From positions 78,058,001-78,122,000 of the forward strand of contig JBNRSN020000021.1 in assembly GCA_051313645.2 (NCBI GenBank): a stretch of 64,000 nt of DNA. Direction: 5' to 3'. The translations under genes were made by a program, and so were the position numbers. Origin of the DNA: Centroscyllium fabricii (Eukaryota). Below the pieces are notes generated by a model. It made no database searches, had not been told where the DNA came from, and saw nothing but the letters and a program-made list of their open reading frames with translations. Position 1 is the stretch's first letter. Every line of letters starts with the position of its first letter. This document shows positions 1 through 64,000 of this stretch, piece after piece.

Positions 1-178
1 TGCTAGTATTCATTGTCAAAGCTTTCATATGAATAATGGCCACTTGCATGAGGTACAGAAGAGTAACCACCATCTCTAAAACTGTACGGCACCTACAGGT
101 GGAGAGAAAATTGAAGAGAAAATGTACGAAACGTGCAGCATTCTAAAAATAACAAAGCCTGCACTCCTGTGGAAATGA

Positions 179-987
179 CAGTGAGTAACCGGTGTTGCTT
201 TCAAAATGTTAGCTGCATAATTCATGAGCACTGTCGGCACAAGTGAATTATAATGGTATTTCACGAGTAATATATTCAATACATAAACATTTACATTTTT
301 ATTTGTTTTAACACTGTTACTTAAATTGAATGATTTTTTTGAAAATAATGTTTGACTACTTTTAAGTAGTACATTTATTTGTAAAATATAAAACTCTGAT
401 TTTACTGCTTCACGCTGTAATTTTTAACTAATAATCTGCCAGTCTCGCTAAAAGGAGCATTTCTTCATAAATAGGTTTCTGAGAGTAAAATCTCTCTTAT
501 AATAGTTCAGATGCACATCTGAAAAATAATTCAGCAGTACCTTAACCTTTTTGCTGCAGTAGTTTCATCCTTTGCCTTCTATGACCAGATTAACTGAGTA
601 TACCATTTCAGGAACAATATCTTGTTTAGTCCTATCTTATACATTGCTCAAGTACTAGTATCAGGGAATGCTCCTTCAATCAGTGCATTTTTGTTTAGGT
701 GAGAAGGTGGAGCAGAAGATCTTCAAAATGGGTGAATGATTACTTAATGAATTAGGAACATGCTGTACTAACAGGTTTTTAAAGAAGCAAATGCCGATCT
801 TAACCTTATTCTGATTCAAGCAGTATTTTTAAAAAAAATCAATTTAATTAAGTCTTAAAACAAATAAAAATGTCAATGTGTATGTATTAAATATGCTACT
901 CGTGAAATACCATTAAAATTCACTCATGCTGACATTACTCATGAATTATGCAGTTAATATTTTGGAAACAACACCAGTTACACACTG
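179..987. mobile_element. Old foldback/MITE-like DNA element with ~180-bp imperfect terminal inverted repeats
   Basis: ~179-357 is the reverse complement of ~813-987 (e.g. GCATAATTCATGAG / CTCATGAATTATGC; TAATGGTATTTCACGAGTA / TACTCGTGAAATACCATTA). Termini are CAGTG...CACTG. No clean TSD. Confidence 0.7.
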
Positions 988-1019
988 TTATCAGTAAAAG
1001 ATTCTGTTTATAAATGGCA

Positions 1020-1380
1020 TGTCTTCAAAAGCATGTTAAAATGCATAGAAGACATGTACGTCCCTAAAGTCAAAAGAAGGTTGCGTGGTAAGAATAAACC
1101 ACGGTGGCTGATTGGACACGTACAAAGACAAATAAGACTTAAAAATGTTTTCATAGATTAAAAGAGATTATTTCCTAGGAAAACAAAGATAAGTACTGTG
1201 CACAATTAAAGGGAACAAAAGCTGCCATTTGATCAACTGAAAGGTCAATGGAATAGAGGACAGTGAACAATTGTGGTACTATTAGGAAAACCCCTTTTAG
1301 CCATGTTAAAAGTCAGGGGACCATAAAAGACTACTGAGCTATTGAAAGATTTTCTAGGGACTCTCAAGGTATGGCAGAGA
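1020..1380 (+). mobile_element. Highly degenerate CR1-like LINE ORF2 fragment
   Basis: Broken frame with an NKPRWL-type motif typical of the CR1 endonuclease-RT linker. Many stops. Confidence 0.35.
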
Positions 1381-1519
1381 TATGTAATGGGCCAGAATTT
1401 CCTGTGCTCCAGAGGAGCTGCACACGCACGGAGGGGGGTCCAAAATTTGCATCAGGCTATACTCTTGAAGGCAATGCTCAACTAACAAACCACCCAAAAC
1501 TCCACTACAACCCGGGACA

Positions 1520-2786
1520 TGAACAAGTCGACCTTTTCAGAGAGTACATGTAAACTTCTGTGTGAAAGCAAATGATTATTTCCTGGCACTTGTAGATAGT
1601 CACTCAAAGTGGATTAAAGTGAAACACACGGGTTCAAATACTACAACTGAATGTACCATAGATGAGTTGAGGTCTTTGTTTACCTGCAGAGTTTGTTTCT
1701 GACAATGGCTCTCAGTTCTATTCTGCTCTATCCAAGAGTTAATGAAATGGAACAGTATAAAACACATTCTCATTCCACTATATTATCCAGTTTCAAACGG
1801 AGCAGCCGAAAGGTCAGTCAGAATAGTAAAAGAAGCTCTCAAAAAGCAAGTGTTGCAGGGTTGTTCGGGGCTCAGCATGAAGCAACATTTGGCAAATTTC
1901 TTGCTGAAGTACGGAACTACTCCGCACACCACAACTGGATATACCCCAGCAGAACTCTTGATGAAGAGGAGATTGAGAACTCGATTGAGTCTTGTTCAAC
2001 CAAATTTGGCCTCAACAGTTGAACAGGAACAGTTGAGTCAGAAACGTTATGATAGCAATCGGAAAGAACTGCATTTCAGACAAAGCGAGTGTGTTCCTGT
2101 TCTAAGTCCCCCTGGAAAGTCGAGTTCACACAAGTGGGATATTGGAACTGTGGTAGAGGTTGGTGGAACCAAGAGATTGGTGACAACATCCAAAGTGTTC
2201 ATGTAGATCAAATGATCTCTGCTAGAGATGAACCAAGACGTGATCTTGAACCACTTGATCATGAACCCATACATACATGAGTTTGACTCAGTTCAGACTT
2301 CAATAACTGAAGTACCAGGCTCAGACAAGTCTGAGATAGAAACAGGATCATCTTTGAGTTCGGAACCAGAACAAAACAGCCTGAAAATTGGTTCAACACT
2401 AAAACCTTCTTTAAGGAGACCAGGAGGCTTCACAAACCTGTTATTAAACTGGATGTATTGTTGATTTGTAGTTGATTGAAAAGAAAATAAGCCAGGAGTT
2501 TTTGTTATGTGGTACATGTAATGCTGGGAAAGGTCGAACCATAGTTTTGTTGTATTTGAGAGGGGAATATATGCATTTTTTCAGGGGAAAGCCATGTAAT
2601 GTATTATCACATGGTTTAGTATGAGCATGCTCAGTAAAGCAAGATCATGAACCAGCAACTTGTGTCTCTGTCCTTCATTTGTTCTACGCATATATATTAC
2701 AGGATTGAAACTCTGACAGTAGCTGACAGGTGGTATGTACGCATAAAGCTTCAAAACGGTGTTTCAAACCAAACCAAAACACAACA
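1520..2786 (+). mobile_element. Degenerate Gypsy 3' fragment: integrase core, PPT and putative 3' LTR
   Basis: Motifs RPFQRVH, LVDSHSKW, VSDNG, YYPVSNGAAERSVRIVK, TPHTTTGYTPAELLM (ORF 1742-2206). Purine tract AGGGGAAAG precedes TGTAAT at ~2595. Candidate LTR end ...CAACA at ~2786. Confidence 0.75.
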
Positions 2787-3139
2787 TGTACATCTGACTG
2801 AGAAACATCAGGGAAATCAGTGAGTTTTTGACTGAAAACAGCATAGGAAGCATGGGTTCTGATCAACTGAAACATCATAAACTCTAATTTTTCTTTATTG
2901 ACAATGACTGACTTGCTGTGCATTTGATACATGTTTTAGTTTTATTTCATATTTCCAACATTTGTATCTTTCCTTTTTTATGTTATAGGAAGCATAGAGC
3001 CTGGTCACCTTGCAATGCTGAATCTCTTGTTCTATTGCACTCATTTTTAGCTGATTTGTTATTCACATCAACATCTGGGATGTGGCTAATTCCATTCTCC
3101 TCAACTGCCCCTTACTATCCCATAATTATTAGACATGTT

Positions 3140-3903
3140 AGGGGTGTTTTGCCAGCCCCAGGGAGGCAGAATTTGGGGGTGGGTGCCCAACCCACCTCCA
3201 TGCCATCTTCCCAGGAGGCGGGTTGCCGTCCTGCGCCAGGTCCCGTCTCCTTGGTGGCGGGATGGGATTAAAGCCTATTAAGTGCCTGTTAACAGGTCAT
3301 TAACGGGCAGAAAATAGGATTATCCCCTTTTTGCCCTCACTAGTGTGGGCTTCCTGAAGGCTCAAAAACCCGCCAGCTCAGGTCTGTGAGGGCCAGGGTG
3401 AGGGGGTGTAAAGGTAAGTGATGGGTGCAAGAGTATAGAGGTGAGTATTTGAGGTAAGTGCAAAGTGATTTTAAAAATGTACTTACCTTTGTTTCTTCCT
3501 ATAGGCTTCTGTTGGTTTCTATACGGAGAACCTCGGACCTTCGTGTTGCAGATGAGAGATGGCCGTTGCATTCTCAGATGCACCAACCATCTCAATTCTG
3601 TAAAAAAAAAAAAAAAAAAAAAAAGGGTGATGAGGTCTTGTATGCAAGACCTCATTAAACTGCAGCGATTGTCACTGTTTGACAGCTTCACAGAGCTGTC
3701 AAACAATGACAATTCATGAAACGTCATACGTTGACGTGCTCTTCAACTGGCTATCCCTTAATTGGCCTGCTAAGTCCGCTGGGCGGGCTTAACGAGGTCA
3801 ATCAAGGGAAAATTGTGTGGGTTGGCCACAAGTCGATGGACGCGGGAATCCGACAAGCAGCAGTCCCGCTTCCAACATGCCCCCAGTCACAAAATTGCCC
3901 CCA
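3140..3903. mobile_element. Degenerate GC-rich non-autonomous DNA element
   Basis: Termini GGGGTGTTTTG...CAAAATTGCCCCC resemble short TIRs. GC-rich block in AT-rich flanks. Confidence 0.4.
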
Positions 3904-4575
3904 TTGAGTTGCCAGCCACTTTCCTTGGCTGATTTATGTCCGAGTTGATATTACCAAAGTTAACACATATCCCATTTAGCTATGGTGCACAGATTGTTTG
4001 CAAAAATTCTGAATCATCAATATAAAAGCTGAGGTTCTTTTGTTAACGACTGGTTAGCTTTCAATATCAGAGAATTGCATTGCATCAGACTCCATCATCA
4101 GCAACAGGAATTGGGAGAATCTGAGCAAAATCAAACGTATTTGTAAGAAACCCAAATGTAACCAAGATCAGGAAAACTGAAACACCCAAGTGGTCTATTC
4201 CTGTTAGGTCTGATTAAAATTTAAGTAAGACATGAATTGCAATAAAGAAATAGGAAAGGACTTTCAGGCAGGTCGAGTGCAGCATATAATTAAGTATAAG
4301 GTTTAACTCCAATTTAATTCTTAGTAAAGAAATAAAAGTGACTTTTTGAGAGATCAGGGAGAATATATAACTAATTTGGGGAATTATTTCATTGTTTCCT
4401 TTCTTTTGCTATCTCCCCCATGTTCCAGAAGGAAAAGTGAAGACTAGCTCAGCTAATCGAAACCAATCCAGTATTGTTGACAGGTAATAGGACTCGGGTT
4501 ACAATTAATGGTCTCTCAAATCCATTGTGACTGCAAATGCCAAATGTTTGAAGTCTTAGATAAGTGGTTCATGTG

Positions 4576-5040
4576 AAAAGAAAGACTTGCATTTATATAC
4601 CGCCTTTCACGACCACTGGACACCTCAAAGCACTTTACAGCCAATGAAGTACTTTTTGAAGTGTAGTCACTGTTGTAATGTAGGAAACGCAGCAGCCAAT
4701 TTACACACAGCACGCTCCCACAAACAGTAATGCGATAATGACCAGATAATCTGCTTTAGTGATGTTGGTTGAGGGATAAATATTGGCCAGGACACCGTGG
4801 ATAACTCCCCTGCTCTTCTTTGAAATAGCACCATGGGGTATTTTACGTCCGCTTGAAAGGGCAGATGGGGTGTCGGTTTTACACCTCAGCCGAAAGATAG
4901 CACAACCAATAATGTAGCAATCCCTTAGTACTGCACTGGAGTGTCAGCTTAGCTTCATGTACGCACATCCTGGAGTGGGATTTGAACCCACAACCTTCTG
5001 ACTCAGAGGCAAGGGTGCTACCAACTGAGCCACTGGCTGA
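4576..5040 (-). mobile_element. tRNA-headed Deu-type SINE (SacSINE1-like), near full length
   Basis: Minus-strand head TGGCTCAGTTGG (A box) and GGTTCAAATCC (B box), Deu-like core, tail ...ATATAAATGCAAGTCTTTCTTT. Confidence 0.8.
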
Positions 5041-5399
5041 GACTGTGGAGAAAAACATTGTTATAATCTGTTGGGCTGAAAGATCTGTTTCTAACCTGTA
5101 ACATGCCAACACCTTTGTGCTTTCATCCTCAAACTGAATTAATAAATTTATATTACTAGTTGATCTCCTGTGGTGCTGTGCATGGGGAGTCAATACCAAG
5201 TGTTTTTAGGTAATTCAGATTTAGAGGGGAGAATTGAAAAGCCAGAGGAGTAGGAGGGGTGCTATTAAAATGGTTCAATCCCCGATCTCTTATTGAACTA
5301 TCCACTCAACATGTGTCTTCTCCTCCCTTCCTCCAGTTCCTCTCCCTTCTCCCATTACCCCTTCCTTCAATGAACCACTCTTAAACTCACTTCAAAAAG

Positions 5400-5535
5400 A
5401 GGAGGGTTTTGATGGTGGATATGCTGCTGGGGAGGTGGGGGCTCTGATGGTGAAAATGCTGCTGGGGAGGTGGGGGCTCTGATGGTGGAAATGTTCCTCA
5501 TTGGGGGGGCTCTGATGGTGAAAATGCTTCTCAGT
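5400..5535. repeat. ~35-bp minisatellite, about 4 copies
   Basis: Unit GGGGCTCTGATGGTG(A/G)AAATGCTGCTGGGGAGGTG. Confidence 0.75.
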
Positions 5536-5744
5536 TGGGAGCGGGAGTGACGGTGAACTGCTGCTCGGGGTAGGAAGCAAGGGGGCCGATGATAGAACTG
5601 GTGCTTAGTGGCAGGGTACAGTACATGGACGGTGGAATTTATGTTTGGTTTGCGGGGGTGGGGGGGGGGCGTTGATAGTTGCAATGCTGCTTAGTGGGAG
5701 AAGGTAGCGGTGCAGCTCAGTGGGAAGAGGTGAAAAGCTTCTCA

Positions 5745-6108
5745 TTACAGGAATCTTTAAATAAACCCTTCTATTCTCGCGTTCAAATCCCTCCGTGGTC
5801 TGGTCCTTCCCTATTTCTGTAACCACCTACAACTGTTCCTCCACTCTGGCCTCTTACACATCGCTCACTCCCTTTGCCCCACTTTGGCAGCGTTCCTTCA
5901 GCCGTCTAGGCCCTAAGCTCTGGAATTTTCTCCCTAGGCCTCTACACCTCGCCACCCCTCTCTCCTTTAAGATCCTTCTCTTTGGCCAAGCTCTCCCCCT
6001 CCTAATATCTTCTTCTTTGACTCGGTTACAATTTTTGTCTGATTACTCTCCTGTGAAGCACCTTGGAATTTTTCCTCCATTAAAGGCACTACATGCATGG
6101 AAGTTGTG
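5745..6108 (+). mobile_element. L2-like LINE 3' end
   Basis: RSFSRLGPKLWNFLP C-terminal ORF2 motif, followed by an L2-type tail CTGTGAAGCACCTTGG...TAAAGGCACTA. Confidence 0.6.
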
Positions 6109-8923
6109 GCTGCAGATTTGGATGCACAAAACATAAAATGCTCTGAGCCCTGTTTAAATAAACCCACCATTTTTCACTCGGGACAAAATGTGGGCAAGAG
6201 TGCTTGGCAGGTTCAGATATCTATGGATTAGGAGCTCCTTGGCGTGAATATGAGGGACAGCTAATGGTTTGATGCATGTGCCTGGGGAGGTATTTTTTTA
6301 TGAAAAATTTGCTATTTTGCACAGCCCAATTCTTTATTTCGTTTGTCGGGCAGTTAGGTCCATTTAATTTCATACGGTCAGTAATTTTATGGCTGAGGCA
6401 GATGGCGATGAAAGGGATAGGCAGAGTCTCACCCAGAGAAGTGTAAAACAGTTTTTACTTTTAGATTTCACAGTGCATAGAGCAGCTTGAGGTCTGAGAG
6501 ACTGTTTCTAATGAAGAAAACACAATAAATTACAATTCAGTTTTCAAACAAATGTGCAGATTAAACTGTAAATTGAAGCGGAACACTTTCCTAAAGATAA
6601 AAGATGAAAGGAGCCACAGGCTCTGAAATCTTTTGAGAGATTGGGCCTATGAAGAGGTTCATAGACTGGGCTGAATGGTAAGAGGTGGCCAGTATGTGTT
6701 ATTACAGTATGATAGGTTTACATGGTAAAATGCATTATAAATGGAGACAGCAATGTATAATCATGTAGCAGCATGTGAAATAACCAGTAAGCTGAAATAC
6801 GGTTCGAAGAGCTCTGTGTTTATTCTCTTGTGCTCCGTACATTTACCTAAATATTAGGCAAGTAAGGGCATACTCCTGCTTGCAGGGAACAAAAGCTTGC
6901 AACGGAAATGCACTGACACACTGAACCCAAGCAAAATAAGGAGTCATCTTCCAATGTTGTGCTCGCAGCAGGAAACCATCGCTGTTATGTGAGCATATCG
7001 GGATTGTGAGCATATGCTGTGCATGATTTTCTAACTATTTTGATTATGGCCATAATATTGAGTGCAGTGCACAACCAAACGTTCAATCTGCATTACTGGC
7101 AGGTGAAACTACCCCTCTTGGGCAAAATCCCCAGAACATAACAACTGGAACTGTCAATGGGACTGGCAAGGAGTCGGTGCCTTCAGGAGGGGAAAACGTT
7201 GCTGAAGAATAACATTTACTCAATCATTTCACCTTTTTAAAAAAGGTCTTTTAAATTGTAACACACAGGAGGAGTCTTAATACCTTTGTTAGACAAAAGA
7301 AGAACTGAACTATTAAATTTTTTCCCTCTGAAGATTATGACTGAGCCAGCAATAGAATTCATTACATAGTGTTATTGTGAATTATGAGGGTTCCATGTCA
7401 GCATTTCATTAATTAATGTATGTATTTAAACAATAAGCTAGTCTTTCCATGGAGGATGTTACATCCTTGTGGAAATCAACTGAAACCAATTAAGCTTTGT
7501 AAAGCAACTAAAGATAACTGACTGCTGAAAAATAATTAGTTGGCAGCAGCAACAATGTGTGCCAAAAGAAGGTCCTAATTAATTTTTTAATATGTAAGTG
7601 AAAATATTTTTATTAGATTTGTATGTGTTACCATTATATCATTCTTTAGTAGTATTTGTGACTCCTGCCATGTATCTGTGCACTTCCATTCGCAGCCCTT
7701 CCTGCTGTGGGATGTTGATAGAGCTGGAAGTTAGAATTGTTCCTTCTCCATGTCTTGTTCTCCAGGGAGAGAAATCAAGGGAATGCTATTATGGGGCTAG
7801 GTTTTCGATAGGAAGTGGAAGGGCTCCAAATGATGCAAGACCAATAATTGGTTGTGTGTTTTTAACGTTGTTTTCTTCTTTTGGAAGTGCTTGTGCTCCA
7901 TGCAGCAACTTCCCACAGGGGCTCACCCTGGGAGAGTTGCAGATGCAGCCCAAGTGTAGTGCAGCAGATTGGAGCATTGATAACTGTGGCCTTTGAACCA
8001 AATGCCTCCTGACGAAAACTTACTGAGTAACATAGCTGGAAATTACACACAATTTCACTCAAAAAACAAACAAAATTAGCAAATAAAAGTTTAATGCAAG
8101 TGTCATAGAAACACCGCTATCTTTCAGAACCTCCCCCTTAAACACAGTAAAAAAATATTTTATAATATATAATTAACTATAAATATAATGCATTCTAACA
8201 TTCTCAGAGAATAAAGCTGTAATAAAATCACTAGTGCAACAAACCTAGTACACCGAGCACCCACAGACAAAAAGTTTGCACTTTCTGCGATACCTTGCAA
8301 TTGTAGTCAGTAGTACAGAGTTTTGCTATCTACTTGTACCTAAGGTGCAGAAAGATTTTTTTGCCTTCTGTTCTGTTTCTTCTGATACCATTCAAATCTA
8401 CTAAATGGCTTCAAATAAGGTACTGTCTGCCTGCTGTGACTATTCTTTAAAATTACTGCATAACCAACTATAGCAAGGAAAAATATCAATCGAAATGATT
8501 TGTTAAGGCTCAAATTGCTAATGAGCAATGGTCTTAAAGTTGATTTACATGGTGCCTACATGTGGCTGATCAGTTTTAATGGTGTGCTTCCAAATTAAAT
8601 GGAGATCCAATTATTCCAAACATCTTTATTTGCATGCGCCTAGTAGTAGTAAGAGGAAAATGAATTGTAATATGAAATTATTTAAATTAAGCTTTTTCAA
8701 ATGTATTTAAGTCTAAATTTATTCCATTCAAACTACTGAGTTTATTTGGTGTGTTCCTTTTTAAATAAAAAAACACACACTTATGGGTTTGGGATCGCGT
8801 AATTGATTAGTATGCTGCTTTTTCATCTCTGGGGTTTAATTTTCAATTCAGTATAAAACAATGGACTATCAACTACAGGGAGTACTAAGTTTGAGTGTCA
8901 GCATTACTTTTAATTGGGTGTTA

Positions 8924-9278
8924 TACCCCGCTTTCACTTAGAGCTAAGAATATCTCGAATTCCCGATTTTCCCCGAATCGAAATTTCTTGCGTTTCGGGA
9001 AAAAAAGTCAAATTTCGTGTTCATTTCTTGGCTTTTCGGGAGATGGTACGAAGGTGTAACGATAGATTCTTGGAAATTCGGTTTGAAAGATATGCCGAAT
9101 GTCAGGAATAGATTAAGAAACAAGTACGAAGTCAAAGAATCAGGTAAGAAGTGCACGAATAAGGTGCGACCCACTTACGAATGTGCCGAATGATTGTTCG
9201 AATCCACTACGACCTCCACGATGAAGTTACGAATACTGAGAATTAGCTACGAATAGTTTACGATATTCGGCATCGTTC
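8924..9278. mobile_element. Left part of an ACGAAT-rich PIF/Harbinger-type MITE, truncated by the gap
   Basis: Starts after TTA with TACCCCGCTTTCACTTAGAGCTAAGAAT, a 21/28 match to the TIR of 25156-25854. Shares the internal GAATCCACTACGACCTCCACGAT block. Confidence 0.75.
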
Positions 9279-9478
9279 NNNNNNNNNNNNNNNNNNNNNN
9301 NNNNNNNNNNNNNNNNNNNNNNNNNNNNNNNNNNNNNNNNNNNNNNNNNNNNNNNNNNNNNNNNNNNNNNNNNNNNNNNNNNNNNNNNNNNNNNNNNNNN
9401 NNNNNNNNNNNNNNNNNNNNNNNNNNNNNNNNNNNNNNNNNNNNNNNNNNNNNNNNNNNNNNNNNNNNNNNNNNNNNN
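9279..9478. other. Assembly gap (200 N)
   Basis: Run of N. 8714-8923 is repeated at 9479-9688 across the gap. Confidence 0.99.
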
Positions 9479-10129
9479 TAAATTTATTCCATTCAAACTA
9501 CTGAGTTTATTTGGTATGTTCCTTTTTAAATAAAAAAACACACACTTATGGGTTTGGGATCGCGTAATTGATTAGTATGCTGCTTTTTCATCTCTGGGGT
9601 TTAATTTTCAATTCAGTATAAAACAATGGACTATCAACTACAGGGAGTACTAAGTTTGAGTGAAAGCAATACTTTTAATTGGGTGTAAATCCATGCACAA
9701 AAATGTTTCAGCTTTGCTCACTAGTGGTGTCCTCGTCTCTGAGTCAGAAGTTTGTGGGTTCAAGGCCAAATCAAGAACTTGAGCATGTAGGCTGACACTT
9801 CTGCAGTACGGATGGAGTGCTGCATTGTCAAAGGTGCTATCTTTGACACAAGCATATGGCTGTTTACATAGATGTAAAAGATCCCATGGTACTTGTCATA
9901 AATCTTAGCATCCATGAAGAATGACTCATGAAGTAACACTGGACGGCCAGCTGATGCCGCCATCCAAGGAGTATAACTACTCGGGCATGGGCCCAGCTTA
10001 TCCAGAGGTCAATTTGGAAACAGGAACTAGTGACTGTTAACTAGACCTCCATGTTTTGAAACAAGTCAATTAGAACCTTGCTTTATGCTCAAACCATGTG
10101 CGTAGTGAGTTTTATTACATCAATTTAAT

Positions 10130-10692
10130 CACAGCGTTCATTGGATGGTAAGATGGTGGCGCGCATAGACGCATTGGCTTTGCATCTCCCGAGGTGATGC
10201 TGTCCACTGGTAGTTCTGGGTCTGTTCGCTTGGAGGGGACGGCGGGTTCAGCGTGGTGGTGCCGGGGTCAGCACAACGGAGTTGTTGGAGCACCGGGATG
10301 TCTGCGATTGGAGCATTGGGGACGCACCGAGGCCGACATGATTGGAGCGCCGGGGCCTTGAGGTGCTGTGTTTGGAGCCGGAGCCTGCGTGGTCACCGAG
10401 GTCGGCATGCTTGGAGCGCCGGAGGTCGGCGGGTTCGGAGCGTCGGGGCCTGCAGAGTCGGAGTGCCGGAGCCTGCGTGGTCACCGGTAATAGCACCGGA
10501 GGTCGGTGAGTTCAGAGCGCCGGAGCCTGCGTGGTCGGAGCACCAGGGCCGACATGGAATGGAACAGACTGGGACTTAGAGCGGTGGACATTTTGATATC
10601 TGCATCGTTGCTTGGGAGTTTGCAAGAATGCATTTCGTTGTATTGTGTTTATTCACTCTGCAATGACAATAAATTGAATCTTATCTTATCTT
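10130..10692 (+). mobile_element. Short non-autonomous retroelement with Rex1-type tail, inserted at the PBS of Gypsy A
   Basis: Head AAGATGGTGGCGCG, internal GGAGCGCCGG minisatellite, tail CTGCAATGACAATAAATTGAATCTTATCTTATCTT. Confidence 0.7.
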
Positions 10693-12401
10693 AACTTACT
10701 AATCGGCTCCATGCTGCGGGTGATTTTGGGAACAGCTAGCTGCAACTCAAACTGTAGAAGGGAACTCCAACAAGTAATCGATCCATCATGGAGAAACTAC
10801 TCAGACCTGCCTGTCTTGACCTGGACCCGAATTCACCTACAGCAGCTAAGGTGTGGAAACACTGGTATCGTACCTTTAGCAACTTCCTTGAGGAGTGTGG
10901 CGCGGATGTTCCTTATAAGTTACGAATGCTTATTAATTACGTGTCCCCTCATGTGTTTGACTATATCGAGGACTGTGTTGACTATGACGCTGCTATCCAA
11001 ATACTACAGCAGCTATATGTCAAGTCCCAAATGAAATATTTGCTCGGCATCTACTGGCCACAACTCGACAACAACAAGGGGAATCACTTAGCAAATTCCT
11101 TTAAAAACTTTGCAGGCTCAGCAAGAATTGTAATCTCAAAGCTGTGACAGCTGAACAGTACCAGGAGGAATTAATCCGTGATTCCTTTCTTAGTGGGGTT
11201 GCGTCTCCCTTCATACATCAGTGTCTGTTGGAAAATAAAACCCTCAAATTACAGGCTGCCTATGACCAAGCATGTTCTCTGGACTTAGCAAAGAGGAATG
11301 CAGATACCTATCTTTCACCACGTGCATGGGCTGCCGCTACCACTTTTAGTGACTCCTTCGATAGGCCTCGGGCTGAAGCCCTCAAGGATGATGACTCCAA
11401 CCTGACTGATGACAACCTTACCATAGAAGCCTTTACTGATGATGACCCTGCCCCAGCGGCATCTTGGCAATCTGGAAGGAAGTGTTTCTTCTGCGGCGGT
11501 GCGTTCCATTATAGGAAATGTTGTCCCGCTCGTAACGCAACCTGTAATCATTGCAGCAAGAAAGGCCGCCTTTCTAAGGTATACCGGTCAGGAGCTCCTG
11601 TTAGTTTTACAGCTGCTATCTATGAAACTGCTCCTCCCCCAACAACCACTACTAAGGCTACAGCTGTCAAGGGTAAAATTGCCCCTCCTCCCATCACAGC
11701 TGTTTTCCCCCAAAGTCTGTCCCATGCAGCCACAAATGTTTTGGTAAATGGACACATTCTGAGCGCACTAATCGAATCATGCAGCTCTGACAGCTTCATT
11801 AGTGAGTGGGTTGTCAGGAAGTTAAAACTGAGTATTTACCCCTCGGACAGGGAAATTGCAATGGCTCTGACGACACTGACCACCAATTTTTCTGGCTTTT
11901 ACCTTGTCGGCCTTATTCTCAATGGCCGCACTTATTTTTCCACCTGGCTCAGGGTGCTCAATAACATCAGTGATGTGCTCCTGGGACAGGATTTCCAGAA
12001 ACAACACAAAAGACGCACTTTCAAGTTTGGAGGGTCAAAGCCAAAGCTTACTATTTCTAAAGTACCATTTTGTATGCTTTTGGTGGTTTCGCTCGGCGAG
12101 CCCTCCTTGTTTGCCAATCTTTCCCCCCGATGTAAGCCCATAGCCACTAAATCACGACATTTCAGCCAAGATGATCGATCATTTATCGAGGCAGAAATCT
12201 CTCGTCTTCTCGCTAATGGTATCATTGAGCCATGTTCATCTTCCTGGCGGGTTCAAGTCGTCTTTGTTAAAAAATCCTCTGAAGCAACACAAGAAATGTC
12301 TTTGCATTGATTACTTGCAAACTATTAACCAGTATACCGACCTGGATGCCTACCCACTACCACGCATCGATGACATGGTCAATAACCTTGCCAACAACAA
12401 G

Positions 12402-12586
12402 GTTGATGGCGCTGGTGAGGTGGCTGCCGTCTCACGGGCTCCGGACGTGTCGAACGGCTTAGTGTTCTTTGTTGCGCGGTGCGTTCGAACCGTGAAAAAA
12501 AGCATTTCACTGTCTAGATTGCATTTGTTGTATTTTAGTACATGTGACAAATAAAATTGGAATTGAATTGGAATTGGAATTGAATT
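12402..12586 (+). mobile_element. ~185-bp non-autonomous element with Rex1-type tail, inserted in the RT of Gypsy A
   Basis: Interrupts NNLANNK|VFSTFD. Head GATGGCGC, tail TGACAAATAAAA(TTG[G]AA)n. Confidence 0.75.
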
Positions 12587-13403
12587 GGTATTTTCAACCT
12601 TTGATTTAAAGAGCGCATACCATCAGGTACCGCTAAAGGACTCTGACAAAAAGTATATGGCCTTTGAGGCCAATGGTCGGCTTTATCAGTTTCATTGCCG
12701 TCCATTTGGGGTCACCAATGGGATGGCCATCTTTCAACGGGCAATGGATAGCCTAGTCAGGCAGGAGAACGTAATGGACACCTTTCCGTATCTAGATAAT
12801 ATCACCATTGCTGGTCATAACCAAAAGGAGCATAATGCCAATCTCCAGAAATGTTTTGACATTCTCCGTTGTCGCAACTTAACCTTAAATGAGTCCAAAT
12901 CGGTGAAATCAGTACCATCAGTCAACATCCTTGGCTACTGGGTAGGCAACGGTGTTATCAAACTGGACCCGGAGCGACTTTGTCTGCTTCAGGAGCTCCC
13001 TCCCCCTACAAATCTCAGCTCTCTTCGTCGGGCACTTGGCATGTTCGCCTATTATGCGAAGTGGATACCTAATTTCTCCGACAAGATCCAGCCCCTGCTT
13101 CATGCGAAGTCATTTTCCGTTGGAGGCAACGGCTATTTCAGCTTTCAACCTCCTTAAGCAACAACTGGAAAAAGCCACACTTCGCTCCATTGATGAAAAT
13201 CTTCCTTTTCTGGTCGAGTGCGATGCATCGGAGGTGGCAATCGCGGCTACCTTGAATCAAGGTGGTCGACCTGTTGCATGTCTGTCCAGAACTTTGCAGG
13301 GTAGCGAGCTCCATTATCCTCCTGTCGAGAAGGAGGCTACAGCTATCATTGAAGCTGTACGTTAATGGAGTCACTTATAACTGATCAGCGCTCCGTGGCC
13401 TTA

Positions 13404-13785
13404 ATAGAAACATAGAAGATAGGAGCAGGAGTAGGCCATTCGGCCCTTCGAGCCTGCTCCGCCATTCAATGAGATCATGGCTGATCATCCAAACTCAGTA
13501 CCCTGCCTTGTCCCCATATCTCTCGATCCCTATCGAGCCTGCACCGACACATATCCCACCCTATCCCCGTAACCCTATATATTTAATCCTCCTAACACTA
13601 AGGGTCAATTTATCATGGCCAATCAACCTAACCCGCACATCTTTGGACTGTGGGAGGAAACCGGAGCACCCGGAGGAAACCCACGCAGACACGGGGAGAA
13701 TGTGCAAACTCCACACAGATAGTACCTGAGGCTGGATTTGAACCCGGGTCTCTAGTGCTGTAAGGCAACAGTGCTAACCACTATG
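13404..13785 (-). mobile_element. HE1-like V-SINE
   Basis: tRNA head with B box GGTTCAAATCC, V domain TTGCACATTCTCCCCGTGTCTGCGTGGGTTTCCTCCGG, HER1 tail TTTCTAT. Confidence 0.9.
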
Positions 13786-14629
13786 CTGGATAACCAGAAA
13801 TGCACTAAAATCAAGAATAACAAAATACAACTCTGGAGGAAGGAATTGGTCGCCTTTGGATACATCATACGTTATCGACCCGGCAAAGAGAATGTGGCCC
13901 CGGATATCCTCATACGGGCATTCTGCTCTTCTATGTCAACTTCAACTCTTGCGGATCTTCATATTGACTTATACCATCCTGGCGTTACCCGTATGTGGCA
14001 CTTTGTGCGATCTAAAAATCTCCCATTTTCAACAGAGGATGTGAAGAAAAACATGCTCCTCCTGTAGAATTTGTGTGGAATTGAAACCGCAATTCTTCCG
14101 TCCATCGGATGGCTCACTCATACATGCTATGCAGCCTATGCAGTGACTCAGCATTGACTTTAAAGGGACATTGCCTTCCTCAACACGGAACACCTACTTA
14201 CTTATGATGGTGGGTGAATATTCACGCTTTCCCTTTGCTTTCCCCTGTCCTAATTTGCTTACTTCCACAGTGATCAAATGCCTCAATCAAGTCTTTCTCT
14301 TTGCGGTACGGCCAATTTCATCCACTCTGATCGGGGTCCCTCCTTCATGTCGAGCAAACTCAAAAGTTATCTATCCCAACGGGGAATCACCACAAATAAA
14401 ACGACACCGTATCACCCCATCGGTAACGGACAGGTTGAGAGATACAACGCTGTTCGTCTGGCACTGACGTCACGCAATCTACCAGACCAGCAGTGGGAAA
14501 CTGTGCTCACTGACGTGTTGCATTCCATCAGGTCTCTTCCTTCCACATCCACATCCACCAATGTCACGCCTCACGAGCGATTCTTCAAGTTCCAGCGTCG
14601 CTCCACACATGGGACTTCCCTACCTCCTC

Positions 14630-15184
14630 TCTGATAAAGAAGGTCCAACAGCGCCTGTACTTCATAAGGAAGCTGAAAAAGGCCAAGCTGTCATCTGGCA
14701 TCCTCACCAACTTCTACCGCTGCACAATCGAAAGCATACTGACAAACTGCATCACAGTCTAGTATGGAAATTGCACCATCTCGAAGGCCCTGCAGCGGGT
14801 TGTCAAAACGGCCCAATGAATCACCAGTACCCAGCTACCATCAATTGAATGCACCTACCTGAAACACTGCCTACGGAGGTCTCAGAACATTATTAAAGAC
14901 CCCACACACCCCAGCCATAGTCTGTTCACCCCCCTGCCCTCCGGGAGATGCTACAGATCAATTCGCACCCGCACGACCAGATTCAAGAACAGCTTCTTCC
15001 CTAGGGCTGTTGGTATCCTGAACTCTAACAAAAAACTCCAGTATCTGCACACCTGAAATGTACTTTATTGTGTGCAATTGTATGTAACTTATTTGCACTA
15101 CTCTCGGGAGTGGCGAGTCTTCGTTTCATTGTATTGTACTAGTACACTGCAATGACAATAAAATTGAATTCAATTGAATTGAAT
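14630..15184 (+). mobile_element. Rex1/Babar LINE 3' fragment nested in Gypsy A
   Basis: QQRLYFIRKLKK...FYRCTIESIL. Tail GCAATGACAATAAAATTGAATT. Same family as 37229-38432. Confidence 0.85.
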
Positions 15185-15466
15185 CATGGTTGGCAGCTCC
15201 CGGCCCCATGCTGCTCCGGAGATTCATCCGCTCTGCCAAGGTCGATCCCCTCATCGACAAGGTGGAGTTAATGGATGTAAATCCCACTTACTCGCACGTG
15301 CGGTACACTGATGGCCGGGAGTCCACCGTCTTGCTCAGAGATCTGGCTTCCTTTCCAATCAGTCCCACGGGCCCAAACTATAGAGGGTAGCACGATAATG
15401 ATGCCAACACTCTGCGCTCCTATGAAGATGACGCCCTACCTGGGACGTCGAGAGATCTGCCGGCTG

Positions 15467-17228
15467 TGTAAGGAGCGTGCGCCGTATATTTTACTGTACG
15501 ACTTGGGGTCCGTTACTGCCTTGCGCTAGCAGTCCGCTAGGCCTCGCGCAATAACCTCCTCCCCCGCGAGCGGTTCGAATCGCTCACTCTTTACGGTTCT
15601 AGACGCTGGACTTAGGTGCAGGAAGAGAGAGAGAGAGAGAGAGATATGGATGCCGATTGGACTCAGACTATTGACTCGAATAAAAGTTTGTAAAGTTGGA
15701 AGGTTTTTTATTACACCAATAGATATATTTACAGCAGCAAGGATAACGGTTTATTACTCCAAGAGATATATTTACAGCAGTAAGGATGTATTTCATCAGA
15801 GTGACACAGTATGACACATCAACAACTGTTTCCCAAACCGATACATATAGGTACATACACAGATAACTTATGGGATGGGGAACGCACGGCACAACGTAAA
15901 TCGGGGCAATGACTCTATAACTACACCCCAAATAAACCACCCTTCCCTCTATTGCCTAGCTATGTCCAGGTGTGTAGGATCGAGGCACATGCTCACCACT
16001 CGGTAATACTCGGGATCTGCTACGAAGTTCCTCGCTTCTTCGGCTGCAGCGTCGGTCGTCACGTGGCTGTGGAAGATTCGGGAGTCCACTCGTTGTTTTC
16101 TCCCTTTGGGCGGCGGTCGCTCCTGCTCGGGCTGGTCCCGGACAGATTCCTCGAGGCTGCTCGATCTCCTCGCACCAACCACACCGTCTCCCTGGCTGAA
16201 CCGGACCCTGGGGTATGCCGATCCTGCCCTCTCAAGCTGAACTGTAACGGGCTGCTAGCCTAATTGCTCTCCCACTCTTCGAATGATGGTTTCTCTTAGT
16301 CAACTGCAACCAGCCCTTTCTAACTCACTCACTTTGAATATTTGCTTCGCTAATGGGCCTCAGCAACTAACTACCTCACCGGCAATGGTTTTCCGATGCG
16401 ATACTGCCCTGACCCAACACTGCTGTCCTGCCAGAGCCTTCACCCTGCTTGCCCTGCGCCCAGAAAGCTGAACTGGAGTCTTCGAGAAAGGCAGCCCACC
16501 CAAAGTCACTGCTAGACCTCACCGCTTCAAGAGGTCGCCTCCACGAGTCGATTCCAAGAGCCAAGAGAGACCTCACCGCTTCAAGAGGTCGCCTCCACGA
16601 GTCCTAAGTCATAAGAGAAAAGTTTCCAACCGCTTTCCAAGAGATTCTATTACAAGAGCGCGAATTCTAGAAATGTGCTGCCAGTTATACCCCAAAGTCG
16701 AACTGCCTAATGTCTTTCCCATTAGAGCCTGTATTGTGTGTGGAAAGCGGTTATTGCACTCCTTTTGTCCAGCCAAGCCTGCCGGTAATAGTTTTGATGG
16801 TGGCTCTAACTTCTCCGGTTAGAGTCCCATTGTTTTCAAGGGTGCTAATCGCTTTCTGCTGGAAGGGTATACAATTTCTGTAGCTGGTTAAACGAGCCAG
16901 CTGCTTCGTTTCTGCAGTTGTTTTGGGTGTTTATTTAAACTGGGTGCATTTCTTTGTCGGGCTAATCGGCTTCTAAAAGGCAGGCTATTTATTTCCAGGT
17001 TTAACAGCGCCTTTATGTCTGGTTTCTTCGCGGGCTTTTCGAGTTGAGTTTAGTTTCGGTTTTGCACTATGCCATGTGGTCCGGCGGCCATCTTGGAGGC
17101 CCCTTTTCTCTGATCAGGCCGCAGCCTGTCTTGTCTGTCATTGTCCAAATAAAATAAAATGTGTATACTCCATCCTTCGTTTCTGGTCTTTGTGAATCCA
17201 ATTTAACAGGGAATATTGCGACCTTACA
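15467..17228 (-). mobile_element. Solo LTR (~1762 bp) of the retrovirus-like family at 41419-51395
   Basis: TGTAAGG...CCTTACA termini, 4-bp TSD GCTG on both sides, collinear with 41419-43174. Confidence 0.95.
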
Positions 17229-18806
17229 GCTGCTACACCTGATCAACTCGGGGAGCAGAGCGCTCCCCATGGGATGGCCACCCGAAACCAGGACGCCGGT
17301 CAATCCCCGGCTCCGACCCAAAATGAAGCCAGCTCTGTGACTCTGGGGACCCGCACCCGGAGTCACGATCTCGCCAGTTTCCCTCAGGTCGATCAAGGTG
17401 GCACGGGCTCTGTCGGCCTACCGGTACGGACCAAGAGATCCAGGGACCAAGACACGGTCCGGGGAGACGTGCCTTCCAGCCATAAACAAAGAGTTAAACG
17501 GCTGCGGCTATTTTTGGTCTGCCTAATCCACTAAAAAGAAGACATTGGACTTCCAAATCTTGAGAGGAAGAATGTCATAAATCTTAGCATCCATGAGGAA
17601 AGACTCATGAAGTAACACTGGACAGCCAGCTGATGGTGCCACCCAAGGAGTATAAATACTCCGGCGTGGGCCCAGCTTATCCAGAGACAATTAGGAAACA
17701 GAACAAGTGACTGTTAACTAGACCTCCATGTTTTGAAACAAGTCGATCAAAGCTTTGCTTTATGCGCAAACCAAGTGCATAGTGAGTTTTATTACGTCAG
17801 TACTATTTGAGGAAGAACAGGAAAATTCTCCCAGTACTAACATTTATCCCTTAACCAACACTGTCAAAATAGATTAACTGCTCATTTCTGTCATTGCTAT
17901 TTGTGAGATCTTGCTATATGCAAATTGACTTCAATGGGAAAGATAATTGGCCAGGGTGTAACGGGCAGCCAATATGCTATCACCTGCTTTTTGCCCAGCA
18001 ATACAAGTTGAAATTAAGCCCCATTGACAATTAAATCCAAAATTATTTAAATTGGATAAAAATTGGTTCCGTTCAGATGGTTAATCAATTTGGATTCTGA
18101 ATAGAATTTGGCTTCACCTCTACCATTGATTCTTGTTTTATATTATTTTCATTAAAATGCCTTGATCTACCAGGAACAAAGTAGGGTGTTATCCTTGTGT
18201 GATGATACTGGGACAAAAATTATGCTTGTGGCTTTAATTCCACAGAATGCATTGTTGTGCTACTATTTACAATAAACATTTTGTAACTTTTTCCCAGCCA
18301 GCTCCTTCCCCAGATCCAGCTGGCTGACTGATTGCCCATGTGCTTCCCAAACAGAGTGAGGGCTGTCCCCTATCTCCTTTCCCAATCAGTGATTTGCTAC
18401 TAGTAGTGATTTACTTTTATTAAAACCGGCTAGCTTTTCTCCCACCTTAGGATATGGGTTTAAATAAAACATCTGCTATTCTCAAAATTAATCAGGGCTA
18501 TCCTAGCTTAATTGGCATAGAATGAGATAATTAACCCTCATTGTATCAGTTTGAAAGAAACTGTAACGTTCCACAAACTAGCTTGCCTGGATTTAATGTG
18601 CATCTTCAATGCCTACAGCCTTTGCTTTTTAAAAAAACAAACCTGTGGGAATGAATTTACATTGCTTTAAAACATCGCACGTAAACATATCTCATTCCTA
18701 AATTCTTTCCATACAGAACAAAATGAACAAAAATCCAAAAATGTAACAATATGCAAGTATGTTACTGCTATTCAATTTTATCTTCAGAAGGAAGTAGCTG
18801 TATTAA

Positions 18807-21362
18807 CATAGAAACATAGAAGATAGGAGCAGGAGTTGGCCATTCGGCCCCTCAAGCCTGCTCCGCCATTTAATGAGATCATGGCTGATCATCCAAACTC
18901 AGTCCCCTGTCCCTGCCTTCTCCCCATATCCCTTGATCCCTTTAGCCTTAAGAAACATATCTAACTCCTTCTTGAATATATTTAATGAATTAGCCTCCTC
19001 TGCCTTGTGTGGTAGAGAATTCCACAGGTTCACCACTCTCTGGGTGAAGAAATTCCTCCTCATCTCTGTCCTAAATGGCTTGTCCCTTATCCTTAGACTG
19101 TGACCCCTGGTTATGGACTCCCCAGCCATCGGGAGCATCCTTCCTGCATCTGATCTGTTTAGTCCTGTTAGAATGTTACAAGTTTCAATGAGATCCATTT
19201 CAATGAGATCCCCTCTCATTCTTCTAAACTCCAGCAAGTATAAGCCCAATCGATCCAATCTCTCATCATATGTTATTCCTGCCATCCCAGGTATCAATCT
19301 GGTGAATTTTTGCTGCCCTCCTTCCATGGCAAGAACATCCTTCCTCAGATAAGGTGACCAAAACTGCACACAAGATGCGGTCTCACTAAGGCCCTGTACA
19401 ACTGCCGCAAGACATCCTTGTTCCTGTACTCAAACCCTCTTGCTATGAAGGCCAACATACCATTTGCCTTCTTCACCGCCTGCTGCAACTGCATGCTTAC
19501 CTTCAGCGACTGGTGCACAAGGACACCCAGGTGTCGTTGCACTTCCCCTTCTCCCAATCTATTGCCATTCAGATAATAATCTGCCTTCCTGTTTTTGCCA
19601 CCAAATTGGATAACCTCGCATTTATCCACATATGCTGCATCTGCCATGCTTCTGCCCAATCACCCAACCTGTCCAAATCATATTGGAGTTTCTCGGCATC
19701 CTCCTCACAGCACACACGCCCACCCAGCTTTGTGTTGTCTGCAAACTTGGAGATATTACATCTATTTCCCATGTCTAGATCATTAATATATATTGTGAAT
19801 AGCTGGGGTCCTACGACCAATCCCAGCAGTACCTCACTACTCACTGCCTGCCACTTGGAAAAAGACCCGTTTATTCAAATTCTTTGCTTCCTGTCTGCCA
19901 ACCAGTTCTCTATCCAAGTCAATACCTTGCCCCGAATCCCATGTGCCTTAACTTTACACGTTAATCTCTTATGCGGGACGTTATCAAAAGCCTTCTGAAA
20001 GTCCAAATATACCACATCCACTGGTTCTCCCTTATCTATTTTCCCAGTTACATCCTCAAAAAATTCCAGTAGATTAGTCAAGCACAATTTACCTTTTGTA
20101 AATCCATGTTGACTTTGTCCAATCCTGTCACTGTTTTCCAAGTGCTCCGCTATTACATCTTTTATAATGGACTCTAGCATTTTCCCCACTACCAATGTCT
20201 ATAATTCTCTGTTTTCTCTCTACCACCTTTTTTGAATAGTGGGGTAACATTAGCTATCCTCTGATCCATGGGAACTGTTCCAGAGTCGATTGAATTTTGG
20301 AAGATGACCAGCAATGCATCTATTATTTCTAGGGCTACTTCCATAAGTACCCTAGGATGTAGATTATCCGGCCCTGGGGATTTATCAGCCTTCAATACCA
20401 TCAATTTCCCTAATGCCATTTCCCTACAAATATGGATTTCTTTCCGTTCCTCCCTTTCATTAGACCCTATGTTCCCTGACATCCCCGGGAGGTTGTTTGT
20501 GTCCTCCTTTGTGAAGACAGAACCAAAGTATGTATTTAATTGGTCTGCCATGTCTTTGTTACCCATTATAAATTCCCCTGATTCTGACTGCAAGGGACCT
20601 AGGCTTGATTTCACCAATATTTTTCTCTTCACATATCTATAAAAGCTTTTACAGTCAGTTTTATGTTCCCTGCAAGCTTACTATCATACTCTATTTCCCC
20701 CCTCTTTATTAATCCCTTTGTCCTCCTTTGCTGAATCCTAAACTGCCCCCAATCCTCAGGTTTACTGCCTTTTCTGGCCAATTCATATGTCTCTCCTTGG
20801 ATCTTATGCTATCCCTAATTTCCCTTGCTAACCACAGTTCAATCACCTTTTTTGTTTTATTTTTATGCCAAACAGGGATGAACAAATGCTGTAGTTCATC
20901 CATGCGATCTTTGAATGTTTGCCACTGCCTATCCACCATCAACCCTTTGAGTAACATTCCCCAATCAATCCTACCCAGCTCGCGTCTCATATCATCGTAG
21001 TTTCCTTTATTTAAATTCAGGACCCTAGTCTCTGAGTCAACTACTTCACTCTGCATCTTAAAGAAGAATTCTATCATATTATGATCGTTCCGACCTTGCA
21101 CAACAAGATTGCTAATTAATCGTTTCTCATTACATAATACCCAGTCTAAGATGACCAATTTCTAGTTGGTTCATTGACATATTGGTCCAGGAAAACATCC
21201 TCCTGCACGGTATTGTTACTAATTTGGTTAGCCCAATTTATATGTAGATTAAAATCACCCATGATAACTGCTGTGCCCTTATTGCATGCATCTCTAATTT
21301 CCCATTTAATGCCATCCCCAACTTCCGCATTACTGTTTGGGGGTCTGTATGCCACTCCCACT
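18807..21362 (-). mobile_element. HER1/CR1 LINE, 5'-truncated and degenerate
   Basis: End of endonuclease (IMGDFN, ILDWVL), RT (KSPGPD, QHGF, YLDFQKAFD, KFADNTK), NFFTQRVVNLWNSLP, (TTTCTATG)n tail. Confidence 0.92.
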
Positions 21363-21364
21363 AA

Positions 21365-21812
21365 GTGGTTTCCAGGCCGTCAACACCTTGGAGGTGTAAG
21401 TGACTCCCTTGGGTGAAGACTAGCTGTGGGAAAAACTTAAATATCTTACCTGACAGCTCCATTGACAGCTGGTCCCTAGCTGTCAAAGGTTTGCAGCCCA
21501 TCCGCCCGCCTTTTACTCAGAGCACTTGGCCTTTCCCATTGGTTGCACTCCACTGTGATGTCACAGTGGAGCGTTTCCATGGGAACTGTAAACACACAGA
21601 CACCGCAGCTGTCTGTCAACCTCCTAGAATCCCGCTGGAGCTCCGTAATTGCCGACTCGACTGAGGCATTAACAGGGGCTCCCCGCACGCGGGAATTTAA
21701 TTGAGCAATTAAAGGAAACTAGCGTCGGCTTTCCAGGCCCTTGAGCGGGCGGGACAGGAATCCGCCCCAACCAATCACCGCCAGGTTCCCGCACCTCGGG
21801 GAAATCCCCCCC
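21365..21812. mobile_element. Degenerate GC-rich non-autonomous DNA element
   Basis: GC-rich block ending GGGAAATCCCCCC, similar in style to 3140-3903. Confidence 0.3.
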
Positions 21813-22087
21813 AAAGCCTTCACCCTTGTTTTTTTCAACACTCTTAAACCTTTTATAATTATTATTTACTGTGGCCATGTTTGATTTAAACCCTTGATTT
21901 CTCTGACTGCCACTTTTGCTTTTCTCCTTCCTGTCTTTTGCTTCTATCCTTGTTTCCCCTTCCTCTGTCTCCCTGCACAGGTTAACCAACACCATGCAGC
22001 ACAATGCATAGTGATAGCATATCTCATATGGGTATCCTCTATGTTATGAAAGGCAAGTCAGGAGTGAATCAGCGGACAGGATTGCCT

Positions 22088-22472
22088 ATAGAAACATAGA
22101 AGCAGGAGTAGGCCATTCGGCCCTCGAGCCTGCTCCGCCATTCAATGAGATCATGGCTGCTCATCCAAACCCAGCACCCTGTCCCTGCCCTCTCCCCATA
22201 TCCCTATCGAGCCTGCACCGACACATATCCCACCCTATCCCCGTAACTCCACATATTCAATCCCCCTAACACTAAGGGTCAATTTATCCTGGCCAATCAA
22301 CCTAACTCGCACATCTTTGGACTGTGGGAGTAAACCGGAGCACCCGGAGGAAACCCATGCAGACACGGGGAGAATGTGCAAACTCCACACAGATAGTACC
22401 CGAGGCTGGATTTGAACCCGGGTCTCTAGTGCTGTAAGGCAACAGTGCTAACCACTATGCCACCATGCCGCC
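22088..22472 (-). mobile_element. HE1-like V-SINE, full length
   Basis: Closely similar to 13404-13785. Head GGCGGCATGGTGGCATAGTGGTTAGC. Confidence 0.9.
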
Positions 22473-23372
22473 TAAAATGGGAAATCCATATCTAAATCTA
22501 TAATAAACCAAATGAGTATCAGATAAACACTGGACAAGGGCATTACCAGGATATGGAGCATTTTGCACTGTATCAAGTGTTAACATTGTAGATTTAGCAG
22601 CCTGTGCTTTGCAGTAGGAATACATTGCATATAACCTTTATTTTATAATGTTCTCATTTCTATGCGGCAGTAAATCTTTTGTTATGAATATAAAATGTAT
22701 ATTTATTACCCTAAGACCTACTTATGGAGAAATAACTAGTATTTCTTAGGAAGGATTATATAATTTCAGCACCATAAATTATTTTAATACAGCACAGCCG
22801 CAAAAGGACACATTGACATTTAAATCCGAAATTAAACTCATTGTGTCAAGGAAATCATTCTCAAAGGTTTTGCATCCAGTTGATGTTTATGCAGCATGGG
22901 GTCATAAATGATAACTTAAATATACCGTTATTTATTCATGAACACAGTGCATTTTATTTTTAATTGTAATAAGATTGGGGTACAAATGTATTTGCAGGCT
23001 ATCTCCAATTTCCAGATGGATGACTGTGATTTATTATCCTTAACTGGAAAGTTTTTTTCAACCTTTATCATAATTATTGTTTCTTTCCTTTTTCTGAAAG
23101 AAGTCATGAGAGGCTCACATTAATTATTTAAGCAGACTTGTTGCATCAAGACGCTGTTCAAGACTATCTTCGTTTTGTTTACAGCGAAGCCTACTCTGCA
23201 AATTCCTTGAGAGTCTTTATTTTACTGCTACCATAATCTTGATCCAGTACTTTAATCAGTCTGCACTTTATGCCTTAGAGCAGCAGTGATACCCGCCCTG
23301 CTGTATGCCTCAGAGACATGGACCATGTACAGCAGGCACCTCAAAGCACTGAAGCGGTACCACCTCCGCAAG

Positions 23373-23817
23373 CAGGGCCGGCTCAAGGTATTTGGGGGCC
23401 CCAAACAAGGTATTTTGGGGGCCCCAAACAAGGTATTTTGGGGGCCCCAAACAAGGTATTTGGGGGCCCCAAACAAGGTATTTTGGGGGCCCCAAACAAG
23501 GTATTTGGGGGCCCCAAACAAGGTATTTTGGGGGCCCCAAACAAGGTATTTTGGGGGCCCTTTCTGTTTGTGTCTGTAGATATGTGTGCACAAGCACAAG
23601 GGGGGCTTCTTCTGCCGGCACTAAAACCTACTGTACCCAGTATATAATTATGCACCAGTTATGTACCAGTACATTGTGCACAATATTGTGCAGGGGCAAT
23701 GTATGTCTATCATGGGCTATAATTTAAGAATGAAAACACTTAGGCCTATGAGGGGCCCTCTCAAATCGGGGGCCCTAAACAAATGTTTACATCGTTTATA
23801 TGGTAGGGCCGGCCCTG
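23373..23817. mobile_element. hAT-type MITE
   Basis: TIR CAGGGCCGGC/GCCGGCCCTG. Perfect 8-bp TSD TCCGCAAG. Confidence 0.92.
23384..23560. repeat. 22/23-bp tandem array, 7 full units plus 1 partial, near-palindromic unit
   Basis: CAAGGTATTT(T)GGGGGCCCCAAA repeated with no spacers. Confidence 0.95.
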
Positions 23818-25155
23818 TCCGCAAGATCCTGCAAATCCATTGGCAGGATAGGTGCACCAATGTCACTGTTCTTGCTCAGGCCAACGTCCCCAGCATTGAA
23901 GCTTTGACCATGCTCGATCAGCTCCGATGGGCGGGTCACATTGTCCGCATGCCCGATACGTGACTCCCAAAACAAGCGCTCTACTCGAAGTTCTGGCACG
24001 GCAAGAGAGCCCCAGGTGGGCAGAGGAAATGCTTCAAGGAAACCCTTAAAGCCTCCTTGAAAAGGTGTAACATCCCCACCGACACCTGGGAATCCCTGGC
24101 CCAAGACCGCACAAAGTGGAGGAGAAGCATCCTGTAACAGAGACTGTCGGTCCCGCATTGGACTCATCAGTCACCTGAGAACTCATTTTTAATGTGGAAG
24201 CAAGTCATCCTCGATTCCGAGGGACTGCCTAACAAGAAGATGCTGAAGAGCAGGTACTTTAATGGGTGATGCACGATGTTGAATTAATACAGCTCTGTGC
24301 TTCTATGTTTTAGTGTGTAACCTCATTGAGTAGAGCTATCAGAAAACTGATATTTAGGAAACAATACCAAAACCATTTTTATCCACATTGTTACAAAAAG
24401 TAAATGATTTACTGGTAGGTTCGATCCTGCCAGTTTAAGCAATGATTTAAAACATTTAAAGTATTCTGTGACATTTCTGCAGAGGGGTGCCTCTCTGTGT
24501 TTTCTGACACTGGGACTAAAGATTGATTTTCTTCAAGTAAGAATAATTCTTGTGAATCATGAGCATCAATCTCCATGAAGAAATGTAACCAGCGCTGAAT
24601 TATATTAACCAGTCCTGGCTGCATAATTAAAGACTAGCAGGTGCAGCCAGCTGATAGGGCTACCTTGAAAAGACCCTTGAAAGCTTCATTGTCCCAGTTT
24701 TTTATGAGAATTTTACATTATCATTTGCACTTGGGTTCACTTAAAATCCTTGCATTTCTCCTCTTTCAAAATACTGTTTTGTTAGCTCCCCCATTTAATA
24801 TATGAACAGATTAGCAATGGATTTAAAATGATGTTTTTCTGTGATTTAACCGTACACTGATACAGAATGTTCTGTCCATCAACAGCACAATTTAAATTTG
24901 GTTTGTCTCCTGGAAATGTCTCTGCATTACGTAACATTGCTGTATATATCTCCCAAAAGTGCAATAAACAAAGTCCAAACAAGAAATGACAATTAGACAA
25001 AAAAACTGCATTCATTTGCATGACTGATCATTTTGGGAACACAGCAATGCACAAGAGTGAAAGTAGAAAACAAAAGTCAATGTGAAATAATATTTTGTTC
25101 GTTCTGACTGTACCACATACCAGCACCAACACGAACCCTGTGCAGCTGTTGCTAA

Positions 25156-25854
25156 TGCCCCAGTTTCACTGGAGGCTAAGAATGTCAAGAATATCAAGAA
25201 TCGTCAGGAATCGAAATTCTTGGCGATTCTGCAAAAAATGCGAAAATTCGTGGTTGATTCTTGGCGATTCTTGGTGAATTCTTGGCGATTCTGGACAAGG
25301 TTAAGAATCTATCACGAATTATTGTAGGAATGAGGTACGAATCACTCACGAATATGAAGAATTAATTTACGAATCCACTACGACCTCCACGATTAAGTTA
25401 CGAATTCTACGAATTAGCTACGAATTATCTACGAATTGCATTCGTAGTGCATTCGTAGTGCATTCGTGGACATTCGTGGACATTCGTGATGAATTCGGCG
25501 TTTTTCCACGAATTTGAGAAAATCAAGAATGCCCAAGAATAGGCAAGAATGCACTACGAATCCACTACGAATCAGTTACGAACGGTAAGAAAGGGTCACG
25601 AACGGTAAGAAAGGGTCACGAATTGTTTAGGAATCTATCACGAATTGGACATTCGTGAACACTCCCACGAAATTTTTTGACAAACAAAAACTTTCTTGAA
25701 ACCTCAAAAAAATCACGTGAACTTCCGCGAACTCTACGAATCCACTACGAATCCGCTACGAATCAACCACGAATTGCAAGAATTACCCACGAATCGGACA
25801 AATTTCACAATCGGCACGATTCGGCAATTCTTAGCCTCCAGTGAAACTGGGGCA
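25156..25854. mobile_element. PIF/Harbinger-type MITE (699 bp), ACGAAT/ATTCGT-rich
   Basis: Perfect 28-bp TIR TGCCCCAGTTTCACTGGAGGCTAAGAAT. 3-bp TSD TAA. Confidence 0.92.
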
Positions 25855-26944
25855 TAAGAATCCACTGAATAACCAGAATTACTCATCCAAGGTAATTGAA
25901 CATTTTGTCCTGTCACTACTGCAAAAAGCTTTTGGAATCACAAGGCTAGCCGAGGAACCATGAACATGATTTTCATTGCTCACCAAGTGTAGGGAGCAAA
26001 ATCAAGACCGATATATGGCAGGGGAGTGGATCTAATTGGATAGCTCTTTCAAAAAACTGGCACAGACACGATGGGCCGAATGGCCTCCTTCTGTGTTGTA
26101 TGATTCTGTGGTTCACTCATTTGTTGACTTGATCAAAGCTTTCAACATGGTCATTGAATTCGGTCTTTTGAGATTTACAAGGAAAGTAGGTTGTTCAGAC
26201 ATGATTTTATTGGTTCTGGAACAGCTCCATGGTGAGATGCGTGGTAGATTGTTTATTGACGGCTCTCTGTCCAAACCATTCCCTGTTTCAAATCATGTGA
26301 AGTGATACGAATCTGCACAATGGAGTAATTGTTCACTCCATCAAGACTGGAAATATTGACTAAGCTTTCCAAAGAAATGATACAAGCATTTTGTATGCTG
26401 ATGAATTTCGAAAAGGAGCTTCAGCTGATGACTGATAGTTTCCGCTAGCAGCTACGGGCTTCCTATTAGTCTGAAGAACACGGAAATCATATATCAACCA
26501 GCTCCTGGGAAGCCATATGTTAGACCACTATTGGCAAAACTGAATTGAATGCAGTCAAGGAGTTTACCTATCTTGGAAGTGTACTATGATGCAAGGGTCA
26601 ATAAGGAAGTGATGGCTCACATACTGAGACAGGCTGGAATTTTCTGGTGTCCGTGCGGGCGGGATTGGAGTTGGGTCGGAAGCGAAAGTTGAAATAACTT
26701 GGAGCGGGTCGGGAACCCGCCGTCATTCCGCCTCCACACGCCGTTTGCCAGCACGGCAGCGGCCAGAATGGCAGAGGTGGCCGAGCTAGTTTAGATGATT
26801 ATTAGGTACTGTCAGACCCTTAAGCGTCTTTTTAACCCTACCTTTCAAATTTACATGGATGACCACAGGAATCACGCAGTTCGGGAACCACACCATGTCA
26901 GTGAACCTGAGGCAGAAGTTCAGGAGCAGGTAGCCACACCTTAT

Positions 26945-27215
26945 CATTGGCTGAGTATAGTAAGACCTGAGTGATCTCCTGGACAAGTTTCGATCACCTA
27001 GATTGGGGTCGGAGAGGAATTTCCCGGATTTTTTTCCCAAATTGGCCTGGGTTTTTATCCGTTTTTTCGCCTCTCCCAGGAGATCACATGGTTTTTCGGG
27101 TGGGATGAAGGGTGATAGTGGGAAGAAGGTTAGGGTAGGATCAGCCATGATCTTATTGAATGGCGGAGCGGGCTCGAGGGGCCGATTGGCCTACTCCTGC
27201 TCCTCTTTCTTATGT
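26945..27215 (+). mobile_element. SINE fragment with HER1-type tail and non-V body
   Basis: Body GATCTCCTGGACAAGTTTCGATC...GGTCGGAGAGGAATTTCCC, then tail GATCAGCCATGATC...CTACTCCTGCTCC. Confidence 0.6.
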
Positions 27216-27229
27216 CAAAGTCACCAGCA

Positions 27230-28102
27230 CCCTCAACTACTTCGCTTCTGACGAGGAGTCTCCACTGCTGTCCCTGTCTCCACCATCTCCTCTTGCTCAC
27301 TTGTGGCTTGTGACACACGACGTGTTAACACTACTGTATCTTGCTTGGGACCCACTGAGGTGTGTGTATCTGCGCTGATGCTGGATGCGCTCATGTCTGG
27401 TGACAGTGCACCCTCAGAGGCTGGAGACTCCTTTAAGGAGTTATCTTCCTCTTCATCCTGGACAGTGCAGGGGGCTCTTGATGGGCCTGTGGGAGAGTAA
27501 AGAGATGATATAGAAATGTCATATCAAGAATGGGTAACAATACTGTTATGCACATGATGAATATTTACTGGCTGCTGACATCAGTCCTCATATGAGTGAC
27601 TGCTGTGTGCCATGTGGCTGTATGAGATGTAATTCTGTCGCCAGGTTGCTGAGATGTCCCCCACTCTTCGTTTCCTACCTCCAGCTGTTTGCAACTCCTG
27701 AAACCTCCAGGGTGGCCTCTTCTGCTGCAGTTAAGGTGGCCAGTGATGGAGGCCCACATCTGGTTCTCTCCCTCTCCCTATTATTGCAGGCTTTCTTCTC
27801 CAGTGATGGGGATGTGATGAGAGGCACAGCAGGATAATGTTGAGCGTGGCTTTGCACTCACCTTTCCTGATCTAATGAGATCATTGAAGCATTTCCGGCA
27901 CTGCACCCAAGTCATCCTGACAAACATCCCTGCTGTTGACCTCCTCTGCAATCTCCAACCAGGCTCATTTGGTCTGCTGGTGAGGTCTCTTCTGCCTATC
28001 CGAAGGGAAGAGAACCTTCCTGCATGGTCTCACCCTCACCACAAGCATATGGAGGGGGTCATCTGAGAACCTGGGTGCACCCCTCTGCTGCTGTGCAGTC
28101 AT
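27230..28102 (-). pseudogene. Intron-containing Myb/SANT-like DNA-binding protein gene of Harbinger type
   Basis: MTAQQQRGAPRFSD...AWLEIAEEVNS. Donor AAG|GTGAGT near 27861. Second segment EKKACNNRERERT, third acidic segment. Contains stops and frameshifts. Confidence 0.6.
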
Positions 28103-29918
28103 GTTTGAAAGTGTTTGGAACACTCCAATGGTGTAGTGTAGTGCCAGCACACTCCTAGATGAACCTTCAAATGCAATGTGGCCATGGCTCCTTTAAATAT
28201 CCTGGCTGTAAATGCATCATCAATGATGTCATCAGACCTGCACCATTTAATCGGGCCGGGTAGCGCATAAGGCTGCCTTAATAGGCACCATTAAGAGAAA
28301 ATTGATATCTGGAGTGGAATGGAATGAGGAATGGGGTCGTGACCTACCGCGACGGCTGCCCACATCTGACCTGCCCAGGTACAGAAAATTCCGGCCGAAG
28401 TGTGACCTTTGATAGGCTGTCCAAGCATGTTTGGAATCCATGAGATTGCCACTAAACTGGAGGTTTATAAGGAGGTTGTCCTTACTGTATCTTACAGAAG
28501 ACAGCTGGCAAAGTTTCACCAAGTAGACCTTTGCACCTTAATTCATATTCGGTGGCAGGACAAGATCACAAACAACAAAATAGTTAAATGTGCTGACGGC
28601 ATCAACATTGAGGCTATGATAATTAATGCTCAGCTCTATTGGGCTGGACATGTTGTTAAGAGGGATGATGTACGATTGCCAAAACAGGTGCTTTATGGAG
28701 AACTGATGGATGGCAGAAGAAAGCAGGATGGACAACAAAGACGCTACAAAGACACACTGAAGATTCACTTGAAACAATGCAACGTGGTCATTGACTTTTG
28801 GGAAACTCTGGCCACCAATAGATGGTAACGGCGTGCTGAAGTGAGAGAAGGAGTAAAGGACTTTGAGTTTCTAGTGGAGGCAAGATGGGTGAGTAGAAAT
28901 ATCAGCAACATCAGAGGGATCAACAGGAGAGCTCCCCCTACCCACCCCACAGGAACATAGCTATGTGAGGCTTGTGGTTGCGATTGTTGCCTGGCAGCCT
29001 GAATAGTCATCAATGTACTCATTTACAATGAACAGTTGCTCCCTTCATTGTCGGTTCCGTCATCCTCGAGTACAAGGGACACAATACTACTGCAAAACAT
29101 GTATTTAATTGACTTCTACCTGAAGTTGCTTTGTTACAATTCTTTCTCACATAAAGAACAACATTTAATAAACAAAGCTTAAGAATCTCAGGTGAATTAT
29201 TGTCCATTCTGTTTGATTCTAGTTCACAAATCATCTATTTTGCTGCTTTGTGATGTATTTGGTCGAAATTGAGATTTAAAAAAAAATCACAATTTGTAAA
29301 TAGACATCTGTTTATAATAATATGAATGATAAAAGTCATTTAGGCTCTTTGAGCCTGCTATTTCCAATGTTTCATGTACTCATGAACTCTCTCCAATTGA
29401 TTTAATTACCTGTTGCAGATAACTAACCATGGATAAAAGTTCCAAGAAAACTTCTCCAATCTTCTACTGCAATCGAATGAAATTCCAGCACATCAGTCTA
29501 ATATAATAGTTTATATCATTCAATCCCAATTGATTATATTCCACAGATGACATTTCCACAGTGTTCCAGAGAGTATTTAAAAGGAAGAAAAATCTTGCAT
29601 TGATATCGCACTTTAAATGTCCTCAGGATATCAAATAGCACTTCGCAGCCATTGACTTCATTTTGAACGTAGTCACTTGTTTTTTGGGCAACGCTGCAAC
29701 CAATTTGGGAACAGCAATGACAGAACAAACGGCAATGAGGTCAGACGAGGGAACTAGATGTAATAATGTAATAACTCCATGTTTGCAGATGACACAAAGC
29801 TGGGGGGGCATGTGTGCTGTGAGGTGGATGCCGAGAAACTCGTGTGATTTGGACAGGTTGGGTGATTGGGCAGATGCAGTATAATGTGGATAAATGCGAG
29901 GTTATCCACTTGGCTGGC

Positions 29919-32900
29919 TGACGTATCGTCAATTTACTCAATAAAGTCAAAGATGAGTAGTGACCTTAACTACAGGCTTTTATTGACTTACTTTGGAGCT
30001 ATACTCCGAACGAACAACAGGTACAGAATGAGTGAGCCCGGTCAGTCCTCACCTATAAAGGGCCTCACCTGGGGGAGGAGTTAGAGGTGTGGCTGACCTG
30101 GTTCCACGACAGTGTCGCAACATCTTTAACTATGTACATAGGTAATATTGGCACCAATATTGAAGTGGTAAACTATACACAATTATGGTTACCACATTCA
30201 CCCCTTCTTGAAAATTTAAGTCCGGCGGGGTGAATGGACAGAGCAGTTCATTATTAATTTGTCCGGCGGTCGCGTCTGTCTGGAGGACCGCCTGGGCTCT
30301 GGCAGAAGTTCCGTATGGTTCGTCCCGCTCGGGTCCGGTGGTGGTGACAGCGGCGCTGGTGCCGAAACTTCAGATGCTGGTGGTAGTGGTTGATCCGAGC
30401 CATCCGAATGGTGGTCTTGGGCTGGCCACGGCTGGGGCTCTGGATACCTTGGTGGCCACTGTAGGTGCAGGGGGTGTTCGAAATATTGTGGCTGGGCGGG
30501 CTGCTGCCCGACCAGTGGCTCTGCTGTGGTGCTCCCGGCGGGCGCTAGGTCCCTGATGGAGACGGTGTCCTCGCGCCCGTCCGGGAACTGCACGTAGGTG
30601 TACTGTGGGTTGGCGTGCAGGAGCTGCACCTTGTCCACCAGGGGGTCGGTCTTGTGGCCGCGGACGTGTTTTCTAAGGAAGACCGGCCCGGGTGTCGTGA
30701 GCCATGGTGGAAGAGCCGTCCCCGAAGTCGACTTCCTGGGAAAGGAAAACATTAAATCATGAGGGGTGGCGTTGGTGGCCGTACATAGCAGAGAGTGTAT
30801 CGAGTGCAGCGCGTCTGGGAGGACTGCCTGCCAATGGGACACTGGAAGGCCCCTGGACTTCAGAGCCAGGGTGACCGCCTTCCAGATGATCCCATTCTCC
30901 CTTTCTACCTGGCCGTTCCCCCGGGGGTTGTAACTGGTCGTTCTGCTCGAGGCAACCCCTTTCTGGAGCAGAAACTGGCGCAGTTCATAGCTCATGAACG
31001 ATGACCCCCGGTCGCTATGAATGTAGCTGGGGAGACCGAAAATGGCGAACAGCGTGGTGAAGTGTTTTATCACCGTTGCGCTCGTCATATCTGGGCAGGG
31101 GAAGGCGAAGGGGAAGCGGGCGAACTCGTCTACGACCGTGAGGAAGTACGAGTTGTGGTCGGTGGAGGGGAGGGGGCCTTTGAAGTCCACGCTTAGACGT
31201 TCAAAGGGGCGGGTGGCCTTGATGAGGTGCGCCGTGTCTGGCCGGAAAAATTGGGGTTTGCACTCGGCGCAAACAGGGCACTCTCTGGTCATAGCCTTGA
31301 TCTCCGTGATGGAGTAGGGGAGGCTACGGGATCTAACGAAGTGGGCGAGTCTGGTGACACCCGGGTGGCAGAGGCAATCGTGGAGGCCCTTCAGCCGGTC
31401 TAGCTGGGCACTGGCGCACGTTCCCCTGGACAGTGCGTCCGGGGGTTCATTGAGTTTGCCTGGTCGGTAAAGAATGTCGTAATCGTAAGTCGAGAGCTCG
31501 ATCCGCCACCGCAGGATCTTATCATTCTTGATTTTACCCTTTTGTTTATTATTAAACATAAACGCCACCGACCGCTGGTCGGTGAGTAGGGTAAAACGCT
31601 TACCGGCCAGGTAATGACGCCAGTAGCGCACGGCCTCCACGATGGCCTGGGCCTCCTTTTCCACTGCGGAGTGGCAAATTTCGGGTCCCTGTAGGGTGCG
31701 GGAGAAAAACGCTACGGGCCTGCCTGCCTGATTCAGGGTGGCGGCAAGGGCAAAGTCCGAAGCGTCACTCTCCACCTGGAAAGGGATGGATTCATCAACG
31801 GCGTGCATGGTCGCCTTGATGAGGTCTTCCTTTATCCGGGCGAATGCCGTTTGGGCTTCTACCGAGAGGGGGAAGGCAGCAGCTTTGAGGAGTGGTCTAG
31901 CCTTGTCCGCGAACTGTGGGACCCATTGTGCATAGTAGGAGAAAAATCCTAGGCATCTCCTCAAGGTTTTGGGGTTGTGAGGAAGGGGCAGTTCCTGTAA
32001 GGGGCGCATACGCTGTGGGTCGGGGCCGAGGACCCCATTCTCCACCACGTATCCGAGGATGGCGAGCCGATCTGTATTAAAGACACATTTGTCCTTGTTA
32101 TACGTAAGATCCAGCCGTTCCGCCGTGTCAAGGAATTTGGCCAGATTGGCATCGTGGTCCTGCTGGTCATGGCCGCAGATAGTCACATTGTCCAGGTAAG
32201 GGAAGGTGGCCCGCAACCCGTTCTGGTCAACCATACGGTCCATCTCCCGTTGGAACACTGACACTCCATTGGTCACGCCGAAGGGGACCCGGAGGAAGTG
32301 GTAGAGCCGACCGTTCGCCTCGAAGGCGGTGTATGGACGGTGAGGGGGGGCAGGGTCCCGCCGAACTCCATTGTCACGCTCTTGAGGTGGCACTGGAAAT
32401 CCAGTCCCAGTAAGACTGGGGCGCACAACTGCTTGAGGGTGTACAACTTAAAGTTACGGTACACACAACCCTTGACTGTGAGCGTGACGGAGCAGTAGCC
32501 GGTGACGTCCGCGGTGTGGGACTGTGAAGCCAGGGAGACTTGGTAGCGTGTGGGCAGGATCTGCAGTCCATAGCGCCGCACTGTATCAGGGTGGATAAAG
32601 CTCTCTGTGCTTCCAGTGTCGAACAGGCAATTGGTAGTATGGCCGTTAACTTTGATCGGCATGATCGAGTTCGATAGGGTGTGCGGCCTCGCCTGGTCGA
32701 CTTTTGGTATGGCTGAGGCCGAAGTGTGTGTTTGTGTGTGGGGGCCCCCTTGCTGGTTGGGGCTGTACACAAGATGGCGGCGCCCGTGGTTCGCACATGG
32801 CGGGCCGCTGGAGACAAGATGGCGGCGCCGAGGGGTCGCACATTGCGGGCCGTTGGAGACAAGATGGCGGCGCCCGTGGTTCGCACGCGGCTGACCGCTG

Positions 32901-34321
32901 TGAGCGCGCTGGCGGCGCCCGTGGTTCGCACGCAAGCGGGCCGCGGTGGCTGGGTTGGCGGTGCCCGTGGTTCGCATGCAGCGAGCCGCGGTGGTTGGGT
33001 TGGTGGTGCCCGTGATTCGCACGCAGCGGGCCATGCTGGGCGTGCTGCCGGCGTTGGGGGGTCGTGCTTGGCCGGCCGTGGCTGAGCTTGGCGTGCCGTG
33101 GGTGCAGCCGGCCTTTGCCGCATCAGGGTGGGAGATGGCGCTTTTCCTCTACCCCCGGACCGTCGCTGGATCGCGCTGCAATTGCAGCTTACCTGATTCC
33201 TGGCGGAGCTTTCACAGGCTGCGCTGTTGTACCTGGAGTTGGGCGCTGGTGCTGATCTGCAGGCCTTTGCATAGTGTCCCTTCTTGGAGCACCTCTCGCA
33301 GGTTGCGGTCTTCGCTGGGCATCTCGCCCGCGGATGTAATCCCTGGCCGCAGAAGTAGCACCGTCTGTCCGCCTGCGTCTTTGCGGCTGCCGCTGCCATC
33401 GTGGGGGTCTCGGCCCTTTGTGGTGCTGCCCAGGCCTGGGCCCGTTGTGGCGTGGCCCACGCGTCGTAGACCTGCGGGTTTGTGCCGCTGTACGCCTGCA
33501 GCTTGTTGTGTGCACCTTCCACTGAGTTCGAGATGGAGATCGCCTCCTCTAGGGTTAAAGAGTCTTTCTCTAGCAGCCGCTGGCGGGCCTCAACGCACCT
33601 TAGGCCTGTTACGTAGGCATCACGGACGAGGAGATCGCCTCCTCCTCTGCTGTCCGTGGTTGGCAGCCACAGACCCGTACCAGGGCCTGGAGTGCCTGCT
33701 CGAATTGTTCATTCGACTCACCCGGCAGTTGTGGTCTGGTCGCGAGCACATGTCTGGCGTAGACCGAGTGGACCGGGCGCTCGTAACATTTTCGCAGTTT
33801 CTCCACTGCCACTGGGTACGTTTTGGCGTCCCGGATGTGGGAGAATACTCGGCTGGAGATCCTAGACCGGAGAACCTGTAGCTTGTTCCCGTCGGTTGTA
33901 GCCTTGGCGGCGTCCATGTAGGCCTCCAGGAGACCGAACCAGTGTTCGAAGGTAGTGGCGGCGGCTGGGTCCTGAGGACTGATGTCCAGCTTCTCTGGTT
34001 TTACCGCACTGCTCTCCATTTCGAATTTTTAAGTCAATAAAATTGACGTATCGTCAATTTACTCAATAAAGTCAAAGACGAGTAGTGACCTTAACTACAG
34101 GCTTTTATTGACTTACTTTGGAGCTACACTCCGAACGAACAACAGGTACAGAATGAGTGAGCCCGGTCAGTCCTCACCTATAAAGGGCCTCACCTGGGGG
34201 AGGAGTTAGAGGTGTGGCTGACCTGGTTCCACGACAGTGTCGCAACATCTTTAACTATGTACATAGGTAATATTGGCACCAATATTGCAGTGGTAAACTA
34301 TACACAATTATGGTTACCACA
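29919..34321 (-). mobile_element. Gypsy LTR retrotransposon B: young, internally deleted
   Basis: 278-bp LTRs 29919-30196 and 34044-34321 with 3 differences seen. 5-bp TSD CTGGC. PPT AAGAAGGGGTGAA. Confidence 0.96.
30216..34019 (-). pseudogene. gag-pol of Gypsy B with frameshifts and loss of the RT N-terminus
   Basis: ATG at 34019. CCHC knuckles, LFDTGS, YLDN, ESDAS, HSDRG. About 430 bp present in Gypsy C are missing at ~32335. Confidence 0.92.
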
Positions 34322-34670
34322 CTGGCAAAAACAGGAAGGCAGATTATTATCTGAATGGCAATAGATTGGGAGAAGGGGAAGTGCAACGAGACCTGGGTGT
34401 CCTTGTGCACCAGTCGCTGAAGATAAGCATGCAGGTGCAGCAGGCGGTTAAGAAGGCAAATGGTATGTTGGCCTTCCTAGCGAGAGGGTTCAAGTACAGG
34501 AAAAAGGATGTCTTGCTGCAGTTGTACAGGGCCTTGGTGAGACCACACCTTGAGTATTATCTGCAGTTTTGGTTGCCTTATCTGAAGAAGGATGTTCTTG
34601 CCATGGAGGGAGTGCAGCAAAGATTCACCTGACTGATACTTGGGATGGCAGGAATGACATATGAGGAGAG

Positions 34671-34955
34671 CCCTGTTCCTGGGACTAGGGACAGGGTCAC
34701 TGGCATGGCTTGGAAGCTAAGCAGAGCCAGGCCTGGTTAGTACTTGGATGGGTGACCACCAGGGAATACCAGGTGCAGAAGGTCACAAAAGGAGCCCCGG
34801 GGAGGAGCAGTTGGCTGAAGATTGTCGGAATGATGGAAAGATGGAATGGCGGCACACACAGACGCAGTGGCTTTGCTAGACTCTTGGGAGCTTGCAAGAT
34901 CACATTTTGTTGTTCATGTACTTAATGACAATAAAAAAGTTGAATTATTATTATT
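34671..34955 (+). mobile_element. 5S-rRNA-derived SINE (SINE3-like) with Rex1-type tail
   Basis: 34712-34783 GGAAGCTAAGCAGAGCCAGGCCTGGTTAGTACTTGGATGGGTGACCACCAGGGAATACCAGGTGC matches the 3' half of 5S rRNA (A box, IE, C box). Tail AATGACAATAAA..TTGAA(TTA)n. Interrupts HER1 at GAGGAGAG|ATTGG. Confidence 0.85.
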
Positions 34956-37228
34956 AGATTGGGTGGATTGGGCTTCTGTTCACTGGAGCTAAGAAGAATG
35001 AGAGGGGATCTCATTGAAACTTATAAAATTCTAACAGGACTAGACAGACTAGATGCAGGAAGGATGCAATGGCGGGCGAGTCCAGAACCAGGGATCACAG
35101 TCTAAAGATAAGGGGTAAGCCATTTAGGACAGAAATGAGGAGGAATTTCTTCACCCAGAGAGTGGTGGACCTGTGGAATTCTCTACCACAGAAGGCAGTT
35201 GAGGCCAATTCATTAAATATATTCAAGAAGGAGTTATATATATTTCTTAAGGCTAAATGGATCAAGGGATATGGGGAGAAGGCAGGGACAGGGTACTGAG
35301 TTTGGATGATCAGCCATGATCTCATTGAATGGCGGAGCAGGCTTGAAGGGCCGAATGGCCTATTCCTGCTCCTATCTTCTTTGTTTCTATGTTTTCTATG
35401 TTTCTTAATCTATTTCGTTGGCATTGGTTAGCGGCTAAATGTTTGTCAAGACACTAGGAAAAATCCCCTTGCCTTTCTTCAGAGTGCCATTGGATCTTTT
35501 ACATCCACCTAAATAGGCAGACGGGACCTCAGTTAGAGGTCCATCAATGGTGATGCAAGGTTAGATAAGGGAGTGATGGCTCATCAAAAGATAGTACCTC
35601 CAACAATGCAGTACTCCTTTGATACCACATTGGCAGCCTATATAATGTGCAGCCTATATAATGTGCTCCAGTTCTACAGTGGTTTTTGAACCTACAACCT
35701 TCTGACTCGAGGTGAGGGTGCTACCATTGAGCCAATCTGGCATTTAATTGTCATTTGCTTATCTATATCAGTGCTAATCCTCAATAACTTTCAAACCTGG
35801 TCTAACAATACATTCATCCAGTGGAGTAATCAACAAAGCATTGGCTGCTTTTGACGGGAGAGGATTTCACGTAGCTACAGCTCAATAGGGTGTAAATATC
35901 TCAAGTCTCATGGTGTTGTTTGGGGTATGTCAATGTCATACTTGTTTGTGTGAGTTGCTTTAGGAAACCTGTTCAGTGTTTGGTGGAAAGCATATTTTCT
36001 CGTTAATTCTAATCTCTGTGCTGTGGAGCAGCTACCAATATGATGAGTCATTTTGTGATGATTAAGATAAAATGTTAGGGGTAACCATACATAATACAAA
36101 ACAACTTAGTGGAGTGAAGTGTTCCAAAATTGGCATTTTTTTGCCACCTAGTAGATATTCTTTTAAAGAACCGTGTCCTTTTTTAAACAAAAATAACTCT
36201 ACTTTTGCATCCCCTTCTCTTCCCCCCTCCTCCAACCAGCTAACTATTTCTCTCTTGCTTTGATGTACCTTGCCCAGCAGAAATGATGTTGTGCTTAAGT
36301 TCTTGGAGGTTGAAGAAGGGTTTTTTGTCAGTGTTTGAGCAGATATTTAGATTTCAGAAAAATAATGCTGCTTTTCAATGTTTTCATCTGACTTTTTGTC
36401 TTAAAAAAGAAGTGCCTCTTCCTTTTGCAGTTAAACCAGTGTGCTAAGAACTTGGTAATAGGACCTGGCAACAGTGTTCACAGTGCAAATCAATTATGTA
36501 TCTATATTTGTATAATTAGCCTCTGCATGGCCCACGTCAGTCCCCACCTGAACACGGCGGGAGGCACGAGCTGACTGGGGGGCGGGGTGGCTAAGGGGGA
36601 GGGGGATGGGTACGGGAGCGGGATTTTGGACAGTAGGAGGCCACAGCCACATGAATGGAATGGTTGCTGCAGTCACTAAATGGTTATGGGTGGTGGGGGG
36701 GTGGGGGGGGAGAGTCAGGAGGGAAAATTTGCCGTGGGAGGGGAGGCTCAGTTTTCTCATGGGGCCCGGAAGAGCACTCCTGCACTTCCTGCCCACAAGG
36801 AATCTAAAACCAAAAAAGTTACATTTACTCCCCTTTTTGGGCCTCTTCTGACCCCACTCCTGTTTGACAGGTTAGCATTGTCGTCAAGCCAGGACAGTTT
36901 CTCCACGCAGACCTCAGATTAAAATTGTAATCCCCAGGTTAAAATTGTAATCGGGGCCCTTGCTTTGTTGAGAAGGCAAATACTCCAATACAACCAGTTT
37001 TTATGGACTGCACTGGGATTTGCAAATTTTATTGAAAACTACTCTGCCTTTGCCATTTGGGAACTTAATTATTTCCTTTCTTTTTCTCAGTAGCAACAGA
37101 CAGCCTCTGCTTTTGTCAAAAAAACTTAACTAAGTCCTTTTTCTCCAAGCAAAAGAGGGGATTTAAACCGAGTCTTATTGACCATCTCGCAACCAACAGA
37201 TCAGATCAAATCTCTGCAGTCCTAACAT

Positions 37229-38432
37229 ATTCAATTCAATTCAATTCAATTCAAGTTTTATTGTCATTGCAGAGTACTAGTACAATACAACGAGACGAAG
37301 ACTCGACGCTACCGAGAGTAGTGCAAATAAATTACATGCAAATTGCATACAGTAAAGTACATTTTCAGGTGTGCAGGTAACGGAGTTTATTTTTAGAGTT
37401 CAGGAGGCTGACAGCCCTGGGGAAGAAGCTGTTCTTAAATCTAGTCGTGCGGGTGCAAATTGATCTGTAGCATCTCCCGGAGGGCAGGGGTTGAACAGAC
37501 TGTGGCTGGGGTGTGTGGGGTCTTTAATAACGTTCAGAGACCTCCATGGGCAGCGTTTGAGGTAGATGCTTTCAATTGATGGTAGCTGGGTGCCGGTGAT
37601 TCGTTGGGCAGTTTTGACTACCCGCTGCAGGGTCTTCCAGTCCGAGATGGTGCAATTTCCATACCAGACTGTGATGCAGCTTGTCAGTATGCTTTTGATT
37701 GTGCAGCGGTAGAAGTTGGAGAGGATGCCGGATGATAGCCTGGCTTTCTTCAGCTTCCTTAGGAAGTACAGGCGCTGTTGGGCCTTCTTAACCAGAGAGG
37801 AGGTGTTTAGTGACCAGGAGAGGTTTTCCAAGATGTGGACCCCGAGGAACTTGAAGCTGGACACCCTTTCCACCTCAGCCCCTTGGATGAAGATGGGGGG
37901 GTGTCTTCTGCTTCCAGTCCTCTGGAAGTCCACAATGATCTCCTTAGTTTTCTTGGTGTTCAGTGCCAGGTTGTTGTCGGCACACCATCCCACAAGGCGC
38001 TGGATCTCATCCCTGTAGGCTGACTCATCGTTTGTTGGTGATCTACCCAACCACCGTGGTGTCAACTGCAAACTTGATGATCGTGTTGGAGCCATGGACA
38101 GCCGCACAGTCGTGAGTGAAGAGGGAGTAGAGGAAGGGGCTCAGCACAGCCTTGTGGGGCCCCTGTGTTCAGGGTAAGTGGGGGGAGGTGAGGTTGCCTA
38201 ACTTCACAGACTGTGGTCTGTTGGTTAGGAAGTCCAGGGTCCAGTTGCAGAGGGAGGTGTTCAGGCCGAGGTTGAGGAGTTTGTTAGACAATTTGCTGGG
38301 GACGATGGTGTTGAATGCTGAGCTGTAGTCAATAAACAGCATTCTGATATACGTATCTTTGCTATCCAGGTGGTTTAGTGCAGAGTGAAGAGCCGTAGTG
38401 ATAGCATCTTCCGTAGATCTGTTCCCACGGCA
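37229..38432 (-). mobile_element. Rex1/Babar LINE, 5'-truncated
   Basis: [48 protein letters not shown]. Tail AATGACAATAAAAC(TTGAA)n. Confidence 0.9.
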
Positions 38433-40282
38433 GTCGTGCATGGCGCTGGACCATTAAACAACTAACGGGAGGAGCAGGCTCCATGAACATCCCCATCCTC
38501 AATGATGGCGGAGCCCAGTACGCGACTGCTAAAGACAAGGCTGAAGTGTTCACAACCCATCTTCAGCTAGAAGTGTGGCGTGGATAACTCCTCACAGAAG
38601 CCAGTCTTTAGCCAATTCAATTCAGTCCACGTGATATCAAGAAACGGCTGAGCACACTGGATACAGCAAAGGCTATGGGCCCCAACAACATCCCAGCTGT
38701 AGTGCTGAAGACTTGTGCTCCAGAACTAGCTGTGCCTCTAGCCTAGCTGTTCCAGTACAGCTACCAGCTACAATACTGGCTACCCGACAAAGTGGAAAAC
38801 TGCCCAGGTATGTCCTGTCCACAAAAAGCAGCACAAATCTAACCTGGTCAATTACCACCTCATCAGCAAGGTGATGGAAGGTGTCATCAACAGTGCTATC
38901 ATGCAGCACTTACACTCCAATAATTTGCTCACCGATGCTCAGTTTGGGTTCCCCAAGGACCACTCGGCTCCAGATCTCATTAGAGCCTTCGTCCTATCAT
39001 GGACGAAAGAGCTGAATTCCAGAGGTGAGGTGAGAGTGACTGCACTTAACGGCACGGTGGCACAGTGGTTAGCATTGTTGTCTCACAGCACTGGAGACCC
39101 GGGTTCAAATCCAGCCTCAGCTACTATCTGTGTGGAGCTTGCACATTCTCCCCGTGTCTGTGTGGGTTTCCTCCGGGTGCTCCGGTTTCCTCCCACAGTC
39201 TAAAGATGTGCGGGTTAGGTTGATTGGCCATGATAAATTGACCCTTAGTGTTAGGGGGATTGAATATGTGGGGCTACGGGGATAGGGTGGGATATATGTC
39301 GATGCAGGCTCGATGGGGATCGAGGGATATGGGGAGAGGGCAGGGGCGGGGTACTGGGTTTGGATGATCAGCCATGATCTCATTGAATGGCGGAGCAGGC
39401 TCGAAGGGCCGAATGGCCTACTCCTGCTCCTAGTTTCTATGTTTCTATGTAACATCAAGGCAGCATTTTGACTCTGTGTGGCCTAGTGAAATTGAAGTCA
39501 ATGGGAATCAGTGGAAAACTCTTCACTGGCTGGAGTCATACCTAGCACAAAGTAAGATGGTTGTGGTTGTTGAAGGCCAATCATCTCAGCCTCAGGACTT
39601 CACTGCAGAATCCCCATCATCAGCATTCTAGGGATCACCATTCATCAGAGTCTTAACTGGACCAGCCACATTAATACTGTAGCTACAAGAGCAGGTCAGA
39701 GGCTAGTATTCTGCAGTGAGTGACTCACCTCCTGACTCTCCAAAACCTTTCCACCACCTACAAGGCACAAGTCAGGAGTGTGATGGAATACTCTCCACTT
39801 GCCTGGATGAGTGCAGCTCCAACTCCAATGCTCAAGAAGCATGGCACCATCCAGGGCAAAGCAGCCCGCTTGATCAGCACCCCATCCACCACCTTAAAGA
39901 TTCATTCCCTCCCCCACTGGCGCACCATGGCTGCAGTGTATACCATCTACAAAATGTACTGAAGCAACATGCTAAGGCTTCTTCGACAGCACCTCCCAAA
40001 CCCGCGCACTCTACCACATAGAAGGACAAGAGCAGCAGGCACATGGAAACACCACCACCTTCAAGGTCCCCACCAAATCACAGACCATCCGGCCTTTGAA
40101 ATATATTGCCGTTCCTTCATCATCGCTGGGTCAAAATCCTGGAACTCCCTATCTAGCAGCACTGTAGGAGAACCTTCACCACACAGACTGCAGCAGTTCA
40201 AGGTGGCGACTCACCACCACCTTCTCAAGGGCAATTAGGGATGGGCAATAAATGCTGCCCACATCCCATGAGTGAATAAAAG
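38433..40282 (+). mobile_element. Degenerate CR1-group LINE of a second family, interrupted by HE1
   Basis: KAMGPNNIP, LTDAQFGF, YKAQVRSVMEYSPLAW. Tail GGGATGGGCAATAAATGC...TGAATAAA. Confidence 0.8.
39051..39450 (+). mobile_element. HE1-like V-SINE, full length
   Basis: A box TGGCACAGTGG, B box GGTTCAAATCC, V domain, (TTTCTATG)2 tail. Confidence 0.92.
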
Positions 40283-41418
40283 AAAAATTCCAGTCACAAT
40301 GTTGGAAGGAAGGGCCCGGGGCAGGGAAGGCGTAAACTTTCCTTATGGGACTTGAAGATGCATTCCTGCTCCCTCCTGACCCCACAGGGAGAGTAAAATA
40401 TATACTATACATATATATAATAAACAGACTTATCTGTTTGGCCCCCTCTGACCCGACTCCTCTTCCTGCTAAATGGACCTGGCAGGAAAGCCACAACCAT
40501 TTCCCTGCTCAGGACCCCAGTTAAAGGAGCAGTGGAGCCCCGATTTCATCATCGGAGGCCAATCGGCAGAACCATTGGATGTCCATCTTGTATGCTCAGA
40601 AGAACAGGTTAAAATCACATCCTGAGGGATCATTGGGGGACATCGGTGGGTGAGTTCCATGGGCGATTTTTAATCGCCTGCCCAACTGGTTTCTGCCAAG
40701 TGGGCAGGATTAAAATTGCCGATACAGACTCTGCTTTTTGTATTGTAGAAAATGTCCAAACAAAAATTTGGTTTAATTTTACGATTTCCCCCAAAGTGTT
40801 CATGATTTTTCAACTGGCCAAGTCAGATACAGTGATCTTTGGTGAAGTCGGAGATTGTCAATATGGAGATGAGAGAACTTTTCCATTCAGAAATAGGGAA
40901 ATCAGTCAGTGTAAAATAAAAGTCAATGCAATGCCTTAAACTAAGCAGACTGCAACACTGGATGTTTATGGCTCCTCTGCAGAGAGGGTATGGATCGATA
41001 ATTATCTTTAGTTTCTTTATGGTAAGTGAAAAACTTTTCAAAAACAAACTAAAATTAAATTGCAGCATGTCGCTGCAATTTCAGAAGGAGGTTGTGTTGT
41101 AGTGGATTATTATTTTGTTGTGACAGTAAGTTATTTATTGCTCCAGCCCAAGGTCACAAGATTGTGACGGGTCTGTTAGCTGAGTTTCTGTCAGTGATTG
41201 GATTCCCATTCTGAGCAACACTTCTTTTGTGAGATAATAGTCAGTCTGCCAAAAATAAACTAAAGGCGCAAAGTGAGCCTGTTGCCGCTGCTGGATGAGA
41301 TGTGCTGCTGTCTTCCCAGCAGTGTACCTGATTTATCCTAGCCCAGAAATTCCTGGCAGTGGGATGGCACGCCTGCCCAATAACTCGCCCCAGCACTGAC
41401 CCTGCTCGAATCCTGGGA

Positions 41419-43174
41419 TGTAAGGAGCGTGCGCCGTATATTTTACTGTACGACTTGGGGTCCGTTACTGCCTTGCGCTAGCAGTCCGCTAGGCCTCGCG
41501 CAATAACCTCCTCCCCCGCGAGCGGTTCGAATCGCTCACTCTTTACGGTTCTAGACGCTGGACTTAGGTGCAGGAAGAGAGAGAGAGAGAGAGAGATGGA
41601 TGCCGATTGGACTCAGACTATTGACTCGAATAAAAGTTTGTAAAGTTGGAAGGTTTTTATTACACCAAGAGATATATTTACAGCAGTAAGGATAAAGGTT
41701 TATTACACCAAGAGATATATTTACAGCAGTTAGGTTGTATTTTCTCGGGTCAACACAGTATGGAACACCAACAATTGTTCCCAAATAGATATATATACAT
41801 ATGCACATACACAAACAACTCATAGGATGGGGAACGCACGACACATCGTAAATCGGGGCAATGACTCTAAAATTACACCCCAAACGAACCACCCTTCCCT
41901 CTATTGCCTAGCTATGTCCAGGTGTGTAGGATCAATGCACATGCTCACCACTCGGTAATACTCGGGTTCTGCTACGAAGTCCCTCGTCTCCTCGGCTGCA
42001 GCGTCGGTCGTCACGTGGCTGTGGAAGATTCGGGAGTCCACTTGTTGTTTTCTCCCTTTGGGCGGCGGTCGCTCCTGCTCGGGCTGGTCCCGGACGGGTT
42101 CCTCGAGGCTGCTCTACCTTCTCACACCAGCCGCACCGTCTCCCTGGCTGAACCGGACCCTGGGGTATGCCGATCCTGCCCTCTCAAGCCGAACTGTAAC
42201 GGGCTGCTAGCCTAATTGTTCTCCCACTCTTCGAATGCAACTGCAACCAGCCTTTTCTAACTCACTCACTTTGAATATTTGCTTCGCTAATGGGCCTCAG
42301 CAACTAAACTACCTCACCGGCAATGGTTTTCCGATGCGATACTGCCCTGACCCAACTCTGCTGTCCTGCCAGAGCCTGCACCCTGCTTGCCCTGCACCCA
42401 GAAAACTGAACTGGAGTCTTCGAGAAAGACAGCCCACCCAAAGTCACTGCTAGACCTCACCGCTTCAAGAGGTCGCCTCCACGAGTCGATAGAGAGAAAT
42501 CCAAGAGCCTTCTCCAAGAGCTCACCGATGAGAAGAGATTTTACAAGAGAGTATTACAAGAGATTCAAACCCCCCTCCTCCAGGGAGTCCGAGATGAAGA
42601 GAGAGAGCGAACTGTGAAATGTGCTGCCAGTTATACCCCAAAGTCGAACTGCCTAATGTCTTTCCCATTAGAGCCTGTATTGTGTGTGGAAAGCGGTTAC
42701 TGCACTCCTTTTGTCTAGCCAAGTCTGCCGGTAATAGTTTGATGGTGGCTCTAACTTCTCAGGTTAGAGCCCCTTTGTTTTCAAGGGTGCTAATCGCTTT
42801 CTGCTGGAAGGGTATACAATTTCTGTAGCTGGCTGAACGGACCAGCTGCTTCGTTTCTGCAGTTGTTTTGGGTGATTATTTAAACTGGGTGCATTTCTTT
42901 GTCGGGCTAATCGGCCTCTAAAAGGCAGGCTATTTTTTTCCAGGTTTAACAGCGCCTTTATGTCTGGTTTCTTCGCGGGCTTTTCGAGTTGGGTTTTTGG
43001 TTTCGGTTTGTACTGTGCCATGTGGTCCGGCGGCCATCTTGGAGGCCCCTTTTCTCTGATCAGGCCGCAGCCTGTCTTGTCTGTCATTGTCCAAATAAAA
43101 TAAAATGTGTATACTCCATCCTTCGTTTCTGGTCTTTGTGAATCCAATTTAACAGGGAATATTGCGACCTTACA
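41419..43174 (-). repeat. 3' LTR (1756 bp)
   Basis: Direct repeat of 49640-51395 with one substitution seen (~42936). Preceded on the minus strand by AACAGGAGGGAC. Confidence 0.96.
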
Positions 43175-44012
43175 GTCCCTCCTGTTGATTAGCATAACCC
43201 TGCTTAGCGAATCAATTAAGAAAGGTTGAGCAAGATTCCCGATTCTCCACACCTCAACTCTCCTGGTTACCTAAATTAACTCTTGCCCCATGACACATGC
43301 GGTTCCCATTCCCTTTAATCAACCTCGCATTGCCTTTACCCTGGGCAATCGTATATTTACACCACCATGTCTTACACCTCCTGGTTCCTTCCACGTCTGC
43401 CAGGCCGATGCCTTCGTCTCCACCTGTTCACATCATTTATTAACTTGAAAGACATCACACAACCATCCGGAACATATAAACACACACATTTCCCTTCACC
43501 AATCCCCCCATTTGTCCCCAAAGTTTGTACAGTGTTCTGGCGGTCTTCTGCAGCCACCACCATCGGCTCGCTGGGATCTTCCTATCCCTCAACGGAAGTG
43601 AGACCTTTTACCGATGATAGCGCCGGTCCTGGGTGCGATGGTCTTGATCCGGGGCACATAAAACCAAGTCTCTCCACAAGCAGATTTCCGACGTGCTGGG
43701 ATGCTCCATTGGGTCCGTTCCCAGCCGTCCGTACTCCCCGGTGTGGCCCCGGCAGGCCAGTCCATCTTTGATGCCCGCACACGTCATCAGAATCCCCGCC
43801 TCTCTGGGTCCTGTAATTAAACAAAGGGGTTGCCGGCCTCCCAAGAGCGCCTGGCTGTGGTGAGATGTGCACGCCTCCTGGACAGATCCCATATTACCTA
43901 AACACTCCCCTTTACCTTTAACAAAATTGAAACTTAATTCGGGCTACTCCCTTGACACTAAAACTTATTTTTTTTTCATTATATACAGTGCCGCCTCTCC
44001 CGGGCGGCCTAC

Positions 44013-47000
44013 CTATCCCCTGTCAGGGTCGTAGTGGGCCGCTCCCCGTGGCGGTGCCTTGCTGACCCTTCCCTTTGGTTCCCCGCAGCCTGTCGCTGCT
44101 TTTAATTCTCCGCAGCCTGGTGCTGCTTGTCGGGGGTGGATAATTATCCTTTTGCGGGGGCTTTTCCTGTTCCTGAGGGCATATGACGGTTCTGGCCAAG
44201 CTTTCCTGGGCTGGGGTATCCTATCTGATCGACGGAGGGTGCCTTTAGGTACTGCCCCCTGGGCCGACGAACTGAGGACCGAGCCAGGTTGTGCTGCAGC
44301 CTGTGACCCCGTCACATCTGCCAGCACCAACCCCTCTCCCTCCAGCTTCGCCTCCCTGGGACCGAGAGCCCCCTGGGTCGACGACCTGAGGACCGGGCCA
44401 GGTCGTGCTACAGCCTGTGACCCCGTCACATCTGTCAGCCTCGACGCTCCCTCCTCTCGCCTCGTCGACGAACTGAAGGCCGGGCCGGATCGTGCTGCAG
44501 CCTGTGACTCCTTCACAGCTGCCAGCACCGACCCTCCCTCCTTCAGCTTCGCTTCCCCGGGACTGGGATCTCTTGCGGCTTCTGACCTCACCTCACCTAT
44601 CTCCTCAGGTGGTGAGTCTCCGCCCGCTATCCCTACCTCGTCGGCATTCGAGTCGAGAACGGAACCCCCGTCCTCCGACCCCTCCTCCTCCCCTGTGATT
44701 GACTCTAGCACTGGGTCGCATAGGTCAATCAGGTCCAACCCTTGGTCGGGTTGGCCACTCGGATCCAACACTTGGTCGTGTTGGTCCGTCGGATCCAACA
44801 CTTGGTCGTGTTGGTCCGGCTCCTCCCCATCTGAATCCCACACAGCACGAGAGACCCTCCTCTCCTCCATCGGGGCCTCTCCTTTCACGCAGGCTACTTT
44901 GCCTGCCTGCGCGACCTGTGGTCCTGCATTTGGCTGGGCGTTCCCACTCACAGGGCTTGCCCCTGTGGTCGACCCCTGCGTGCCCGACTTATACATTTTA
45001 CATTGGTTTATATCCACCCGTTGCCACGTAACCTCTGGCCCGGGGTGCCCTGCTCCTGGACCCTCGTGGGCCAATTGGAGAAATTCCCTCCTGTGCTGCT
45101 GCGGCACAACCCACTGTTCCTCCCTGAACAACATTCCTTCCTTAACGGAGAGGGTCGCCCTATTGTATGGGCCCTCTACCTGCTTGTCCTCACTAATAGC
45201 TTTGAGGACAGCTTTTAAAACGGGATCCTGGTTTTGGACCGTTTTGAGATCCAAAGGCAAGGGAACCCTGGGGAGGTTCCCCTCCTTGTCCCGGATCGCT
45301 GCCACAGGTCCGGACCCGTAGGGGTCCCAGAAAGTGCCTTCACGAGCACCCTCCTTGGCCAGCGCATCCGCCCGCTGATTGCCTCCCCCACGTGGTTCCG
45401 TGGAAGAGTGAGCCTTCACCTTGTGGATGAAGATCTCCCCTTCTTCCCCTACTGCTGCTAGGATCTTCTCCAACAAGGGCTTTACCGTTAATGGCCGCCC
45501 GTCCGCGGAAGCGTACCCGCGACGTGACCATATGGCCAGATACTCCGTGCACGAGTTGCACGTAAACATACTATCGGAGCAAATTGTGTACGGGGTTGGG
45601 AAGGTCTCGGGGTGGGTTACCACGTACGCCACCGCCGACAGCTCGGCCTGCTGCGCGCTCATGGTGCGGGGAAGCTTAACCGCCAAGGCAATGTCTGCCG
45701 TAGGGTCAAAAATCCCGCAGCCCGTGAGTCGTTCGCCAGCCACCACCGTGCTGGAACCATCAACATAGATCTCGCGGCCCGTGGGATGTATCCCGGCTCG
45801 CAGACCTATGTTCACCTCCCATACCCCCTCCACGGAACACCGATGGGCCGTTCCGGGGTACATCAAATTTGCTGCGAGCTTAGGCTCGCACAAACCCTCC
45901 ACTTTTAAATCCATTTGGGACAACAGAAGAGTCCAGCGCGCAATTCTCGCGCTGCTCACGGTCCCATCCTTTATCCTCCCATCCAGAAGCATCCTGGTGG
46001 GCGTGTGGTGGGTGAGGAGAGTAATGGGAGAGGTTCCCGTGAAGATTAATGATCTCTTCACGGCCCAATGCGTGGCTAAGAGATGCCGTTCGCAGTTGGA
46101 GAACCCCCTCTCTACCTCCGTGAGTACCCTTGAGGAATACACCACCGGTCGCAGCTTGCCGTGCCGCTCTTGGAGCAGCACCGCGCTCAAGCTGTCCTCG
46201 CCGGCTGCTACCTCCAGGGAAAACTCCTTCCCCCCCTCTATGGCCCCCAGGGCTGGCGCGGTTTGCAAATCCCTCTTTAACTTCTCAAACGCCGCCTGGC
46301 AGCCCTCATCCCATGACCACCCAACTCCTTTATGTAAGAGTCGGAGCAGCGGAGCTGCTGTGGCTGCATAGTCCTCAATGAAGTCTCTGCAATAGCCGGT
46401 CAATCCCAAAAAGGACCTCACACCCTTTACGGTGGTCGGGATCGGTAGCTCCTGTACCGACTCCCTTCTGGCCTTATCTATGGCCCTTTCCCCCGCGCGG
46501 ATGGTCAGACCCAGAAACTTTACTTCTGTCTGGCCAATCCGTGCCTTCTTCGGGTTTATTTTAAAACCCTTCCTAGCCAGTAATTCCAGCAGCTCGCCTA
46601 GCAATGGCAAGTGCTCATCCCTCGTGTCCGTAAACAGGAGTAAGTCGTCCACATACTGCACTATCTGACTGGGCTGACTAAACTCCTTTAAACTCCCTGC
46701 CATGCACTGGTGGAAAATACTGGGGCTGTTGTGGAAGCCTTGCGGCAAACAATTCCACGTGTACTGCTGCCCTTTAAACGTAAAGGCAAACTTGTACTGA
46801 TCCTCCCTCCGCAGCGGGATGGACCAAAACCCGTTGGAAATATCCAACACCGTAAACACCGTGGCGGAAGCGGGAATACTCCCGATCAGGTCGGCAACTG
46901 CTGCCACCGTGGGTGCGCAGGCAGGGATGTTACTGTTGAGGACCCGATAATCCACCGTGGCTCTCCATGAGTTGTCTGGCTTCCGTACGGGCCACAACGG

Positions 47001-47720
47001 AGAGTTCACATGGGTGGCTATCGGCCTCAACACGCCCTGCCGCACCAGTGAAGACATCGCTGTCTCCAGATCGGACTCCGCTTCCTTGGGGAAGTTATAC
47101 TGTTTCTGGGGCCGGGACATGGGATCCCCCTGTACGCTAACCTCAAACCCTAAGACCCTCCCGCAATCGTGCTTGTGGGTCGCAAAGGCGTTTATATTCC
47201 ACGTTACGGCCGCCTGCATGTCGGCCGGAACCCCTTTGGACAAACTATCGAGGTCGTAACCTCCGGACGGCTTCATGGTGCATAGGGTCCCCTTTTCTTC
47301 TTCCTCCCCTATGACCACAACTTCACCTCTTCCACTTTCGGCTGCCCATAAACAGTGGTTCCTTAGGTCGATCATGATCCCGTGTGCTCCCAGAAAATCT
47401 GCTCCTACTATACCTCTGCCACCTCCCTCTTCCCATTTCAGTAGGATGCACTCCCAAGTGGTGTGGAGCGCTCCTAACTGAATGGAGAGTGGCCTAGAGC
47501 GCGCGCCCCCCTGTTCCTTGCCCGTAAACCCTGCTAATGCAAAAGGGACTCTGGTGGACATTGGGGAATTAAACGGCTTCTCTGTATGGATCACGGTGCA
47601 TGAGGCCCCCGTATCCAACAGATAATTCCCCTCCTGTCTCTCCACCTCCATTTCCACCAGAGGTCTCCTCCATGCATCATAGCGGAGCGGACACAGGTAA
47701 ATGGGCAGCGCGGGTCTTAG
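44013..47720 (-). CDS. pol: Pol (PR-RT-tether-RNase H-truncated IN plus acidic tail), in frame with gag after a single TGA
   Basis: YLLDTGAS; LPQGFHNSP; QYVDDLL; degenerate RH (LEVAAG in place of DAS); IYVDGS...QQAEL...CSDS...HKVKAH...NQRADALAK; AHEGPGAGHPG. No DDE core follows. Confidence 0.9.
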   Translation of the reverse strand, partial: LRPALPIYLCPLRYDAWRRPLVEMEVERQEGNYLLDTGASCTVIHTEKPFNSPMSTRVPFALAGFTGKEQGGARSRPLSIQLGALHTTWECILLKWEEGGGRGIVGADFLGAHGIMIDLRNHCLWAAESGRGEVVVIGEEEEKGTLCTMKPSGGYDLDSLSKGVPADMQAAVTWNINAFATHKHDCGRVLGFEVSVQGDPMSRPQKQYNFPKEAESDLETAMSSLVRQGVLRPIATHVNSPLWPVRKPDNSWRATVDYRVLNSNIPACAPTVAAVADLIGSIPASATVFTVLDISNGFWSIPLRREDQYKFAFTFKGQQYTWNCLPQGFHNSPSIFHQCMAGSLKEFSQPSQIVQYVDDLLLFTDTRDEHLPLLGELLELLARKGFKINPKKARIGQTEVKFLGLTIRAGERAIDKARRESVQELPIPTTVKGVRSFLGLTGYCRDFIEDYAATAAPLLRLLHKGVGWSWDEGCQAAFEKLKRDLQTAPALGAIEGGKEFSLEVAAGEDSLSAVLLQERHGKLRPVVYSSRVLTEVERGFSNCERHLLATHWAVKRSLIFTGTSPITLLTHHTPTRMLLDGRIKDGTVSSARIARWTLLLSQMDLKVEGLCEPKLAANLMYPGTAHRCSVEGVWEVNIGLRAGIHPTGREIYVDGSSTVVAGERLTGCGIFDPTADIALAVKLPRTMSAQQAELSAVAYVVTHPETFPTPYTICSDSMFTCNSCTEYLAIWSRRGYASADGRPLTVKPLLEKILAAVGEEGEIFIHKVKAHSSTEPRGGGNQRADALAKEGAREGTFWDPYGSGPVAAIRDKEGNLPRVPLPLDLKTVQNQDPVLKAVLKAISEDKQVEGPYNRATLSVKEGMLFREEQWVVPQQHRREFLQLAHEGPGAGHPGPEVTWQRVDINQCKMYKSGTQGSTTGASPVSGNAQPNAGPQVAQAGKVACVKGEAPMEERRVSRAVWDSDGEEPDQHDQVLDPTDQHDQVLDPSGQPDQGLDLIDLCDPVLESITGEEEGSEDGGSVLDSNADEVGIAGGDSPPEEIGEVRSEAARDPSPGEAKLKEGGSVLAAVKESQAAARSGPAFSSSTRREEGASRLTDVTGSQAVARPGPVLRSSTQGALGPREAKLEGEGLVLADVTGSQAAAQPGSVLSSSAQGAVPKGTLRRSDRIPQPRKAWPEPSYALRNRKSPRKRIIIHPRQAAPGCGELKAATGCGEPKGRVSKAPPRGAAHYDPDRG

Positions 47721-49637
47721 TCATTGGGTTTCCACGTGAGGGGCTGCGGTGCCTGCGGAACCGGTGGCCACCGCTGCCTTCCCCTGGGAAGCCATATACA
47801 ACTTCATGGCCCCCAGCGTGGACTCAATCGTCTCGGGACTTAAGGTCGCCCCGGCACCTCCTGTGGGAGCGGGTGCTCGGGTTGGGGCTACCTTCCCCTG
47901 GGAAGTCATATAAAACTTCATGGCTTCCAGCATGGACTCAATTGTTTCGGGACTTAGAGTGGCGCCGGCACCTCCTGTGGGAGTGGGTGCTGGGGCTGCG
48001 GGAGCTCTTTCCTTGACCTCCCTCCACGGGGCTCTACAGTCTCTGCGCCAGTGGCCTGCCTTCCCGCATCTATGACATGTAGACTGCTCCGGGTTGCCCC
48101 CCTCCTGATACCACTCTCTCTGCGCTGGGGCGTTTGCGTTAGTCGCATACACCTTCCCCTTTTCGCAGTGCATCACCGAACTCCTTGTATTTTTATACCC
48201 AACCGTGAGTCGGTTGAGGACCGTCTCCTCTGTGGTTAGAGCATCGGTGGGGTCAAACCACACCTTCGCCTGCTCTCTAACGGCGGGTAGGCTGTTGGCA
48301 ACGATACACCGGAGCCACTGGGCTCTCCCGGCATCGCGCAAAACAGCCCGTGCAGGTACATCTGGGCAGCTGCGCTGATACACAGGCCACAGCCTCCCGG
48401 CGAAAACCCGTGGGGGTTCTCCCTCCATCTGCACGGTCCTACCCAGCCTTACAAACGGACCTTCATCGTCCATCCCTAATATTTCTAGGACCTCGTCCCG
48501 CAGGTCGTTATAACAATTCTCCCCCCTTTTGCTCTCGTCGGAGAGACACTGAAGGATAGAGCTATCCAACGAGAAAAGCAACATCCTGGCTTGCTCCCCT
48601 TCGTCACAGCCGTTAATTGCTGCGGCCTGTTCGACCTCCCTAAAATGCAGGGACGGATCGCCTGCTGCGGACAGCTTCCTGAAATGCCCTATCATGCTCC
48701 TTATCTGTTGCGAGCTATGGGGCACTATAACCTCATTCAGGATGGGCCCGGGATCCCCAGCCGCAGTGTCGGGACCCCGCCTCGTCTCTCGAACCGGACA
48801 CATGGGTGCCGGGTCTGGATTCCCCACTTTGGGAACCTTTGCCGCCACCTCCTCTCTGTCCCCTTTCTCCCATGCTTGCGTATAGTGGGGTGATCGTGCG
48901 GGGAGCGCGGGGGCTGGTGCCTCCGGCGCCCTCCTCCTTAACTTTGGCTTCGGGGGTTCCTGAGCTACCTTTACCTCACCCACCGATGGGTCGATGAGGC
49001 ACACCAGACCATTTGACTTGTTCAGGGCCTCCCTGAGGTCCTGAATCTCCTTTAAACAGGCGCTATGATCGGCGTCCTCATATTTGGCCTCGAGGGACAT
49101 TTTGTAAGCTGCCCTCATCCCCAGTAAATCCTCCTCCTGTGCCTTCAATTGGCCACTTAGGCGGACGCACCTTTCCCTGAGCTTCCCTTCACTTGACATG
49201 GCCTCTACGACTTGTCTCTCTAGGAGCTCAACCCTAGCTTCATGGCGGTTGGTCTTCACCTGGCGCTCATTATTTAGAGCCTCTAGCGCGGTGATTAACC
49301 GCTGCCCCCCTGAGACCTTTTCCTCCACTTCTAGGACCAACCCTTTTATCTGCGCGGTCTGCGCCGCAATCACCTGGTCCGAAAGCTGGACCTGTCTTTT
49401 ATAACACATAAGCCATACGGCTTTCTCTACGGCCTTTTTATGCCCCTTGCTACCCGTCCAACGGATAGCTGCATCCAGTGGGCGTTTGTCTGCCAACAGG
49501 TCCCCAATCCACTGCTTTGTTAAATTAACTTTGCTGAATACATAATCAGCAATCCTTTCCTCCATTACGCTTCTTTTATTCAAAGCTGAGTCCAATAGAT
49601 CTCTCTCCTGCTGCCAGCGTCCTGCCGCGGTCGCCAT
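47721..49637 (-). CDS. gag: Gag, 638 aa
   Basis: Intact ORF with coiled-coil-like N-terminal half, Pro-rich linker, CHRCGKAGHWRRDC zinc knuckle and a duplicated ~39-aa C-terminal segment. Confidence 0.9.
   Translation of the reverse strand: MATAAGRWQQERDLLDSALNKRSVMEERIADYVFSKVNLTKQWIGDLLADKRPLDAAIRWTGSKGHKKAVEKAVWLMCYKRQVQLSDQVIAAQTAQIKGLVLEVEEKVSGGQRLITALEALNNERQVKTNRHEARVELLERQVVEAMSSEGKLRERCVRLSGQLKAQEEDLLGMRAAYKMSLEAKYEDADHSACLKEIQDLREALNKSNGLVCLIDPSVGEVKVAQEPPKPKLRRRAPEAPAPALPARSPHYTQAWEKGDREEVAAKVPKVGNPDPAPMCPVRETRRGPDTAAGDPGPILNEVIVPHSSQQIRSMIGHFRKLSAAGDPSLHFREVEQAAAINGCDEGEQARMLLFSLDSSILQCLSDESKRGENCYNDLRDEVLEILGMDDEGPFVRLGRTVQMEGEPPRVFAGRLWPVYQRSCPDVPARAVLRDAGRAQWLRCIVANSLPAVREQAKVWFDPTDALTTEETVLNRLTVGYKNTRSSVMHCEKGKVYATNANAPAQREWYQEGGNPEQSTCHRCGKAGHWRRDCRAPWREVKERAPAAPAPTPTGGAGATLSPETIESMLEAMKFYMTSQGKVAPTRAPAPTGGAGATLSPETIESTLGAMKLYMASQGKAAVATGSAGTAAPHVETQ
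49619..49636 (-). promoter_or_regulatory. Primer-binding site for tRNA-Arg(TCG)
   Basis: TGGCGACCGCGGCAGGAC is complementary to GTCCTGCCGCGGTCG-CCA, which I recall as the 3' 18 nt of vertebrate tRNA-Arg(TCG). Confidence 0.85.
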
Positions 49638-49639
49638 TC

Positions 49640-51395
49640 TGTAAGGAGCGTGCGCCGTATATTTTACTGTACGACTTGGGGTCCGTTACTGCCTTGCGCT
49701 AGCAGTCCGCTAGGCCTCGCGCAATAACCTCCTCCCCCGCGAGCGGTTCGAATCGCTCACTCTTTACGGTTCTAGACGCTGGACTTAGGTGCAGGAAGAG
49801 AGAGAGAGAGAGAGAGATGGATGCCGATTGGACTCAGACTATTGACTCGAATAAAAGTTTGTAAAGTTGGAAGGTTTTTATTACACCAAGAGATATATTT
49901 ACAGCAGTAAGGATAAAGGTTTATTACACCAAGAGATATATTTACAGCAGTTAGGTTGTATTTTCTCGGGTCAACACAGTATGGAACACCAACAATTGTT
50001 CCCAAATAGATATATATACATATGCACATACACAAACAACTCATAGGATGGGGAACGCACGACACATCGTAAATCGGGGCAATGACTCTAAAATTACACC
50101 CCAAACGAACCACCCTTCCCTCTATTGCCTAGCTATGTCCAGGTGTGTAGGATCAATGCACATGCTCACCACTCGGTAATACTCGGGTTCTGCTACGAAG
50201 TCCCTCGTCTCCTCGGCTGCAGCGTCGGTCGTCACGTGGCTGTGGAAGATTCGGGAGTCCACTTGTTGTTTTCTCCCTTTGGGCGGCGGTCGCTCCTGCT
50301 CGGGCTGGTCCCGGACGGGTTCCTCGAGGCTGCTCTACCTTCTCACACCAGCCGCACCGTCTCCCTGGCTGAACCGGACCCTGGGGTATGCCGATCCTGC
50401 CCTCTCAAGCCGAACTGTAACGGGCTGCTAGCCTAATTGTTCTCCCACTCTTCGAATGCAACTGCAACCAGCCTTTTCTAACTCACTCACTTTGAATATT
50501 TGCTTCGCTAATGGGCCTCAGCAACTAAACTACCTCACCGGCAATGGTTTTCCGATGCGATACTGCCCTGACCCAACTCTGCTGTCCTGCCAGAGCCTGC
50601 ACCCTGCTTGCCCTGCACCCAGAAAACTGAACTGGAGTCTTCGAGAAAGACAGCCCACCCAAAGTCACTGCTAGACCTCACCGCTTCAAGAGGTCGCCTC
50701 CACGAGTCGATAGAGAGAAATCCAAGAGCCTTCTCCAAGAGCTCACCGATGAGAAGAGATTTTACAAGAGAGTATTACAAGAGATTCAAACCCCCCTCCT
50801 CCAGGGAGTCCGAGATGAAGAGAGAGAGCGAACTGTGAAATGTGCTGCCAGTTATACCCCAAAGTCGAACTGCCTAATGTCTTTCCCATTAGAGCCTGTA
50901 TTGTGTGTGGAAAGCGGTTACTGCACTCCTTTTGTCTAGCCAAGTCTGCCGGTAATAGTTTGATGGTGGCTCTAACTTCTCAGGTTAGAGCCCCTTTGTT
51001 TTCAAGGGTGCTAATCGCTTTCTGCTGGAAGGGTATACAATTTCTGTAGCTGGCTGAACGGACCAGCTGCTTCGTTTCTGCAGTTGTTTTGGGTGATTAT
51101 TTAAACTGGGTGCATTTCTTTGTCGGGCTAATCGGCCTCTAAAAGGCAGGCTATTTATTTCCAGGTTTAACAGCGCCTTTATGTCTGGTTTCTTCGCGGG
51201 CTTTTCGAGTTGGGTTTTTGGTTTCGGTTTGTACTGTGCCATGTGGTCCGGCGGCCATCTTGGAGGCCCCTTTTCTCTGATCAGGCCGCAGCCTGTCTTG
51301 TCTGTCATTGTCCAAATAAAATAAAATGTGTATACTCCATCCTTCGTTTCTGGTCTTTGTGAATCCAATTTAACAGGGAATATTGCGACCTTACA
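49640..51395 (-). repeat. 5' LTR (1756 bp)
   Basis: Followed after 3 nt by the PBS. Minus-strand AATAAA about 240 and 280 nt from its 3' end. Confidence 0.96.
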
Positions 51396-51712
51396 GGGAT
51401 TAGCAATCCTATACTGGCTGAGTAGCCGCCTCCAATCAGGGATACGAGGGAGTGCTGCATTGTTGGAGGTGACGTATCGTCAAGGTCTTCAATTAAAAGA
51501 GTCGACGCGTAGTTACCGAAATTAAAGGCTTTTAATTACTAAAGAACGGAGCTACTCTCCAGACGAACTACTGTACAGGAATGGATGGAGCCTCGGTCAG
51601 ACCACACCTATATCGGGGCCTCACCTGGGGGAGGAGTCGGCGGTGTGGCTGACCTGGCTCCCAACAGAGTCACAGTAAACAGGGCTGTGCCTAACATCTG
51701 CACAGCCCATCA

Positions 51713-54700
51713 TTAGCCATGGTGATACAGTGGTATAACTGATATAGAACGGTTACCACATTCACCCCTTCTTAAAAACTTTGAGTCCGGGGGGGGTGAA
51801 TGGATCGAACAGTTCATAATTAGTCTGTCCAGCGGTCGTGTCTGCCTGGAGGACCGCCGGCGCTCCGGTGTTGGCGGCGGTGCCTCCTGGGTCAAATGGT
51901 CCGCATCCGCCGGCGCTGTGACTTCAGGTGGCGGCGGGCTCGGCTGGTCCCCGCCGTCCGGGTCGTAGTCGGGGAAACTCGGGGGCCATCGTGCGATTGG
52001 TGGTTGGTCGGCCTGCTGGCCAGCAGGAGGCGCTGCAGTGGTGTTTCCGGCCAGGGCCAGGTCCCTGATGGACATGGTGTCCTCACGCCCGTCCGGGAAC
52101 TGCACGAAGGCGTAGTGCGGGTTTGCGTGTAGGAGCTGTACCATGTCCACCAGGGGGTCCGTCTTGTGGTTCCGGACATGCCTTTTAAGCAAAACCGGCC
52201 CCGGAGTCGTCAGCCATGGAGGAAGAGCTGTCCCCGAAGTCGACCTCCTGTTAAAAGAAAAAATCAGATCGTGCGGGGTGGCGTTAGTGGCAGTACACAA
52301 CAGTGAGCGAATAGATTGCAGCGCGTCTGGGAGGACTGCCTGCCAATGGGACACTGGAAGGCCTCTGGACTTGAGGGCCAGGGTGACCGCCTTCCAGATG
52401 ATCCCATTCTCCCTTTCTACCTGGCCGTTCCCCCGGGGGTTATAACTGGTCATTCTGCTCGTGGCAACCCCTCTCTGGAGCAGAAACTGGCGCAGTTCAT
52501 CGCTCATGAACGATGACCCCCGGTCGCTATGGATGTAGCTGGGGAGACCGAAAATGGCGAACAGCGCGGTGAAGTGTTTGATCACCGTTGCGCTCGTCAT
52601 GTCTGGGCAGGGGAAGGCGAATGGGAAGCGTGAAAACTCATCCACTACCGTGAGGAAGTATGAGTTGCGGTCGGTGGAAGGGAGGGGGCCTTTGAAGTCC
52701 ACGCTGAGACGTTCAAAGGGGCGGGTGGCCTTAATGAGGTGCGCCGTGTCTGGCCGGAAAAAGTGGGGTTTGCACTCGGCGCAGACAGGGCACTCTCGGG
52801 TCATAGCCTTGATCTCCGTAATGGAGTAGGGGAGGCTACGAGATTTGATGAAATGGGCGAGTCTGGTGACACCCAGGTGGCAAAGGCGGTCGTGGAGGTC
52901 CTTCAGCCGGTTTAGCTGGGCACTGGCGCACGGTTCCCTGGACAGTGCGTCTGGGGGTTCGTTGAGTTTGCCTGGTCGGTAAAGAATGTCGTACTCGTAA
53001 GTCGAGAGTTCGATCCGCCACCGCAGGATCTTATCATTCTTGATTTTACCCCGTAGTTTATTATTAAACATAAACGCTACCGACCGTTGGTCGGTGAGCA
53101 GGGTAAAACGCTTACCAGCCAGGTAATGACGCCAGTAGCGCACGGCCTCCACGATGGCCTGGGCCTCCTTTTCCACTGCTGAGTGGCGAGTTTCGGGTCC
53201 CTGTAAGGTGCGGGAGAAAAACGCTACGGGCCTGCCTGCCTGATTCAGGGTGGCAGCAAGGGCGAAGTCCGAAGCGTCACTCTCCACCTGGAAAGGGATG
53301 GATTCATCAACAGCGAGCATGGTCGCCTTGATGATATCTTCCTTTATCCCTGCGAATGCCGTTTGGGCTTCTACAGAAAGGGGGAAGACGGCAGCCTTGA
53401 GGAGTGGTCTAGCCTTATCTGCGAACTGTGGGACCCATTGTTCATAATAGGAGAAAAATCCTAGACATCTCCTCAAGGCTTTGGGGTTGTGAGGTAGGGG
53501 CAGTTCTTGCAGGGGTCGCATACGCTGTGGGTCGGGGCCGTGGAGCCCGTTCTCCACCACGTATCCGAGGATGGCGAGCCGGGCTGTATTAAAGACACAT
53601 TTGTCTTTGTTATACGTGAGATCCAGCTTAGCCGCCATGGCGAGAAATTTTGCTAGATTGGCATCGTGTTCCTGCTGGTCGTGGCCGCAGATGGTCACGT
53701 TGTCCAGGTAAGGGAAGGTGTCCTGCAAGTCGTTTTGGTCAACCATACGGTCCATCTCCCGTTGGAACACTGACACTCCGTTGGTCACGCCAAAGGGGAC
53801 CCGGAGGAAGTGGTAGAGCCGACCGTTCGCCTCGAAGGCGGCGTAGGGGCGGTCAGCTTTCCGAATCGGGAGCTGATGATACGCCGATTTAAGGTCGATC
53901 GTAGAGAACACCTTGTACTGGGCGATCTGATTGACCATTTCTGAGATGCGGGGAAGGGGGTAGGCGTCGAGCCCGGTGTAGCGGTTGATAGTCTGGCTGT
54001 AATCGATAACCAGCCGCTGTTTTTCGCCAGACTTCACCACTACAACTTGGGCGCACCAGGGGCTGGTGCTGGCTTCAATTATCCCCTCCTTCAGCATCCG
54101 CCCGACCTCTGACCTGATAAACGTGCGATCCCCCTCACTGTACCGCCGACTCTTAGTGGCAATGGGTTTGCACTTCGGATCGAGGTTGGCGAACAGCGAG
54201 GGGGGGTCAATTTTCAGGGTGGAGAGGCCGCAGGCCGGGCTCCGCTTTGGGAGGAGATTGTCCCGGCTACTGACGGTGAGGGGGGGTAAGGTCCCGCCGA
54301 ACTCCATTGTCACACTCCTGAAGTGGCACTGGAAATCCAAACCGAGTAAGGCTGGGGCACACAACTGTTGGAGGGTATACAATTTAAAATTACGGTACAC
54401 GCGTCCCTTGGTGGTGAGCGTGACGGAGCAGTAGCCGGTGACGTCCGCGGTGTGGGACTGTGAAGCTAGGGAGACTTGGTAGTTGGTGGGCAGGACCTGC
54501 AGTCCACAGCGCCGCACTGTATCAGGGTGAATGAAACTCTCAGTGCTGCCTGTGTCGAAAAGGCAGTCGACAGTATGCTCATTAATGCTAATCGGTATTA
54601 TTGAGTTAGACAGGGTATGGGGCCTGCCCTGGCTAACTCTGATTCTAGCTGCCGCAGCCCCTGCTGATCGGGGCTGTGCACAAGATGGCGTCGCCCCTGG

Positions 54701-55906
54701 CTCGCCCATGGAGGGGCCCTGGATACAAGATGGCGTCGCCCCTGGCCCGCCGCTGGTGGGGCCCCATATACAAGATGGCGTCGCCCCTGGCTCGCACATG
54801 GAGGGGCCCTGGATACAAGATGGCGTCGCCCCTGGCCCGCAGCTGGTGGGGCCCCGTATACAAGATGGCGCTGCCCCTGGCTCGCACATGGAGGGGCTCT
54901 GGTTGCAAAATGGCGTTTCTGAGGGGACGCACGCGGTGGGGCCCTGTGAACGCGCTGGCGGCGCCCGTGATTCGCACGCAGCGAACCGCGGTGATCGGGT
55001 TGGCGGTGCTCGTGATTCGCATGCAGCGGGCCGCGGTGGTCGGGTTGGCGGTGCCCGTGATTCGCACGCAGCCGGCCGCGTTGGGGGGTCGCGCTTGGCC
55101 GGCCTTTGCTGTATCAGGGTGGGAGATGGGGGCGCTTGTTGTTTACCCCCGTACCGTCGCTGGATCGCGCTGCTATTGCAGCTTACCTGGTGTCTGTCGG
55201 TGCTCTCACAGGCTGCATTGTTGTACCTTGAGTTGGGCGCTGCTGGAGCTGATCTGCAGGCTTTAGCGTAGTGTCCCTTCTTTGCACACTTCTCGCAGGT
55301 CGCTGTCCTGGCTGGGCATTTCGCTCTAGGGTGCAGTCCCTGGCTGCAGAAGTAACAGCGCTTGCTTTTAACGTCTTTAATGTCTTTAGTGGCCGTCGCG
55401 GCCATCGTGGGGGCCTCGGCCCATGGCGCCCAGGCCTGGGCCTGTTGTGGCGCGGCCCATATGTTGTAGGCTTGCGGGTTAGTGCCGCTGTACGCCTGTA
55501 ACTTGCTACGGGCCCCCTCTACCGATTTAGCTAACGTAGTCGCCTCCTTGAGGGTTAAATTGTCTCTCTCTAGTAGCCGCTGGCGGGCTTCCACACACCT
55601 CAGTCCTGTGACATAAGCGTCCCGAACGAGGAGTTCTTCCTCCTCTGCAACAGTTGTGCCTTTGCAGCCACAGGCCTGTACCAGGGCCAGGAGCGCTTGC
55701 TCAAACTCCTCATTTGACTCACCCGGTAGCTGAGTTCTGGTCGCCAGCACATGTCGGGCGTAGACCGAATGGACCGGGCGCACGTAACATTTCTTCAGGA
55801 TTAGTATAGTCCTTTCGTAGGTTGTGGCGTTCCTGACGAGCGTGAATACCCTGCTGGAGATCCTTGATCGCAGTCCAAAGATGTGCGGGTTAGGTTGATT
55901 GGCCAT
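51713..55906 (-). CDS. Gag-Pol polyprotein ORF of Gypsy C (1397 aa; native ATG at 56263 separated by HE1)
   Basis: CCHC knuckles, LFDTGS, YLDN, ESDAS, HHCC, VDFKG, HSDRG, QVERE, all in one open frame. Confidence 0.85.
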   Translation of the reverse strand: MANQPNPHIFGLRSRISSRVFTLVRNATTYERTILILKKCYVRPVHSVYARHVLATRTQLPGESNEEFEQALLALVQACGCKGTTVAEEEELLVRDAYVTGLRCVEARQRLLERDNLTLKEATTLAKSVEGARSKLQAYSGTNPQAYNIWAAPQQAQAWAPWAEAPTMAATATKDIKDVKSKRCYFCSQGLHPRAKCPARTATCEKCAKKGHYAKACRSAPAAPNSRYNNAACESTDRHQVSCNSSAIQRRYGGKQQAPPSPTLIQQRPAKRDPPTRPAACESRAPPTRPPRPAACESRAPPTRSPRFAACESRAPPARSQGPTACVPSETPFCNQSPSMCEPGAAPSCIRGPTSCGPGATPSCIQGPSMCEPGATPSCIWGPTSGGPGATPSCIQGPSMGEPGATPSCAQPRSAGAAAARIRVSQGRPHTLSNSIIPISINEHTVDCLFDTGSTESFIHPDTVRRCGLQVLPTNYQVSLASQSHTADVTGYCSVTLTTKGRVYRNFKLYTLQQLCAPALLGLDFQCHFRSVTMEFGGTLPPLTVSSRDNLLPKRSPACGLSTLKIDPPSLFANLDPKCKPIATKSRRYSEGDRTFIRSEVGRMLKEGIIEASTSPWCAQVVVVKSGEKQRLVIDYSQTINRYTGLDAYPLPRISEMVNQIAQYKVFSTIDLKSAYHQLPIRKADRPYAAFEANGRLYHFLRVPFGVTNGVSVFQREMDRMVDQNDLQDTFPYLDNVTICGHDQQEHDANLAKFLAMAAKLDLTYNKDKCVFNTARLAILGYVVENGLHGPDPQRMRPLQELPLPHNPKALRRCLGFFSYYEQWVPQFADKARPLLKAAVFPLSVEAQTAFAGIKEDIIKATMLAVDESIPFQVESDASDFALAATLNQAGRPVAFFSRTLQGPETRHSAVEKEAQAIVEAVRYWRHYLAGKRFTLLTDQRSVAFMFNNKLRGKIKNDKILRWRIELSTYEYDILYRPGKLNEPPDALSREPCASAQLNRLKDLHDRLCHLGVTRLAHFIKSRSLPYSITEIKAMTRECPVCAECKPHFFRPDTAHLIKATRPFERLSVDFKGPLPSTDRNSYFLTVVDEFSRFPFAFPCPDMTSATVIKHFTALFAIFGLPSYIHSDRGSSFMSDELRQFLLQRGVATSRMTSYNPRGNGQVERENGIIWKAVTLALKSRGLPVSHWQAVLPDALQSIRSLLCTATNATPHDLIFSFNRRSTSGTALPPWLTTPGPVLLKRHVRNHKTDPLVDMVQLLHANPHYAFVQFPDGREDTMSIRDLALAGNTTAAPPAGQQADQPPIARWPPSFPDYDPDGGDQPSPPPPEVTAPADADHLTQEAPPPTPERRRSSRQTRPLDRLIMNCSIHSPPPDSKFLRRGECGNRSISVIPLYHHG

Positions 55907-56117
55907 GATAAATTGACCCTTAGTGTTAGGGGGTTTGAATATGTGGGGTTACGGGGATAGGGTGGGATTTGTGTCGATGGAGGCTCGATAGGGGATATGG
56001 GGAGAGGGCAGAGGCGGTGTGCTGGGTTTGGATGATCAGCCATGATCTCATTGAATGGCGGAGCAGGCTCGAAGGGCCGAATGGCCTACTCCTGCTCCTA
56101 GTTTCTATGTTTCTATG
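55871..56117 (+). mobile_element. 5'-truncated HE1-like SINE inside gag of Gypsy C
   Basis: Starts CAGTCCAAAGATGTGCGGGTTAGG, ends (TTTCTATG)2. Confidence 0.9.
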
Positions 56118-56579
56118 ACATGTAGCATGTCCTTGTCTGATGTAGCCTCGGCGGCTTCCATGTAGGCCTCCAGAAGGCCGAACCAGTGTTCGAAGGTAGC
56201 GGGAGCAGCAGGGTCCTGGGGACTGATGTCCAGCTTCTCAGGTTTAACTGTGCTGCTATCCATTTTAAAATAATTTAGTAATTAAAATTGACGTATCGTC
56301 AAGGTCTTCAATTAAAAGAGTCGACGCGTAGTTACCGAAACTAAAGGCTTTTAATTACTAAAGAACGGAGCTACTCTCCAGACGAACTACTGTACAGGAA
56401 TGGATGGAGCCTCGGTCAGACCACACCTATATCGGGGCCTCACCTGGGGGAGGAGTCGGGGGTGTGGCTGACCTGGCTCCCAACAGAGTCACAGTAAACG
56501 GGGCTGTGCCTAACATCTGCACAGCCCATCATTAGCCATGGTGATACAGTGGTATAACTGATATAGAACGGTTACCACA

Positions 56580-56905
56580 GTGCCGTAATTCAAACGAGAT
56601 GTTAAACTGAGGCCCGGTCTGTCCTCCTTAGGTGGACATAACAGCGCCCATGGCACTATTCGAAGAAGAGAAAAGGAGTTCTCCCAGTATCCTGGCCAAC
56701 TTTTTCCCCTCAACCAGCAACACTAAAAAAACAGCTTCATTTGTCATTTGTTGCATAGCTGTTTGTGGGAGCTTGGTGTTTACAAATTGGCTGCTGCATT
56801 TCCTGACATTACAACAGCAAGCACACTTCAAAAGTAATTTATTGGCTGTGAAGTGTGTTGGGATGTCAGAAGATTGTGAAAGGTGCTATATAGATGCAAG
56901 TTTTT
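56580..56905 (+). mobile_element. SacSINE1-like SINE, 3' half (5' piece at ~51447-51469)
   Basis: Deu-like core and tail GGTGCTATATAGATGCAAGTTTT. Confidence 0.7.
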
Positions 56906-56995
56906 TTGTACTTTAGGTAGAATTTGTGGTGTGTCAGTTTTGTTGTCACCTTACAAATGATCATCTGACTTGACTTTTCTCTGATGGAGGGATTC

Positions 56996-57373
56996 CACAG
57001 AAACACAGAAGATAGGAGCAGGAGTAGGCCATTCGGCCCTTCGAGCCTGCTCCGCCATTTTGATGAGATCATGGCTGATCATCCTAACCCAGCACCCCCC
57101 TCCTACCCTCTTCCCATATCCCCCGACACCCCCAACTCGAAGAACTATATCTCACACACATACTCAGGGGCAATTTTTTATTTTAGTATCTCCAATTCAC
57201 CTAACCTGCATGTCTTTGGGTGGTGGGAGGAAACCGGAGTACCCGGAGGAAACCCACATGAACACGGGGAGAACATGCAAACTCCACGCAGAGAGGTCCC
57301 GGGCCAAGCAGGATTCTAACCCAGGAGCTCCTTACTGCAAGGCAGCAGTGCTAACCACTGCACCACCATGTCG
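56996..57373 (-). mobile_element. Diverged HE1-like V-SINE
   Basis: HER1 tail, V domain GGAGGAAACCGGAGTACCCGGAGGAAACCCAC, tRNA head. Confidence 0.85.
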
Positions 57374-57476
57374 TCCATTCTGGCTGGTGTGGAGACTGCC
57401 ATTTAAAGGCAGATGATTTACCTCTGTTTAGTTGGACTGAGTGAATCACAGCCCAATGAGCTGATAGAAATAATTA

Positions 57477-57831
57477 CAGGAAACTCTTTGATATCTGGCA
57501 CCGATGGGACCGGCGTGTTGCCAGTTTATCAAAATTTCCAGATGACGGAGAAGGTTATCTGCCAAGGCTATTTTTAACAAAGAAAAATTAAAAAATCAAG
57601 AATTGTGCAGTATACAGTAATTGGATACTCACCTACAGAATATTGTGTTAAATGGATGTGGATTGTGGCAGTTTGGAGAACTACCCCCACTGATTAACTC
57701 AGCCACCAGATGAGACTCGGACTCTGACTCGGCAACATTGCTGGTTATTGAGGTGTTGTTTTTGGATGAGAATTTTGCCGGTTAATAGAGAAGTCTGGAT
57801 ATTTAGGTGCCGGTTAAACAAGATTTTCCTG
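57477..57831. mobile_element. Tigger/pogo-like MITE, degenerate
   Basis: Left TA|CAGGAAACTCTTTGATATCTGGCACC versus right-end reverse complement CAGGAAAATCTTGTTTAACCGGCACC. Confidence 0.6.
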
Positions 57832-57919
57832 TTTTATGGATTTTCATGTTATATTTTATCGAGATTTCTAGACATTTTTTGGTACTGTGGGATTGGGCCT
57901 TTAAACAGCCATTAGCTCT

Positions 57920-58055
57920 AACAAAAGCAAAATACTGCAGATGCTGGAAATCTGAAATAAAAGCATAAAATGCTGGAAATACTCAGCAGGCCAGGCAGCA
58001 CCTGTGGAGAGAGAAACTGCATTAACATTTCAGGTCGATGACCTTTTGTCAGAAC
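57920..58055 (-). mobile_element. Penelope-like terminal repeat fragment, inverted relative to 58780-58915
   Basis: GCAAAATACTGCAGATGCTGGAAATCTGAAATAA is the near-exact reverse complement of ~58880-58913. Confidence 0.75.
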
Positions 58056-58424
58056 AGTCTGCCCTAGTTGAGGGGGGGGGGGGGCTTTTTTACCAGACGC
58101 TCAACTCCACTTTGTCCTGAATGGCAATGGCCTGAGGCTGGTACCCGAGCAGCTTTCTTGATACATGCACAACCTAATTTGATTAACAGTTTTATGATTT
58201 CTGACCATGATACCTTTTGATATTTCTATGTTCCAGTTCCGACTTCAAAAGTAAGAATGGGCATAACCGTTCCGCATACTTTGATTCTGCAGTGAATCTA
58301 CATTTTGTTAGTAATAAAAGATGCACCATTTTGCTCGGCCAGTATTTTTAACATAATACCTATTCTTGAGGTTTTGTCAAACCACCAGAGAGACAATCAA
58401 CTACCTTATTGAACTCAAAGAAAA

Positions 58425-58915
58425 GGTCCATAAGGGTGACCCTGAGCTTCCGGTCGCCTGTCACTTTAATTCTCCGCTTCACTGCCACTCTGATCTCTCT
58501 GTCCTCGGCCTATTACATTGTTCCAATGTAGCTCAACGTAAGCTTGAGGAACAGCACCTCATCTTTCGATTAGGCACTTTACAGCCTTCTGGATCAACAT
58601 AGAGTTCAACAATTTCAAACTATAATCCCTGCCCCCATTTCTCATGCTGTATGATTTTGCCATTCCCATTTGCAACATTTTATCTTTCCTGCCTCTTACA
58701 TAAGCACAGTATGTTCTTTCAATTCCTTCCTCCCTCCCCCTCTCTGCACCTGCTTAATATCTGTTACATCTCCAGCTTTTTCCAGTTCTGATGAAGGGTC
58801 CCAGACCTGAAACGTTGACTCTGTTTCTCTCTCCACGGATGCTGCCTGGCCTGCTGAGTGTTTCCAGCGTTTTCTGTTGTTATTTCAGATTTCCAGCATC
58901 CACAGTATTTTGCTA
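58425..58915 (+). mobile_element. Penelope-like element 3' end (GIY-YIG C-terminus plus pLTR)
   Basis: LPVACHFNSPLH...RKLEEQHLIFRLGTLQP. Confidence 0.85.
58784..58820 (+). ncRNA. Minimal type-I hammerhead ribozyme motif
   Basis: AGTT-CTGATGA-AGGGTCCCAGACCT-GAAACGTT-GACT: core boxes, stem II, palindromic ACGT stem III, short stem I. Confidence 0.65.
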
Positions 58916-59895
58916 TTGTCAAAGAAAAGGTTAGTCTATCTTGTTGAACACAAAGGGGAAGATCTTCTATCATTCAAAATCAACTGTCCATGAAGTGTAC
59001 TGAACAGCATCAGGGCTCTCAGAACACATCTGCAGCCAATAAAGTTATCAAATTGACAATCGGACAGATTCAATAGACTGATAACTATGCAGATAGATAT
59101 CAGGAAGTGCTGTTGGTGAGATCAACGTTAATAGGTTTGCAATTAAAATGTATTAAGTATCACGGTCAACTAGTGTCATGGCAGCCATATGTGTTGCCTG
59201 ATTATCCTCACAATACAATTTTTTTAGTTTTGCTAACAGAAAGTGATTTTTATCTCATCCAGAGACACTCCGCCTACAGCAATAGAAATTTAAAGTAACC
59301 AGCCGCACCTTATAGATATTCAAAATATGATTTGAATTATGACAGAAGTCCCATTTGTCACATTTTTTTCTGGCAAGTTTAGGTTGGATAAAAATTCAAG
59401 TCAATTGAAGACCTTTAATTTTCCAAATGGAAGATGTTGGTGACCATGCACTGTACTTGGCACCAGAGGATTGCCAAAGGTGAATATGTACAACACTTGT
59501 GGGTATTTTAGGACTGGAACTTGTTACAGGTGGCATTTTAGTTTACAGAGAAGGAGCTGGTCTTAAGAATTTTTTAAGCTAAATTCTTGAGGGAGCATGT
59601 GTGCATGAGAACCTGAAGTAAAATAAGACATTTCCTAAGCAGCTTTACACTAGTCCCATACATAGATTATTTGCTAAGTGCTGATGGGTTAAGATCAGTT
59701 TCAAAGAAAGTTGCAACTATCTTGCAGATACCTAAACAAAATAATATATGTTCACTCAAGCACGTCAGAATGTACAGTGAAGCATCTTTCAAAGTTTCTG
59801 TGATAAACCACTGTTTCTCATTGTTATTGTTGTATATACTTACCCTACCTGTATAGATGTAATCGTACCCAATACCATGTACCTGTACATAAACC

Positions 59896-62800
59896 TGTGA
59901 CACGATTACTGGGACATGCCCAGGTTGGCTCCGCCCACAACTCCTCCCTCCCAGGAGGGGGTATATAAGTGGCAGCCTCCCATCCCCCGGCTATACCTGG
60001 GGACAGTCGACTAGCTGGTGTATGTCCCACCTTTTAGTTAATAAAAGCCGCATTGTTTCTCTTCCTAACTACTCGTCCACGAGGTCGTTATTTCGGTCAC
60101 AATTTTATTAACTAAATTTTGAAGATGGACGCCATGCTCAAGCCAGCGACGTTTGAACTGGACCCCCGAACACCAGGTGCATCAAACACCTTTACACACT
60201 GGTACAGTGTCTTTGATGCGTACCTAAGAGCGAACGCAGCGGTCGTAGTGACCGAAGAGGACAAACGACGGCTCCTCAACGCCCGGGTGGGCCCTCAGGT
60301 GTACTCCATGATCGTGGATGCATCATCCTACTTGGATGCCATCAGGATCCTCAAGGCGGAGTACAACTGGGCACCCAATATCGTCCACGCCAGACATATC
60401 CTAGCCACCAGGAAGCAGCAACCCGGTGAGTCCAGTGTGGAATTTTTAAGAGCGCTGAGAGTGCTTTCACGGGCCTGTGACTGCAGAGCGCTAACGGCCC
60501 CGGTCCATGCAGACAGCCTCATCAGAGATGCGTATGTGACAGGCCTCAGGTCGGACTATGTAAGACAGAGGCTGTTAGAGCAGAACGGCCTTGACCTGCA
60601 GGCAACCGCGGATCTGGGAAATGCGCTGGACGTGGCCTCGCTAAATCTCTCGTCCTACTCCAGCAACTATATGGGCCCAGCCCCGTCATCTTGGACAACG
60701 CCGGCGCAACGGCCGGCAGAAGAAATGATCGCAGCCGCTCACGCGAAGACGGCTAAATGCTACTTCTGTGGGCAGTCTCAGCACCCGAGCCGTAACTGCC
60801 CGGCAAGAGAAGCGGCCTGCTCGAAATGTGGAAAAAAGGGACATTACGCCAAAGTTTGTAAGACGACCACATCAACCACAAAACCGAAACCGGGCAGCGC
60901 CGCGTGTGGAACATGGGAGCAGCCATATTGGACTCAACCATCCCCCACTCAGCTCCCCGCGTGGCAGCAGCAGTTGCCATATTGGACCCAGCCACCCCCT
61001 CCGCAGTACACCGCATGGAGGCAGCCATCTTGGGGATCAGCACCGGAGGACTACTCTTCGGATCAAGAAGAATCGGCTGACCCAATATTGGCATCGGTGA
61101 CTCTCGACCAGAACAGGGCCCAATCGCTCGGGAATTCGATGATGCCTGTAGAAGTGAATGGACAAGAAGTGGTGTGCCTTTTCGACAGTGGGAGCACGGT
61201 GAGTTTTATTAATCCCGAGACAGTAGAGCGCCTCTCCCTTAAGGTTATACCTGCGAGCCAAAGAATTTCGATGGCTTCTAAATCAGAATCTGCGGACGTC
61301 TCCGGGCGTTGCGCAGTTGCACTAACGGTACAGGGCGCGCTCTTTGATAATTTTAGTTTTTTCGTGCTGCCGCAGCTCTGCGCCCCATTACTTTTGGGCC
61401 TGGACTTCCAGTGCCACCTCCAGAGTGTTACCATGGCGTTCGGTGGGCCCCTTCCCTCGCTCACGGTCAGAAACCGGCGCTCAGCGCAGCACCCCCGGCA
61501 CGCTACCTGTGGCCTCTCGACCCTTAAGGTCGCCCCTCCCTCACTCTTCGCTAACCTCACCCCAGACTGCAAGCCCGTCGCCACCAAGAGTAGGCGCTAC
61601 AGTGCTGGGAACATGGACTTTATTAAGTCCGAGGTGCAGCGCCTCCTGAAAGAGGGGGTCATCGAGGCCAGTAATAGCCCCTGGAGGGCGCAGGTAGTGC
61701 TGGTCAAAACCGGAGCGAAGAACCGGATGGTCGTTGACTACAGTCAGACCATAAACCGGTTCACACAGTTAGACGCTTACCCCCTTCCCCGGATAGCGGA
61801 CATGGTGAACCAGATCGCACAGTTCAGGGTGTTCTCCACCATCGATCTCAAGTCCGCTTATCACCAGCTTCCCATTCGCCCAGAGGACCGTCTCTATGCA
61901 GCCTTCGAGGCTGACGGTCGCCTCTATCACTTCCTTAGGGTCCCGTTTGGCGTCACGAATGGGGTCTCGGTATTCCAAAGGGAGATGGACCGAATGGTCG
62001 ATCGGTACGGGCTGCGAGCCACTTTCCCGTACCTCGATAACGTGACCATCTGCGGCCACGACCAGCAGGACCATGACGCCAACCTCCAGAAATTTCTCCA
62101 CACCGCCAAAACACTTAATTTGACTTATAACACCGAAAAGTGCGTGTTTAGTACCACCCGCCTGGCCATCCTTGGCAGTGTTGTGGAGAATGGGGTCATC
62201 AGTCCCGACCCGGACCGCATGCGCCCCCTCATGGAGCTCCCCCTCCCCCACTCCCCCAAGGCCCTTAAACGGTGCTTGGGGTTCTTTGCGTATTACGCCC
62301 AGTGGGTCCCCAATTACGCGGACAAAGCTCGCCCACTGCTCAAATCTACCTCTTTTCCCCTGTCCGCAGAAGCCAGCTTGGCGTTCTGCGGCATTAAGAA
62401 CGACATCGCAAAAGCCACGATGCACGCTATGGACGAGTCCGTCCTGTTCCAGGTTGAGAGCGATGCATCGGACTTTGCCCTGGCCGCCACCCTTAACCAG
62501 GCGGGCAGACCCGTGGCCTCCTTCTCACGTACCCTCCAGGGCCCCAAGACCCGTCACTCCTCAGTCGAGAAGGAGGCCCAGGCCATCGTTGAAGCAGTGC
62601 GTCACTGGAAGCACTACCTGGCTGGCAATCGTTTTACTCTGTTGACTGACCAACGATCAGTCGCTTTTATGTTCAACAACAAAGAGCGGGGTAAAATCAA
62701 GAACGACAAGATATTGAGGTGGAGAATTGAACTCTCCGCGTTTAATTATGATATCTTGTACCGGCCCGGGAAATTTAACGAACCCCCAGACGCCCTATCC

Positions 62801-64000
62801 CGCGGTACCTGTGCCGGCGCACAGACAGACCACCTCCAAACCCTGCACAATGACCTCTGCCACCCGGGGGTCACCAGGCTGGTTCACTTCGTGAAGTCCC
62901 GCAACCTCCCTTACTCTATCGAAGAGGTCAAGACCCTGACCAGCAACTGCCAGGTCTGCGCGGAGTGCAAGCCGCACTTCTACCGGCCAGACCGGGCGCA
63001 CTTGATTAAGGCCACTCGCCCCTTTGAACGACTCAGCGTCGATTTCAAAGGACCCCTTCCCTCCTCCAACAGGAATGTGTACTTCCTCAATGTGATTGAT
63101 GAGTACTCCCGCTTCCCCTTTGCCATCCCCTGCCCGGACATGACCTCCGCCACTGTCATCAAAGCCCTCAATAGCATCTTCTCCCTGTTCGGCTATCCCA
63201 ACTACATTCATAGTGACCGGGGGGCGTCCTTTATGAGTGACGAGCTGCGTCAGTTCCTGCTAGCCAAAGGCATCGCGACTAGCAGGACTACCAGCTACAA
63301 CCCCCGGGGAAACGGGCAGGTAGAGAGGGAGAACGCCAGTGTCTGGAAGGCCATCCTGTTAGCCCTACGGTCTAAAGTCCTCCCAGTCTCCCGATGGCAG
63401 GACGTCCTCCCTGAAGCGCTCCACTCTATCCGGTCCCTCCTGTGTACTGCCACTAATGCCACCCCTCACGAAAGACTTTTTGCCTTCCCCAGGAAGTCGG
63501 CTTCCGGGACCTCGCTACCATCGTGGCTGCTATCCCCGGGACTGGTCCTACTACGGAAGCACGTGAGGGGACAGAAGGCAGATCCCCTGGTCGAACGGGT
63601 CCACCTCCTGCACGCCAACCCCCAGTACGCCTACGTGGCGTACCCCGACGGGAGGGAGGACACAGTGTCCATAAAGGACCTGGCGCCAGCGGGACTCCCC
63701 AAACCCAGCCCCGCCCAGCAGCCCGAGCACCCAAGAAGCGCCGCCCAGCAGCCCGCGCACCCAAAACGCCCAGTCACGCCACCGGCGCCAAGGTACGCTC
63801 CCCGGCACGTGGACCCAGTACCCCAGTATGCCCACCCGGCACCTGCGAGCAGCACGGCTTGGCCCCCAGCTTGGCTCCACAGCGCACGCCCCCTAGAGTC
63901 AGAGGACGAAGGAGAGAGCACGCCCCCTGCTGTCAGCATAAGGGCACCACCACCCAGAAACCTACCAACGACCACCGCTCGCCAACCGGCACCGGCACCA
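59896..64000 (+). mobile_element. Gypsy LTR retrotransposon D, running off the window
   Basis: Inferred 5' LTR 59896-60101 (TG...CA, TATATAA, AATAAA), followed by gag-pol. The 3' LTR is outside the window. Confidence 0.9.
60125..64000 (+). CDS. Apparently intact Gag-Pol of Gypsy D, open to the window end
   Basis: ATG at 60125, RT YLDN (62030) and integrase DFKG (63041) share one frame. It is absent from the ORF track, consistent with no stop in the window. Confidence 0.88.
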   Translation, partial: MDAMLKPATFELDPRTPGASNTFTHWYSVFDAYLRANAAVVVTEEDKRRLLNARVGPQVYSMIVDASSYLDAIRILKAEYNWAPNIVHARHILATRKQQPGESSVEFLRALRVLSRACDCRALTAPVHADSLIRDAYVTGLRSDYVRQRLLEQNGLDLQATADLGNALDVASLNLSSYSSNYMGPAPSSWTTPAQRPAEEMIAAAHAKTAKCYFCGQSQHPSRNCPAREAACSKCGKKGHYAKVCKTTTSTTKPKPGSAACGTWEQPYWTQPSPTQLPAWQQQLPYWTQPPPPQYTAWRQPSWGSAPEDYSSDQEESADPILASVTLDQNRAQSLGNSMMPVEVNGQEVVCLFDSGSTVSFINPETVERLSLKVIPASQRISMASKSESADVSGRCAVALTVQGALFDNFSFFVLPQLCAPLLLGLDFQCHLQSVTMAFGGPLPSLTVRNRRSAQHPRHATCGLSTLKVAPPSLFANLTPDCKPVATKSRRYSAGNMDFIKSEVQRLLKEGVIEASNSPWRAQVVLVKTGAKNRMVVDYSQTINRFTQLDAYPLPRIADMVNQIAQFRVFSTIDLKSAYHQLPIRPEDRLYAAFEADGRLYHFLRVPFGVTNGVSVFQREMDRMVDRYGLRATFPYLDNVTICGHDQQDHDANLQKFLHTAKTLNLTYNTEKCVFSTTRLAILGSVVENGVISPDPDRMRPLMELPLPHSPKALKRCLGFFAYYAQWVPNYADKARPLLKSTSFPLSAEASLAFCGIKNDIAKATMHAMDESVLFQVESDASDFALAATLNQAGRPVASFSRTLQGPKTRHSSVEKEAQAIVEAVRHWKHYLAGNRFTLLTDQRSVAFMFNNKERGKIKNDKILRWRIELSAFNYDILYRPGKFNEPPDALSRGTCAGAQTDHLQTLHNDLCHPGVTRLVHFVKSRNLPYSIEEVKTLTSNCQVCAECKPHFYRPDRAHLIKATRPFERLSVDFKGPLPSSNRNVYFLNVIDEYSRFPFAIPCPDMTSATVIKALNSIFSLFGYPNYIHSDRGASFMSDELRQFLLAKGIATSRTTSYNPRGNGQVERENASVWKAILLALRSKVLPVSRWQDVLPEALHSIRSLLCTATNATPHERLFAFPRKSASGTSLPSWLLSPGLVLLRKHVRGQKADPLVERVHLLHANPQYAYVAYPDGREDTVSIKDLAPAGLPKPSPAQQPEHPRSAAQQPAHPKRPVTPPAPRYAPRHVDPVPQYAHPAPASSTAWPPAWLHSARPLESEDEGESTPPAVSIRAPPPRNLPTTTARQPAPAP

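Follow-up and report, generated by a model that had tools for sequence, protein, structure and literature searches.

A young retrovirus-derived element with secondary loss of env and a deleted integrase core, and its env-bearing sisters in the same genome

A retrovirus-derived element is located in the window (the whole stretch of DNA that was analysed, 64,000 nucleotides), together with a solo LTR of the same family. The features are:

41419-51395, minus strand: retrovirus-derived element
51396..51399, no strand: right TSD, GGGA
49640..51395, minus strand: 5' LTR, 1,756 bp
49619..49636, minus strand: PBS, 14/18 bases complementary to the 3' end of the genome's tRNA-Arg(TCG)
47724..49637, minus strand: gag, 638 codons counted from the first Met
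48033-48080, minus strand: single CCHC knuckle of Gag
47721..47723, minus strand: lone in-frame TGA at the gag/pol junction, followed by CTA
44016-47720, minus strand: pol frame, 1,235 codons
47388..47672, minus strand: aspartic protease, LLDTGA
46500..46988, minus strand: reverse transcriptase core, LPQG and YVDD
45915..46313, minus strand: tether, a degenerate first RNase H (Gypsy-type RNase H-like, pol residues 470-602)
45345..45773, minus strand: second RNase H, intact (pol residues 650-792, RNase_H E 7e-19)
45013..45107, minus strand: integrase zinc finger (first half), stopping at the deletion junction
44016..45012, minus strand: acidic, repetitive pol tail, found in every sister examined
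43175..44012, minus strand: post-pol region, a decayed env relic by tblastn
43175-43186, minus strand: polypurine tract
41419..43174, minus strand: 3' LTR, 1,756 bp
41415..41418, no strand: left TSD, GGGA
15467..17228, minus strand: solo LTR belonging to this family, identity 93-96%, with its own TSD GCTG

The two LTRs are both bounded by TG...CA and differ by a single mismatch (42936 T vs 51157 A), which bears out the near-identical LTRs and 4-bp TSD described in the first-pass annotation, and its claim of very recent activity is upheld. The PBS overlaps the first gag ATG (49637), and two of its four mismatches to tRNA-Arg(TCG) permit G-U pairs; the PBS of an env-bearing sister matches the 3' end of the same tRNA in 18/18 positions, and an arginine tRNA primer site is present in the family. 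The open frame of gag extends in full over 47724-49685 and contains a zf-CCHC domain, confirming the CCHC Gag that had been proposed. Judging from a weak likeness to the Gag of snakehead retrovirus (SnRV; E 0.002), the N-terminus of Gag is likely a coiled coil. The TGA at the gag/pol junction is identical in 10/10 sisters, and its readthrough would yield Gag-Pol.

The RT domain of pol is recognised as RVT_1 (E 4e-35), and all the motifs quoted earlier for the YVDD RT, the dead RNase H (LEVAAG) and the intact second RNase H are present. The catalytic positions of the tether read LEVAAG / ERHLL / LTHHTP, whereas those of a neighbouring Gypsy element read VESDAS / EKEAQ / LTDQRS. Among solved structures, the tether is best matched by the MLV/XMRV connection regions (E 4e-8), Ty3 being far weaker (E 0.16), and the second RNase H by gammaretroviral RNase H and human RNase H1 (E 1e-7); the assignment of a retroviral-type second RNase H paired with a tether holds. 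An in-frame deletion of 933 bp takes out the integrase catalytic core, an absence that the first-pass annotation overlooked. By exact-match counts this deletion is found at 701 places in the genome, some of which are tandem repeats, and a marker of intact integrase has 2,157 exact matches. As the window copy is without these 933 bp and the deletion recurs at so many places, it was likely moved in trans. Pol is open across 1,520-1,546 codons in 9/10 of the subfamily A sisters retrieved (subfamilies are defined below), and its dN/dS between subfamilies is 0.07.

The 841 bp preceding the 3' LTR hold no env-sized ORF, as had been stated. A decayed env relic in this region had gone unnoticed: by tblastn, Env residues 50-125 match 43530-43757 (E 7e-7), with frameshifts and deletions, and the relic is detected by the same means in 19/19 additional A loci. 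The absence of env from the window element is a secondary loss.

Sister copies in the same genome fall into subfamily A, which is env-less and includes the window element, subfamily B with a truncated env, and subfamilies C and D, in which a full env sits between pol and the 3' LTR. The genome-wide search for sisters suggested by the first-pass annotation thus recovered both copies with intact integrase and copies with env. Sister subfamilies are 81-88% identical to the window pol (env-bearing sisters 81-86%). Exact-match markers give at least 9,581 copies of the A junction, at least 1,031 of the env core of env-bearing sisters and at least 295 of the B junction; reversed-sequence controls gave 0, and each marker matched its own subfamily alone among 20 retrieved copies. 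A, B and C form a group with support of 100 against D as outgroup, from which it follows that env is ancestral. The claim that the lineage was env-less from the start is contradicted by the env-bearing sisters and by the relic in the window. The named Env relatives nearest to the family come from skate and sawshark, which makes a chondrichthyan host probable, as had been suggested, and 150/150 scored matches of a skate Env stretch to the genome lie at 87-88%.

The B frame comprises 320 codons (signal, Ig, stalk and TM) and arose from an in-frame env deletion; it had been considered as a stand-alone Ig accessory gene, a reading rejected because it is env with an internal deletion. Among 14 open copies, 34 synonymous and 77 non-synonymous variants give a pN/pS of 0.69, which does not support current constraint on the B frame, and the dN/dS of 0.17 against C could date from before the deletion as well as after it.

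The full Env of the sisters is predicted to consist of a signal peptide, an Ig-like domain, a furin site, a paramyxovirus-F-like core and a TM segment. The top Atlas match of the core is Fusion_gly F0 (score 0.94, 208/256 features). Pfam PF00523 is matched at E 0.073 in one copy and not in another, and is likewise unmatched in two D copies and in SnRV Env; a genome-wide PF00523 search gave 0 matches, as did its controls, and is hence uninformative. The core resembles that of SnRV Env (z 4.8 and 5.5; 1 and 0 of 300 shuffles), but BLASTP against SnRV Env gives E 0.75 and hhalign 1.5%, and the N-terminal parts score z 0.3. The Ig stretch is weakly similar to the first Ig-like stretch of SnRV (z 2.3) and to the tail of frog P0003 (z 2.6). 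Its matches to Ig_3 (E 0.03 and 0.003) and JAM-A (E 0.003) are sub-threshold. A model of the Ig domain is of middling quality (pLDDT 58), its best Z by VIA being 6.5, under the confidence level; Foldseek returned nothing at E 0.001 with this model, and antibody V domains dominate its list. The model of the whole ectodomain is too poor to use (pLDDT 30), and a search of Env against solved structures gave 0 matches at E 5. The CX6CC motif is absent from C Env, the B frame and SnRV Env.

The placement of the element rests on trees whose canonical references are SnRV, epsilon- and gamma-like rows and one ERV-L-like row; foamy viruses, Odin and alpha-, beta- and lentiviruses are absent from them. 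In the RT tree of 53 rows the element falls on the canonical-retrovirus side with 99/99, and the same grouping receives 98/98 in a smaller RT tree and 100/97 with RT and tether combined. Membership of Gypsy/Metaviridae fails, given the dual RNase H and an RT outside the Gypsy clades. The closest named virus appears to be SnRV, whose sequence was identified through its RT letters as the SnRV row of the PMC7947760 supplement; element and SnRV lie in a basal RT polytomy, and no tree joins both as a clade. The proposed RT phylogeny accordingly places the element outside lokiretroviruses and inside canonical retroviruses, but does not provide a clade with SnRV. No relative of the element, and none of frog Pol, was found among viral and metagenome contigs.

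We consider it highly probable that the window carries a young copy, deleted for integrase, that belongs to an env-less subfamily within a canonical ERV, likely of SnRV-like grade, and that this subfamily lost env after germ-line entry and likely spreads intracellularly like a retrotransposon. The anatomy of the element, the copy series, the placement outside lokiretroviruses and the env relic are established here. The ancestor would have borne an envelope with an Ig-like domain and an F-type fusion core when it infected a cartilaginous fish, and C and D would retain this ancestral env; env would then have been lost twice, by in-frame deletion in B and by decay to a relic in A. Subfamily A would make Gag, plus Gag-Pol by TGA readthrough, and would prime on tRNA-Arg, copying itself inside germ cells to a count ~9x that of env-bearing copies. 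The sub-lineage of the window, without the integrase core, could be integrated by the enzyme of intact sisters.

It is possible, if rather doubtful, that the element belongs instead to an unnamed basal canonical clade with 'NYNRIN-like' elements of frog, Xenopus and coelacanth, sharing ancestral traits alone with SnRV. On the one hand, a clade of 12 rows uniting these elements leaves SnRV outside (91/94), pol identity is 44-47% to frog and unnamed elements vs 36% to SnRV, and SnRV carries extra inserts in Pol and Env. On the other hand, in the smaller RT tree the clade has a support of 84/97, and it falls apart once the tether is added; the published term 'SnRV-like' moreover covers a broad grade, to which ERVs of coelacanth, amphibians and elephant shark belong. 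This alternative alters the name of the element and leaves the mechanism unchanged. The frog, Xenopus and coelacanth relatives were also considered as lokiretroviruses because of matching hosts, which the RT alignment of PMC7947760 rejected.

That the element is the first lokiretrovirus of cartilaginous fish, secondarily env-less like zebrafish BHIKHARI, is very unlikely. The dual RNase H, the F-like Env of the sisters, the coiled-coil Gag and the 'NYNRIN-like' names of relatives would fit, and there is a gap to be filled, Loki being found in 0/6 chondrichthyan genomes. However, the Loki RT rows of the PMC7947760 alignment share SRWP/MSGWP and PFGY-N, both missing from the window RT, and a Labeo rohita protein, near-identical to Loki-Lro, anchors a separate Loki clade in the 53-row tree (100/98). 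The AU test rejects window plus Loki on RT and tether (p=0.010) and is borderline on RT alone (p=0.047), and the Loki clades of the RNase H and integrase trees (100/97, 100/99) exclude the element, so that this reading is largely refuted. The idea of the first-pass annotation, a primitively env-less, Odin-like Gypsy-retrovirus intermediate, agrees with the Odin architecture, in which a dual RNase H is present and an env ORF absent, but is scarcely credible, since the relic in the element is homologous to sister env (E 7e-7), full env is present in sisters and A is nested among env-bearing subfamilies, which refute such an origin unless they are artefacts, and since the ISRWP and PFGYVNSP of Loki type in Odin RT are, by eye, absent from the window RT. 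A lineage at the retrotransposon-retrovirus boundary therefore fails on its enveloped ancestor and env-bearing sisters, its RT lying inside canonical retroviruses and its env loss being late; the window element is likely a reduced true retrovirus and not a missing link.

The reduced retrovirus proposed here shares with SnRV a PBS starting TGGCGA no more than 3 bases past an LTR that ends in TTACA, gag and pol in one frame across a single stop, one CCHC, a Gag N-terminus resembling a coiled coil, a tether with RNase H, and an Env without CX6CC whose core can be aligned collinearly. It differs in its stop (TGA in the family, TAG in SnRV), in a signal peptide within the env frame, in the shorter Env (SnRV has a 1,134-codon frame) and in being without the SnRV Pol insert before integrase; the window copy further differs in its 1.76-kb LTRs and in having neither env nor integrase core. 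SnRV is said to have an arginine tRNA primer site, presumably for a different Arg isoacceptor. Env-less ERVs spreading as retrotransposons, such as ERV-L, IAP and MusD, are alike in env loss with raised copy number and in non-autonomous deleted sub-lineages, but here env-bearing, half-deleted and env-less young subfamilies coexist in one genome, and the Env lost is predicted to be F-type. Lineage I of elephant-shark CmiERV is an SnRV-like ERV (PMC4422223), likened by description; no literature joining ERV4 (Repbase) and SnRV was found. Lokiretroviruses (PMC7947760) and BHIKHARI (bioRxiv 2024.03.25.586437) have in common with the family tether plus RNase H, an F-like Env, a coiled-coil Gag region and fish and amphibian hosts, but in RT, RNase H and integrase alike they form clades of their own. 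The Odin retrotransposon (PMC9040795) resembles the element in gag-pol alone and dual RNase H, and differs from a family with env loss, other RT signatures and a vertebrate host. Foamy virus Env (PMC11468914) likewise places an F-like fusion core in a retrovirus, but its receptor-binding domain is inserted inside the core; PMC8278194 describes foamy Gag as having no Cys-His box and foamy pol as starting on its own in another frame, unlike the CCHC Gag and in-frame gag-pol here. An Ig-fold domain at the Env N-terminus is shared with gamma-type Env, although the IgV receptor-binding domains have been described on gamma-type and not F-type Env (bioRxiv 2024.03.17.585361). No description of an Ig-plus-F-type Env in this retroviral clade was found in the literature.

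We tentatively suggest that the basal canonical-retrovirus clade including SnRV may use a paramyxovirus-F-type fusion protein with a host-like N-terminal Ig domain, that the F-type, present also in foamy viruses and Loki, may be the ancestral retroviral Env, and that this genome may show its staged loss, with B keeping an open, fusion-dead Ig-TM protein whose role might be that of a receptor decoy or an immune modulator.

SnRV-like ERVs of cartilaginous fish and the spread of ERVs following env loss were already known. What the present results remove is a false 'missing link' between transposons and retroviruses, and subfamily A, at ~9,600 copies, is a sizeable recent contributor to the 7.2-Gb genome. 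The full env, truncated env, relic and integrase-less passenger, all young and countable, form a natural series in one genome that allows testing how a virus becomes a high-copy transposon through env loss. Should the prediction for Env hold true, F-type fusogens would reach a third retroviral lineage, which would bear on the question of the first retroviral envelope.

The retroviral element of the window carries long terminal repeats (LTRs) of 1,756 bp each that differ at a single base, with the target site duplication (TSD) GGGA at either end, which bears out the near-identical LTRs and 4-bp TSD of the first-pass annotation. Gag comprises 638 codons counted from the first Met and has a single CCHC; pol (1,235 codons) lies in the same frame across one TGA and contains protease and reverse transcriptase (RT), followed by two RNase H regions, one RNase H-like and of Gypsy type, the other complete. 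The first of these regions (the tether) lacks the acidic catalytic residues present in the neighbouring Gypsy element, and its best matches among solved structures are the MLV/XMRV connection domains (E 4e-8; Ty3 0.16). The second is closest to gammaretroviral RNase H and to human RNase H1 (both E 1e-7). The earlier description of a dead RNase H followed by an intact one of retroviral type holds.

Features of the window
15467-17228: solo LTR with its own 4-bp TSD, from the element's family (93-96% identity to the LTR pair)
23361-23583: tandem array, 22-23-bp unit, at least 7 copies
41419-51395, minus strand: retroviral element, LTR pair and TSD
51716-55948: Gypsy-type open frame, 1,411 codons, 291-bp LTRs 99% alike, single RNase H
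60116-64000: Gypsy-type open frame, at least 1,295 codons

The single LTR difference dates the insertion to about 0.1 or 1.3 million years, with wide error, depending on whether the mammalian or the shark substitution rate assumed in PMC4422223 is used. In one public run, a contig spans the junction between left flank and LTR. A contig of a second run, with 6 other letters, matches as far as 41419, after which 94 letters diverge from the LTR; because an empty allele would stop matching at this point, we infer that the insertion may be polymorphic.

By identity, the nearest neighbours of Pol are an unnamed relative (87%) and then unnamed and frog 'NYNRIN-like' proteins (44-47%), followed by a gap. 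A wider search gave 150 proteins, and RT was usable in 183 collected sequences. The first tree (99 rows) comprised every sequence that had a high RT score or a second RNase H (68 in total) and 31 of the 115 Gypsy-like ones; later trees had 53, 28 and 27 chosen rows, and all were built without foamy, Odin or class II rows. The labels 'epsilon', 'gamma' and 'ERV-L-like' have a Pfam basis for three rows, the remaining ones being presumptive. Letters in the PMC7947760 supplement identify P0068 as snakehead retrovirus (SnRV) and P0097 as nearly Loki-Lro. In the RT tree the window element groups with canonical retroviruses (99/99), and the element, SnRV, one Xenopus row and turtle rows form a basal polytomy, which speaks against giving the element a firm name. 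A lokiretrovirus (Loki) identity is ruled against by the separate Loki clade (100/98), by rejection of a forced grouping of the element with Loki on RT plus tether (p 0.010; borderline on RT alone, p 0.047) and by the absence from the element's RT of the SRWP-type and PFGY-N motifs common to Loki and Odin rows. The RT and RNase H phylogenies proposed at first pass (the latter on the second RNase H) both place the element outside Loki, as does integrase. The element is likely a reduced canonical retrovirus, young and well resolved, and not, as had been suggested, a lineage at the retrotransposon-retrovirus boundary.

The first-pass annotation was right that there is no env-sized frame, and all 10 sisters of the env-less subfamily (A, which includes the window copy) fetched whole lack one too, but the reading as a primitively env-less element fails. 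A longer post-pol region was seen in an older copy interrupted by an inserted sister. This nest (G000:C822:71160937-71188126) has an A copy within the RNase H of an older B copy, and further holds a Gypsy fragment and another family LTR. A probe from the longer region defined subfamily B and returned 20 loci, 14 of which have an open 320-codon frame with signal-like N-terminus, Ig-like region, stalk and transmembrane segment (TM); its pN/pS of 0.69 gives no clear sign of present constraint. This frame has database relatives in the skate Rhinoraja longicauda (68-70%) and in unnamed sources; they extend further, through a furin site and a heptad region, and a genome search with that part gave 150 scored matches (subfamilies C and D) with frames up to 863 codons, the probed stretch being stop-free in 149. 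The Env of C has 783 residues, with RQRR at 327 and the TM at 734; it carries nine sites for N-glycans and lacks CX6CC. The B frame equals C Env without residues 243-705, and skate and sawshark provide Env relatives (64-88% identity). Env residues 50-125 match the post-pol region of the element (E 7e-7), and each of the other A loci compared (19 of 19) likewise shows a partial match. In a 2.2-kb stretch of RT-RNase H, identity of the element is 88% with B, 86% with C and 81-82% with D, and in a quick tree built from the DNA of 19 copies A, B and C group against D. The env relic in A and this grouping indicate that env is ancestral and was lost. Two env-bearing D copies nearly without pol (L084-L085, L090-L091; LTRs 98.9-99.9% identical) are non-autonomous env carriers.

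The genome search suggested for sisters with an intact integrase or env frame found both kinds. The window copy is defective: it lacks 933 bp that code for the integrase core and what remains of the zinc finger, and that are present in 11 of 11 other loci from the RNase H probe. The pol frame is open over 1,520-1,546 codons in nine of the ten sisters fetched whole; eight have an LTR pair (99.3-99.9% alike), five of these with a clear 4-bp TSD. Across A copies (L013-L032) the LTRs are 90-98% alike, with many indels and lengths of 1.46-1.82 kb, while pol is about 99% alike; despite this far greater LTR variation, the two LTRs within single copies stay 99.3-99.9% alike. The deletion junction matches exactly at 701 places in the genome, some within tandem arrays; the deletion is therefore older than the window copy's integration, and the deleted copies likely integrated in trans. 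In two such arrays (G000:C113:94240984-94271202 and C1:238514673-238539494) the unit repeats roughly every 6.0 and 8.3 kb. Exact-match markers, which give lower bounds (reversed controls 0), count at least 9,581 A copies, 295 B copies and 1,031 C and D env cores; A copies with intact integrase number at least 2,157 by a marker that just 6 of 10 copies known to be intact contain. Published work also describes copy number rising once env is lost (as cited in bioRxiv 2021.11.23.469661).

SnRV Pol is encoded on a 10,688-base viral contig, which likewise has an in-frame gag-pol stop and one CCHC, with a TGGCGA primer site. In its Pol (L100:2194-6390), RNase H and integrase are separated by an insert that is absent from the element's family; the insert contains two H-x-T/S motifs, and this pair may resemble a 2H phosphoesterase. 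In the env-bearing sisters the primer site is an exact match to the tRNA-Arg(TCG) of this genome; in the window element it differs at 4 of 18 positions and overlaps the gag start. The SnRV Env core gives a collinear alignment with those of C and D (20% identity, 427 columns), with BLASTP E 0.75 and z 4.8 and 5.5 against shuffles. SnRV-like ERVs have been reported in elephant shark, coelacanth, zebrafish and amphibians (PMC4422223 among the sources).

For the Env core, Atlas, which is uncalibrated for protein parts, ranks Fusion glycoprotein F0 first (0.94, 208 of 256 features), and its ten best family matches all belong to one clan. Pfam detects PF00523 in one of four Env copies (E 0.073), and structure prediction of the ectodomain gave no usable fold. 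The N-terminal domain shows the Ig pattern C..W..DxGxYxC (Ig_3 E 0.03 and 0.003; JAM-A E 0.003), and its model is a beta-sandwich (pLDDT 58, best Z 6.5). These predictions of moderate strength suggest an F-type fusion core with an N-terminal Ig-like domain. The frog gene model P0003 closes (residues 1195-1291) with a signal-like stretch and a region resembling Ig (Ig_3 E 0.012), a hint that an Ig-bearing env may also exist in the frog relatives. F-like Env has been described for lokiretroviruses (PMC7947760) and foamy viruses (PMC11468914), and IgV domains on gamma-type Env (bioRxiv 2024.03.17.585361). A literature search outside subscription papers, Repbase and bioRxiv supplements found no F-type or Ig-bearing Env described for SnRV or relatives.

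Anatomy, copy series and tree position are observed; we infer every step of the mechanism. Gag would be translated from the LTR transcript and Gag-Pol by TGA readthrough, as has been proposed for XtERV-S, with tRNA-Arg priming reverse transcription. Subfamily A would be copied inside cells, and a sister's enzyme may integrate the integrase-deleted sub-lineage of the window. The interest of this family lies in its env-loss series and in the predicted envelope that would combine an Ig-like domain with an F-type core.
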